64,000 nt of DNA, from positions 868,001 through 932,000 of the forward strand of contig JBLDXI010000010.1 in NCBI GenBank assembly GCA_047495785.1. Direction: 5' to 3'. Positions 1 through 64,000 of this stretch are shown here, one piece after another. The notes below the pieces were generated by a model that was not told where the DNA came from, ran no database searches, and was given only the letters and a program-made list of their open reading frames with translations. A program made the position numbers and the translations under genes. Source of the stretch: Lepidodermella squamata (taxonomy: Eukaryota > Animalia > Gastrotricha). Each line of letters opens with the position of its first letter. Position 1 is the first letter of the stretch.

Positions 1-578
1 CATCTCCAAGATGCATACAGATAAGCTTTTGAACAGTTAACTCTGAATAAATTGAAAAATTTACACAGAATATATTTTGGCATATTCAAGATTTGCCTGT
101 TGCGGTTGCAGGCCGCGGAACCTAATTTGCCCAAGGTCGATTTTCAAATAATTCTACATTTGACGAATTTAAGATGTTGTATCAATTATGAAGTTGTCTT
201 ATGCAACTTTCTACGTTGGATCTATAACAAATTCATTCTGAATTATAATGTCAATCGGGATATCCTTGTTGAAAGTTCCGCAAAAAGGTTTAGGCCTGTT
301 CCTGTTCCTGCCAAAATTTGGTCCTGCTTACAGTCGAATTTGGCTCCCCTGAAAATAAGAATCTGATTGAATTACACTTAACATAGACATCAGCAGTCAG
401 CTTTCATTTGTGCCGTTTTTTAATTATGCTGTTTTCTGATTCACATGAATTGTTGAATTACGTATCAAATTACACGGTTTGACCTTCCGGCTTTCCAGAA
501 TCGTAAAAGGTCACATCGTGCGCTATATACTCGCTACAATTACAGTGCAATTGGTTTTTGTTTTACAAATTATTCAAC

Positions 579-3500
579 ATGAAGCTTGCTTTATTACTAA
601 CCATAGTCATTCTAACAATTGGGGGAACACAGGTATTTGTGATAAGTAAAATATTGTTTCCATTATCGAAGCTAATATTACTACAGGCTGGTCAGTTAAA
701 AACTTGTGCCAACCAGAGGAGGCTGCAAAACGAATGTCTTCTACCTGAGCCGAACCACGGCAGTTTCCTAACGAGGAAATCAGGAAATTTCGTGGAAGCT
801 GAGCTGAAATGCGATGAAAAGTCAGCTCCTATCGGGAAAGTACTGCTTTCGTGCTCTGATCGAGATTTTCAATGGTCTGGAGTCCCAGGAATCTGTATCC
901 TAAGTAAGCTTACCGCCCGAATCTGAAATCCCATCTGATTTTCTCTCTTCCTCAAAGGTGCCTCTGACAAGGTCGACTTCAAAAAAGCGACGAGAGCGAT
1001 AGAACACGATGATTGGGACCGACTTGAAGAACAGCAGCAAGAACAAGGGGAAATTTTCGATGCTCAAAACAACAGCGGTTGGTCCCCATTGCATCTAGCC
1101 GCATACTACGGAGCGGCTAAAATCGCTCGTTCTCTGATCAATTACAACGTGGATGTCCACCTTAAGAATGAAGATTGGCTGGAGCCAGTTCACCTAGCTG
1201 CTATGTCTGATAGCACTGAAGTCATTGAAAGATTGTTGGAGCGGGAGCATGAAAACACTCAATTGGTCCTCGAAGCTGTACAATTCACTACAAGCCGAAC
1301 TCCAATTTTCTTTGCAGGTCCGAAAGCCGCCGATTTTCTTATCATGAAAGGTGCTGATTTGTACCATTGCGACAACCAACAAATGCAGCCGATTCATTTG
1401 GCCGTCGTGAAAAAGCGAACGGAGGTCATTAAGAAGTTGATTAAACACAATAAGGAGATGAAAGACCTTCGTTGTTGTGGGTCTTCCCATAAAACTCTAT
1501 CGCATCTCGCGGCTGAGAGTGACTATGCCGAATTCTTGTCTCAATTCCCTGACTTATTCAACGCCTCTTCTCTCGATGGCGAGGGGCAAACACCTTTATG
1601 CCACATGGCTGCTGCAGGGGGTATCAACTTTGCCAAAGCCCTGTCATCTTCAATCGACCTTAAAAGTATCAAATGTCTCTACGGCCCCGGGAATAAAGAA
1701 GGATCCCTTCTCCACATCGCAATCTATAACAAGCAGCAGAAATTCGTCGACTGGCTGTTGAAAAATGGGTTCAGTCCTTTTGACAGAGATTCAACCGGAG
1801 GAACAGGCCTTCACGCCCTAGCCTCAGCCCCTCCAGGTAAAGACAACGAGACCCTTGCGATTCTGCATACTATCGCGCATAAAAATGAGGAAATCATTGA
1901 TGCGAGGGATAATACGAACTCATCTGCCTTCCTTCTGTCTGTTGCTTCAAACTCGCAAACTGTGGCTGATGCATTGGTTAATGAGCTCGCTGCGATTCCG
2001 AACATGGTGGACAATGATGGCAGAACAGCCTTCCATCTTGCGAAGTCTCAGAGGTTCTTAACCTTCCTTGTCGCAACCATCCCTAATGCTAATGTTGAGA
2101 TTAATCGAAAGACAAAGCCTTGCGACACGAAATCCGAACAAATCTGCGCGAAAAAGGGTAGCATGACCCCTCTTCACTACGCTGTTCGAGATAGGAAGCC
2201 GATGGAGATGATCCGCTACATAGTCAACATCGGAAAAGCCGACCTAAATGCGTTGAACGATTACGGACAAAGTAGCCTGCATCTTGCAATCGAAGCTAAC
2301 TACAAAGATGCGGCCGAGTATCTGTTGAAGAAGGGCGCGAGTCCAGCGATTCGTGACCAAACCGGTAAAACTTCGTTGATGATGGCTATTGAACGCCGTG
2401 ATCTAGATTTTGTCTCCCGAATCTACAACCAATCGAGTGAATCTGTTGTTATGCTTGATTCGAAGGGGCAGAGCGCTATTCATCTCGCGATTTCACTCAA
2501 CTTCACTGAGGCCGTAGAGTTCCTCCTGAAATCACATCACGCTAATATTCTCGAGTTGAAAAACGGAGCTGGCCTGACTCCATTGGTCTTGGCTCTTCAG
2601 GAAAAGAATGAGCAATTGGTGATGATCATACTAAGGCATAAGAAGGGTGTCCTATCATCTAACGATTGGCATCCCCGAACCCAAGATAGCCCTCTTCACA
2701 TGGCTGTTAAGGGAGGTCTTTATCAAGTTATTGACTATTTACTCGTTAAAGGTGCTAAAATCACAACCTTCAACTCTTATGGGAATAATGCACTCCACGA
2801 AGCCATACTGAGCAGTGATTTAGCAGCTGTGAATCGTTTCGTCATCCACGGCGGAGTTGAGATTCTCAAGGACGCAACTGGCTATGGCCGGAATTCTCTC
2901 CATCTATCCGTCAACAGTTACGCTATGACTGCTATGCTGTTGAATCTGTTGAAAACGAATGCAACACTCATTCAAATGAGATACATGACCTCGGCCCGGG
3001 ACCATTACGGTGAAACGCCTCTGCATCGAGCCGTTAGCCATGAGCAAGCCGAAATCGTTAAATTGTTGTTGAATCACGATAGTCCGTGTTTCATTCGGGA
3101 TTTGAAAGGCCTCACGCCCTTCGAATTTGCAAAGCATATGAACTATCATAGGATTGCGGACCATATTAACAGACAATGCAGGGACATTAACAATGCATGC
3201 GAGTCGGCTAAAACTCAACCTAATTTTGGTAACTAATTTCAATTCCAACTTGAATTTCCCATGTTTGCCAATTTTAGTGAGATGTGGTCTCCCTCCATCA
3301 ATCTCTAACGGAGTGATTTTACCGTCGGACGGAAACCTCTGCAACCATCCTAATGATTGGGCTATCAATTGCAACAGTGATAAAAGCATAAGACTTATTG
3401 GTTCGAGTGCTGTTGAGTGTTCAGTTGATGGCAAGTGGCGTATCAGTGGAATGTGCAAGGAACTACCACCCTACCAGTTCGAGACTGGCGAACTTACAAG

Positions 3501-4135
3501 CAATGGGAGCATCGTTTGCAAGCCCGGTTATTACTCTGAATCCTGCAAAGTTGACCTAGATACTTGGACACGTGCTGGGAGCAACAACCTATGTAAAAAC
3601 TGGAAGGGTATATCATATAATTTTACAGAATTCCTTAGCTATGTTACTTATTATTAGATCAATCCTATTGTACTAAATCCTGGACTCTGATTGATCTATC
3701 TTGCAACAATGCTACGAATGGTACTATCACATCTACAAAAAACGATGATGGAATTTATTTGAACAACGAAAGTTCATGCTGGCTTTTCAAGGTCAAAGAT
3801 GGGAGGAAACTAAAGTAATTTCACTTTGCTTTTTTCGTCAAAATACAAACTTTTATTTCTAGGATTCGCTTCGATTTCATTGCAACAGAAGGTAAGCAAT
3901 TTTAACAGACGGTCGAAATCAGTCATAATGCAATGCCTTTATAGAGGAGTACGACTGGGTCGATATTTATGACGGAAAAACAGCAAATGGCACGAAGCTC
4001 TTCAGCTATTCCGGATTCACGGACGACGAAGGAGTCGAGGCAATTCATTCGAGGAGTACATTCATGCTTCTCAGGTTTCACACCGATGGGCGTTTTGCAG
4101 ACCGTGGATTTCTGCTGAACTGGCGATTGGTTTGA
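579..4135 (+). CDS. Secreted Sushi(CCP)-ankyrin repeat-Sushi-CUB protein, paralog 1 (multi-exon)
   Basis: ATG at 579 gives signal peptide MKLALLLTIVILTIGGTQ. Sushi exon ~688-900 (CLLPEPNHG...C..W.G.PGIC). A long ankyrin exon (ORF 1089-3236) has repeated TPLH/SSLH motifs. Sushi follows at ~3280-3460. The CUB domain (GTITS..YLNNESSCW..IRFDFIATEEEYDWVDIYDG..LRFHTDG..RGFLLNW) ends at TGA 4133-4135. GT-AG introns are ~55 bp. No TM helix. Confidence 0.88.
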
Positions 4136-4191
4136 AACATGAACCGACAGTCATGAAAATAAAGGTGAAATTCACCACGTTAAGCACGACT

Positions 4192-6453
4192 TCATTTCCG
4201 AAAATAAGCTGAGAACGAAGTCCTCACTTTGGGACCAAAAACGACCGCAAGTGTAACGAAGCTTATCATTAGGGCGGCGCATGAGTTGACGGCATTTTGC
4301 GCCGCCGGTCTCTTATTCATTGAAAAATCCGCTAAAACTGTAGCTGTAATGACGGTGATGAAGTTTACGAGAGACAGGCACATTGATTTGACGTTAGCAA
4401 CCGACATGAGGTGTCTAAGTGAGAACGCTTTTATAAGTGCTATGATCATCCTGATGCCGTGAATAGCTGCTAAAGATGAAATCCATGCGGTTATGTTACG
4501 AGAATAGCATGCATAGTGTTGAATTTCGACGAAAATATCCTCTACTTCGAAGTACGAGAACGTTTGCCGTCCTATGCTCAGTTCCGGGTAGTCAGTCACG
4601 AACCAAGCTGTCATAATAACCACGTCATAAATTAGAGTGGAAGCTGTGATAGCAAATTTAAGCCTATTTCTTGGTTCTGCCGTTCGATCTGGCAATCCCG
4701 AGGTTTTGCGGGATGGACGCGACTCATGATAAGTTGCACTGCTGTATTTTTTGGACGGATGTGTTGTTCGATGAGTGTAAGGATGAACATGAGTTATTTG
4801 GCCGTGAAGAATTGTTATCCCGGATAATAGGCCACATTCAAGAAACGACAATCCGAAAATAATTGAAAGGAATCTACCGATGCATATTCCTGAAGCTAAG
4901 GAAGCTTCGTTTCCAATTAGAAATGTCATAACTGAAACGTTTAGCCCTAAGGAACCTAAAGCTATGAAGCCCTTCGCCAGCTCAATCAGACCATAAGTTT
5001 CGCGACGTTGTAGATCACTCCAATCAATCAAAAAGCCGATAGATATTAAAATTATGAAAAGTATGCAGACGGAGGTCATTGTTATTAGGAAAACTGCAAG
5101 CTCTGAGGGGATTTTGTCAACAATAGCCGAGTAGCCAGGGAAATCTTTAGGCGGCCCAGATCTATCACGACCCCAGAATGGTTGAACAGAGGTCTTTTGC
5201 ATCCAGTAACTGCCAAGATCAGTTATGTTATCTGATTGATTTCTGGTTATGAAATAAACGATATCGAATCGAGATCTGCCTTCAGTCAATTGATAAACAG
5301 CCTCAGGTTCCTGATCCATTTCCAGGCGCTTCGAGAAACTCAGTTCTCCAACTCTAATTCCAGTAAATCGAACCCGGGCTAAGCTTTCGTTGACTGCATT
5401 CGCAACTTGTGTAGGTTTCACTAAATAATCCTCCAGAGTAAGGTTCTGCTTTTTCAGAAGAGCGATCGAGTCGTTCAAAGCGACTAAACCTTGCATCACA
5501 ACATCGTGGCATACATCTCTCAGGATGAATTCAGCTGAACTTTTGGCATCTATCCTACTTCCAAGCATCATATCAAACTGCTTCTTGTCGTAGCCGAGGG
5601 TAGTAACATAGTTTTCTTGAGTTGAAAATAATGTAACGCCAACGTAGAATGTCGTTGCCATGATCTCTACCAAAATTGATTTCGTACAACCGGTTGGTAA
5701 TTTCGGGAGTTTTGTATCAAGATCGTAAATCACGTTAGGATGAGGAATGAAGGCATATCGGCTCCCAGTTACGTTGAGTTTATAAGCCGCGCAGAGGAAC
5801 TTTACCACAGGGTCGATTATAGTCATTTCAAGTAGCAAAACTCTGAGATTAGTCGACTTGAAAGCCTCCACCGTTCTCTCGTCTACATCAAGCGTTGATT
5901 CGAACCACGGGACTTGAATTTCGTTTTCGAAGAGGAGTTGTTGTAGAGTGACAGCGGCTGTGTGGTCGCGGAAGTTGGATGCGCTAGTGACTATAGCAAC
6001 TTTGCTCCATTTTCCAATTGTTTTGATGAAACGGAGCCGAGCGTAGTTGATAACATCTGCTGTAACCCTCATATGGTAGAGGTTAGGGAATAGTCCCCGA
6101 TTTCCAGCTGTCGAAGCTGCTGAGCAGCCAGATGCAAGGGAAATCATGTCGACGTAATGCAGAGCCTTCGCCAAAGATACGCAACCATTCGAAAAGTAGG
6201 GGCCGATTATTATCGGGGAAATTAGCCCTGGTGTTATCCGTCGGAAGTTCAAAGCTTCACGGACTGCGAGAATTGAGCTTGAACCTTCGTCCCTGAAATC
6301 TGGGACGATGTTATAGCCTTTTAGGAAGTCATTACGCTGGTTTGCTACATCGATAACGACTTGAGCGGCCTCCCGACAAACCAAGCCATCTCTTGGCTCA
6401 TTACCCGAGTATTGCAGTAGCACAAGCATCGAAATGTTCATTGCTAGTTCCAT
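4192..6453 (-). CDS. Divergent class C GPCR, GABA-B-like (Venus flytrap + 7TM, no cysteine-rich domain)
   Basis: 753-aa ORF. ANF-receptor/VFT motifs (IDVANQRNDFLKGYNI, IIGPYFSNGC, KWSKVAIV) are followed by PPKD and seven hydrophobic segments. The true signal peptide may lie slightly upstream (~6570) in another frame. Confidence 0.85.
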   Translation of the reverse strand: MELAMNISMLVLLQYSGNEPRDGLVCREAAQVVIDVANQRNDFLKGYNIVPDFRDEGSSSILAVREALNFRRITPGLISPIIIGPYFSNGCVSLAKALHYVDMISLASGCSAASTAGNRGLFPNLYHMRVTADVINYARLRFIKTIGKWSKVAIVTSASNFRDHTAAVTLQQLLFENEIQVPWFESTLDVDERTVEAFKSTNLRVLLLEMTIIDPVVKFLCAAYKLNVTGSRYAFIPHPNVIYDLDTKLPKLPTGCTKSILVEIMATTFYVGVTLFSTQENYVTTLGYDKKQFDMMLGSRIDAKSSAEFILRDVCHDVVMQGLVALNDSIALLKKQNLTLEDYLVKPTQVANAVNESLARVRFTGIRVGELSFSKRLEMDQEPEAVYQLTEGRSRFDIVYFITRNQSDNITDLGSYWMQKTSVQPFWGRDRSGPPKDFPGYSAIVDKIPSELAVFLITMTSVCILFIILISIGFLIDWSDLQRRETYGLIELAKGFIALGSLGLNVSVMTFLIGNEASLASGICIGRFLSIIFGLSFLECGLLSGITILHGQITHVHPYTHRTTHPSKKYSSATYHESRPSRKTSGLPDRTAEPRNRLKFAITASTLIYDVVIMTAWFVTDYPELSIGRQTFSYFEVEDIFVEIQHYACYSRNITAWISSLAAIHGIRMIIALIKAFSLRHLMSVANVKSMCLSLVNFITVITATVLADFSMNKRPAAQNAVNSCAALMISFVTLAVVFGPKVRTSFSAYFRK

Positions 6454-6675
6454 TTTCGGATGAAAATGATGAATGAACCCAACTTAAAATGAAGATAGTG
6501 TCTGAGGGATAAGCGACTTCCGAAGAGGGGGCACAAACTGAAGATAAAAGCAGCAAAACCCCCATTAACACGGCACTTACATCTATAAGAAATGTGACAA
6601 TTTTGTTTGGTAACACGATCCTTTCGCTCGTTTATTGAAAAAAATCAATAATCAAAATGTCCTATTAAGTGCAGT

Positions 6676-9629
6676 TCACGGAGTAGGTGGTTTCGCTTTC
6701 GCTTTATGCGCGTAGAATTTGTTGAAATTCTCCGTGATGATTGGCACGGGTATAGCCAGTGTTAGCACGCCAGCTATCGCGCACACCGAGCCGACCAGTT
6801 TGCCCATAACAGATACCGGATATTCATCGCCATAGCCAACAGTGCACATGGTGATGATCGACCACCAAAACGCGTCTGGAATACTGTCGATTGTTGCATT
6901 CGGCTGGCCAACCTCCGCGTAGTAGATTGTCGACGAGAAGAGTAGCATGCATACGAAAAGAGCGACAAGGAAGAGACCCAGGCCTCCAAACGAAGCTTTG
7001 AATGTCAGCATCAGGACTTGAAGACCGGCCGAGTGCTTTGTCAATTTGAAGACTCGAACAAGTCTTACCACTCGGAGAAAGCCCAGAGATGCCGACCCTA
7101 AACACGAACAAATAGTTTGAATCTATGAGTGAAATTCAAGGTTCGAACTATACCTTTCGAGGCCTCGCAGTCCATTCGGTAGAGCGTGGAAAAGAGGGAA
7201 ATGTAATATGGCACAACAGCTATGCAATCTATGAGGTTTTTGAAGTTCCGCAAGAACCGCCATTTATGCGGAGACGCAGCCAGCCTAATGAAATACTCGA
7301 GCGTAAACCAGGCCGTGCACACACTTTCGATGACAAAGAAGGGCTCCAGAAAATTCGGCTTGCCATCTTCGCAAACGTGGGCAGATGACGAAAATTGAGG
7401 TAGTGTTTCGAGGCAGAAAGAAACTATAGATACGATAGTAATTACGACGGAAATGATGGCTATCAAAAATGCGACTCGGGAAGTTTCTGGATACTCGAAC
7501 ATGATCCAGACCTTTCGCGATAAAGCACCTTCTGGGAGCTCAACTACTTCCTCGACGTAACCTTCTTCTTTAAGATACTCGTCGATAGCTTCCTTTTCGA
7601 TTTCGAAGAAGCGAACCTATTTCATCATGAATTTCAGTACTTATGGATTTTAAGCTTAATTTCTTGCATACCTCATCTAAGAAAATATCTTCCGGAACAT
7701 TTTTTGGCCGTTTGAGTTTCCCTCCGTACTGATAGTATTCGAAAATGGCATCGAAGGTAGGTCTGTATCGGTCGAAGAAAAATTCTTGCCTCTTCGCGTC
7801 CCAGTAAGGAAACCGTTTCACAGGATCGCCAAGCAAAGTATCAGGCCGGCTATTTAAGGCGGACAATCGAATATCGAAAGGCAAACCGGCGACATTGATC
7901 CGAACGATCTCGCATCCGTCGGCACAGCAATCATGATTCATACCATCATCTGCGGAAAATAAAAATGCTCAAATTAGTTAAGAGCCTTGGAAAAATCTCA
8001 AGCGAAATGTAAAAAGCGCGGGTAGAACAGATAAAAAGCCTTGAAGCGACGATATTTATGCAACCTGGTGGGGTTGTTGGTGACTCGCCAATGTCGATTA
8101 GTGGCGCAGATTGTTCGGAACGCATAATATCTTCATCTCCGACTTCAAATCGGATCAAAGGGGCCTCAAAGCTAGCAGGTTGAGAGGAAGACCGCCGTGG
8201 TCGATGAAACCGCATCGCTCGGCGATTCATCCGCATTTGCGACAGGCAAACACGCTTCAAGACTGCTAATGACTCACCCTCCGAGTCTGAAGAAGTGAGA
8301 AAATTGTATCTACCATGCATTTCAATGTCCTTGAATTCTTAAACACTGAGATTTTCTAGCCCGGATGTTGATTACAAATTTCGATCAATATTTTAGCTTA
8401 CCGTCCTCCTCTGAGGCGCTGAATACGTCATCCTCTCTCGAGCGGTTCCGCCTCGTTGGAGCAATAGCTGGCGTCCGATGACCAGGGGCCGGTAGTGAAG
8501 AGGGGCTCGTAGGCGATAACGCCGATACTCGACGCGGCTTGACCAGCGCGCATTGCTCGGATGTCTCGATTTTGCCGAGTTGTAGCTGCCGCTCCACGGC
8601 GAACGGGTGCGCGGAAGGGCGCCGCCGTCGCACCTCTTCCGGCTTCTTGATACCCACTGAAAGGAAAGTGAAGAAGTTCATTATTAAACCTGTGCACCAA
8701 GTTTCCAAATCCGCCATTTTTTACACTACTGAAACAAATAATCGAAATAGGCGCCGAAACCTCAAGCAAAGGTAAATACTGCAGTGGCAAAGCAAATATT
8801 TGACTCGTGGGGCTATACCTAAACTTCGATTTCGCTTTAGGCTTTGCGCGCGCCGCGCAATCTTGTCATCGGCTTGTTGATTCGTTGGGGCTAGGGCTGC
8901 GAGGATGGGAGGTGGTCCTTTCTGCTGTTGCTGGCCTGTGAAGAAAAACGAGGCGACAAGGCCGGAAGAGGGGGCCGATCGCGGGCGGCGGGACCCACTA
9001 GCAGCCGCGAACATTGTAGCAAATCTCGATGCAACTGATGTGAACTCTGGCGATAGGTACTCTAGCGCAATGTATGTAATGCGTGTTTTATGGTGATGTT
9101 ATCAGCGCGCAGTGCAGCGCCGTTAAATCGAAAGAAAACACTTGGTGTAGCGCGCAGATGTGCGAGAAAAATTGCGATCATGGGCGGTAATCGCCCCGAG
9201 GCTGGCGCGCTTCAACGCCCGTAAACACCAGCGCGCCGGTGCGGAAGCGAAAGCGGGGCGGAAGTAGCCAAAAAAGCAGCGTTAATAATAAAAACAGAAA
9301 AATAAAACTTACATATCACTGGCAAGTCAAATTGATTTTGTTTAAAAGTTCTTGAAATATATATGAGGAAATTAAGGTGGCTCACCGTTGAATACTCGAG
9401 CGATTCCATCACGGAAGCTGGCCGACCTTTGCCGCGGGGGAGGGCCGTGGCCCATTTTTGCTGCTATTTTAGCAACTTGGCCAACTGCTGTCAGAGCTCC
9501 GCCAACTGCGATTGTACTCGCGGATGGTAATGAGTGGCCATAACCGCCATGCTTGCTGGATGATGACGATGGAGTTGATTTGCGCGATCGCGATCGCGAA
9601 ATGCTGGATACCATCGCCCAGTTGGCCAT
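6676..9629 (-). CDS. Shaker-family (Kv1/KCNA) voltage-gated potassium channel, multi-exon
   Basis: T1 domain ([40 protein letters not shown], 7570-7941), S1-S3 (MFEYPETSR.., 7098-7502), S4 [17 protein letters not shown], pore [17 protein letters not shown]6 IPVP. The core 6676-7941 is secure. Upstream low-complexity exons (7946-8320, 8385-8717, 8721-9014, 9372-9629) are the probable N-terminus or alternative first exons. Confidence 0.9.
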
Positions 9630-11329
9630 GATTTATCAGCGTTCAGCTTTCAGTTGGTTAAAATTCCCGAATTTCAATACCGTTCCTCTGCTTCAATTTC
9701 GCCATTTCTATGTAAACATCGCTCATTCTAAATGACAATATCGAATGAACTCAAAAAAAAAGAGGCGGCGAAGGGATCCAATTAGGAGTGTGAGGAATCA
9801 GACCTATAAAAATGTTGTTCCAAAACTGTGCTTTTTGCCGTACATTTTGTGAAAGCACTCCCCGTCTACGCTATAGGCAATATTTACAGGCGCGAAATCT
9901 CTAATTAGTGTGATAATTAGGGATCATTTTTGCACTGATTTTTTGCTGATTTATCGGGTAATTCCTACGGTAAGCCAATTTTCTCTTGCTCCATTCCAGC
10001 TAACAGCAATTTTCCCTACACAAACCAAAAAAACAATCAGCGAGTATTCACTAGCAGAAACATAGGCTTGCAAATGCTACTCAATGTCCGAGAGGACTTC
10101 CAAAAAAGATCTTTATTTCATAACGTAGAATAGAAAAATTCAGACGGAACCATGAAAATACCGAAAATGCCCTAATAGCATGGGAAGAATGACTAACCTC
10201 ATTTCTTTATCTTCAGGATTGATTATAGCTGTTTTTACCTACACAGGGGACAGAGTTTGGGTTTCCTAAATGGGCTCAGCTTTCTAAATCCCAAAAATTG
10301 TAAGCCGTAAAGCTGTGCCAATTTTTATTGCCAAAAATGCAAGACGGTGTAAAATTTGGCCCTGGCGTGGAAAAGTAGGTACATATTATAGCTACGTGTT
10401 GATATGATATGCGGTTTTACAAGTGATAATAAACCCGTGTTCGCGCCTAACTGGCTGATCAAGGAGCGCACGCGGCGGGCTCGTTCCGCATGGGTCACAC
10501 ACGATATAATACTCTCCATGTTAAGATTGGCTTTGTTTTTTACACGCAGCGGCTATTGAGCCGAGGCGCGGCGAGCGATGATTAGACGCCCGCTGTTGAG
10601 TGATGATTACACTCAGAAGCCGCTTGCGCATACAAGATGCGCGAATGGCGTATCAATTTATAACTCGCATATTTATACATATATATATTATATCGCCGAT
10701 TAAACACCTTGAGCCGCAGCAGCGCCACTCGACGAGCAACAAGCAGCCGGGTAAAAAACTCGCTCTATTGCAATTTATCGATTCGCCAGATGCGATTAAT
10801 TTCGCACTGGCGCAGAATAATATAGTCCTTCACACAATAATCAGGGTGCACAATTTTCCATCTCCGTTTTCTTATTCAGCTCGCTGGTGTGGTTCAAAGT
10901 CAAAACTTCATATTCCGGCTCATTTTGTCGCGATCGATTCTAACTTCAGAAGAATGAAAATTAAAGGAAAGAAAGGAGACCATCCTAATTTTCTGGAATA
11001 GACGCTTTAATTGAGAGTCGGATGTTACAAAATACGGTCAGCCTTTTCAAAAACGTTGTTTGTTTGATCCTTTCAAATCGTTATCTTTTCCGGTAATCCA
11101 GTAACCAGTAACTGTTCATATAAAGGTGAATTAGATATAAGATAAGGATTGTTGCCACAACAGCAATCTGCTTCTGATAATGATGATGTAACCGCGATAG
11201 ATAAAGGTGAAAAACGTGGTACATAAACATGATGGTTCATGACTGTCGAATAAATTACCATTACGAGCAGAACTGTAAACTGTAAATTCAAAATACTATC
11301 ATATAATCAGTTTTGTTACTAAAGCTGAT

Positions 11330-14300
11330 ATGCAGACAATCGCATTTGCCCTAACCTTATTTTGCGTGTTTTCAGAGGTACCTTGCCAAAAATCGGAAAT
11401 TGTCCATTTTACTTGAATTTTACAGCCTCTTGTTACGGCAATTTGCATCCGGCATGATGGTTGCCCTCCCATTTCGTCAGTTGAACACGGCTCTTTGCAG
11501 ATTTCGCAAGATTCCGAGAACAGATCAACAGCAACTTTGACATGCGATGAGGGCTTCGTGGCAACTGAGCAGCGCCCAATCACGTGCATTAATAATGAAT
11601 GGAATGGAAGCCCGGGAGTTTGCATCATAGGTTAGCAGGCAGTATTCTTTTATGAATTATTAATTTATTCTTAATTTTTTATATAGAGTCTCCAGTCAAA
11701 TTTTCGCTGTTACATCAAGCCATCTCGGAAGGTGATTTAGATGCCTTGAACGAGTTGTTAGATGATGGTCGTTTCGTGAATGCCCAGAACGCATCTGGCT
11801 GGTCTGCTTTACACCTTGCGGCTACCCTTGGAAGCGTTCACACAACTCGTTATCTCATCGGGAAGGGGGCTGATATCAAACTAAGAAACCACGATTGGCA
11901 TACCGCTCTTCACCTTGCTGTTATCTATAAGAAGATAGATGTTGTAGTTCTGCTTCTGGAGAATTTGGAAGATGCTGCCGTGCTGTTGGAAGCAGCCGAT
12001 TTTGTCCTTGGAAGGACTCCGATATTTTACGCCAATGCTGAAATCGCGAAATTCCTTATCGCAAAAGGAGCCAATACCCTACATTGCGACCACAAAATGA
12101 TGCATCCTATTCATGCCGCGACTTTCAGGAAGGATATTGAAGTCATTCGCCTGCTGATAAGCCGTGACGAAAACGAGAGTGGCCTGCAGTGGTTCAGCAA
12201 AACGTTGTCCCATATTGCTGCTGAGCTCGATTTTGCCGAGTTCATCAGCGAATTTCCTCATTTAATTTCGGCAAATGATGAAAGCGGATCATCAACGTTA
12301 TGTCTTATGGCAGCGGCTGGGAGTGTTGAATTTGCGAAGCAGTTGCCAGCCTCTATCCAGTTACAGAAGGAAATTTGCAATTATTCACACGATAGGCGGG
12401 GCTCCTTACTCCATGTCGCCACTTTTCACAAAAAACCTGATATGGTCGCCTGGCTTCTCGAGAAGGGTTTAAGTTTGGCGGGAAAAGACTCAAGACATTG
12501 GACTGCTCTTCATGTTATCGCTGCGCTTCCATCTTCCTCCGATCAAATCGAAAACGTTGGTAGAATTATGGACAGTTTCGAAGCTTATAGCGCCAAGTCG
12601 ATTGATGATGTAGTAGATATTGTTGACGATAACAACTCTTCGGCATTTTTACTGGCTGTGAGGCATGACAATCTTCTAGTAGCTCAGTCATTGATAAACC
12701 AAATGGCAGCCTATCCCTTAGCGACGGAGAAAAACCAGAAGTCGGCTCTTCATTATGTTAGGTCTCAGCGAATGCTTGTCTATCTGCTGTCCGTTGTTCC
12801 AAACCCAGGTGTGGAACTTAATAGAAGGGCCCATGTCACCCCGTCATCACCAACCCCTTTCCTATATGCTATAGAGAATAAGCGCCCTATCGAAATGCTA
12901 AGGTATATGCTGAAGTTCAAAGCCAATCCGAATGTGACAGACGCCAACCAAAAGAATTCCTTACACTACTCAATAACTGAAGACTATAAAGAGGCATTCT
13001 CTCTGCTTCTTAAATCGTCGGTTAATGCCAATGCTGTTTCCGATCCGAGGAACCAAACGCCTCTCTACCTGGCTTTAATACTAAATAAGACCGAATACGC
13101 TAAGGAATTGATCGAGTATGCCCCTGAGGCATGCGTTAGGTTGAGCTCTGAAGACATGAGCCCGGTCCATTACGCAGTTCGAAATAACTTGACCGAAATC
13201 TTGGAAGTCTTCGCAAAATGCGCTCGATGCGACCTATCTGCGGCTAACAAGGAAGGAATGACCCCTCTATACTACGCTCTAAAAACTGAGAACAGAAATG
13301 CAGCGCTTTTATTAGCGGGAGCTAAGGGAAAAGCTGGGCTCAACTATCGTCCCGAAAGTGCAACAATTGACACCGCTCTGGATTTAGCGGTCTGGAAAAA
13401 TTTCACCGATGTGGTGGAAATTATGTTGCGGAATGGGGCTGATGTGGCACTTCCAAATCGCCTGGGCTTCAATCCGTTTCATATCGCGGTGCTCGAGCAA
13501 AATTTGTCCATGATTCATACAATTTACAACAGCAGCGCTCTGAAGTCTCATCTCTTCAAGTTGACAACAGGCAAAAAACGAAATTCACTCCATTTGTGTT
13601 CCAAAAGTGGGAAATATGGCATTGAAATCGCTAAATGGATCTTGAACTCGAGCGATGAAGTGACGAGGTCTCAATTGCTGAATAGCCATGATAGTTATGG
13701 CGAGACCCCTTTACATCGAGCTGTTACCCATGAAAATGAACCCTTAGCGTTACTTTTCATTGGATTCGGAGCGAGATGTAGCACGCACAACGAGAACGGC
13801 ATTAGTCCATATGATGTTGCCGCGAACATGGACTACAGAATACTTCAATATTCAATGATGGAACATTCCAGCTGTAAACGCTCCTGTCCTCATGTTAAAG
13901 TGGACTGTGGCAAACTTCCAGGAATCGTGAATGCTGAAGTTGAGCCGAATCTGCAATTCTGTTCGAACAAGGCGAAAATTGTTTGCAAGCATGGCTTTTC
14001 AGTCAAGGGGTCTGAAACTATCGAATGTAGCACAGATGGGAAATGGCTTGTCAACGGTTACTGCGAGCCGATTTGCTCTATACCGACTATTGAAAACGGT
14101 AAAGTTATCGGCACTGGTAGGAATGCTACAGTCGTCTGCGATCCTGAGCATTTTTTCGACGGATCCTGCCTCGCCTCTTGCACGGATGCTAATGTCCTCA
14201 GTTTCCATGGTCAGTGTAGTGGAAATTATCGTCTAAGATGTACAGTTTTTAAATCGATTTACTTTTGCGTATTTTTATTTCCGAGAATTTGCAGGGCGCT

Positions 14301-14796
14301 TTGCACCTGTGGATTACGAATGCTCGGAAAGATTTGAAGTAATCGATACAACATGCGCAAGTGGTCCCAGATTTGGGACGATAAGTTATAACCTCGGAAA
14401 TAGCGAAGCAATAACTGAAAGAAAGAAAGAATCCTGCTGGATATTCAAAGTTCCCAAAGGGAAACGAATCAGGTAAGATTTTGAAATATTCAATGAGAAG
14501 TTTAGCTATGAAACATGTTTTGCATAGGTTCTCTGGAATTTCTTGCCAAGGCGGATGTAAGTCTATGCTCATAAAAACCTTGGGAATTATTAATGTTTTG
14601 CGCAGATAACGATCGTGGTCACTTTTTCAACGGCATTTCGCCTCGTAAATACATTGGCGGTTGCAGGACTGGAGACTTCACTTCGGAGGATTCCCTAACA
14701 ACAAGTGATGAATTTGTCTCAGTTCAATACTTCAACGGCAAAGGTCACTGGACTGGATTGTATAGCTCATTTAGAGCCGATTGGCGTTTGGATTAA
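11330..14796 (+). CDS. Secreted Sushi-ankyrin repeat-Sushi-Sushi-CUB protein, paralog 2 (multi-exon)
   Basis: ATG 11330 begins signal peptide MQTIAFALTLFCVFSE. Sushi exon CPPISSVEHG..CDEGF..C..NEWNGSPGVC. ORF 11746-14337 has an ankyrin array colinear with paralog 1 plus two Sushi modules (CGKLPGIVN..CSTDGKW; CSIPTIENG). A divergent CUB domain ends SFRADWRLD* at 14796. Confidence 0.88.
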
Positions 14797-14934
14797 ATGT
14801 CTCGAACTTTTCAAGGCTGTAGAAACTTTTTACTTCATAGAGAATCAATACTTAAGAGAATCGAATGAAAGCATCCGTTATAAATAAAAACAATTGTTAC
14901 TGAGAAATCATGTTCAAAGCAGGAAGGACTTTTG

Positions 14935-15141
14935 TTACCACGGCATAATTTCGGTCAAATGCTCCCGTTTTCGAAAGATGTAGAGTGCGGCGAACGGCGA
15001 GGCAGCCCCGAGAGAACATAATCCGCTGTACGCCAATGACAAAGCTATCGCAGCCCGTTCGGTGTCGCCCATCGGTTTCTTCCGATAAGCACCGCTGGCA
15101 AAGTAGCGTGAAGCAATGATTGATCGAGAGACTGCAAACAT
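14935..15141 (-). CDS. Small mitochondrial single-TM protein, cytochrome c oxidase subunit 8/7C-like
   Basis: 68 aa. An Arg/Ser-rich presequence free of acidic residues (MFAVSRSIIASRYFASG) is followed by KKPMGDTERAAIAL and one hydrophobic helix, resembling the COX8 layout. Family assignment is by resemblance only. Confidence 0.45.
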   Translation of the reverse strand: MFAVSRSIIASRYFASGAYRKKPMGDTERAAIALSLAYSGLCSLGAASPFAALYIFRKREHLTEIMPW

Positions 15142-16239
15142 TTTCGAGAACGAACTTTACTTTTGATGTAATCTAAGGCGTTTGAAAAGCGAACTGAATG
15201 AGATTCAGGCCCTCAGTGTTTAAAAAAAAAGTGAATTCTATACGCTCAATTAGCTGTATAAGGTGTTGTATTACTCATGCTATAATTGTAGGATTAATCA
15301 TAAGGCATTCCTGTTGCTAAGCGCGGCCTCTGTTACGTATTCGTATTTCATTGCTCATAACTGACTTGCCGTCTGGGGGGTCGTGTGAATTTCACCCTAT
15401 AACATCCGTTTTGAGCTATAAACAAAAAGCACTCAGGGGCGATAGATTGAAAACAACTTGCCAAAATTTCTCTAACTCGAAAGTAGCATGATTTCAAGAA
15501 TTTTATTATATTGTCCAGTATGTAATATCGATCTCATGATCATTTAAAAATTGAAAATTGCAGACAGCTTGATTGTATATATGCCAGTCAAACTGATGAA
15601 GTTATATAAAAGTTCCGGATTTGCCATCTTTTGTCGGGAGTAAAAGTCGCTGTTTAGCGTTTCCTTAATCTCCGTCATCAGACCAATTTTTCATAGCCAA
15701 GATTACGCCTCCGGATTACGTATTGATCCTGAAATGGAAATCAGGATCTAATACCGCTGTCAGGAACGGGCAAAATACATTTTCGAGGCAAAATAGTGAA
15801 CAGTTCTGTAAAAACTCTAAATCAAAGACAGCATTATAGTCTCAACAATTCACAACGAAATAGAATAGATACTGAGAGGACAAACAAAAATCGGGTAAAT
15901 TTCTTGACTATTTCAAAGCTAATGCGGGCTTGTCTAAAATGGGGAAAGCAAGGGGCATTAAATAATATAACGAAGCAAGTGCCTCGCTAAAGTTCTACTG
16001 TAAACATCGCAGTACTTATATACCAAACGTATTTATATGCGAAAAAACGCTATAGCATAGCGGCGTATGTATTAGTACACACGCGCACTCACTTCACCCC
16101 TGTTATCATGCACCTTACTCGCATGTACTCGAGGCCAGGCGTGTTTTTTGCTGCGTTATACTGATGCGCACATTACTTCTATCATCTAAAACACACACAT
16201 CGTATAGAGATAAGGCCTTATTTCTTTACATCTAGCTTT

Positions 16240-18122
16240 TTATTCATCATCATCAGCATGTTGTTGCCAGGCATTGGCATTCGGGCACGTATTATTTGCG
16301 GTTAGCGGCACGAGAAGGAAAATTGGCAGTAGGATTGACAGTATGAAGCCAATTAGGAACATAATTACATCAACCCGAGTTGTTACGTCCTGCCATTTTG
16401 CTCTATTGATGCGCCTGGCACGAGAAATTAATTGAAGCCGCCGCCTCTTCTCACGTCGCCTTGTTTCCTTGTAGCTATACAAGCTTAGTGAGCTATGCAC
16501 TTGATCAAGGAGAGGCTGATCTATGGATCTGAATCTTTTCGTTGGTGTTTCAGCAACTAGAAGATCTGCATCGTCTTTTATATGCTCTGCCTCCTCCCAG
16601 ATGTTAAGACTTTTAAGCTGGATGGGTAGAATCAGCTCAACGAAGCATGAGGCCCAGTAGGGAGGAGGTATAGATTTGATATTAGCTAGCCGCTGGATGA
16701 AAACTGATTCGAAAATTCCAATACTAGATAGGACAATGAGCAAAATGATGTACTTCGACAATGCAGTGATTGAGTCAGAAGTTTTTGGCTGTTAAAATGC
16801 TGGAAATGTGAAACAGGAGAAAGGATTGAACTAGCCTACCATCTCCTCGGTTACAACTGTAAGGAATACGACTAAGGTGAGCATATTCTGGAATGAAAAA
16901 TCCGAATTAGGTGAGGTCGGAATGTTGTTAGGTTACTTACTGTTGTAGCAAAACCTATCCGATCGCTGGTTGAATCTAAAATTCAACGTAATGAGACCTG
17001 CGTAGTTTTTCAGTTAGATTTACCTCTCAGTGGTATTAGAAATACAAACGGTTGAACGGCTGATAGTGCAAAGATTGGAAAAATGAGATTGACGATGTAG
17101 AATGAGCTTTTCCTCCTAACTACAAATTCGAATCTGAGTCTGCTGAAGTACTCATCACTGATTGAATAGTAATAGTTGTAAACCTTGGATAACAATGACA
17201 CATCTTTAAGCAAAACGAATTCTAGTGAAATCTTACCTTAGTCGAGAAAGAGCATAGTGAAAATTGAAGGGATGTGAAGCTTGGCTCTATGATGATTCCA
17301 GAGCTGTTATCGAACAGAAAGTAGTTCGAATTCAGAGACCAACTCTCAAATTCAATCGAACACTAGACCATTCGAAAAAACTCAGATATTGGCCGAATTT
17401 CAGTGAATTCGTTTACTTTTTGAATGTCGAAAGGGAAATTTATCAACCTTAGTCCACACCAGGTTCGGGCGGTTCCTATGACAATTCTTCAAGCTACATC
17501 AAACATCATTTTCCATGTAATAACATTACCTTGGGGAACGAAGATGAATTCTCCTTTGTGACTAAGGCGAACCATGAACTGTCTGTCTTTGGTTATCGAG
17601 TAAATGTGGTCCGCTGAGTTGATCATGGCAATATCAGGTATCCATACACGTTCGGACTCTGTTTTGAGCCAGACTTCATTACAAATCTTCGAAGTGAAAT
17701 CAACAAGTTACCAAAGGTAATTTCGCTGATATTATCGTAATCAGCAGGATTCCTATGTGAATTTTAATAATGGAAAATTGAACTAATAGATGCAAAGCAA
17801 GCTTACCATCCGACCATTGGATCGGCCCATTGCATGAAGAGGGCTACGACACTTTCGAAAATGCCATCGCGCTCTATTGTTGTCTTCACCTTCAGCAGCA
17901 TAATATCCATTTTTACGATAACAGGTTTAGCTGGCAAGCTTAAAATTTCATGGATGAACGGTTTTCAGAGTAAAGAAACTCTCACTGTTCCTTGCTGTGT
18001 TGAGCGAAAATCATTTCAGCCAACGCCTGAATCTCATTATGATCGGTGACAGTCGATGAGTTATAGGAAGCTTTTGAATCATAAATTGAGCAACAAATCA
18101 TAAAAAGTTCAAAAAGCCTCAT
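16240..18122 (-). CDS. Cys-loop ligand-gated ion channel subunit A (nAChR/5-HT3-like, non-alpha)
   Basis: Signal peptide MRLFELFMICCSI at 18122. Motifs VWIPDIAMINSAD, Cys-loop TWCGLRLINFPFDIQK..CSIEFESWS, RRKSSFYIVNLIFP (M1), SDRIGFATTNMLTLVVFL (M2), PKTSDSITALSKY (M3), KWQDVTTRVDVIMF (M4). Many small exons. Confidence 0.88.
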
Positions 18123-18195
18123 TTTTTACTGTATTCTCAAAATCCTAGCTACTACTTTCATGGCAGTGCAAGCAAAACAAACAAAGAGTTGTAAG

Positions 18196-20438
18196 TCACG
18201 ACATGACATCTTCCTGGCACGTGTTGTCGAAGACGGTCAGCGGGAAAAACAGAATGAAGGGCAACATGAGGGAGCCAGCAAAGCAGAGTAGAAACAGCAA
18301 AACGTCGAGACGACGAACGCTGTCTTCCCATTTTAGCTTGTTGATTTTGCGAAGCGTGACAGATTGGTGCAGGCGCCGTTTTTCTTCTTCCCTAACTATG
18401 TTGTCGTAGTCACTCATGTCAGCCACGCTGCTTCTCACATCTGCTGAAGTCACGCTCAGCCTCAAATCTGGTAGAGTTCCCCTTTCTGGATAAGCGATTG
18501 GAGCAGTTCTAGGTCTCAATTTCGCAGGTATAGCAGATAAAGCTGGAAGTAGCTGAGGTTTAACGTCTGTGTAAAGAGGCTCAGTCTGCGATGAGGGGGT
18601 GTCAGTTCCTTTCGCAAGGCAGCTATGTCTGGGATTATACGATTTCCCAAATCGCTTTGTGGAGATTCCAGAAAAAACTTTAGAAATAATGAGCGAAAAC
18701 CAATATATGTACCTTGGTTTCAGCTTCTAGCGCGACAAGCTCTTCTTTCGTTGCTATCGGGTATAGAAACTTCAGGGTCCTGTAAAGCCATGCAGGTGGT
18801 GGGTTGCTTGGATTAGCTGTGACACGTTCAGCGAATACTGATTGGAAAATGGCCACGCTCGCCAAAACGATCAGGGCTATGATGTATTTGGACAAAGCTG
18901 TTACAGCATCAGAAGTTTTAGGCTGGAAAATACGGAAATCATCGATAGTTCGAGAGTTCCTAAATTGGTACCATTTCCGACGTAACGATTGTTTGAAAAA
19001 CGACAAGAGTGAGCATATTCTATTGAATGAAGGTTAAATTTTATGATGCAGGCAGAATTTCAGTTAACTCACCGTTGTAGCAAACCCAACTCTGTCACTT
19101 GAAGAGTCTGTTTTGCAACAAAGTTTCCTTCGCTGCGAATTTCTGTCGGAGTAAGAAATTTACCTCTCAATGGGATCAAAAAGACCAGTGGTTGCACAGC
19201 TGACAGAGCTGCGATTGGGAAAATCAGATTGATAATGTAGAAAGAGCCTGTAGCAAAAACATTGAATTTCAATCCTATTTTTAGGCAAGATTGGGACTTT
19301 TTCTTCTGACGATGAAATCAAATTTGAGCCGGTTGAAGTTCTCCGATGTCATTTCGTAGAAGTAATCGTGAACCTGCCAAACACAGAAAAATTAGCATCG
19401 TCCGTCGTATGTCATAACCTGACTCACAGTGGCATTCCATTCGCACAGCGAGAATTGAAGAGAAGCGAAATTTGGATCGATGACCACTTGCGAAGACGTG
19501 TTGAACTGAAGGGACTCGGAATTGAGCGACCAACTTTCAAATTCGATTGAGCACTGCAATGTAAGAAAGATCAATCAAGTTCAAAATAATGGTAACCAAG
19601 ATTCCAGTTCCGAACATCTTGATTCCACCTTTCCAAAGATCAAAGAATTTAAGAATTTACGAAGCTCGGAAGGTGAGGAGAAGGAAAAGCGAAGGGGTTT
19701 GGGTCCAAAAATGAAGGGTTCGGGATGCTTACCACCTGTATGTCGAAAGGAAAGGTTAGGAGCTTCAAATCGCACCAAGTTCTTGCTGTCCCTAGAAATG
19801 TAATAACGAATCTGTGTATGCAGCTTTTTCCATCTGGTCCGGGTTTACCAGTGGGAACAAAATGGAACAATCCGCGATTGTTCACTCGAACAACGAACTG
19901 TTTGTCCTTGCTTATCGAATACATGTGATCTGCAGAATTCGTCATTGCAATATCCGGCAGCCACACCCTCTCAGCATCTTCAAATAGAAAATCATGAACC
20001 TGTAAATCCACACAAGAAAAGTTACCAAATGCGAGTTCGGTAAGATTTCCGTAATCTTCCGGTTCCCTTGGAATATTTTGATTAAAATGAAGCTAATATC
20101 CTTCAGGAAAGTGATAGATACCACGTGATTCTAGGATCCGTCCATTCCATGAACAGGGCTACAACACTCTCAAAAATGCCATCTCGCTCGATGGTGGTCT
20201 TCACTTTCAGTAAGAGTAGATCCATTTTAACGACAACCGGCTTGCTCGGTATGCTGTATAGTAAAAGGATCAATGAATTCTACCAAAAAATGCAACAATC
20301 TAACATCTCCTTCTTGTTCTTCTGGAAAATGCTGTTCATCAACTGAATCATGCTACTTGCATCTGTTCGAGCCGGCTTAGATTGCGACGTAACTCCGGAG
20401 CAGCTCAGCATTAAAACAGCACATAGGACTATCATCAT
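18196..20438 (-). CDS. Cys-loop ligand-gated ion channel subunit B (non-alpha)
   Basis: Signal peptide MMIVLCAVLMLSCSG. Motifs ERVWLPDIAMTNSADHMY, TARTWCDLKLLTFPFDIQ..CSIEFESWS, SFYIINLIFP, PKTSDAVTALSKY, KWEDSVRRLDVLLF. Confidence 0.88.
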
Positions 20439-20605
20439 ATTTCAAATTTAGGGTATGGTTCTGAATTTTTGAACTCGTCGCCGTGGGCATCGCCCGGTGT
20501 AAAGTCGTAAAACACCTTGACAACTTTTTTCTGATTGCTCCACACGACACCTTCAAACACCTGTCTACCATCACATGACTCATCTTCTTTATGTACAAAA
20601 AATGA

Positions 20606-23600
20606 TCACGAATGATGATCGTAATTTGATATCTCATTAGGACACGTGTCGTCGAAAATCGTCAGTGGTAGAAATAGCAGAACTGGCAGTAGGATGGACA
20701 GTAACGAGCAGATGACGAACATGATGAAGTCGAGTCTTGCGGCTACGTCTTCCCACTTTTCCATATTTATGCGATGAATCTTCGCTGCTAAGAACTGCTT
20801 TTGCCGCCGCTGTTGCCGGACAGCTTCTTCGCCTGAGAAGCTTTCCCGAGGGCTTGATTCGGCGGAAATTTGAGGCGATTTAGCCGCATCTGGGACAGTT
20901 AGGTAATTTCGGGCGAATCGAACGTGAAGTCGAGTTGAAGTTTCGGGGATTTGATCATCTGTAATAACTGTCGGTTGGTTTTGCTGGGGGAATGACGTTG
21001 TCGCAAATCCGGGTAGCGGGGTAAGTAGCCGGGCTTGGGAAGATGGTGCAACGGCTGATTTCGGTACTCGATGACTCTCAACAACATATAAATTGTCGTC
21101 AATTTCCTAAAATCATTACAAATTTTAAATTAGAGAGTCGAAAATTAAGGATAAGCACATACCCCATTGGCACAGCAGAAGTCGCAAAGGGTTCGGAATC
21201 TATCAGATGGGGCTCCTCTGCCCCTTCGACGTTGGGGCCGTATCACTATTTCCTCCTAAAAAAATTAAAACATACAACAAAATTAGATGATATGACGATT
21301 GATTTTCCTTAAAATACCAAATAATTCCATAAATAAATCTAATCCTAAATAATTATTTTAGAAAATATGTTCTACAACCTACAACGCTGCTAAAAAATTT
21401 CAAAAAATTTCAAAAAAATTTTCGCTAACTTTTTCCATTTTTCAAAGGGTGTGAAAAAGTGCGCACCCTAAAATTAGGGTTCCAGCACTAATTTTGAGGA
21501 TCTAGCACTAGATTTCCACTAAATATTAAATATGGTTTTTCTAGTTTCACGTCTTCACTAGAATCTAAATTTTTTGCCATCATGCCTAACCGATAAATCT
21601 TCATATTACGCCCATTTTGAAGAGTTATACTTCAGCCTGCGAAGCCGATATCGATTCCACGTACCGATTTTACTAATCAGTGATTTTTCCGATAAGGGCC
21701 GTCTTGGAACCCGACATCAATAATTTGTTACGTAGCTTAAATAAAAAATCACAGGTTCAGGAGGTTCATCAGTATCGATCAAAACCGAAAACACCGAAAT
21801 GGCAACGAATCTGAGAAATTTAGTACCTAGGAAGCTTAAATTTAGTGCTGAAACCTAATTTTTAGTGTTGCAAATATTTGGGCAAAATTAGGAATTCTAA
21901 AACTTTTGAAATAATTTCAAATTTCATTTTTTGAAATTTTAAAATTGAAATTCCTGAATTTTTTTTCATAAATAGAGAGGAAGCTTGAGTTGAAGCTAAA
22001 ACGTACGTCCTCGTTTAAAGGTGGAATGTAATTTCCGCCATTATAGTGCTCAAAGTTAATAGGGCAAATTCTCTCGAGAAGATACGAAACCCAAAACGGG
22101 GGCGGTTTAGCTGAAAGACGAGTGAGTCGCTCCACCAGGACAGATTCGAAAATGGCCCAACTTGACAGAATAATCAGCGTTATTATGTATTTTGACAGGG
22201 CAGTCACGGCATCCGACGTTTTCGGCTTAAATTAAATTAATTATTAAATAATTCAGGAAAATTGAACAAATTTATTTACCATTTCCTCTGTCACTATGGT
22301 TTGAAAAACCACGAGAGTCAGCATGTTCTAAAATGATTGATGATTTTTTTGCGGATTTTTCGCACGATTTTTTTCGGTAATAATTACCGTAGTTCCAAAG
22401 CCGACGCGGTCCGACGACGAATCTAGCGCGAAGATCATGAAGAATTGAAGAAAAGATAGCAGCCTGTGATTGTGATTTGAAAAGTAAAAACAATACCTCT
22501 TAGTGGGATGAAAAACACCAATGGTTGCACTAACGATAGCGCAGCGATCGGAAATATCAAGTTGATTATGTAGAAAGAGCCTGTGTTAATCACATTAATC
22601 AGGTCAAGATAATTAAAACACGTTAGTTTCATCTATTTTTGTTCACAAACTTCGTCGACGAACAACAAAATCGAACTTTAACCGGCTGAAATTTTCGTCG
22701 CTCACTTCGTAGTAGTAATCATAGACCTATTAGGGTCGCGTTAATAGAAATAAATTAGTAAAATTAAATTATTAGTTTTGTGTTTAGTAAACTAGGTCAA
22801 ACCTTGGCGCCGTAGCCGCAGAGTGAAAATTGTAGTGAGGAAAAATTAGGATCGACAATAACGTGAGAACTTTTGCTGAAACGTAGGCTGTTTGAATTCA
22901 ATGACCAGCTTTCGAACTCAATTGAACACTTTAAAAATGATCAGAAATTTAACATTAAAAATTCTAGATTAACTACAACGTGTCCCAGAATTGGCTCAAC
23001 TATTTCTAATTTGGCAACTTTTTGTAGAAAGGGTCTAAATAAGTGCACCACCTAAAATGAGGTTCCAGCACTAAATTTGAGAGTGCGTTTACCTAATTTG
23101 CAAACAGCTCCCACTAAATCATTTGGGCACCTAAATATGAGTTCCAGCACTAAATATCAGCATTCAGTGCCTATTACTGCTGTTAAACCCAGGCGAGGCT
23201 CTCAGGCATTCTCGACCACGCGCTCTCAGACAATGCATGCCTAGGTTTTCACCGTATTCCGTAATACTCCGATTATACGGTACAGCTCAAGCCACTTTTA
23301 TAGTGCTGTAAGGTAGGGTTGTGTTTACGGTTCCGAGTAATGTTAAGGAGTTAGGATTAGGATATAATGACCCGCGATTTTAGGCTCGCTTGCATAATTA
23401 AGAGAAATGCGAACTTGAAAATAATGCATATTATGCAAATGAGCCATGATGTTGAGATTAGCATCACTTTATGATACACCATTTCGAATCGTTAATTTGC
23501 TTACTGCTGACAACTCTGCTATGGAACGCCGCCATTGACTCTGGGTCTTGGGTCCAAGTGGTGACGGTGGGTGGTCAAGTTGGTCCCAATTTAGCTACAT

Positions 23601-25917
23601 GATGAATCTGTTGCCCGTTGCCTGGTCCGTCCGTGATCTTCCGTCACGCGTGACGCTGTAGGAGCTACTTTGATTTGCTCGATCGGCGCGGCTCAGAGCC
23701 AAATTCCCCAGTAGGCTAGGAGGGCTGCCATTGACCTTTTACGCGGACCACCCAGGTGGGACCCTGAGTGGCAGTATGGGCTTTATCCGAAAATTTGAAA
23801 ATTTGAAACTCATCAGCTCATCAGCTTCAAGAAAAAGTATAGCTAACTGAGACGTGGCAATCTCTATCGTCGCAGTCAATGTTTGAAGGTTAGGCGTTGC
23901 GCAATGGTGGTCACAGTCAGTTTTCACCTTTTGAAACAGCGTGCGAAGTAGGATCCGGGAGCTGAGGTATTTTCTACTTATTTTCTAGAACCCAGACGAA
24001 GAAACCAAAGGGTCCCCGCCGTGGTTTTATCAGCCTTCCTCTAGTCGGAGTCTCGGAGCACTCCTGTACTTCGCACCCTGTATTGAAATGCAGAGGATCA
24101 GCAAGGACTAAAATAGTGCTGTTTGCCCATGACTAAGGTAGTAGACTAATGCGTACCCCTGAAAGAGGCCCTCCCAACGTAACTTAAATTTCAACATCCT
24201 GCCTTATTTGCATATGCGCACATTTTTTACGGCCTAGCAAACTTTTGCAAACTTTTGACTTTTGACCTTTGACATACAAGTGATGCCTGCCCTGCTTGCG
24301 ATTAGCGGCAGACATTAAAACAAAATATGTAGTCTAAGGGTGAAAAAGCAAATTGTTATGGTTGATTGATCTTGCTCGGGGATAGGGGATAGGGAATAGC
24401 ATGGGAATAGCATGGGGCATGGGAATAGCGCCCAGGTCGATTGGCTTATCCTCGAAGTAACGCTTTCCAGCGGCCTCCCTAGTGTGGCATGTTGGCATTC
24501 CTATCATAGAATTAGGTGGTGGCTATGGATATTTAGTGTTGGAGTTGCTTATTTAGTCTTAAATGGGATTAGTGGCAACGACTTTCAAATTTAGTGCTGG
24601 AGCTCTAAATTTAGTGCTGGAGTCTTTATTTAGGTAGGTGCAGTTGGCACACCCTTGTAGAAAATATAACTGATTTTTTTTTCTAATATTCCTACCGTGA
24701 GAAAATTCCATCTTCTACCTGCGATTTAACTGAAGGAATAAAAAATTTACCAGAGAAAACCCGGAAAACCCCAATGGTAACTGGTTCGGTTATTTTCGGT
24801 ATTTCACCCGGTTGGGCCTAATTTCTCTGGATTAGCCGGATTGATTACTATTTTCGTGATTTCTTTTAATTTTTTTCTGCAAATTTTCATCTCTCATTTT
24901 AGAGTAACTGAACTATTTTCCGTGAATTTTCTTTGCTTGGGTTACTTATATAATTATGGGACACGCTGTATTTATAACAAGGGAACAACTAACTGTTTGA
25001 ATATCGAATGGGAACGTCAGAAGTTTAAGATCACACCAGGTTTTAGCCGTCCCTAAATTATTGGAAAAATTTCGAAAATATTGAGAAAAAATCGTCGTAT
25101 TCTTTACCTGTTGGGACAAAATTGAATACACCTTTATGAGTCACCCTGATGACGAATTGCTTGTCCTTACTGATGGAATACATGTGATCGGCTGAATTTG
25201 TCATCGCTATATCAGGCAGCCATACTCGCTCTGAATCTGCAAAACGGTAACCATGAGACAAAAATTCTAAAAGAAATTATTTTAGAAGGGGCTTACTTTT
25301 TGCGGAAACAAATTTTCTATTAATATTCCACCCCAATTGATTTTATATAATTTTGAGGAATTCAGTGGTTTATATAAAAACACAAAGTTATACATTTTTA
25401 ATCATTTTCTTACAGTTCCGCAAAATGCAATTTTTTCCCGCAAATTCAAATCTGATTTTCGGAGAATTTGCCATTTTTACTGAATTTTTTCCTGTTTTAA
25501 TTCGAAAAAAATGCATTTCGATTCGGTATCAGACGATGTTAAAGCTTTCTAATTTTACCAAACGTTAATTCAGAGACGTTGTTGTAGAGAGCTGGGTCCC
25601 AAGTTGCTCTCGGGTCGAGCCATTCCATGAAAAGTGCTACAACGCTTTCGAAAATGCCCTCTCGCTCCACAGTCGTTTTCACTTTGAGCAACAAAATATC
25701 CAGCGTCACAATAACAGGCTTACTGGGTAATCTATTAAATTCAAAATTTATTAAAAAATTACGATGGAATTGGGTCAAATTACATTTCTTTGTTGTATTT
25801 CGCGAAAATACTGTCCATCAACTGCGCCATTCGATCGGTATCTTCCCCGCAGGCCACAGGTCTCATTATCGCCCAGGAAATTATCCAAAGATATCCAAGA
25901 AATTCTGTAGCCACCAT
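20606..25917 (-). CDS. Cys-loop ligand-gated ion channel subunit C (non-alpha), with expanded TE-containing introns
   Basis: Signal peptide MVATEFLGYLWIISWAIMRPVAC at 25917. Motifs LPSKPVIVTLDILLLKVK..FMEWLDPR, VWLPDIAMTNSAD, WCDLKLLTFPFDIQ, SFYIINLIFP, TALSKYIITL. M4 KWEDVAARLDFIMF..DDTCPNEISNYDHHS* has its stop at 20606-20608. Confidence 0.85.
21447..21885. mobile_element. Degenerate copy of the GGGT..CCAGCACTAAA TIR MITE family (intron of LGIC C)
   Basis: Starts GGGTGTGAAAAAGTGCGCACCCTAAAATTAGGGTTCCAGCACTAA, matching the ends of the 23031-24654 element. Inverted TTTAGTGCTG motifs lie at ~21841-21870. The right end and TSD are unclear. Confidence 0.55.
23031..24654. mobile_element. Non-autonomous Mutator-like TIR element with 9-bp TSD (intronic)
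   Basis: Flanked by direct repeat TTGTAGAAA (23022-23030 and 24655-24663). Imperfect TIRs GGGT...ACCC contain repeated CCAGCACTAAAT/ATTTAGTGCTGG motifs. No transposase ORF. Confidence 0.75.
23937..24080. mobile_element. Small nested Tc1/mariner-like MITE
   Basis: Inverted termini CAG(C/G)GTGCGAAGTA ... TACTTCGCACCCTG, followed by TA on the right side only. Confidence 0.45.
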
Positions 25918-26989
25918 CTAAAAATTTTGCGAAAAATATTTAAAAATTTACACTAGGAAAATGATATAATTTTGTTTTGCGAGATGACAACATTTTATCA
26001 AGCCTTGCTAATTTATTCGCCGAGTGTATGATACGTAAGTATAGCTGGGTGGTATGATGGTGCATCTTGTAATACACACGCGGCGCGCTAAGTATCGCCG
26101 AGGGCCCGAGGCGTTAATGAGGCGTTGTTTGCTCGCACAGGTGTGCGCGTTTTACGCTTTTAAGGCGGCGGACGGAAAGTGACTAGGCTGAAAAAAAATT
26201 GCTGAAGCAACAACGTTGGAAAAAAACGGCGCCACTCGCGTTGTTTACGCAAGGCGAGGAGGAATATTATTACTCGAGCCAATAACGCGGTTTGGTAGTC
26301 AATAATACTTATACTCGCGCGTGTTGTAGTCTCTCGACCTAATAGGCGTTATTAATAACAATAATTATGTACTTCTGAACAATTTTTCATTTGAACTAGA
26401 CTTGCGCTAGAATGATAATCTCCCTATGGCAAAATTACGAATATTTTTGGGCTGTTTCCTGAACTAAATTGAAAAATTCTACAATATTGGACAATTCGGG
26501 CAAAAATCTAGGGCATAGGTATTTTTTGTGATTAGTAATTCGGAAGCCGATCAGCACTAGTCATAAAAGTGTTGAGTACCATGAGCTTCTATATCAGGCA
26601 TCGAGGCATAAAATAAAAAGCTACCGTTGCATGATTTATGGCTGGCTGCCTAAGATACCTGAAATACCTTGATGCGCTTTACCATCCCGGCTGCACCGGA
26701 AGTTCGGTTCTTTTCTAGGCGTTGGGCGAGTCATATTTTCTGATTTTAAATTTCAAATTTTAACCTTTGGATGATTCCTGATTTACCTGATTTTATGAGA
26801 TTTTTTTTAAATTGTAACCTGCTTTGTTTTATGAAATTCATTACGTGTTCGGCCAACCTGGGACAATTTTAGTCGTTAATTAAAAAAATGTCGAATCTGG
26901 GCTTAATTCGTGTTTATTCGTCGAGGGCAATTTCAAGTTGTATTTTTCTCAATTAAACGCAGGCAACAAAATGAGATGAAAAGTTCATG

Positions 26990-28857
26990 CTAATACACGA
27001 TTTCAGCAGGATTATTTTCGCGAAACAGCGCCTTCACGTTGTCATAAGTTGCATTTGTCCGCGGCAATAGAACAGGGTCAAGCTTATCGAGGCCGATCAG
27101 GTGCGCTACGACAGCGTACACGTCTTTATTGGTCATATTGCGCGTTAATTCCGTCGCGTTAAATGCGCGCTTAAAGGCCGGCCCGCGGGCAATAAAAATC
27201 GGCTTCATTCGATAATCGGCCGGGTCAGTGCCGTGATTGGCCGTATAATGCGTCGCTGCTCGAGAAAATTCACGCTGAAAATTTGAAAAAAAAATTAAAA
27301 AAATTAATTGAAGACGAAAAAATTATTAAAAGAATTTTATTTTGAAAAATTGAAATTTCAAAATTTTTTAAAAATTTGAGAAACCTTGAACTTCGAAATT
27401 TCAACATTCAAAATTGTACATTTAATTTTCAAATTTTTTCTTTCGATTTTTAAAAAATTTCAGAAAATTGAAACAAATTGTTGCCTCTAGTTTCCTGATC
27501 ATACCTGAGCAATATAAACACCAGGGGTTCCAACAATCATCAATGGCGGGATTCGATCGCTATTTTCGTAGTTGAACCGATCCGGCATATCGCCCTTGAG
27601 ATGAACCGTGAATTTCCCAGCGAATTCCGGCCTCAAACTAGCAGTATGAATCCGCTCATACGCCTCTTGCAGCTTACCCGGCCGCGGCCAAGCGTGAAAA
27701 TTCGCGCCATACCTTGTCACGCGTTCAAACCAGTTACTTAAATTATTATCATCCAACAGATCTTCAACGAAAAATTCGTCGTGAATATCCCACATGCCGT
27801 GGTCGGAAACTAGGACGAGGTTCAGGTTGCTTTCGTCAAAGCCATTTCGCTCGAGGGTCATCAGTAGGTAGCTCAGGTAGAGGTCGGCCTTAGTCAGGGT
27901 GGTATCCATTTGAGGCCCGTGGCAACCGTGGTCGTGGCCGGTATCATCGGGTTCGAAACTGTACAAGAAAGCGAGTTCGATGCCTTCATTTTTCAACCAA
28001 TTGACAGTTTCATCCACTCTATCTTCAAATTTTACCTGAATGGAAAAATAGGTACAAAATTCAAAAATTTATTGAAAAATTTATGGAAAATTTATTGAAA
28101 AAATATCAAAAATTATTTTAAAAATTTTTCAAAAAATTGAAAACAACAAACTTTTATTTGAAATTTGAAATTTGAAAATTACTTCTCAAAATTTTCAATT
28201 TTTTGAATTTCAAAAATTTCGAAATCATTTTCAAATTTTCAATTTTATTTGAAATTTCAAGCTTTAAAAATATTTTAATTTGAAATTTGAATTATTAATA
28301 TTATTTGCGTACTTTTGAGGTGAAATCACTTCGATGTCGGGTTGCTCCGAAGCCACGAACGAGACTTCCAGGCCACATTGATGTTGAAGTTTTGGCGACA
28401 CCCAGCCGATGGGCCGTCACCCAGATGGGTTCACCTCGCCAAAATTCAGGATCCAACATGTCAGTCCTATTGACCTTGCCATAGATTTTCGACGAGAAAA
28501 TCGCATTCATGTCAGGGTCGTAGAAAATGTTCGAAACAATGCCATGGGTTTCGGGGTAGAGACCGGTTACGAGCGAAAAATGGTTCGGAAATGTTTCACC
28601 TGTAAAAAATATTTAAAAAATTCCAATACTAAAGAAATTAAGTTGGCTTCATTACTTGGATAGACACTTTGAACAGATTCGGTGAAAACGCCCTCGTCGC
28701 GAATTTTCTTGAACCATGGCAGGAAAAATCGGCCTGATTTCAGGTAATGCAAAGCAAAGCCATCGAATGACACAACTAGAACCTTGTGCTTTAGCTTAGC
28801 CGAGGCTAAGACAATAGCCAAGCCGATGAACACGCTTAAATTTAGCCAGAATCTCAT
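26990..28857 (-). CDS. Ectonucleotide pyrophosphatase/phosphodiesterase (ENPP4/5-like, type I phosphodiesterase family)
   Basis: Signal peptide; motifs [14 protein letters not shown]|[23 protein letters not shown] (catalytic Thr), [52 protein letters not shown]. Confidence 0.92.
27275..28300. repeat. Periodic An/Tn-cluster low-complexity introns (27275-27500 and 28040-28300)
   Basis: Runs of AAAA/TTTT recur roughly every 10-11 bp, e.g. caaaaattt attgaaaaat ttatggaaaa tttattgaaa aaatatcaaa aattatttta aaaatttttc. Confidence 0.6.
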
Positions 28858-29282
28858 TTTTGAAGCATTGGTCGTATGATTTAGTTGCGATTCCGTTCTA
28901 CAGCCATAGACATTTTTCGCGCGTTTTCAGCGCCACTTAATCTGTTGCAACCTGATGTGACAGAATAAGCTCAACCTGTTTCACCTTGCGCCATTTTGAC
29001 TCGGAAATCGAGGTGTTGACATAATATGTTTCTGAGGTTGAATTCAAAGTCGAAGTCTTCCAAGTTCAAAGTTCGTTCATTGTCGGTTTTATTGCTGCAA
29101 AATTACTAAAAAAATCCCAAAAAATTCGTTTGAAAGGTGCTTTACGTGATGCAATTCGAGCTCAAACCACTATGACTATGAGAATAAGGACTATAAATGA
29201 GACTGTCAAAAAATGATATTCGAATCACAATGAAAATTAGAATAAAGTGAGGAACTTCGAAGCATTTTTATAGAATCGCTTT

Positions 29283-31592
29283 TCAAACTTCGCGTGCAGA
29301 TTTTGGGCTTGCGTACTTTGATCTGTAAAATCGAAGTGTAGTGATTATACGACGATTCAACTTTCGCCATGAAGTAAGCTGGTAAAGATGTACCGCGGAG
29401 CTTGCTACAGAGAGCACCAAAGCAGATATAGAAATCGCAATTTGTTGCGTTATAACTTCCTTAGCCAGGATTACCGCTATGAGAATTCCAGCTGGAAGAA
29501 GAGTCGCAATTGCAGCAATTCCAGCGCAATTCAAATTGAACTCATGCCGATACCGCGATGAAATTCCATTCTTCCGAGTTTGAAATGCAGAGACGGCAGC
29601 GATGAGGAGCAAAACCTCTAAATCAGCCGCTACAGAGCCGAGGATAGCCCAGCAATCTGCACTTCCTTCACATTTGACAACTACCTTTTCGATAACTACA
29701 TCAGCCGCCTCGTCGTAGGTCGGTGAGTTTGACTCGGCGACATAGCATATTGTTTTCCGATTCGCCACCCATGCGATGAGTAAAAATATATTCAAAAGGA
29801 AGTAGGCAAGTGCGTTCTTCATCGTCCTTGATTCTGAGTATTCGAGTGAGGAGGCTGCAGTCAACCTGATTCCAGCAGACATTTGCCGTCTGACAGTTTG
29901 CAAGCTGGAGTTTCGAGCAACCCAGACGGAAGCTTTCACTCGGGCTTTAGCGCCCATAATGCGGAAGGATGGTATGCTTGCAATCAAAGTTACTCCAACC
30001 GCCATCAGGACGTATGCTGCGTCCTCGAGAGCTGCGCTCCTCTCATCGCGTTGGATCGCGAAAAGTATGCAGGATACACTGAGGAAAGCAGACCCTAACA
30101 AGCCGGAAACTTTGCAAAACTTCAGATGCGTGGTTTGAGTTGCAATGCGACAAATTGCAAACGTCTGAATCGCAATAATTAAACCAGCTAGAATCCATAT
30201 CGACAGGGACGTTGCGAATGAGATGTTAAGAAGGATTCTCGAAGTAAGAGGTTGGTCGTAGGGAGCTACCCCTCTTATCCACTGAATCGGGGCTCTAATC
30301 TCCGTGATGAAGCCCTGAATCTCATAATCTGTTGCATTCCGAAATTTCCTATAGTGGATCGCGTCGTGAAATCCTAATTCGAGGTTCCATTGTGACAAAG
30401 CAACGATATCTCCCAATAATTGGCCGTCTTTACTATAGGACATCTGACCAACTCTCAGCCCAGTGACGTTAGTCTCTAAGACTGCCTCCCTCGCGACTTG
30501 ACTCACAATTCGCGGTTGGCTCTGGTAGTCAAGAAGGCTCAAATTGTACCTAGCCTTAAGGATGCGATCTGTCCCATCCAATGCAAAAATAGTTGCTAGT
30601 AGTCCATCTCTGTGAAGATAGGAAAACGTCGATTCGTCGCGTTTAACTCCGATTGATTTGGTTAGATACGCCTGGAACTCGGCTGCTGTATCGCCGAGAC
30701 TGGTTATTCTCGACCAATTTTCAGGGATTGCAGCATTTCCTATAAAGTAGGTTTGCCGATACTGCTCATAAAATACTTCTTTAGGGCAACCTGGTGGCGC
30801 AATCAATGTGAAGGATGAGAAGAAAGCTATGAAAACGTATCGAGGCCCCGTTATACCCTGCCGGTAAGCCTCACAGAGAAGCAACGGGACTATAGCCTGA
30901 ATTCCACTGATCGAGAGAAAAATTATTCGCTGCTTAGAATCTTTGACTCTAAGAACAGTTTCATACGTAACCTCCGAGATTAAGTCGAAATGAGGTACTT
31001 TGAACCCGTTTGAAACAGCCTTGTCATGAAGAAAGAACGCAGTTGCAAAATCAACAGCTACAGCTGGAGTTGCGAGAAGAGCAAACGACTTCCATTTTCC
31101 AATATTAGCCATGAAGTTCAAAGCAGCCGTTGCAACGTCTTGATACGTTGCAAAGGTGAGAAAAAGGTTCACGTAGATCTTTCGATCGCTCAGAAACGGA
31201 GCAGCGCAGAATGCTGAAATTGAGACAGTGTCTAAATGAGGCAAAACCCGGTTGATTGCTTTGCAGCCAGCTGAGAACGTAAGACCTGAAGTGATAGGCA
31301 ACTGATAGCCGGGTTCGCGTCTATGTTGGATGTGACTTTGTACGGCTTGGAAGCCTACTAATTCTTCCTTCCGATCTAGCTCGATGAAGTATTCGGGCAA
31401 AATATCTTGCCGTGCGTTGATTCGCTCCACGGCGTAATCAAGACCTACGTTTATTGCCTGGGCTTGCTTAGGGTCTATTCCGAACATCGGGGTTAAATGC
31501 AGCAGCTTTATCCGATGGGTTTTATTCCGCATTTCGCCATTTATCGAATTGAACAACAGAAAAGCCGCTAATTCAAGTATGATAATGTACAT
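29283..31592 (-). CDS. Divergent class C GPCR, GABA-B-like (intronless), duplicate 1
   Basis: 769-aa ORF with signal peptide, AVERINARQDILPEY, KWKSFALL, CEAYRQGITGPRYVFI, APYDQP and 7 TM segments. Confidence 0.9.
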   Translation of the reverse strand: MYIIILELAAFLLFNSINGEMRNKTHRIKLLHLTPMFGIDPKQAQAINVGLDYAVERINARQDILPEYFIELDRKEELVGFQAVQSHIQHRREPGYQLPITSGLTFSAGCKAINRVLPHLDTVSISAFCAAPFLSDRKIYVNLFLTFATYQDVATAALNFMANIGKWKSFALLATPAVAVDFATAFFLHDKAVSNGFKVPHFDLISEVTYETVLRVKDSKQRIIFLSISGIQAIVPLLLCEAYRQGITGPRYVFIAFFSSFTLIAPPGCPKEVFYEQYRQTYFIGNAAIPENWSRITSLGDTAAEFQAYLTKSIGVKRDESTFSYLHRDGLLATIFALDGTDRILKARYNLSLLDYQSQPRIVSQVAREAVLETNVTGLRVGQMSYSKDGQLLGDIVALSQWNLELGFHDAIHYRKFRNATDYEIQGFITEIRAPIQWIRGVAPYDQPLTSRILLNISFATSLSIWILAGLIIAIQTFAICRIATQTTHLKFCKVSGLLGSAFLSVSCILFAIQRDERSAALEDAAYVLMAVGVTLIASIPSFRIMGAKARVKASVWVARNSSLQTVRRQMSAGIRLTAASSLEYSESRTMKNALAYFLLNIFLLIAWVANRKTICYVAESNSPTYDEAADVVIEKVVVKCEGSADCWAILGSVAADLEVLLLIAAVSAFQTRKNGISSRYRHEFNLNCAGIAAIATLLPAGILIAVILAKEVITQQIAISISALVLSVASSAVHLYQLTSWRKLNRRIITTLRFYRSKYASPKSAREV

Positions 31593-32779
31593 CCTCGCGC
31601 TATATAACTTTCACGAATGCTCGTATCGAATCTGTCAAAATGTGTCTTTTTTATTGCAGAGGCATGAATGACGTTGTGTTAATACTCCCTTATCCGGAAA
31701 TTATGAAGCCGATTAGTAGGAGATGTGTTAGTGTAAGGGGTTGTGTGACAACGTCCACTTCCTTGAAGACGTCCCGGCAATTGTATTAGAACATGTTAGA
31801 CGTTAGTGCTGAAATGCTTTTCTTGCATTTAATCAGGTATTAGTGACATCTTATCATTTTACAATCGGCCGTTAAAAGGTGAAACCGGGGTTTGGCGAAA
31901 GTTTTGACGCCACGAGATTTTGATGCCGTTTCTAAGATCATTGAACGAGGAGTCGAATGAAGTCAAAAAGAGTTTGACAGTCATCAGGGTTGCTGAGAAA
32001 ATGAGCTTCAACAATTTAGTTTTTTGCATCAAACAATATTTGTCGCGCAATAAATTCTGCTGATGCGCTGTCGACATTCATCTGGGTAATCTGAGGAAAG
32101 GATGACAATTTAGTTGTTGCTTCTCGGAATTTGCAGCAAATTGAACAATGAGCCGCGGCGTCGGCAGTAGACCGGGTCAAGTTTATCCACATAGAATATA
32201 TCAAAGGGTATAAGGCCTTGCATAGAAATAGTTCATCCGTTTTTGCTTTCTCATAACAGATAACCGTATTTCAGGGACTTTAAGAGAAAATGGCTGCAAA
32301 GAATATCTAAGTACGTTGAGAAAAGCTGAAGCTTTTGTCGCAAAGCAAGATATTGAAATCGCAAATGAGATCGACTCACTTGTGAATATGGCGATTGGTG
32401 AAATAGCATTGTCCTTACAGCTGATGCCTTAAAGCAGCGAGCGTACCTTAAAGCTCAGCACAAATGTAAACCAATGTTCGCGAAGTTGGAAGTTTCTGAC
32501 GAAAGAAGACTTTTTCTTCACCTTGAATTGTCATTTAAATCATTTTGTCACTCCGCACTCCATTGGTCGGTACGGTTGTGTGCTGGAATTTCCAGCACGT
32601 TCCGCACTATTCAATTAAGTGGCGAATTCAAGCCAGCACTTAACACATATTTTCTCCGCTGCATTTACAGGTTATATAGCGCTAATAAAAAAGAATACGT
32701 TCTCTTTACAGATATCCTCTTTCATTTCATGACTTTTCTATTTTTGCAATTTTGTTACTGATCAATAGGAACGAAGTTA

Positions 32780-34300
32780 ATGAGTGACAGGGCTAAAAAG
32801 AAGGAAGTGGAGCATAGAGTCACAGCATCTGCAAGCAGTTGTCAGACAAAATCCGAAGGACCTGGCAAGAAGGTTTGGCGATGTAGGTTCTGCAAGCGAA
32901 CCTATTCTAGCGCCCAGAGCCTGTTCAGCCACATCCAGCAATGGCATCCTGATCAGTGTCGATATCCGTGTAAAAGCTGTTCGCGGAAATTTTTCTCTAA
33001 AAAAGCCTTGAAAAGGCATGTCTTCGTAGTTCACGGCACAGCGGAAACAAGCAAATCTCTCCACTGTGTCCCATGTGATCTTCTCTTTGAGTCGGAAAAA
33101 GACTTCAGCAACCACGCAGAAGAGAAACATTCCACCAATTTAGATGTGACCTGCTCGTTTTGCCTGGCCGAGCTTAAATCGCCTCGCGGAAAGCATTGCC
33201 ACGAGGCGGCATGTGCATTTCGAAGAAAACCATCGAAGTTGCAGTGCCCACATTGCCCAGGCTCCTATCGCCATTACGGCAGCCTTAAATCTCACATCAG
33301 ACTCTCACACCCGGAATCAAGCGAGGTCCAAAAGTGCGACAAAGTTTGTACCACATGTGGGGTTTATTTTCGAGTGGAAGCCTCATTTAAGGCTCACGAA
33401 TGCCTGCCTAAAGCCACTACGCCTTATTTCTGCTCGGAATGCGAGACATATTTCGTGAAAAGAGACATCATGATTCGGCACTATCGAAGAAAGCACATCG
33501 ATGCATTGAAATTTCAGTGCAAACCTTGCGGCTTGAAATTTCTCTCTCTTGAAGATTTGCGTTCTCATGAGCATCGGTCGTGTCGTATACTTATGCCCGA
33601 CCGTAATAAGGGACCTTTTCCATGTTCAGCATGCGATTTTGTTTGCATCAGTCGAGAAAGTCGATTCAAGCACTTTGATAATCGACATCGAGACCTTTGC
33701 ACATTTGTCTGCAAAATATGTGGCAAGGCGAAGCCTACGCAGATATCTTTAAATCTGCATATCACGATGCACAAGCAAGATGCTAGGCTCAAATTGGCTC
33801 ATTTTCTTCGGGCGAAACGTGCGCTGGAATCCCCTCAATCTGTGCCGTCCTACTCTTGCAGCGAATGTGAAGCGGAGTTCTTCCAAAAGGGCGGACTAAT
33901 GAAGCACCTCCGGCAGCTGCATACTGACGCCCTCTTATTCGAATGTGCTGACTGCAGAATGAGGTTTCTAACGTCCGAAGATTTGATCCTGCATGACCAG
34001 CATCATTGCAAGGAGAAGGATCGCGTCAACGGGCCGTTTACGTGCACAGCCTGTGATTTCGTCGCCGTAAACCAGGCCAGCCGCTTGAGACATTTCGAGA
34101 GAAAGCACAACGAATTATGTGAGTACATATGCGAAATTTGCAATCGGCGTAAGCAGACGCCTCGGGCTCTGACCTCCCACAAAACTGTGTCTCACTCTGT
34201 CAAGAGGGATATCATAATTTCGAGCATGAGGCGTGGTTACGACGCTTTGAAACGAGCCTCAAGACTTGTTAAAGCTGAAAATGATGGCGATTGTTCCTAA
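32780..34300 (+). CDS. Multi-C2H2 zinc-finger protein (intronless, 506 aa)
   Basis: More than ten CxxC..H..H/C fingers. There is an internal duplication of a 4-finger block (YFCSECE..FQCKPCG..FPCSACDF..FVCKICG vs YSCSECE..FECADCR..FTCTACDF..YICEICN). AATAAA at ~34366. Confidence 0.92.
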   Translation: MSDRAKKKEVEHRVTASASSCQTKSEGPGKKVWRCRFCKRTYSSAQSLFSHIQQWHPDQCRYPCKSCSRKFFSKKALKRHVFVVHGTAETSKSLHCVPCDLLFESEKDFSNHAEEKHSTNLDVTCSFCLAELKSPRGKHCHEAACAFRRKPSKLQCPHCPGSYRHYGSLKSHIRLSHPESSEVQKCDKVCTTCGVYFRVEASFKAHECLPKATTPYFCSECETYFVKRDIMIRHYRRKHIDALKFQCKPCGLKFLSLEDLRSHEHRSCRILMPDRNKGPFPCSACDFVCISRESRFKHFDNRHRDLCTFVCKICGKAKPTQISLNLHITMHKQDARLKLAHFLRAKRALESPQSVPSYSCSECEAEFFQKGGLMKHLRQLHTDALLFECADCRMRFLTSEDLILHDQHHCKEKDRVNGPFTCTACDFVAVNQASRLRHFERKHNELCEYICEICNRRKQTPRALTSHKTVSHSVKRDIIISSMRRGYDALKRASRLVKAENDGDCS

Positions 34301-35458
34301 ATGTTACTTTCCACTCCTTGTAAGAACTAATTGTCAATGAATCTTGCATTATCATGTTTTTCGAAATAAATTGCGATGAAGCGTGTCAACTATTTTGCTG
34401 ATTTGTTGAAAAATAGAAACATGGCGATCTTTCCGATGCAGCCTACATGTTCCTTATATTACTGTGATGAAACCGCAGGTTTTTACCACGCAACGTTGAA
34501 GGTGTCATGGGAAAGGACATGGGGCCTTTTTTCGGCCTCGTTGGAAAATGTGTTATTCATCTATTATCTGTTGCCCTGAAAGGCTTTCTATCAGAGGATT
34601 AAGTTAGCATCCTGCTTGATTTCTGTCTGCTCGAGGTGGGGCAATAGGAATTTTGTTATTTTCACTGAACTGTCAGGTTGAACTGAAGGTTTAGGATTTG
34701 AAGATGAGGGTTGATGAGCCCCTTTTACTATAGTTGCCAACTGAGTCGCAGCATCAGCTAAAGCGATGGCCTATAGAGCAATAACGCCAACATTTATTTT
34801 TAGTAGAGCTTTATGTGTAGTTTTCAGTGTTCAGCAAAACATTCAATAAGGAAAACGTTTGTCCACCCAGTGTGCTAGCAATTTGAAAATAGTCAGCCTG
34901 AGAGTGAGATTTCGATTGTGTATGTGAAGATTCATTTGTGAGAAGATGGGGTTTCTGATCATTGTAAATAGCACCATGTCAGCCATAGTCTCATCCAATT
35001 TTTTGAGTTGGAAATTAAAAATGACGACGCTATTGAAACTCAGTCAAACCGGCCACAATAGTTTCATGACAATTATCATCTAGTCTCGTTAGTTCAACCT
35101 ATCATGATGTAAGGTTACCTATATACGCATAAAAAAGTTCCACTTTATTCAAACCCTTATATTTTTAGCATCAACCATCAACACTCAGAACCCATTTCAG
35201 TAATCTCACAAAATCGCATGAGCCAATTCCTCACTCCTCACCGCTAGCTGGTTGCTCGAAGCCAAGAAAGGGAAACTTTTTTTGTGCCCGAAATTTGCAT
35301 GAAAGCTCCACTTCTGTATCTAAACTGCATACTTTTCACTTTTATAAATGTTTATAAAAATGTCGTTCAATTTTCAATGTTATCAAATTTATTAATTTTA
35401 TTAATACAATTTGTTTGGGCACTATAAACTAACAGAACACAATGAAGTGTATTTAGAA

Positions 35459-37699
35459 CTACCGCTTTCGCCAGGAAGCAACCGGGTAAAGTTGTACGGC
35501 AGAGCTTGTAACCGAGAGCAGCAAAGCAGATATGGAAATTGCAATTTGTTGCGTAACAACTTCCTTAGCCAGGATTAGCGCTATGAGAATTCCGGCTGGA
35601 AGAAGAGTTGCAGTTGTAGCGATCCCAGTGCAACTCAAATTGAACTCATGACGGTACTCCTTATTCGATATGATTCCTTTTTTCCGCGTTTGATACGCAG
35701 AGAATGCAGCGATAAGTAGCAAGACCTCTGCATCAGCCGCTATGGTGCCGAGAATCGCCCAGCAATCTGCACTTCCTTCACATTTGACAACTACCTTTTC
35801 GATAAATATATCAGCCGCCTCGTCGTAAGTCGGAGAGTTTGACTCGGCGACATAGCATATTGTTTTCCGATTCGCCACCCATGCGATGAGTAAAAATATA
35901 TTCAAAAGGAAGTAGGCAAGTGCGTTCTTCATCGTCCTTGATTCTGAGTATTCGAGTGAGGAGGCTGCAGTCAACCTGATTCCAGCAGACATTTGCCGTC
36001 TGACAGTTTGCAAGCTGGAGTTTCGAGCAACCCAGACGGAAGCTTTCACTCGGGCTTTAGCGCCCATAATGCGGAAGGATGGTATGCTTGCGATTAAAGT
36101 TACTCCAACCGACATCAGGACGTATGCTGCATCCTCAAGAGCAGCGCTCCTTTCGTCACGTTCGATCGCGAATAGTATGCAGGACACATTGAGAAAAGCA
36201 GACCCTAGCAAGCCGGAAACTTTGCAAAACTTCAGATGCGTGGTACGAGCTGCGATCCAGCAAATTGCAAACGCCTGAATCACAAGAAGTAAACCAGCTG
36301 CAATCCACATCGATAGGGACGTTGCGAATGAGATGTTAAGAAGGATTCTCGAAGTAATAGGCTGGTCGTAGGGAGCTGCCCCCTTTATCCACTGAATCGG
36401 GGCTCTAATCTTTGTGATGAAGCCCTGAATCTCATAATCTGTTACATTCGGAAATTTCCTATAGTGGATCGCGTCGTGAAATCCTAATTCGGAGTTCCAC
36501 TGCGACAAGGCAACGATATCTCCCAATAATTGGCCGTCTTTACTATAGGAAATCCGGCCAACTCTCATCCCAGTGATGTTAGTCTCGAGAACAGCCTCCC
36601 TCGCGATTTGGCTCACAATTCGAGGTTGGCTTTGGTAGTCAAAAAGACTCAAATTGTACCTAGCCTTAAGGATGCGGTCAGTCCTATCCAATGCAAAAAT
36701 AGTTGTTAGCAACCCATCTCTATGGACGTAGGAAAAGGTCGATTCGCCAGGCGTGACCCCAATCGATTTAGCTAGAAACGCCTGGAAATCAGCAGCTGTA
36801 TCTCCGAGATCGGTTGTCCTCGTCAAATTTTCAGGGATTGCAGCATTTCCGATAAAGTAGGTTTGCCGATACTGCTCGTAAAATACTTCCTTCGAGCAAC
36901 CTGGTGGGACGATTAATGTGAATGATGTGTAGAGAGCTATGAAAACGTATCGGGGCCCCGTTATACCCTGTCGGTGAGCCTCGCAGAGAAACAACGGGAC
37001 TAAAGCCTGCACGCCACTGATCGAGAGAAAAATAATTCGCTGCTTAGAATCTTTGACTCTAAGAACAGTTTCATACGTAACCTCAGAGATTAAGTCGAAA
37101 TGAGGTACTTCGAAGCTGTTTGTAACAGCTTTTTCGTGGAGAAAGAACGCAGTCGTGAAATCGACAGCTACAGTTGGTGTTGCTAGAAGAGCAAACGACT
37201 TCCATTTTCCAACATTAGCCATGAAGTTCAAAGTAGCCGTTGCAACGTCTTGATACGTTGCAAGGGTTAGGAATAGGTTCTGATAGATCTTTCGATCGCT
37301 AAGAAACGGGGCAGCACAAAATGCTGAAATTGTGACTGTGTCCAAATGAGGCAAAACGCGGGCAATTGCTTTGCATCCAGCTGAGAACATGAGGCCTGAA
37401 GTGATAGGTGATTGGTAGCCGGGTTCACGCCTGTGTTGGACGAGCCTTTGCACAGCTTGGAATCCAAGCAATTCCTCCTTTCGATCTAGCTCGATAAAGT
37501 AATCGGGTAAAATATCTTGTCGCGAGTTGATTCGTTCCATAGCGTAATCAAGAGCTGCATTTATCGCCTGTACTTGCTTTGGGTCCAAACCGAACGACGG
37601 GGCAGAATACAACAGCTTTATCCGATGGGTTTTATTCCGAAACTCACCATTTATCAAATTGAAAAGTAGAAACGTCGCTAATTTGAGCATGATGTACAT
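35459..37699 (-). CDS. Divergent class C GPCR, GABA-B-like (intronless), duplicate 2
   Basis: 746-aa ORF, colinear with and highly similar to 29283-31592. The 5' flank is also duplicated (cacgaatg..tcgaatctg..tatccggaaatta). Confidence 0.9.
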   Translation of the reverse strand: MYIMLKLATFLLFNLINGEFRNKTHRIKLLYSAPSFGLDPKQVQAINAALDYAMERINSRQDILPDYFIELDRKEELLGFQAVQRLVQHRREPGYQSPITSGLMFSAGCKAIARVLPHLDTVTISAFCAAPFLSDRKIYQNLFLTLATYQDVATATLNFMANVGKWKSFALLATPTVAVDFTTAFFLHEKAVTNSFEVPHFDLISEVTYETVLRVKDSKQRIIFLSISGVQALVPLFLCEAHRQGITGPRYVFIALYTSFTLIVPPGCSKEVFYEQYRQTYFIGNAAIPENLTRTTDLGDTAADFQAFLAKSIGVTPGESTFSYVHRDGLLTTIFALDRTDRILKARYNLSLFDYQSQPRIVSQIAREAVLETNITGMRVGRISYSKDGQLLGDIVALSQWNSELGFHDAIHYRKFPNVTDYEIQGFITKIRAPIQWIKGAAPYDQPITSRILLNISFATSLSMWIAAGLLLVIQAFAICWIAARTTHLKFCKVSGLLGSAFLNVSCILFAIERDERSAALEDAAYVLMSVGVTLIASIPSFRIMGAKARVKASVWVARNSSLQTVRRQMSAGIRLTAASSLEYSESRTMKNALAYFLLNIFLLIAWVANRKTICYVAESNSPTYDEAADIFIEKVVVKCEGSADCWAILGTIAADAEVLLLIAAFSAYQTRKKGIISNKEYRHEFNLSCTGIATTATLLPAGILIALILAKEVVTQQIAISISALLLSVTSSAVQLYPVASWRKR

Positions 37700-38021
37700 C
37701 CTCGCACCGTATATAATTCACGAATGTTTGTGTCGAATCTGTTGTAAAATGGCATTTTATTGTGTTGCGCCGTCAAAACATGACACGATGTTCTCACTTC
37801 CGTATCCGGAAATTATTTCGATCAAGGAAATGTGTGAGTGTTGAGGTCCTTGATAATAGCTCTGTCCTACTAGTATAGGCGTTACGACAATTGCATATTT
37901 GAACACATTCGACGTTTGTGCTGTCACGGTGTTCTTGCTTTTATTCTGGTTTAGCTGTTAATTTATCACAGTTATCGGGCATCGGGCGCAGTTAGTAGAA
38001 TGTCATAATTTATTTGGTCGT

Positions 38022-40925
38022 TCAACCTCCGAGGTCGATTTCGCAAATAGGATAGCCGTAGAAAGCGGCACAATCGTTCGTTGACCATCCGCTGGTTAGT
38101 TGACCTGTGCCAGGAATAAACGCGCAGTTCCCAGATGCTGGATTGCCTTGGTTCCAGTTCTTGAACGCCACAGGCTCCCCGTTATCCCAAGTATTGAACG
38201 GTTGTTTCAGCCCAATATGAAAGCTTCCGATTTGCTGGCGCAACACTGTATCAAATCATTACGGTGAAAGGTGGAAGCTCAACATCGAAAACTGACTTGC
38301 AACGTTCATTATAAGGCTGTGAACATAATTTTGCTCAGCCGCAGTTGTTATCGTAACCAAATGCCATCCGTTTTGCTGGCAGATGGTTGCTGCTTCAGAA
38401 CGAATCCGCGCCAATGTGTAAATCTGATAGCAACTTCCTCCAAAAAAATTTGCACACCCTTTGAAAGATAAACGTATTAAAGTAGGAAGTGTGATTGTAT
38501 TGTTATTGATTGCTAACAATTCTTCATCGAAATGCTGCATATAGGGTTTGCTAAGGCATCGATCCGCTGTATTGTCCAATCGTAGGCGTCATCACCTGAT
38601 GTTGCAGGAGTGATTGCTACATAGGGTGACAGAGCATCACCAAAGTTCGATCCGGCCGCCCAGTCCGTTTCAGCTATTAGAGAAAAATAATTCAAACAAA
38701 CTACAGAAGAAACAGACAAAACCGTACGACAAATTGGTAGTTGTTGGCAATACTCCTTAGTGTTATTATCAGATCGATGACACCAAGGTCCATTTGGCAT
38801 CGATAGATCAGGATTTCTACAGTAAGACTGGTTGTTCGATAGCTCAGGGAAAGCGTAGTCGCTGTAACTCCCCGCCAGGCTCCATTGCTTGCATGGAGCT
38901 CCAGAAGCTGTTGTAGCAAGCTCACCGCCAAACTCGCGGCCTGGTGGGGTGAATCGGCATTGTTGAGGATACCACTGGCTTGTAGCTTTAGAGATATGAA
39001 TATGACTAACGAATCTCAGCGAAGAAGAAGTGAATAATCTTACGAATCTCGCAAACAATCGGTAGTGGGGCATCGCAGTAGCGATCTAACATTGGTGTCA
39101 TTGAAGCGCAGTTTTCGCCGCTTAACCCGCTTCTATAGAACATATACTCAGATAAACATCAGTTCTCGAGCTTAAAGGAGTTCTGATGTCGCTCTCATGA
39201 TGATTCAGGTTTCAATGGAAATTAATTTATTATTGGAATGGGGGATCGGAGGAAGGGGGCTTAATGCCAAATATTTTCGATCATCCATCGTATTTGAAGT
39301 CTTTACACTTTACATGTCTAGTGATCGATTGGGGCAAACTTTATTTAAACTTTAGGTAAACAAGATACGGATTTGTGTACTTACACATCTGACCACCCGA
39401 AAAAGTCGTAGGCGGCATTGCTTCCCAGCGTAATGCTATCGTAATCTGTCATCCAGCCTGATGCTTTTTTCACGTACTGGGCGAAAAGATGATATTTCGC
39501 GTAGCCGGCGCCATTCGTTTGCATTGTATTGACAAAAGACGTCAGTAATTGCGCCTTTTGAGTTTTCTCACTCGGGGTTGGTAGAACTCCGCCCATTTTT
39601 TGGCAACGCTGCTTACCGCCAGAGTAGTCCATCGTAGGCTGCTGAACATGGACGTAGCACACATCGTGATACTTCAAACCAAACGGGCAAGGTCCAGACT
39701 GTACATCTTTGAAATCAATCGTTGCAGTTGTCATACTTGCATCTCGATACGCGAAGCCTTTTGATTGGCAGCAACACTCATTTCCAACCACATTTGTTCG
39801 GTAACTAGCAGCCATGGCCAAATTACCGTAATTACCTTTGCACTGCTGAACACAACCAGGGATGCTAATAGGCCTATCAACCGTTCCTGTCTCGCAAGAG
39901 CCGGTGATTTGAAAACCGGGGATAACCGTGTTAAGAGTGGCAGATGGCGGTCGATTCGGTCGAACTTTGTCGTAAGTTACAAAACCTTGATCGGCATTCG
40001 TCGTAGCTTGGCACGAGTGGTATTTGAAGACGCACCATTTCGAGATTCGATGATACACGAAAGCAACACATTTGTCTCGCAGTAAACGATCGCATTTCAC
40101 GGCGCATTCTTCAGGTCCTTTAACATTATCGGCCTGCATGATAGACCATGATGAGCAGTCGCCAAGCCGTTTGTGGTATCCTCTTATTTCTAGAGATAAG
40201 AATAGGAATCGAAAACTTAATTACAAGATTGATCTCCTCATACCTGGAACGGGCCTAGGAAACAAGGTACCAGCAAATCTGGCGTAACCGGTCCACCACT
40301 TTTGAACATTGGGATATTTTGTCTTCAGGATCTATAAGCATAGATTAGAGAAAGAAGCCACATTAAATTACTAAATTACGTTGTATAGGAATTTTCGTTG
40401 TTTTTCTGTTTGGAACGTAACTAAATCTGATCCTAACCGTTCGTCGCACATTTGCCAAGCGAAAGGACGCGTCATATTCTGGTCCAAAGCAAGGTAACAC
40501 ACATCGCTTTCGAAATCAGCCTCCCAACCTGCGGGGCAGAGCTTTGCCTGCAAAATTCTTGAAAGTTAGACCGGGTGCACTAGAGCTCTATTTTTTACCT
40601 TGTAATACATTTGATGATTCATCGCGATGTCTGTCGTTAGTTCGGGTAGCGGTTTTGGTAATTTAGGATGGCTGTAAACTTTGCAGGATTGAAATGCTTC
40701 GCTGTACGCCACACTATTACAGCTTGATCCTTTCGCGTAGCATTGATAGAAACATTCAAGTTTAGTTTTAATTTTCCCGTCGAATACAGGTCTAAATTCG
40801 GCCGGGAGCATCGAAGCAAACTCGGGCTTTCGAACCCATTGATCGACCCCAGTCAGCGATTGAGGCTGAGCTGGGTGAAGAAGGTTGTAGAAAATGTTGA
40901 TAATCGCGATAATTATTGACCTCAT
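38022..40925 (-). CDS. Secreted multidomain PAN/Apple - C-type lectin - PAN - C-type lectin - Kringle - C-type lectin protein
   Basis: Signal peptide MRSIIIAIINIF. PAN (ECFYQCYAKGSSCNSVAY; ECAVKCD..CVAFVY..CVFK). CTLDs (CPAGWE..CY; CPFG..CYVH..CQKMGGVL; CYQIY..CQQNGWHLVTI..IGL..NWNQGNP..C..WSTNDC..PICE). Kringle (TTASGAPCKQW..YCRNPD..GPWC..EYC). Confidence 0.85.
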
Positions 40926-40942
40926 TGCACACCGGACTAAGT

Positions 40943-41941
40943 GGTTGTACGACTTTTCAGCAGTGACATTTCAGCAAATGAGGGTCAAATCATCAGTGAC
41001 TTTTCATCAGTGACAAATGAGCAGTGACATTTGAGCTGCGACATTTGCGCAGAGACAAATCATCAGTGACACGTTAGCAGTGATTTTTGATGAGTTATCC
41101 TAATTTATTCCAAATTTATTATCTTTATCTCGGCGACATTTGCGCAGTGACATTTCAGCGGAGACATTTCATCAGGAGAATTTCAGCCTTATTCAGCAGG
41201 GGGACTATGCGCTGCATTGAAGTTAAGCTCAAAAAGTGCAAGTTCAATGCCCGATATTAATGAATAAAAATTGATGAAGTGTCACTTGCTCATTTGTCAC
41301 TGATGAAAAGTCACTGCTCAATAGTCACTGATTTTTTGTCGCTGCTGAAATGTCACTGCTCACTTGTCTGCAAGAATTATATAAATGAAACGTCGCTGAG
41401 TTCAACGGACCAAATTTTAGCGGACCAGTGTTTCGGACTAGGTCGGAGGTGTGCCATATGATTAGTCGATTCACCATGAAAAGTGCCATCCAATGACCTA
41501 CTATGCACACTTGAGCTATTTAGCCTCACTCTGGCGGTTGCAAACATCCAAGTACTACAACTTGATTTGGTCCGCTAAATTGGGTCCGCCGAGTTCAACA
41601 AAGCCGGGGTTTTTGGAGCTCAGCGGACCCTGGTTTAGCGGACCGCTCTGTTTAAAGCAGCCCCCTATTAAGATGGAATGCTAATTTGGGTCATAATTGG
41701 TCTCATTAGATGCGCCACACCTTGCCGCACTTGGCACTCAAGTGGCACACTTCGATGGTATCCATGACTAGGATATAAGGGGTAATAAGTGTGGTCCGCC
41801 AAGAAATGGTCCGTTGAACTCAACGACGTTACAAAAGTTAGATTTTTATGAATTTTTTACTGACAAAGTGTCACTGATGAAAAGTCACTGCTGATTTGAC
41901 CCTCATTTGCTGAAGTGTCACTGCTGAAAAGTCTGACCACG
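40943..41941. mobile_element. Non-autonomous Mutator/Foldback-like element with 9-bp TSD
   Basis: Direct repeat GGACTAAGT at 40934-40942 and 41942-41950. TIRs of ~70 bp (GACTTTTCAGCAGTGACA..GAGGGTCAAATC) contain many CAGTGACA subrepeats, with further inverted subrepeats at 41279-41362. Confidence 0.8.
41389..41830. mobile_element. Nested MITE inside the 40943-41941 element
   Basis: Inverted termini of ~40 bp: AACGTCGCTGAGTTCAACGGACCA..GCGGACCA / TGGTCCGC..TGGTCCGTTGAACTCAACGACGTT. Internal GCGGACC/GGTCCGC motifs. No clear TSD. Confidence 0.6.
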
Positions 41942-44813
41942 GGACTAAGTTTATTATTTTGCTGGATCTTTAGGCGCACCTTTGTTCCGAAGGAACGAAA
42001 GTGACCACCCAATTGCCTTTTTACGCGCCCTTTTCCATTTTCCCTGTTAGTTAACTGGGCGCACCCCCAAATTCCAAAAGGGCAGGGTTTTTGATCCGAT
42101 TACCTTGCAAGTTATATCAATCGATAGCCCTTGACGAGAATAGCTTATAAAAGATTTTCCAGCTGTTTTCGCCGGACCAGTTTGAAGAAATTGGCAAAAA
42201 ACTGCATTTGTCCTACTTTTCTGGGGACATGACCCAATTTAAAGTAGGTCATGGTGTTACTATTTTTAGCTGCGCAATCACTAATATAGGGCCAGTACTG
42301 CGCACATCACTAATAATAGATGTACTAAACGATTTTGGCCTTGGCCATTGTGACTTGAGCTTGCTTATAATTTGGCCTCCCTCCTCGGGGAGGGAGGCTT
42401 TCGACAGATCATTGCTTACATACATTTTCTAAAAGACGTAACCTCGCGCAACAAAGGCCTAATTGATGCAATACTTTGCGGCACAGTAAAAGATGAATTA
42501 TCATCACGAATCCGGCAACCATTCGTACGGCAAAACGCATAACCTATACACCTCATATCACATTTTTTGGTTTATTTATGGCGTAGATGAAGCTCATTGG
42601 ATTAGAGCATTTTATACTGCATTCAAGAACAGGAGATTACCCGCTTTATATGATAGCTACCAAAAGAACCAGTTTTTTGGAGTACAAACGATTGATGAAA
42701 ATGGAGATAATTTCGGCTAATTTTCCTGCTTGATTGTCCGCTTGCATTTTTCATGAAAAATGGGCTCTGTAAAAAGCTTGGCTTTGATGGAAACAAATGG
42801 GATTTCCTGATTTTAGAAATGTTGGCGATACCTAAGATAACTTCGAACAGGTACAACTTTGAACATTCACGCAAATCAGCTTTTCTCTGAAACCATGGTG
42901 ATCTACCACTTGGGAATTTTACTGAATACAAATATCATTGTGGTCTAACATTATTTTGCCAAGTTTCATCAACACAGACTCCACGGTCTCTCCCTTAAAA
43001 AATCTCGAAATGGTCTACTTTGAAGTGTTGCCCTGCGATAACCGTGGCAGATATCCACGAGGTCCAACTTGGCGAATTCAAGCCTATATACTTTTCTGAA
43101 GAAGTAGCCAAAAAGGCACGCCCATCTATAGAGTGGTTTTCGCGTGGCATTCGCTCAAAGTTGCCAGGGTAGCCGGTACAACTTTGAACACGATAGAAAT
43201 TCATTATATTGAATTTTGGGGAATTTAATTTGGGGACTTCCAAGATTTTTATAGACTTCGTTCGCATTTACTGAACTCTACTATGCTCCATGGAGAACGT
43301 AGTGATCAGAAAAAAGACTTCCTATATCGTAATGGCAACGAATTAATTTCAAATTCCGAGTAAAAAGTCCACCATAAAAATGTTGATAACTTATTATTTA
43401 TCAATTTTCACGCACTACGTTTTCGAATTTCACGCGAAATTCTCTGCGCCCGAATAAAGGTGGATTTTATATTTCACGAAATCTTGGTGTTAAAAGTTGT
43501 ACTTTTGGGGTACCCCTTGCCAAATCCTTACGCTTGCGAATTTCCGAGAATAATAAATATCAGGATGTTACGGTGGGCGGCCACAGTCGAACTACGTTGA
43601 AAGCCGGACCAAAATCGCATCTGTTGAATTTACACAGCACATTGAAGTTTGCATGGACGTATGTGTTCAAAGTTGTACCGGATTACGGTAGTGCTAAATT
43701 TCATGAATCGTTTGTACCAATCGTTGTTCTAAAAATTCGACGAATTGGTATCATTTATTGACAGAATTCATAGATCGTTCTTGTCGCGCAATAAGGATGA
43801 CCTTGTCGATAACATTTTCCGAAACCATTTGTTCTGTCAGTCTTATGGATTGTTTTTTAAATGACATAAGTCACATATGTACACTTTTGCATTCGCTAAT
43901 TACGCGCTCTTGCCGTTTTTCGTCTTTCAGGTGGGAGATAAGGGTTGATATGTACCTGCTATCTGATACCAGAGTAAAGACTAATTGTCACCAGGAGAAA
44001 TCAGCTGAAAGGTTGGCGAATGTTGATGGCCAGCGAAAGGATAACTATTAAGGATGAGATTGTCGAAAACCTTTTCGAAACTCATTAGTTTTGGCGGTCT
44101 GGCCACACATCGTTAGCATAACACACCATCGTTTAAACCTGCGGCTATTTTGGAGGGTGGGGTTCAGGCCCTTCCTTATTAAGGGAGGGCGTTTTGGGAG
44201 AGTTGGTTTAACCTCTAAATTCGATTATCCCTCATCATTAACCTTTTTATATTGAGCTAGCACTTTACTAGCACAAACAGCTGGAGTGAATGCAATCGCT
44301 ATTGATGAGATGTCATTGATTGTTTGGCTGATAGGCGTATGAAAAGGTCGATCGCGTGATGCGTCACATGCCTTATCATTCGCCCTGCCACTCATTTTCG
44401 ACGTAAACAAGCTGAACTATAGATGACCTTGGTTACACTGTCTCTCTGGCGGAGAAAGACATCATCCAGCATTGGCAGTTCGTAAGAGATTGAATCCTCA
44501 TATGACAATCAACTTTAGAATACACTATTTATAAGAACTTTTTTCTTTTAGTATGAATTCATCAAATGGAAGTCGTGGCAAAGTGCTTTTAAAACCTTAC
44601 CCCAACTCATATGTTCAGCTGCGTGCTTTGGTATACGTTCGGTATACAAAGATTTATCAGGCAAAATTCATCCAGTGAAATAGATAAAAGGTTTAGAGTC
44701 AAATAAAGAGACCACAAGTGAGGCCGATATCAGAACTTATCAGCCGCTATCATTAGATATACTGCGGCCTATTTTCGTTGTGCCAAACCCAGTTATTTCG
44801 TTTGATTAAGCAA

Positions 44814-45185
44814 ATGTCGCGTCTCATAACGGAGCATTTCGTTGAAATCTGTAGATGGATGGATTTTGACGCAGTTCGTTTAGCTCAGCACTTGCCATCA
44901 ACTAAAAATGAAGACCTAATCACACGTCTTCGGCTTGCCGATGGAGATAATGGGGCTCAGGAAGCACGTCATTTATTTTGCGATTACTGGTTAACCTGCT
45001 TCACGTTTGATGATCTCATGGTCTTGGCGGAATTTATCAGCCGTGAAAACGCTGTAATGCTCGAAAACCAGAGACGGGCTTTAGTACTGAGTCCTTACAT
45101 CAACGACGCAGCTAAAGCAACCCTCACACGTCGGATTCCCTTAGGCTCAGTCAAAGCAGATGCCGAAGTTCAAGATTCCTCGTGA
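44814..45185 (+). CDS. Small helical protein, possibly death-fold (CARD-like)
   Basis: ATG 44814: MSRLITEHFVEICRWMDFDAVRLAQHL..EDLITRLRLAD..QEARHLFCDYW, with amphipathic helix spacing reminiscent of CARD. Assignment is weak. Confidence 0.35.
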   Translation: MSRLITEHFVEICRWMDFDAVRLAQHLPSTKNEDLITRLRLADGDNGAQEARHLFCDYWLTCFTFDDLMVLAEFISRENAVMLENQRRALVLSPYINDAAKATLTRRIPLGSVKADAEVQDSS

Positions 45186-45771
45186 GATTTTTCCTACGAA
45201 TCCCGCTCAATTTTATATCAAACTATAAAATACAGGCTCAATTCAGCGATTTCATCGGTCTTGAAAAGCACTGAACCGCGTCGAATCCAAGACTTGGATA
45301 ATTTTCTCAGGCTACATCCGTCTCCTAGCAATGAATTTCTTACTTGGTCACCAGGTCGAAACTTGAGGGAATGGCACGATTTTTTGAGAGCTCTTCGTCT
45401 CAGCAATAATTTTGAGTTAGCAAGGTAAATTCCTAAAATATGAAAGAATGATCCTTCATATAAGCTCTTTTTATTCCAGTGAACTAGAATCTGCTGTTGA
45501 ACAAGCCCTTCAAGTGAAAGCACCTTGAATGCTTTTAATAACTAATACTCATATTGATGCGTCTTTTTGACTATCTCTGTGGACGACGCCAGCGCTTTTC
45601 TGGTGCGTATGAAGTGAAATCAAGTCTTAATCGTTCGATATCTTAGAAATAGCTTGGCTTTAGCATATAGCTACATATAATCAAAGACATTCCATCGAAA
45701 ATCTTCAACATTCGGCCTGATTAATTGCCTATATAATTAGGAATTTATCACGTCTTACATCGGGCGTCAAC

Positions 45772-48112
45772 ATGCGATCAATAATGAAGTTCTCAATCAT
45801 GACAAAAATTTTCTTAATAAAAGTCATTCACTATTTCGCCGAAAACATGATGATCCCTTCGATGTTATACGCCCTGGTGATTTTGTTGAGTATCACATCA
45901 TTAAACGCTGCGAAGCCCAAAATTATGTCAGTGCTAGTCCTTGTTCCAATGACTGGTAACGAGCCACAAAACGGGGACGGTTGTCGCTATGGCGTTCAAT
46001 TAGCATTTGATAGCGTCAATGAGAACCCTAATATCCTGCCTGAGTACCACTTAGTTGGAATATATGCGGATGAAGGCCCAGCTGGACTCTACTCCCCACG
46101 TCAAGCTATTCAGTTCCGACGTAACACGAATCTAACGTTTCAGTCCCCGCTTCTCATTGGCCCGATATTCTCAACTGGTGGAGTGGGCCTAGCGTCGATG
46201 GTTCATCAAATCGACATGGTTCAACTCGCGACTGGAGTGAATACCCCTGTAACAACCGGTAATCGAAGGCTTTACCCCAATATCTATCGAGTAAGGATAA
46301 CAGGCGAGCTGGTCGCTTTCGCCCAGATGCGATTCATCCGCGATATCGGAAAATGGAATCGCTTCGGCATTGTCACATCCGTTGTCAACAGCTTCGACTC
46401 CGATTTAGCCAATTTCCTTTATAAAACCGCAATAAATAACGGCTTCAAAATCTCCTATTTCGGAACAGTCGCCGATATTACAGAAGAAACGGTTCGGGCA
46501 ATAAAATCATCTGATACTCGAGTTCTAGTTGTGGATAGCGGTACAGCGACCTTTGTCAATAAAATGCTCTGTTTTGGTTACATGGCAGGGTTGAAGGCTC
46601 CGAGGTACGTTTACATCATTCATTCTGGTTCCTACTCCGAACCGAGTGGTCTGCCACCTAACATTACGGCGGCACCTGGATGTTCACGGGAAATGCTTCT
46701 CGAGCAATACAAAATCACGATTTGGATTGCCTGGGCTAACGGACCAGCGCGAGAGTTCACGAACTCTAGCATAGTGACATCAAGCGGGATGAATCTGATT
46801 GACTTCGAGCGAAGGTATCGAAATATAACGAATGAAAGACCGCCATTAGACTACATGCGAAGATTTCAATGCCACGATGCTGGATTGGAAACTGCGGTGA
46901 TTCTAGACGCAGCTGAACGAAAATTACTAGCGAGAAACAAATCTTTAAGCGAATTTCAGTCATCTCCAAGGGAAATCATGCTTTTGGTCAATGAATCTGC
47001 TCTTAACGTAAAATTCGTCGGCCTTCGAGTGGGGAAGTTCGAATATTCAGCGCGAGGTGAGCCTGACTCGGATTCTCAAGCTGTAATCCAATGGACGCCC
47101 GAGAAAGGCCTGAGACTACTGTATGAAATTTACGCTAGCGATCATACATCAATCTATAACTTCTCTAGTTACCATACCAACGAGGCTGAGCAGCCCTCGT
47201 GGTTCACTGAAGACGGGAAATCTCCGAGGGATGTCTCCTTGGTTATTGTAGACTTGCAGCAAATACCAGAAGGCTTTTCATGGACAATTCTAGCATTTTC
47301 GTCCATAATCGCCCTATGCCAAGCCTATGCTTCCGGTAGAAGCGAGTCGTTTCAATGCCGGCAGTTTCTGAGAGGGGATAAGAAAATGCTATTCTTCGGC
47401 TGCATTTTAGTCGATTTCTCATCTTGTCTATTCGCCTTTCCATTCTACCGCGGATCTGTTGAGTTGTGCGTTATGCAGAGAATCGCGCCGATTTTAGGAA
47501 TAGGAGCGATTTTGAGCTTTTCCATGCTTCGACTTGAGAAAGGAAGACGCGAGATGAAAACGGCTGCATCGTTACGAGCGGAATCAGGTAGAGCGCTGAC
47601 GGCAGCGTTTACTGAACCACACCTTCGCTCAAAAGCCAAACGAACTTTACCATATCAGGCACAAGTATCTGCCATATCTAGCAATGTCTCTTTTAACCAC
47701 CTGGACAAACTTTTTTTCCTTCTTATTTCCGTTTATTCGATTTTGTGGAATTACTTTGACGTTCCGACCTACAGCATCTCACTGGTTTCGGAAAGGTATA
47801 ATCCTGCCACTGATACTCAATGGATTGTTAAAGCAGAAGGATGCCGATCAGACATGGATATACCTTGGTTGATGGGCGTTGTTGTGTTCTACATTATTCT
47901 AATGCTGTGGGGTGCTTTTTCGGCATTCGTTTTGCGCCGTATTGACGAGATTGACGCCGTATGCGAGAGCGTCGATAATCAACGCCCTGATTTTGGTCGT
48001 AGCGAGTGTTATGGTGTGCTATATCTTGAATTCACCGGCTGGACAGCTGATTGCGCTATCAATAATTAGTTTGATTATTTCTGTCGGGGCTTCGCCCTCA
48101 CTAAGAACGTGA
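45772..48112 (+). CDS. Divergent class C GPCR, GABA-B-like, with frameshift near 47960 (pseudogene or indel error)
   Basis: VFT motifs (AFDSVNENPNILPEY, LIGPIFS, KWNRFGIV, SPRD) and TM1-5 are in ORF 45772-48069. TM6-7 (RASIINALILVVASVMVCYILNSPAGQLIALSIISLII) lie in the overlapping frame 47912-48112. Likely start is Met at ~45847. Confidence 0.82.
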
Positions 48113-48493
48113 GATATTGGGCTACTAAGAAAATCAATAATGTTAGTGTGATCCAATCGTTTTATTATAAAATCTTATAATGCTGAAGATAGAAATAAGG
48201 GAATACTCTATGGCTAGCCATGGAGAAATAAAATTTCCCCCCGATCTGGAACCCCGAGTGAGTTTGGCGCAGCCAAACGAATCGAGGGGTTCCAGAGGGG
48301 TTCCAGAGAATAAAACTGAAAGAAAAGGGGACTGGGTGCAGAAGAAAAACCAAATTTGTTTCCTAAAAATTGTGAAATTATCTTTGTGAATCTTTTGACG
48401 AAAATAGGGTATATATGGCCTCACTCGCCACTCTCCTCCACTCATTTGACTACATGTTAACAACATCAATGATTGTACCAAGGGTGGGAACTT

Positions 48494-48693
48494 AGTAGTA
48501 AGGATGGGAACTTTGGATCAGTAATAGCAGTACGGCGATTTTTACTATAGCCGTTTGGTATAAATATACGCAATTTGGGATCAGTAATGGCAGTACGGCG
48601 ATTTTGACTATAGCCATTTGGCATAAATATACGAGCGTTGTATCAGTAATAGCACTACGGTCATTTTTACTATAACCGTTTCACATAAATATA
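48494..48693 (+). repeat. Left TIR with three 63-bp tandem units
   Basis: Unit GATCAGTAATAGCAGTACGGCGATTTTTACTATAGCCGTTTGGTATAAATATACGCAATTTGG at 48516, 48579 and ~48641, decaying inward. Confidence 0.93.
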
Positions 48694-48859
48694 TAAGTGC
48701 GTTTTATCCGTTGCCCCATAAATGTACGCAATGTTTATGATAAAATATACAGCGGGCATACTTTTTTTCTAAAACTATTATGAGTCATGCTTTTGCATTC
48801 TTTCTGGGAATTAATTTGTAATATAAAAAATGCACACATGATAATTTATTTTTAATTTT

Positions 48860-49135
48860 TCAATCTTTGTAACAGTAATTACAATTCCAATCACCACAAT
48901 CTAGGCTGCATGCCTGATCTCTTGCTCGAGTTGCTATCATAAATCGTGATGCATCATTGATCAATTGTTCAACCTCCAATTGTGTGTTCAACATTTCGTT
49001 TATAGCTGCTGTCATTGCTCGTTGCAGATGGTCAATGCTTAGCAGTGCTTGATATAAGCGTTCACGACTAAACATAACAGAATTTATTCAAGATTTTTTA
49101 AGAAAGAACCAAACTTACATGTCTTCTGCTTCCAT
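48860..49135 (-). CDS. Small spliced orphan protein of the element (MEAEDIRERLYQALL...CSLDCGDWNCNYCYKD)
   Basis: ATG 49135; a 17-nt exon; intron GTAAG..TTTAG 49118-49068 (51 bp) joins in frame to ORF 48860-49075. The body is coiled-coil-like with a C-terminal Cys4 cluster. Minus-strand AATAAA at 48845-48850. Confidence 0.6.
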
Positions 49136-49204
49136 CAATTTTCTTAGTTTCCAAAAAGATACTTGATTAGATACAGTAATCTAAGAACTCAAGCTAGCTC
49201 ATCT

Positions 49205-49468
49205 TTTTTCCTGCTTTGTCCATTAGCTTATATAAATACACCTTACTTTCCATTAACCTTTTTTGTAAATAAACATTACTTTCTCCTATCAATCCCCCTT
49301 AACTTTAATCTAAAATATAATAAATATTTTTTACTTTGGCCATTAGCATTTATAAATACTCCTTTCTTTCCTGATATGTCCATTAACTTGTTTTGTAAAT
49401 AAACTTTACTTTCTCCTATCAATCCAACTTAACTGTAATCTAAAAAATATAAGAAACATTTTTTTACT
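49205..49468. repeat. Degenerate ~130-bp direct duplication in the divergent intergenic/promoter region of the element
   Basis: Two copies of CCATTAGC..TATAAATAC..CCATTAAC..TTTTGTAAATAAAC.TTACTTTCTCCTATCAATCC..CTTAACT.TAATCTAAAA. Confidence 0.8.
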
Positions 49469-49528
49469 CAAGGAAAATCGAATAAAAGCAAAGATTAAGG
49501 TAGGGATAGCAAGGTCAAATAAGTTGCT

Positions 49529-50332
49529 ATGATTATTGGCTATGATGAATCTTATGAAGCGATTTTCTACCGAGAAGATTTACTTTTTCCTCCGAAATCA
49601 TTAAATATATCACTAAATACCCTCTCTGGACGCATTACATTCGCTGAAGTCGCCATATTCGATTTGATTGCCAACTCGAAAGGCCAACATATTACTATCG
49701 ATCATGTTTATCTCGGCTACAAAAGAGCCGTTGCTCGTCTCTTCCCATCAACCCACGATGGCACGAATTTTCAACATTTTGCCGAATATAATTTAGCTAC
49801 CTGTGCTTCCATCGTTGGGCATGATTTATGGAAGAGCATCCTAAATGATACTACCACGCTCCTTGTTCGCCAGGATGATTTATGGTCGTCCATTTGTCAC
49901 TCAATTATTTTTACTGAAAGTGATTACCTTTTGGATGATTGCCTCGACGATAGCCCTAACCCTATTGTGTCTGGCCTGGAAGAAAGTTTCTGGTATGGCC
50001 TAACGGCACACCCTACCTACACCGAAGGCCGATATATCTACATCCAACATTTATTTTACGATTTGTTAAAAAACTTTAATGGTGTCAGCGTAAACCTGCG
50101 GCACATATTCTACCTTTTACTTCGGGCAGGTCGTAGGGTCTCAGTAGAAATGCAGAACGTCGTACCTCCACCCTATCAACACGCTCAGAAAATTCCATGG
50201 GCATCAGTCATCGATGTTCTTAATGGTCAGCAGGAAGGTGCGAATAGTAAATGGCCGGGCATCATGCAACGCTCCATCGCACTACAACCTGTCGCTACCG
50301 TCTTACCTTTCAACAACAGCTCTTCGACCTAA
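49529..50332 (+). CDS. Orphan 267-aa protein of the element
   Basis: Uninterrupted ATG-initiated ORF in AT-rich sequence with globular composition. No family recognised. Contains PPPY. Confidence 0.65.
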   Translation: MIIGYDESYEAIFYREDLLFPPKSLNISLNTLSGRITFAEVAIFDLIANSKGQHITIDHVYLGYKRAVARLFPSTHDGTNFQHFAEYNLATCASIVGHDLWKSILNDTTTLLVRQDDLWSSICHSIIFTESDYLLDDCLDDSPNPIVSGLEESFWYGLTAHPTYTEGRYIYIQHLFYDLLKNFNGVSVNLRHIFYLLLRAGRRVSVEMQNVVPPPYQHAQKIPWASVIDVLNGQQEGANSKWPGIMQRSIALQPVATVLPFNNSSST

Positions 50333-50500
50333 TTTGGTCAGTTTATTTTATTTATATAATGCCTTTGTTATTTATTCATTCCTAATCAGAAGGTTCTGGG
50401 GCTCAGCAACTCCAACCAATCACCGCGGCCGGCTTCCGTCATTCGATCATTTTTCATTTCAAACGCAAGAACTTTGAATATTATTCTTCTTACTGAATTT

Positions 50501-51612
50501 ATGGAAGCTTTCTTCAATTCATCTCCGGCTTCTCCATTGTTTTTTTCTAACAATGATTTCGTACCAATAAACCTGAATGAACCGAATACGAGTACGTTTA
50601 CCAAGGAACCTGTTGAACAAACATCAGCCTCTAGATTAGCAAAAACTGCGGTTCGTAATCAACCGAAACGCAATGCTAAACATAAAATTCAGAAAAAAGT
50701 CATAGGTACTGAGAAGAAATCAGTTGCGAAATCGGCGAAAACGCCATGCAAGGCGAAAAATAAACCAGCTGTTCCAATTACCAATCATGAGTCACGAAAG
50801 CAAGATTCTGTCGCCTCTTTTTTGGTCATGATTTGCCCTCAACCTATCGCAAAGTTCAAACAGAAACAGCTGAAATCAAGTATGTTACAAGCCTTCAATC
50901 AGCCGCATCACAGTCGACCACGATCATAAATTTGACTATATCCTATCCTGTTGATTTAAAGCTACAATCTAGCACTGAACCTTTTTTTCTATTGAAATCC
51001 CCACCATTAAATATGGAAGTAAATAATATACAATATGATATTGATTACTCTATTTCAAATATTATGGCTAAATCAAGGTCAAATTTTCTATTTAATTTAG
51101 ATAGTCTAGCCCTAATTTTACCTTGTGCAAAATATAACCCAAAAAAAATGTCGAGTGCTTTGTTCTATAAAGTACCTGCTTTTAACGCGACGTTTTTATT
51201 ATTTTCATCCGGAGCTATAATTTGTAGTGGTACCAAAACAGCCTCGAATTGTGTTACTGCTTTTGGAGTTCTTCAAGCTACACTCAGAAAAATTGTTAAT
51301 CGACGGTTGATAATCCGTGACCCAATAATTACTAATATAGTATTGTTCTACGATTTACATAAAACTGTCAATCTTAGCCTGCTAGCTTTTCAATTTCCTA
51401 AAATATGCGTTTACCAACCAGAATTTTTTCCTGGGTTGCGTATACGTGTTTTCTCCAAAGTCAGCACTAATGAAAATGAACCAAAGTTAAATGTATCTGC
51501 CACACTGTTTCACACTGGAAAAATGATTATGAGCGGCTGTTTTTCGTTATCTCTTATAAAAATAGCATTTGTTAAATTGGCGCCTTTTTTTCTGTATATC
51601 AAACAACAATAA
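50501..51612 (+). CDS. Divergent TATA-box-binding protein (TBP-like) with a basic N-terminal ORF joined by a one-base frameshift
   Basis: Both TBP repeats are present in ORF 50833-51612: SNIMA..NLDSLA..AKYNPK..TFLLFSSGAIICSG and TNIV..VNLSLLA..YQPEFFPGL..ATLFHTGKMIMSG. The Lys-rich ORF from ATG 50501 joins by +1 T at the T6 run 50818-50823. An alternative start is ATG 51013. AATAAA overlaps the stop. Confidence 0.88.
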
Positions 51613-51715
51613 AATGATTTAATGAATGAGGGAAGATTAATCGCGTGCCGTCTTTTTTAAGCTAAAATCATTATTTCTACTTTAATTAAATCTAATGAAA
51701 TAAGAATGTAAAACT

Positions 51716-52078
51716 TTAAGGGATGGGTTCTTTATATTGGCATAACTTTTCATGCCCAAAAATGAGGTCATAAGTTAGAGTAATGGGACAGCCTTTATCA
51801 GAATATTGGCATTTGTAAATCAAATTCGAGATAATGTTCGATAAAATTACAGGGGGTTTAACGAAATCTTTCCCTGTTAATGATTCGCGGCAAAGTGGAC
51901 AGCAACATACTGTTCGAGCTGAATTTTGAAAAATAGCGAGAACACATTTAGTACAAAATAAATGGCCACAGGGGCGCGTTTGAATAGGATTAAGTAGGAT
52001 AGATAAACAAATTGGACATTGCAAAGATTCAGCGTCTAAAATCTGGCTGTTCGAGAGCACAAGTCTTGTTGGATCCAT
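51716..52078 (-). CDS. RING-HC E3 ligase with TRAF/SIAH-type zinc finger (RNF41/RNF151-like architecture)
   Basis: CPICLSILLNPIQTRPCGHLFCTKC..CPLCR followed by KCQYSDKGC..FGHEKLC. The ATG is 10 nt after the dNK stop. Confidence 0.9.
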   Translation of the reverse strand: MDPTRLVLSNSQILDAESLQCPICLSILLNPIQTRPCGHLFCTKCVLAIFQNSARTVCCCPLCRESLTGKDFVKPPVILSNIISNLIYKCQYSDKGCPITLTYDLIFGHEKLCQYKEPIP

Positions 52079-52088
52079 CAATGAGGAT

Positions 52089-52853
52089 TCAAGTCTGAGA
52101 GATTACAGGCGTGATAAGAGAGGCAACATACTGAGAAGCTTGCTTTAGAACCTCAGAGGCATTCAAATTATCAGTGTCGATAACAAGCACGGGACATGGT
52201 AGGGATTTGTTTGTAGTCTCAACAGTACACATTTTTTCATGAAACTCATGTACGAGGCGTAAATAATCCAGTGATAATAGCATTTCAGAACCCCGAGCTC
52301 TAGCTACGGCTCTTTGACAAGCTATTTGGGGAGAGGAGCGCAAGTAAATAATAGCTTCAGTTTTTACAAAATTCGGCTCGAAATTATCATACAAATTCAT
52401 GAGAGCGTGATATTCGATAGAATTTATGCGCTTGGATGCATACGCACATGGGATAAAGACGTTTTTAGAACAGAAGGGCGTTCGATCATGCAGAACGATA
52501 GTATGCGCCCCGTAGATTTCAGGTTTGTGGTTAGGGGCTGAATAAAGGCCGCACATATCACTCGTGGCTACAATTTGAAAGTTGAACGCATTTTTCATCT
52601 GATAGTAATCTTTCAAAATGTTAGTTTTATCGTCATCAGTAAAGGACTCCCAACGATGAACAGGCTCGCAAATTGGCCACGCGGTATATCCCTGAAGTTT
52701 ACGGTTGAGTGAAGGTAGATTAGTGAGACCCTCGATTAAGGTTGATTTCCCGCTAAAACAAGAGACTTTAAATAGAATTCTATTCGGTGGAGTATATGAG
52801 ACTTACGCCCCAATGTTGCCGACTATGCCGAAATGGTAGACTTTAGGATGCAT
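52089..52853 (-). CDS. Deoxynucleoside kinase (dNK/TK2/dCK family), one intron
   Basis: MHPKVYHFGIVGNIGA|GKSTL: the P-loop is restored by removing intron 52753-52806 (GTAAGT..TTTTAG, 54 bp). Further motifs EPVHRW, FNFQ, LHDRTPF, IIYLRSSPQIA, lid RARGSE, LDYLRLVHEFHE. Confidence 0.93.
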
Positions 52854-53286
52854 CCAGCTTGCTTCAAGAAATATGCTAAGTGTATTCTTGAAGCATCTCT
52901 CTTAAATAGTCTGAGTGATATTTCCATAAAAGGAAAAAACAGGGAGATGTTTTGTTTGAATTGTTTTGGTAATTACACCGTAAAGGGTAAAAAATCCTAA
53001 TTGCTTTTTATTTTGATAAGTAAAAAATCGCATTGTTTAATTAGGGAGGATGTATAAGATTTATTGACATGATGTTTTCTTATTGAATTACCGACAGCAA
53101 TTAAGGAGGATGTATACAATACCAAGAATCTTTGATGAAAAGCATTAAAGCCAGCACTGAGGGGTCAACAGAGCTAAAGGCCCTAATGCATTTTTAAGGA
53201 AGATTGAATTACAAAAACAATATGCCTGAAAGGAGGTAGCCGCTCACATAAAAATCGAACCTCAGTAACAATATAAATTATAAAAT

Positions 53287-53790
53287 ATGAAGCTGAAGGT
53301 AGAGCTAACAAGTAACAAAGCTAAAGAACCGACAAAGCATACTAAAGGCTCTGTGGGTTGGGACATCTATTCAGCAGAAGAGACGACACTGCAACCTGGA
53401 ACCAGGGGACTGATTCAAACTGATATTAAAATCTGTTTACCACGAGGATATTATGGACAACTATTCAGTCGATCAGGAATGAGCATCAACCATGGAATCG
53501 ATACGGTCGCTGGAGTAATAGGTAAGAAGCAAATAATAATGAAAATTACTAATGAATATCTGTATTTTTCATGAATTAAAGACGCCGACTACACCGGAAA
53601 AATCGTAGTCTGCCTTGCAAACAACAGCAAAACACCTTACACGATTAAAATAGGCGACCGTATTACCCAGTTGGTGTGTTTAAAATATGGTCGCTTAGAA
53701 TCTGCAGTAACGGTAACGGGGCCATTGAAAAACGCTCTAGCAGCAAATTCGACCCGTGGCGATAACGGATTCGGTTCATCTGGACGTTAA
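53287..53790 (+). CDS. dut: Trimeric dUTPase, one intron
   Basis: Motifs SVGWDI (I), SRSG (II), AGVI|DADYTG (III, restored by removing intron 53522-53581, GTAAG..AAAG), GDRITQL (IV), RGDNGFGSSG (V). TAA 53788-53790; AATAAA at ~53889. Confidence 0.95.
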
Positions 53791-54056
53791 CCCCTCCAAT
53801 CCAGCCGCTACAAATCTCTGAACAAATGAATAGAAAAACTGATAAGACTTATCCCAGCTATAAATTCATTGCTTGAAACGTTAAGACTAATAAAAAGTGT
53901 TTGTGTGAATGAAAAAGGGCTCTATTGCAGCTGCACTAAAGAAGCAGTGTAAAAATGATTTGTTTAGCTCATAACAGGTGAAAAAACGAAGATTTGTTTA
54001 TTTTAGTTAGGTGAAATCATAGCAGTGGGTTAAAACGAAGGTATATTTACAAGAAG

Positions 54057-54243
54057 CGGCTATAGTACAAATCGCCGTACTGCTATTACTCATCCCCAAA
54101 TTGCGTATATTTATACCAAACGGCTATAGTAAAAATCGCCGTACTGCCATTACTGATCCCAAATTGCGTATATTTATACCAAACGGCTATAGTAAAAATC
54201 GCCGTACTGCTATTACTGATCCAAAGTTCCCATCCTTACTACT
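54057..54243 (-). repeat. Right TIR with 63-bp tandem units
   Basis: Reverse complement of the left TIR: two near-perfect units plus a partial third, ending CCTTACTACT. Confidence 0.93.
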
Positions 54244-54252
54244 GAACTTGTC

Positions 54253-56600
54253 TCACGATTTCGGCCATTTGTTAGTCCATACGGCAAAGTATGCGATCAT
54301 GAATGTTGACGTGGAGAGAAGGAGTTCACAGGCAGCCAACGCAATCAACTGATCAACCCATTTGCCTATCGAGCTAATGACGACCAATGACGCGCTGAGA
54401 ATAGTTGCCGAGTTAACAAGAGCGATTTTGATCGTAGCAATGTCTATTTCATAACCCTGTGGGCTCGAGTAGCCCCGTGTACCGTACAAAGTTACTCCAC
54501 CAAAACCGAGTAGAAGAAGATTTAAGCCGGCGAAACCAGCTGCCCAAGCGGGGAGGTAACTACTGTAACACCGCTCAGCGGTTGTTATCGTGTACATATC
54601 AAGCGAGATGTCGAATTTCACCGGGCTTTTTTCAACTATCCTGACCATCGGATCAACCACAACAAGCCATACTATGGAAATAATCCCGCAAATAGTTGAA
54701 AAGACAAGAGAAACCGTGATCGTGTGCCTAGCGTTTCGCCTTCCGGTGAACCGGGTTCTTAAATCATTCAGTTTGCTCATCTTACAGAAGTCTTTAGCCG
54801 ATAGCTGACGGTTCCTTCGTGCGTACTTCAAAATTTGATTCTGCGCAATCAAAAAAGCATTGTTTCCATTCTGAATCCCGACTGTCTTGTCGACTAATGT
54901 TATTGACCGGGCGCATAAGCTCCGGAAATGAAAGCGACACCTAACACTGGCAAGATTGCGATCACGGAACAAGTGTCATTCGTCACCATTTGCGAAATCG
55001 CTGCTGTATCGAGGAGCAAGGCCCCGGCTGCTACAACCCACGCGCTTGTAACATCGAAGTAAACACAAAGTTGTGCAGACCTATACTTCAACCAGCATGT
55101 CAGAGTAACGCAAACTAATCCAAACTTCATAGCAATGGAAATACCAGAAATCGCAACCAGCACATATGAAGTAGACGCAGATATTTTTAGCTGAACTATG
55201 AGAATATCCGATAAATCTTTTGGAGGGTTCCCTGAAGATGTCATCCATATCGGAAGCTTCGGAATTGGAAAGTAAGGTTCCATGCCAACATTTGAGAAAT
55301 TTTCTGCAGAGTTTAGTGGATTTTTTAAATAGACATTGTACAGATGTCTGACGTCCCCATTCAGTATTTGTGATATGGATATATTCTCCATGTCGACCTC
55401 TAATCTTGGCGAGAAAATGATTCGACTTACACGAACAGTAGTAACATCGAGCTCAATGGCCGAACGATTCAGAGCGGAGTAGACTAATGAAGGATTTGTC
55501 GAAAAGTCTGACAGTGTCATGTTGTAAAGGGTGTTCAAATAGTGCTCCGTTTTATTCAGAGTTGCTATTGCTGATGTTACAGCGTCCTGGCAGAAGAGGC
55601 GGGCCCCGTAGTCGGGAATTAAATATCCAGGTCTCCCAAGTTCCGTGTCCAAGCGGGTTTCAAATTCCGTAGCATTATAGCCAAGGCTACTTTTGCCGTT
55701 GAAAAGACCGCCTAGCAATTTAGTTAATCCAACCCAGAAAATGGTCGAAAGTTGCTGATACATTATTTCCGGCGGGTCACACTCTTTGGGGAACGGGACC
55801 ACCTTGTGATCCGGAAAGTAGCAATTGAAGGTTGCAATAAAGACGTAATGAGGCGCCTTAATGCCTGATTTGAAAGCCTGACACCAAAATCGCAAGCACA
55901 ATGAGTTTTGTGAAACAGCCATGGCCAAAAAGAAAATTCGAGCGTTACTAGCCTTCATTTCTGTTAAAAAGCCAGTCTTCGTGAAATCAACATCTGCGAT
56001 AACTGTAGCTACTTCGATGTCATTGTCTGCCGCAAGCTTGGTCAACATTTTTGCATAAATGTAGTCCTCTTGCCTAGCAGTGGTTATCAAGCCGATTTTT
56101 CGCCATTTCCCGACATCTTTCATGAATTTTATGACAGCCGTCGCCGTGTTTTCTATCGGCATTTGAGGTCGGAATGTTGCCATTGTTCCATGACGGGGCG
56201 TTAGAATGTTGACTGCACTACATCCGTGAGTAAATTGGAGCATGTTGTAGAATTTAGCGATGGGGGATGTCAGCTGGCAGTTAACTGTTCCACCTATAAA
56301 AAGAGGAGCGATTAGCGGGGTTCTGTCAGACCATTCCAATATCTTGACCAGATTGGCTGGAACACCCGTCCCCGCAAACCCTTTGTCTTCAACTTGCATG
56401 ACGAGTTTGTAGCGTGGCAATATTTCGGGGCGTTGGTTGGCTTCATCAGCGGCGACTTTGTATGATGCAAGGCAAGCAGTTCCATTCATGCCAGTTTGCT
56501 GGCTAGTTCTTGAGATGAAACTCACCAGTCTCAAAGGAACGTCCTTCAGGCCGTCCACTAGGATCACTGAAGCTAACAGAAAGCAAGTCAAGATATGCAT
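54253..56600 (-). CDS. Divergent class C GPCR, GABA-B-like, split by a 1-bp frameshift at ~54917
   Basis: ORF 54900-56600 has signal peptide, VFT, PPKD and TM1-3. ORF 54253-54972 continues LCARSITL..TM4-7. One extra T in GCTTATGC fuses the frames. Confidence 0.82.
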
Positions 56601-57114
56601 TCAAAATGTTCGCGTTGTTTAAAAAGCCTAGATCAATCAGCTTTATATCCTCAAGAGAGAAATGAAATTCGAGAGCAAAACGTACAAACATATGATAACT
56701 GATAGCAATAACACTACCTCTTTAAGCATTTCTTCCGTCCTAAGTTTTCAGCATATATGTCTTCCGGCTCTTTTAGTCTGTGGCTCACGTTGCCTCCAAC
56801 CTGGACAAATTCTAAAAGGGTGAGTGCAAGGATTTGAACTAGGGGGAAAGGATGATTTCGGTTGTTGCCCGCTTCAACAGCTCTTACGTAAAATCTATAA
56901 GCCATCGTTTAGCAAGGATTGACCATCGCGGCGTAACGGCTGCTGAGGCCTATGATTTTTAAGATGGCTGGAATCCATCTGAACGCTTCATGGCGTTCTG
57001 TTGGCCCATAAGTAGCACTGATTATCTGATATCTGCACTATAGAAAAATGAAGGGAAGTGCGAAGATTATTTAGGTAATTAGATTTGTTCCCTAATTTAT
57101 TTTCGATCTTTAAA

Positions 57115-57900
57115 TTATCCGATTGCCAGTTCCATTTCCAAGATGTCGACAGCCGCTTCAATGGACTTAACGTTGTAGTACATTGAAGCGCCAAGTTTCA
57201 ACAGACTTTGCATCAGCTGCGGCTCCTTTTTCACGAATCTTTCGAGTAGCGATTGCGATTTAGTACAGGCTTCTATTTTAAGGTGTTCAGACTTTTTACC
57301 CTGAAACAGGCCAACTCCAAGCTCAGCGACATGTTCGCCAATCAATGGTTGATCAGCTGTGATTGGGTTCACAAGAATCGGTGTGTTGGCTAGAAAAGCT
57401 TCGAGCAGGCTTTCCATGCCACCGTGACTGACAAACAAATGAATCGCAGGGTGGTTGAGGACTTTGATTTGGGCGACTCGTTTCTCCATTCGAAAATGAG
57501 GATACTTCTCCGGGTTTTGTAGAAGTTCCTCTGAAACTATCGCGCTCAGATTTGCACCACCGTAAGACCACAAAACGTTAACTTGATGACCAAAGGATGA
57601 TTGGCATTGAAGCCCTTCGAGCAGAGCCTTCAATGAGGAGTCAGTTGGCAACATACTAGAACCAAATGCTACATATATCACTTTCTTGCCTAGATTGAGC
57701 ATTGCCAAGCCATTTCTGCAGACTAGGATTCATTTCGTAGCTATCAGGCTCAATTATAGGACCTATCATGTGAATAAAAGGCGAGAGAGCGCTGGAATAT
57801 TCCCATCCGAAGAAGTTGGTAACAAAGAAGCGCACCATTGTGGCACAATGACATTCCTCAGGTTGCAGCATATGGCTAACTTTATCTAGGCCAAGCTTTA
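57115..57900 (-). pseudogene. Truncated, frameshifted duplicate of the UGT gene C-terminal half
   Basis: Near-identical to ~61990-62760 (HPAIHLFVSHGGMESLLEA..ITADQ). It lacks the N-terminal half and the C-terminal TM anchor, and has a frameshift near 57690. Confidence 0.88.
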
Positions 57901-58360
57901 ACCTGTGAGATTTAATCTGAGATGGAATTTTTCAAGACAGATGGCGATTTATCAACCCCATACAAATAAACACGCTTTTCATCACTGTGGAAGGCTTGAA
58001 TTCATTATTTAGCTTTGAAGGTCTATTTCCAAGCGACAAGCGTCTCCTGACCGCAGTCTTGCGCCGATAGAGAAGAGTTGCGCGAATAAAGCCACGAAAG
58101 CAAGGTCAAAACGCAAAATCCAACTAATTTCCACGGACTGCGTGTGAGGTGGGTGGCTCATAGGCTCATTAAATCGGCGCAGCTACTTGCGCTGTCTGTG
58201 CGCGAGGCATCGCGAATCGCTGAAAATTGCTAATAACCGAAACAAAGTTCGGCGATGAAATCCAACCTCTGTCTTAAAGGTCGAAAGTCTAAAACCATAA
58301 GCCATAAGCCCATAAAGCTCCGATAGAGCAGGCCGTACCTAACTGAAAAGGTATAACGAA

Positions 58361-61309
58361 ATGATGAATAAACACTTGCTAGCTATGCTTCTCACCTGCA
58401 ATGCGATCGCCAGCTGTCAAAAACTCGTCTTGAGGAGCCTAATGCCTGAATTACTTCAGGTCAACAGCAGCACCGATGACGACAGCACTGCGCGAACACC
58501 CCTTACTCTTCTCGCTTCAATCAACTACGGCGGAGGTCCTACGCTGTCGCTAGGCCCGCTTTGCACGGAAGCGATGCGATTCGCTCTGGAAAACACCCGC
58601 AGGTCCAATCAAATGCTTCGTAACTATGATTTGCGAATTTCTTTGTATGATGATCAGGTGACATAATCACTAAGCTCAGAATGCATCACTTCAACATTCC
58701 ATTTTTTAGTTCTTTACCTCCAGCGGGGTATATTATATAACCAGCACGTTACGAGATATTACAGAAGGCCGGAATAAAGAGAGCATTCTGCCTCTGCATT
58801 TGGGAAATGTCGCAGCGATTTACGTTGGACAATTTCTGCAGCATTTCGACTTCTTCACAATCAACCACGTCCAGGCTGTCCACCTCTCGCGAGTCCTTTC
58901 TTATGATAGAGACTATCCACCTTCAGCCGTTAATATATTCATCCCGCATGAATACGTCAATCCTTCATTGGTCGAATTTTTAAATAGGATGAATTGGCGC
59001 AAACTGGCGCTTCTTTCAACATCGAATTTCTTGTGGACTCGGGTAAATTTAGAAATGTTCATCTAATGGAAATTTATTGCCCTCTTTTGCAGTGGGATCT
59101 TTCGCTAATAAATCAAATGTATCTCAGGAATATGACTCTGTTAGGCTACGTCAAAATTCCGGTACCTCTTGGCACTACAAGCCCAACAGCACTTGACATC
59201 GAAAAAACTGTTCAGGATTTAGCTCAATTTGAAGAGGCTAGAATATTTATTATTCACGCGACTGCCGCCGTAGAAACGAGTTGCTTCCTCTACAAGTATG
59301 GGATATACGGCCCCGGCTACGTCATTCTGATAAACGAGCTTGGATTTTATGGCACTGATGCTCCGATTCCCTACGCGTGGTGCACAAGGGAAATGTTAGT
59401 CGAGGTCCTCGGAAGCGCTCTATTTTTCGGTCAGATGCCTGCGAGTGAGATACAAGGCCCTGACAACATCAAATCTTCCGGCGGCATGACAGCTGATAAG
59501 CTTGATGATTATCTACGCAGTAAAATCGAAGCACCCGAAACCTTTCCGACCTGGTGGCTGCGAAGCTCGTGCTACGACATGGCCCTTTTCGCCATTCATG
59601 TTTTGAATGCCACCGAAACCAAACTCAATGCCAGAAATCAGACTCTGAATGATTGGTTGACAAACGGCGATTATTTCCAACAAAATGGCAGCTACATCTT
59701 CTCAATGATAAAGGACAGCATTTTCAGCGTGGATATGCAGGGTTTTGTGAGCAGACTTCAGTTCAACAAGTCGACAGGCTTCAACACGCCCGGAAACTAT
59801 CCTTTAGCCATAACTCAGCATCAAAAGGTGGGGGGAAAGATTATTCCGGTCGTTGGAGCTACTTTGAATGCGACAGATGTTTCTGTCAAATTCGGACCCG
59901 GTAAATTTGTTTGGCGCACTTGGAACAATGTGCCTCCTCGAGATGAAACATTAGTCATTGCGGTGAAAGAAGCAGATTCTGTTACAGCTTTTGCCACACT
60001 TGCAGGTAATTTTTGAAAATTCGTGAATCTCAAGCTACATTTCAAACAAACTTTCAGCTCTCGCAATACTGCTGTGCGTCCTATCTTCATTTTTATTAAT
60101 ATGGACTCTTAAAAAGAGGCTGAGGCTCTCTGACGGGGAAAGCAGCTGGACCTCTTGTCTTTTACTGCTCGGTGACGTCTTTCTATCATGCCAACCATTC
60201 ATAATGGGCTATAAATCCGAGGCAAATATTCATAACAATTGCATGGCATCCTATTTTATATTGCTCAGCGGATTCTCCATTGTCCTGTCAACGCATTTAG
60301 TTGAACTCTTGCATGTCTACGAAGCGTTCAAATCTGACTCAATGCGAGAATCGCGACCTTCAGGATCGCAACTAAAAAACAGAAGTCACCCGATCAGAAA
60401 GCGGGTACCTAAGGCCCTGCCAATCTCGAGCGAATTACCATCGAAAAAGGCTTCGATTATCATAATCGGCACATTTATTTACAACTGTGGGCTACTTGCT
60501 ATCTGGTTTGCCGTCGAGCCACTGATTACTGCTGTGAAGGAGCTGCGATTCGAAAAATCCCGGACCGACATTAGTTTGTCGTATAGCTATTACGATTTTC
60601 AATGCGACATGGGAACCTGGGTGCTTAGTGGTAACTTTCATTTTCACGATCTCATAATCATTTTGATTGCTCTGCCGAACACTATCGCTATGCTAACGGC
60701 GATTGCCCTTTCTCTAATGCTTCAAAATGTGAGTATGAACAGATAGTATGAACTGTTTTACTATCATTATTCCTGCTATATTAACAGGCAGCCGTTAATT
60801 CTCTACGACAGTCCACTTATAGAACGATAATTGCGACTGCGGCTGGTTGCGCTATAGCCATGATATTTGCTGATCAATGGAAAAATTTGCAGGTAGTTAT
60901 TTCTGCGACTTGCTTGGTTATCGCCGTTAGCAATTTGGCGACGCGGTTTCTCTTTGCTGGCAAACAAATTACCTGTTGCTACAGCAGCTTCTTCACATCG
61001 GAAGGACACAATTCATGCCCCGTAAACATTGAATTGTTGTATTCATGCAAGTATTGCTATCAGGTTATTAACTACTTCGTCACTGCGATCGCTAACAATT
61101 CATTAACATCATTAAGGATTTCGAATTTTCCGGCACCACATTCGGCACCTGTTCTGCACCGATTTTCGGCATACATTAGGCACTTTTGGCACCTGTTCTG
61201 CACCGATTCCCTAAAGATTACGCACGGCGTTCTGCAAACCTGTTACGCACTTTCCGCACGCACAATCATCAGGGCATTCGGCACCCTCATTCCGCACATT
61301 CGGCACTGA
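58361..61309 (+). CDS. Divergent class C GPCR, GABA-B-like, intron-containing
   Basis: Signal peptide, ALENTRRSNQMLRNYDLRI..DDQ, NWRKLALL, CFLYKYGIYGPGYVIL, VPPRD, and TM exons 60060-60730 and 60790-60960. The 3' end is uncertain because the ORF runs into repeat sequence after ~61110. Confidence 0.8.
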
Positions 61310-61545
61310 GTTCCGCCCGAAAAGCTTTTATTTTGTACCTACTGAGAGTGATGAAAAACAATTTTATTTCGCAAAAATGTGTCAAAAACATGTATTTGGA
61401 ATGAGTGTTAGGCGTCGCGCAAATTAATTCGAATGCCGCGCAAATAAAATCAAAGGTCGCGCAAAACATTAGGGTGTGCGCAGATTAAACAAAGCGCTAC
61501 ACGTAATACGCAATTTTGCGACATTTCGAATTATTTTGCACGCCT
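61110..61545. repeat. Short tandem (TTCGGCAC/CTGCACC) repeats and a small inverted-repeat element
   Basis: GGCACCTGTTCTGCACCGATT occurs twice, with multiple TTCGGCAC copies at 61128-61310. Inverted pair GGCGT..CAAATTAATTCGAA / TTCGAATTATTTTGCACGCC at 61411-61544. Confidence 0.5.
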
Positions 61546-61847
61546 TTTTGGGTTTCCCTCGATATTTCCAGCAAAAAACATTAATATCAGCATATTATTT
61601 TGTTGCGCATTAAACTCGCTCTTCGCTCTGCTTCACTTAACGAGGTTCAGGCGGTTCCAGCCGCACCAAGTGACAGTTCCCCGAGCCCCGAGCCGGAATA
61701 TGATTTCTTTCAACCTAAATCAATTGGAACCGATGGGTGCGATTTTTATTTTCTTTTCGACTTTAATTGCGATTTTTATCTTTAATTTTAGAGTTAAAAG
61801 GAGAGTAATAAAAATGTTTGCAGTTCATATTTTCGAATTCCTAATTA

Positions 61848-63566
61848 TCAATCTATTTTCGGTTTTAATTTGAACAGTTTCCGTACCAGCCAGACGATTG
61901 AAGCAGAAGTGAATATAACCGCGGCGTACAAGTCCAGATCATGAAGCCTGTAAAACGGAGCCGAATCTTCAAACAGTCGCAAATGCTCAGATCCGATTGC
62001 CAGTTCCATTTCCAAGATGTCGACAGCCGCTTCAATGGACTTAACGTTGTAGTACATTGAAGCGCCAAGTTTCAACAGACTTGGCATCAGCTGCGGCTCC
62101 TTTTTCACGAATCTTTCGAGTAACGATCGCGATTTACTGCAGGCTTCAATTTCAAAGTTTTCAGACTTTTTACCCAGAGACAGGCCAACTCCAAACTCAG
62201 CGACATGTTCGCCATTCAATGGTTGATCAGCTGTGATTGGGTTCACAAGAATCGGTTTGTTGGCTAGAAAAGCTTCGAGCAGGCTTTCCATGCCACCATG
62301 GCTGACAAACAAATGAATCGCAGGGTGATTGAGGACTTTGATTTGGGCGACACGTTTCTCCATCCGAAAATGAGGATACTTCTCCGGGTTTTGTAGAAGT
62401 TCCTCTGAAACTATCGCGCTCAGATTTGCACCACCGTAAGACCACAAAATGTTAACTTGGTGACCAAAGGTAGATTGGCACTGAAGACCTTCGAGAAGAG
62501 CTTTCATCCCTGAGTCTGGTGGTAACATGCTAGAACCAAATGCTACGTAGATAACGCTTTCTCGCCTTGAATGAGCATTATCGAGCCATTTTTGGAGACC
62601 GGGGTCCATTTCGTAAATATCAGGCTCGATTATAGGACCAATCATGTGGATGAATGGCGACAGAGGGCGGGAATATTCCCACCCAAAGAAGTTAGTAACA
62701 AAGAAATGCACATTCCTCTCAGGTCGCAACATATGGCTAGCTCGATCGAGACCAAGCTTATCCTGGAGTTGATTGATCTCACCGAAATAAGGGATGAAGG
62801 CATATATAACCTTCGGCCATTGAATGAATCTATCGTAAATTCTCTCCAATAGATTCAATCCATCTAGAGTAGAGGGTGTGAACGCTGATGGTAAGTAGCC
62901 TGGGGTGTCTGGGCATTTAGGAACTTGGGTGCTGGGTGAAATGACAACGTAAGGTACGCCCAGTTTGTTCGCCACATTTGGGCAGGAGAAGCTCATCCAG
63001 TCACAAATGAAGATATCAGGCCTATCTTCACCGGCAGCATCTTTCAAACTGAGAAACGCACCTTCGTGGATGGTCTTGGCGGTTTGAATTAAGTATCGGC
63101 TCAAGCCTTCGTGAGCTTCCATCCCAAAAGTTTCCCTTGCTATTTCGACAATGTACTTGCTGGATTTCGTCTGAGAAATCGTTCCATTTGATAGGTATTC
63201 GATAGTTCCGTTCAGTTGGTAATATTTACCGAATACGCCCGGTTTGAAGCATGTTTTCGACTCGTCGAAGACACTGGCAAGTGCAGTTCGGTGACCGCGC
63301 TTCATTAGGGCCTCCGAAAGCGCTATCATTGGCTTAATGTGTGATCTTGTACTCACGTCCATGACGAAAAGCGCGTACTTTGGCCGTGAAATTAGTTTTG
63401 CAAGGTCTGGGGAAATGTTACTCTTGATGTGATCCAGCTTTTCCGATTTGTAACCTGCGTTTGACTTGCCGGTGAGTTGAATGAAAGTCATTAGCAATAG
63501 AAAATGTAACCTCATTTTACTTCTCAGCAGTAATAAAGCGGAAATGTGTGGCGTACTACGGCACAT
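61848..63566 (-). CDS. UDP-glucuronosyltransferase (GT1/UGT family), intronless
   Basis: Signal peptide (probable start MRLHFLLL), SHIKPM..LMKRGH, PDIFICD, YVAFGS, UGT signature VAQIKVLNHPAIHLFVSHGGMESLLEA..PITADQ, C-terminal TM and Lys-rich ER-retention-like tail. Confidence 0.95.
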   Translation of the reverse strand: MCRSTPHISALLLLRSKMRLHFLLLMTFIQLTGKSNAGYKSEKLDHIKSNISPDLAKLISRPKYALFVMDVSTRSHIKPMIALSEALMKRGHRTALASVFDESKTCFKPGVFGKYYQLNGTIEYLSNGTISQTKSSKYIVEIARETFGMEAHEGLSRYLIQTAKTIHEGAFLSLKDAAGEDRPDIFICDWMSFSCPNVANKLGVPYVVISPSTQVPKCPDTPGYLPSAFTPSTLDGLNLLERIYDRFIQWPKVIYAFIPYFGEINQLQDKLGLDRASHMLRPERNVHFFVTNFFGWEYSRPLSPFIHMIGPIIEPDIYEMDPGLQKWLDNAHSRRESVIYVAFGSSMLPPDSGMKALLEGLQCQSTFGHQVNILWSYGGANLSAIVSEELLQNPEKYPHFRMEKRVAQIKVLNHPAIHLFVSHGGMESLLEAFLANKPILVNPITADQPLNGEHVAEFGVGLSLGKKSENFEIEACSKSRSLLERFVKKEPQLMPSLLKLGASMYYNVKSIEAAVDILEMELAIGSEHLRLFEDSAPFYRLHDLDLYAAVIFTSASIVWLVRKLFKLKPKID

Positions 63567-64000
63567 AACTTGGGAACTGAAAAGAGGACATGTCAGCCTT
63601 ATCGGGAGATAGTAAAACGTACAAATGTTGGATGTGGGATATCGTTATAGGAAAGCTTTTACACTCCAAGGGCTTTCTTACTGCTTATCACAAACAATAA
63701 GCAAACAAAGCTTTTAAATTTGAGGTAGAAACTCAGTTTAATGGTTTTCTGTCTAGTTTCAAAACAGTATTTTAGTTTTCTTAGTTTTCTTAGTTTTTTT
63801 TCATGTGAAGGGAGTTCAGGAATATTGTTACCTAGCATTTCGTCATCTGGTTAAACCGCGAGAAGGCAATCAACGAGAACCGGCGACTCCTCTGTAAATG
63901 GCCCTCACGCGCCCGTATAATTCTATTTCTTGACATGAATTCTTGAAATCCGTTATAGACCGGAACACTTTACCTAACCGAGCTGAAGGGACAAACATGA

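Follow-up and report, generated by a model that had tools for sequence, protein, structure and literature searches.

We propose that a 5,750-bp element found in the gastrotrich Lepidodermella squamata is probably a non-autonomous member of the Maverick/Polinton kind, which would have lost its core by internal deletion and would have its enzymes supplied by a full-length relative. The element occupies positions 48494..54243 of the window, i.e., the 64,000-nt stretch of contig JBLDXI010000010.1 that was analyzed, and was delimited by its ends and its inverted repeats. It carries accessory-type genes between ends of Maverick type and lacks any recognizable core gene.

Ends, target site, and host context

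Sequence reading placed the AGTAGT start at 48494 and the ACTACT end at 54243, the termini given in the initial annotation, and the window contains exactly two copies of the 44-nt tip, one on each strand, whereas 0 would be expected. Both flanks carry the GAACTT reported previously, the left copy at 48488..48493 being identical to the right one at 54244..54249; this 6-bp target-site duplication is perfect and has a chance probability of 1/4096 at a fixed boundary. The left terminal inverted repeat (48494..48695, plus strand) consists of a 15-nt tip with (AGT)2 and three 63-bp subrepeats, and the right one (54031..54243, minus strand) of three 63-bp subrepeats and a 15-nt tip ending in (ACT)2. 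The repeats do not extend outward, the next bases being noncomplementary. Their first 112 nt are perfect, as had been noted, mismatches occur at 113, 123, and 129, and beyond these the arms are ~80% alike out to roughly 200 to 205 nt, the recognizable part reaching ~200 nt (initial annotation, ~185 bp).

The end motif found most often in vertebrate Mavericks is (AGT)2//(ACT)2, accompanied by a perfect 6-bp duplication (Barreat & Katzourakis 2021, PMC8097293), and the inverted repeats of the element fall within the 46 to 1,447 bp described for these elements (PMC8097293). Judged by sequence, the ends and the duplication are of Maverick/Polinton type. The (AGT)2//(ACT)2 ends, the ~200-bp inverted repeats, and the 6-bp duplication therefore show that the element entered the host site via a staggered-cut DDE-integrase reaction. 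The probability of an assembly artefact or chimeric join is very low, as misassembly does not yield a duplication without mismatch, exact inverted-repeat boundaries, and a coherent interior dense in genes.

The insertion site is the 3' untranslated region of a host class C receptor gene (ANF_receptor and 7tm_3; 54253..56600, minus strand), since 3 nt separate the receptor stop codon from the right duplication copy; the 7tm_3 domain was matched up to position 249 of the 251 in the profile. The host flank that includes the left duplication copy (48475..48493, plus strand) resembles the element tip at 48495-48513 at 16 of 19 positions, while none of 57,980 host 19-mers matched the first 80 nt of the inverted repeat equally well (maximum, 15/19). 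The cargo is compositionally foreign to the host and the element is AT-richer, with a GC content of 36.9% versus 42.8% in the rest of the window and a GC3 of 0.25 to 0.42 in its genes versus 0.43 to 0.51 in host genes. The insertion looks young, in line with the recent integration suggested earlier, the 112 nt of inverted repeat and the duplication both being perfect.

Each of the three 63-bp subrepeats of the left arm carries a TATA-box-like TATAAATA/CATAAATA, and such a box is present in all six inverted-repeat subrepeats; the window has 11 TATAAATA sites, of which 6 fall inside the element. Moreover, TATAAATA-type boxes are found in a 130-bp repeat present in two copies (49214..49464) in the intergenic region from which ORF71 and ORF267 diverge, a putative promoter region.

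Accessory genes without a core

Six ORFs of the element are well supported, namely those for a TATA-binding protein (TBP), a RING protein, a deoxynucleoside kinase (dNK), a dUTPase, ORF267, and ORF142. They are oriented toward the centre from both sides, and polyadenylation-type signals lie downstream of most element genes. Pfam confirmed the identities of TBP, RING, dNK, and dUTPase that had been assigned among six packed genes, and found this accessory-type cargo free of damage, as previously described; that layout has to be amended in that dNK and dUTPase are each split by an intron and that TBP is preceded by a basic ORF of 142 aa. The earlier gene count is also weakened by ORF71 (71 aa, Cys-rich C terminus; 48860..49075, minus strand), a doubtful gene from the ORF listing that does not exceed chance ORFs in length (those of 75 aa or longer numbered 3.7 per shuffle) and has no significant family or structure match.

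The TBP (199 aa, core only; 51013..51612, plus strand) matched both repeats of the Pfam TBP family (E = 2.7e-24) and PDB sequences down to 3.8e-19, and it keeps every invariant column of TBP alignment A1. Its AF2 model, built from a 58-sequence alignment, reached a pLDDT of 93.4 and a pTM of 0.85, and the fold search returned crystal structures of eukaryotic TBP-DNA complexes with a TM score of 0.81 to 0.83 and an rmsd of 1.6 to 2.3 A. Identity was at most 37% to any sequence among 1.84 billion representatives. The sole word-index match was on an ENA contig (L001), where the neighboring gene encodes a protein-primed PolB (PF03175, E = 3.6e-35), a precedent for this gene type among relatives; the two TBPs are only 30% identical and form no tight group, which is counted against our reading.

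On the opposite strand lies a 120-aa protein with a C3HC4 RING and a SIAH/TRAF-type zinc finger (51716..52078, minus strand), with Pfam RING families at ~4e-7 and a weak Sina_ZnF match. Its best PDB match was the RING plus zinc finger of SIAH1 (4.6e-10, residues 16-116), and the RING plus first zinc finger of TRAF6 was likewise matched. The convergent spacer between TBP and RING is compact (103 nt), with ATTAAA on both strands; it looks native, a feature counted against a deletion origin.

The RING ATG lies 10 nt past the stop codon of the dNK gene (52089..52853, minus strand; Pfam dNK, 7.9e-19), whose two exons encode a spliced product of 236 aa. Its 54-nt GT-AG intron (52753-52806) uses the sole in-frame acceptor and completes the P-loop. 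In PDB, an insect multisubstrate dNK matched at 2.4e-13, the DR[ST] and Arg-rich lid stretches being aligned, and the only match in the homologue search was an insect cellular dNK (29% identical). The dUTPase gene (53287..53790, plus strand; Pfam dUTPase, 9.1e-15) also has two exons, encoding 147 aa once spliced; removal of its 60-nt GT-AG intron (53522-53581) leaves a coding sequence with no internal stop. Both exons matched a PHROG dUTPase and are colinear with PDB chain 2okd (residues 15-85 and 90-145). The intact state of all recognizable genes is counted against a deletion origin, as selection on an evolved dependent element would account for it as well.

Neither a gene nor a remnant of polymerase, integrase, ATPase, protease, or capsid was found by Pfam among the element ORFs, and tblastn of the whole window with the L001 pPolB as query returned no core Maverick remnant, which bears out the description of the element as holding accessory genes only. 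With no replication, integration, or capsid gene, the element would therefore depend on a full-length relative.

An autonomous element with unrecognized machinery, in which ORF267 or the basic ORF142 would be a novel integrase, recombinase, or replication protein, is very improbable. Its appeal lies in two long ORFs above every shuffle and without family, structure, or homologue match: ORF267 (267 aa; 49529..50332, plus strand) sits in a 269-codon stop-free stretch exceeding all 500 shuffles (maximum, 173), has no Pfam, PHROG, or PDB match and no homologue, and gave an unusable single-sequence AF2 model (pLDDT, 38), and the Lys-rich ORF142 (50501..50929, plus strand; ORF151 from a TTG start), in a 189-codon stop-free stretch also above all shuffles, has no significant family, PHROG, or structure match and no convincing intron joining it to TBP. 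However, the 6-bp duplication and Maverick ends imply an rve-type integrase, which Pfam readily detects and which is absent here, and a 267-aa protein without a DDE-type match, predicted at low confidence to be mostly helical, is an unlikely substitute. That ORF267 and ORF142 could hide further functions is counted against the deletion reading.

Spliceosomal introns in two cargo genes, as in genomic captures, and the absence of any Maverick protein could also point to a cut-and-paste transposon of another superfamily or a Pack-type capturer of host genes, with coincidentally Maverick-like ends. We consider this improbable: the combination of the exact (AGT)2//(ACT)2 motif and a 6-bp duplication is specific, whereas Ginger elements have TGTNR ends and duplications of 4 to 5 bp (PMC2836005), and the genes are complete, not fragments, differ in composition from host genes, and have very distant cellular homologues (29% for dNK, at most 37% for TBP). 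In the databases searched, collections that do not hold the host genome, no close relatives of the element proteins were found.

Internal deletion or a maintained dependent lineage

The likeliest origin that we propose for the element is a single internal deletion, in which the core modules would have been lost and the accessory regions next to both repeats retained. The core of vertebrate Mavericks has accessory regions on either side, beside both inverted repeats, and the modules face the centre (PMC8097293), as do the genes here, also adjoining the inverted repeats. Because Maverick accessory or cargo genes adjoin the inverted repeats, a single core deletion would leave a repeat, accessory genes, and a repeat. 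Unlike vertebrate Mavericks, the element measures 5.75 kb instead of 12.7 to 24.6 kb, lacks pPolB, integrase, ATPase, protease, and capsid, and has introns in two genes. Nematode Mavericks carry a 2- to 5-kb repeat-proximal cargo region of intron-bearing genes next to an intronless core (Widen et al., bioRxiv 10.1101/2022.07.12.499685), and the element resembles it as a few kilobases of intron-bearing, noncore genes of divergent composition beside an inverted repeat. Nevertheless, nematode cargo rides on a complete element, is GC-richer, and is host derived (proteases, kinases), whereas here the cargo stands alone, is AT-richer than the host, and has virus-typical functions. The literature on accessory regions covers vertebrates and nematodes, and the host here is an animal with short introns, a point counted against our reading.

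The initial annotation had suggested a helper-dependent satellite or an accessory segment of a multipartite Polinton-like virus rather than a random deletion derivative. Such a satellite or second segment would be a maintained lineage, sharing the helper's termini and contributing TBP, dNK, dUTPase, and RING functions. The premises of the proposal (Maverick ends, accessory-only cargo, apparent youth) stand, but it goes a step beyond a deletion derivative, as a core deletion and recency would explain the layout and intactness, and we regard it as rather unlikely. The recognizable genes are all intact with no truncated remnant, the layout is compact and symmetric with a convergent 3' region common to two genes, and the repeated TATA-like boxes of the inverted repeats fit a TBP encoded by the element itself; nowhere in the element is a deletion junction marked by a truncated gene, which is counted against a deletion origin. 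Transpovirons, small capsid-less dependants bounded by inverted repeats, belong to the Polinton-centred class (PMC5499653). Yet recent insertion, indicated by the perfect 112 nt and duplication, would alone explain the intact motifs, and the layout is that predicted for a single core deletion. Moreover, no second copy, partner, or free form was found in the window, IMG/VR, or JGI metagenomes, the inverted-repeat sequence is absent from IMG/VR and JGI metagenomes, and no multipartite Maverick or Polinton was found in the literature searched.

Non-autonomous DNA transposons formed by internal deletion, such as Ds versus Ac, keep both ends, lose their enzymes, and need the proteins of a partner; unlike the element, such derivatives rarely retain several complete, unrelated, apparently functional genes. 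The bidnaviruses, to which the element had been likened, are bipartite and comparable in their pPolB-related ancestry and segments with common terminal repeats, but are ssDNA viruses that package each segment separately. Transpovirons are ~7-kb linear dsDNA molecules with terminal inverted repeats that depend on mimiviruses and are thought to result from gene loss within the Polinton-centred class (PMC5499653). The element is likewise small, capsid-less, inverted-repeat-bounded, and dependent on another element, whereas transpovirons have a helicase joined in one protein with an inactivated pPolB, rely on a giant virus as helper, and show no sequence relationship to it.

Model of dependence and the parental element

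Under the deletion model, the integrase would be supplied by a full-length relative with matching ends. The end repeats of Mavericks are read as serving jumping-back (PMC8097293), and if the trinucleotide end repeat plays this role in protein-primed replication, the polymerase would likewise come from the full-length relative. Accessory genes for TBP, TRAF-like proteins, and dUTPase are on record for the midsize linear dsDNA (MELD) viruses, whose replicase is an adintovirus-like PolB or a different one (Starrett et al. 2021, PMC8502044). The element shares this palette, the likeness being one of gene function, although MELD viruses are complete genomes (10 to 50 kb) with replicase and virion genes. 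In the parental virus-like element, dNK and dUTPase would supply and clean the dNTP pool, RING could act on host proteins through ubiquitin, and TBP would steer transcription to TATA-rich promoters, the TATA-like boxes of the inverted repeats being putative binding sites for the element's own TBP.

Maverick-type ends and the insertion site

The 5,750-bp element (48494-54243) opens with AGTAGT and closes with ACTACT, and a search of the window with its 44-nt tip gives exactly two hits, one on either strand, against an expectation of 0. From the tips inward, its arms (terminal inverted repeats) are identical over 112 nt, differ at positions 113, 123, and 129, and are then ~80% alike to roughly 205 nt; in each arm, three 63-bp subrepeats follow a tip of 15 nt. 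Directly outside the arms, the target-site duplication GAACTT (48488-48493 and 54244-54249) is a 6-bp match that at a fixed boundary has a chance of 1 in 4096, and the boundary of the element is exact since the next outward bases are not complementary. The initial annotation had described these termini, the 112-nt perfect inverted repeat, and the GAACTT on both sides accurately.

The end motifs of Mavericks have been defined as (AGT)2//(ACT)2 or (AG)3//(CT)3, and the end repeats have been ascribed a role in jumping-back during protein-primed replication (PMC8097293); the duplications made by the rve-type integrase of the Maverick/Polinton class are typically of 6 bp (PMC12220804). A Gypsy-like integrase is also present in one other group of eukaryotic DNA transposons, the Ginger elements, whose ends are TGTNR and whose duplications measure 4 to 5 bp (PMC2836005). 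The element studied here combines a 6-bp duplication with inverted repeats that bear a short tandem end motif and thus belongs with the Mavericks/Polintons by its ends. It was inserted by a staggered-cut integrase.

The window is animal DNA, comprising an array of class C receptor genes (ANF_receptor and 7tm_3 domains; 4192-6453, 29283-31592, 35459-37699, 45772-48069, 54253-56600, and 60204-60746) together with genes for ankyrin/Sushi proteins, a Kringle protein, ENPP, UGT, and a Shaker-type K+ channel. Within the channel gene (Ion_trans ORFs, 6676-7502), the minus strand at 6727-6840 matches the Rfam model RF00485, a potassium-channel RNA editing signal (61 bits, E value of 7.6e-10). The receptors are mostly single-ORF genes, only about 25% identical among themselves, and the one adjoining the insertion (54253-56600) occupies two overlapping reading frames. 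The insertion point lies 3 nt past the stop codon of a receptor gene that is on the minus strand and encodes a complete 7TM domain. Moreover, the host flank at 48475-48493, duplication included, agrees with the element tip at 48495-48513 in 16 of its 19 nt and is in register with the target-site duplication; none of 57,980 host 19-mers compared with the inverted repeat reaches this value, the maximum being 15. In bacteria, the DDE enzymes of IS30 and IS911 favor targets resembling their own ends, and our best guess, by analogy, is that the likeness between flank and tip could reflect such a preference.

Coding content and expression signals

Pfam recovered all four of the protein identities proposed in the initial annotation, i.e., TBP, RING protein, deoxynucleoside kinase (dNK), and dUTPase. 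The TBP gene (51013-51612) encodes a core-only protein of 199 amino acids with two repeats (E value of 2.7e-24). Its AF2 model, based on a 58-sequence alignment (pLDDT of 93.4, pTM of 0.85), superposes on crystal structures of eukaryotic TBP-DNA complexes with TM scores of 0.81 to 0.83 and an rmsd of 1.6 to 2.3 Å, and the two TBP repeats are predicted to adopt the saddle fold. All invariant and near-invariant columns of our TBP alignment are retained, as are the Phe columns F64, F139, and F166 at the DNA-kinking positions of this predicted DNA-binding protein; at the fourth Phe position, in the first repeat, pairwise alignment places Met where the Pyrococcus TBP has Phe.

The RING protein (C3HC4; 51716-52078) matches Pfam RING families and Sina_ZnF, and its residues 16 to 116 align with the RING and first zinc finger of SIAH1 as well as with the same region of TRAF6. 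This succession of a C3HC4 RING and a SIAH/TRAF-type zinc finger identifies a putative E3 ligase of the SIAH/TRAF type. The dNK gene (Pfam dNK, E value of 7.9e-19) starts at 52853 and contains a 54-nt GT-AG intron (52753-52806) with a single in-frame acceptor, the use of which completes the P-loop. The DR[ST]-type and Arg-rich lid stretches of its product align with the insect dNK, as expected of the dNK/dCK/dGK family, and a word-index search returned one match at 29% identity, namely, a cockroach's own multi-exon dNK gene. The dUTPase gene is also spliced (GT-AG intron of 60 nt, 53522-53581), yielding a 147-amino-acid protein (Pfam E value of 9.1e-15) with no internal stop and with the conserved motif stretches of trimeric dUTPases in order over its full length. 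Its exons are colinear with residues 15 to 85 and then 90 to 145 of the best PDB match, chain 2okd, which we take to be the vaccinia dUTPase; the exon ends supply five residues between these segments, and exon 1 shares about 46% identity with this chain.

Two further ORFs are real genes by their length, ORF267 (49529-50332, plus strand) and the basic, Lys-rich ORF142 (50501-50929, plus strand), whose stop-free runs of 269 and 189 codons both exceed the maximum of 500 shuffles (173). Neither matched any family, structure, or homologue in searches of Pfam, PHROGs, and PDB and, for ORF267, of the word index and IMG/VR, and a single-sequence AF2 model of ORF267 reached a pLDDT of only 38. ORF71 (48860-49075, minus strand) falls within the length range of chance ORFs in the shuffles. 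A splice join of ORF142 to TBP was considered and rejected: no donor/acceptor pair resembles those of the two verified introns, and the two are therefore taken as separate genes.

The element contains 6 of the 11 TATAAATA sites of the window, three of them in the inverted-repeat subrepeats, two in a duplicated 130-bp intergenic block (49214-49464), and one between ORF267 and ORF142. Each of the six 63-bp subrepeats (48509-48695 and 54031-54220) holds one TATA-box-like sequence (three TATAAATA, two CATAAATA, and one reduced to ATAAATA), and these boxes may be binding sites for the element's own TBP. AATAAA or ATTAAA follows ORF71, TBP, RING, and dUTPase but not ORF267 or dNK. The TBP and RING genes converge on a 103-nt spacer (51613-51715), in which a palindromic AT-rich stretch provides ATTAAA on both strands. 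The RING ATG lies 10 nt past the dNK stop codon, and a pyrimidine-rich acceptor ends at 52095 (region 52079-52095); joining the dNK exon-1 donor to this acceptor matches the RING frame and gives 141 amino acids with no stop. As a hypothesis drawn from the splice signals, RING would be expressed through alternative splicing from the dNK exon-1 donor, while a trans-splice acceptor or an internal promoter could serve instead.

Relatives of the TBP and precedent for the gene set

The element has a GC content of 36.9%, versus 42.8% in the rest of the window, and the GC3 of its genes ranges from 0.25 to 0.42, versus 0.43 to 0.51 in nine host genes. Its proteins are remote from all searchable sequences: no relative of TBP, ORF267, or dNK turned up in IMG/VR, a word-index search found no homologue of ORF267, and neither ORF267 nor a flanking host receptor had an exact database record. 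In an exhaustive HMMER search of 1.84 billion representatives, the element TBP had no match below 1e-30 and an identity of at most 37%, its best matches being a plant hypothetical protein, archaeal TBPs, and TBPs of archaeal viruses. The top-scoring relative is KAK4492228.1 of Penstemon davidsonii, a partial hypothetical protein of 376 amino acids with two TBP cores.

The word-index search with the element TBP returned one match, at 30% identity, on an ENA contig (L001; ERZ26273096, 7,578 bp) where a core-only TBP gene stands tail-to-tail with a gene for a protein-primed PolB (pPolB). This PolB gene (PF03175, E value of 3.6e-35) falls into several ORF pieces, which may reflect either introns or breaks, and the contig appears to be part of a Polinton-like element from a eukaryote. 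Two other TBP-encoding contigs (L005 and L006; JGI and ENA, 76.8 and 45.4 kb) are virus-like and dense with small ORFs. Beside TBP, they encode a family B polymerase, NrdD, a PD-(D/E)XK nuclease, and TrmB-like regulators, and they look like an archaeal virus.

We considered and dropped a recognizable Maverick TBP clade, because the top matches are a plant hypothetical protein and archaeal and archaeal-virus proteins, and the L001 TBP is as far from the element TBP as from other TBPs. Comparison of the window TBP, the L001 TBP, and other TBPs thus established no sequence-level family. A giant-virus origin is not supported either, since in a BFVD fold search the giant-virus TBPs, with TM scores of at most 0.75 and identities of at most 21%, were more distant in structure and sequence than cellular TBPs. 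Nevertheless, genes for TBP, TRAF-like proteins, and dUTPase are listed as accessory in adintovirus-related midsize linear dsDNA viruses (Starrett et al., PMC8502044), and L001 places a TBP gene beside PolB; the functional palette of the element therefore has precedent in the adintovirus-related virus world.

Origin of the short form and its significance

At 5,750 bp, the element is below the size of intact vertebrate Mavericks (12.7 to 24.6 kb). As the initial annotation had claimed, no gene or fragment for pPolB, integrase, ATPase, protease, or capsid is recognizable by Pfam, PHROGs, or tblastn with pPolB. No ORF of the element matches PF03175, and the L001 pPolB pieces found nothing in it by tblastn, the sole match in the window being marginal (E value of 0.06) and located in a host zinc-finger gene. 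Pfam gave no rve integrase on the element ORFs, and the unassigned noncoding stretches are all ≤453 bp. Major and minor capsid proteins, packaging ATPase, and adenain-like protease had no Pfam or PHROG match, bearing in mind that divergent capsids can escape detection and that two ORFs are unassigned. All Polintons encode polymerase and integrase by definition (PMC5499653); hence, the element is not a Polinton proper but a nonautonomous element with Maverick ends. It is not a transpoviron either, as Pfam found no helicase or polymerase domain in it, whereas transpovirons carry an SF1 helicase fused to an inactivated pPolB domain.

Since the element encodes neither integrase nor polymerase, both would have been supplied by a relative with matching ends. 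In vertebrate Mavericks, accessory regions adjoin both inverted repeats and flank the core, with modules pointing to the center (PMC8097293), and nematode Mavericks have a repeat-proximal cargo region whose genes contain introns, in contrast to the intronless core genes (bioRxiv 10.1101/2022.07.12.499685). Given this architecture, the loss of the core by a single deletion would bring the accessory genes of the two flanks together, pointing inward and in some cases containing introns, which is exactly the observed layout. We consider that the element is probably a nonautonomous deletion derivative. The rival reading, a maintained satellite or genome segment, we hold to be unlikely; the lack of any truncated gene at a deletion junction is mild evidence in its favor. 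The initial annotation had also set the intact motifs against a deletion derivative: intactness stands, all recognizable genes being whole and no broken gene being seen within the element, but the argument is weak because so young a copy would be intact anyway. BLAST of the flanks and of the element detected no second copy or paralogous flank in the rest of the window, and neither IMG/VR nor the JGI metagenomes contained a match to the inverted-repeat DNA patterns.

A more specific proposal, which we regard as less probable still, is a maintained helper-dependent mini-genome of an animal Maverick-like virus, devoid of capsid and polymerase, bearing its helper's termini, and providing the virus with transcription (TBP), dNTP-supply (dNK and dUTPase), and ubiquitin (RING) functions, with its own TBP binding the TATA-like boxes of the subrepeats. 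If true, this would be the first description of a satellite or second segment for the class in animals.

Tlr elements were formerly termed nonautonomous Polintons, and Repbase carries nonautonomous Polinton entries. We found no description in the open-access literature of a Maverick-ended element with accessory genes only. To our knowledge, the life cycle of the virus-like Mavericks is still unobserved. Our study provides a clean and young example in which the exact Maverick end signature encloses accessory genes alone; from such a short copy, the ends alone appear to be sufficient for integration when proteins are supplied in trans. It also widens the accessory set of Maverick-type elements in this animal lineage to TBP, deoxynucleoside kinase, dUTPase, and RING ligase, otherwise typical of large DNA viruses. 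Two leads emerge, the TATA-like boxes in the subrepeats beside an element-encoded TBP and the insertion beside a tip-like sequence. If the copies form a maintained lineage, the element would represent a satellite-like member of the Maverick class in animals.
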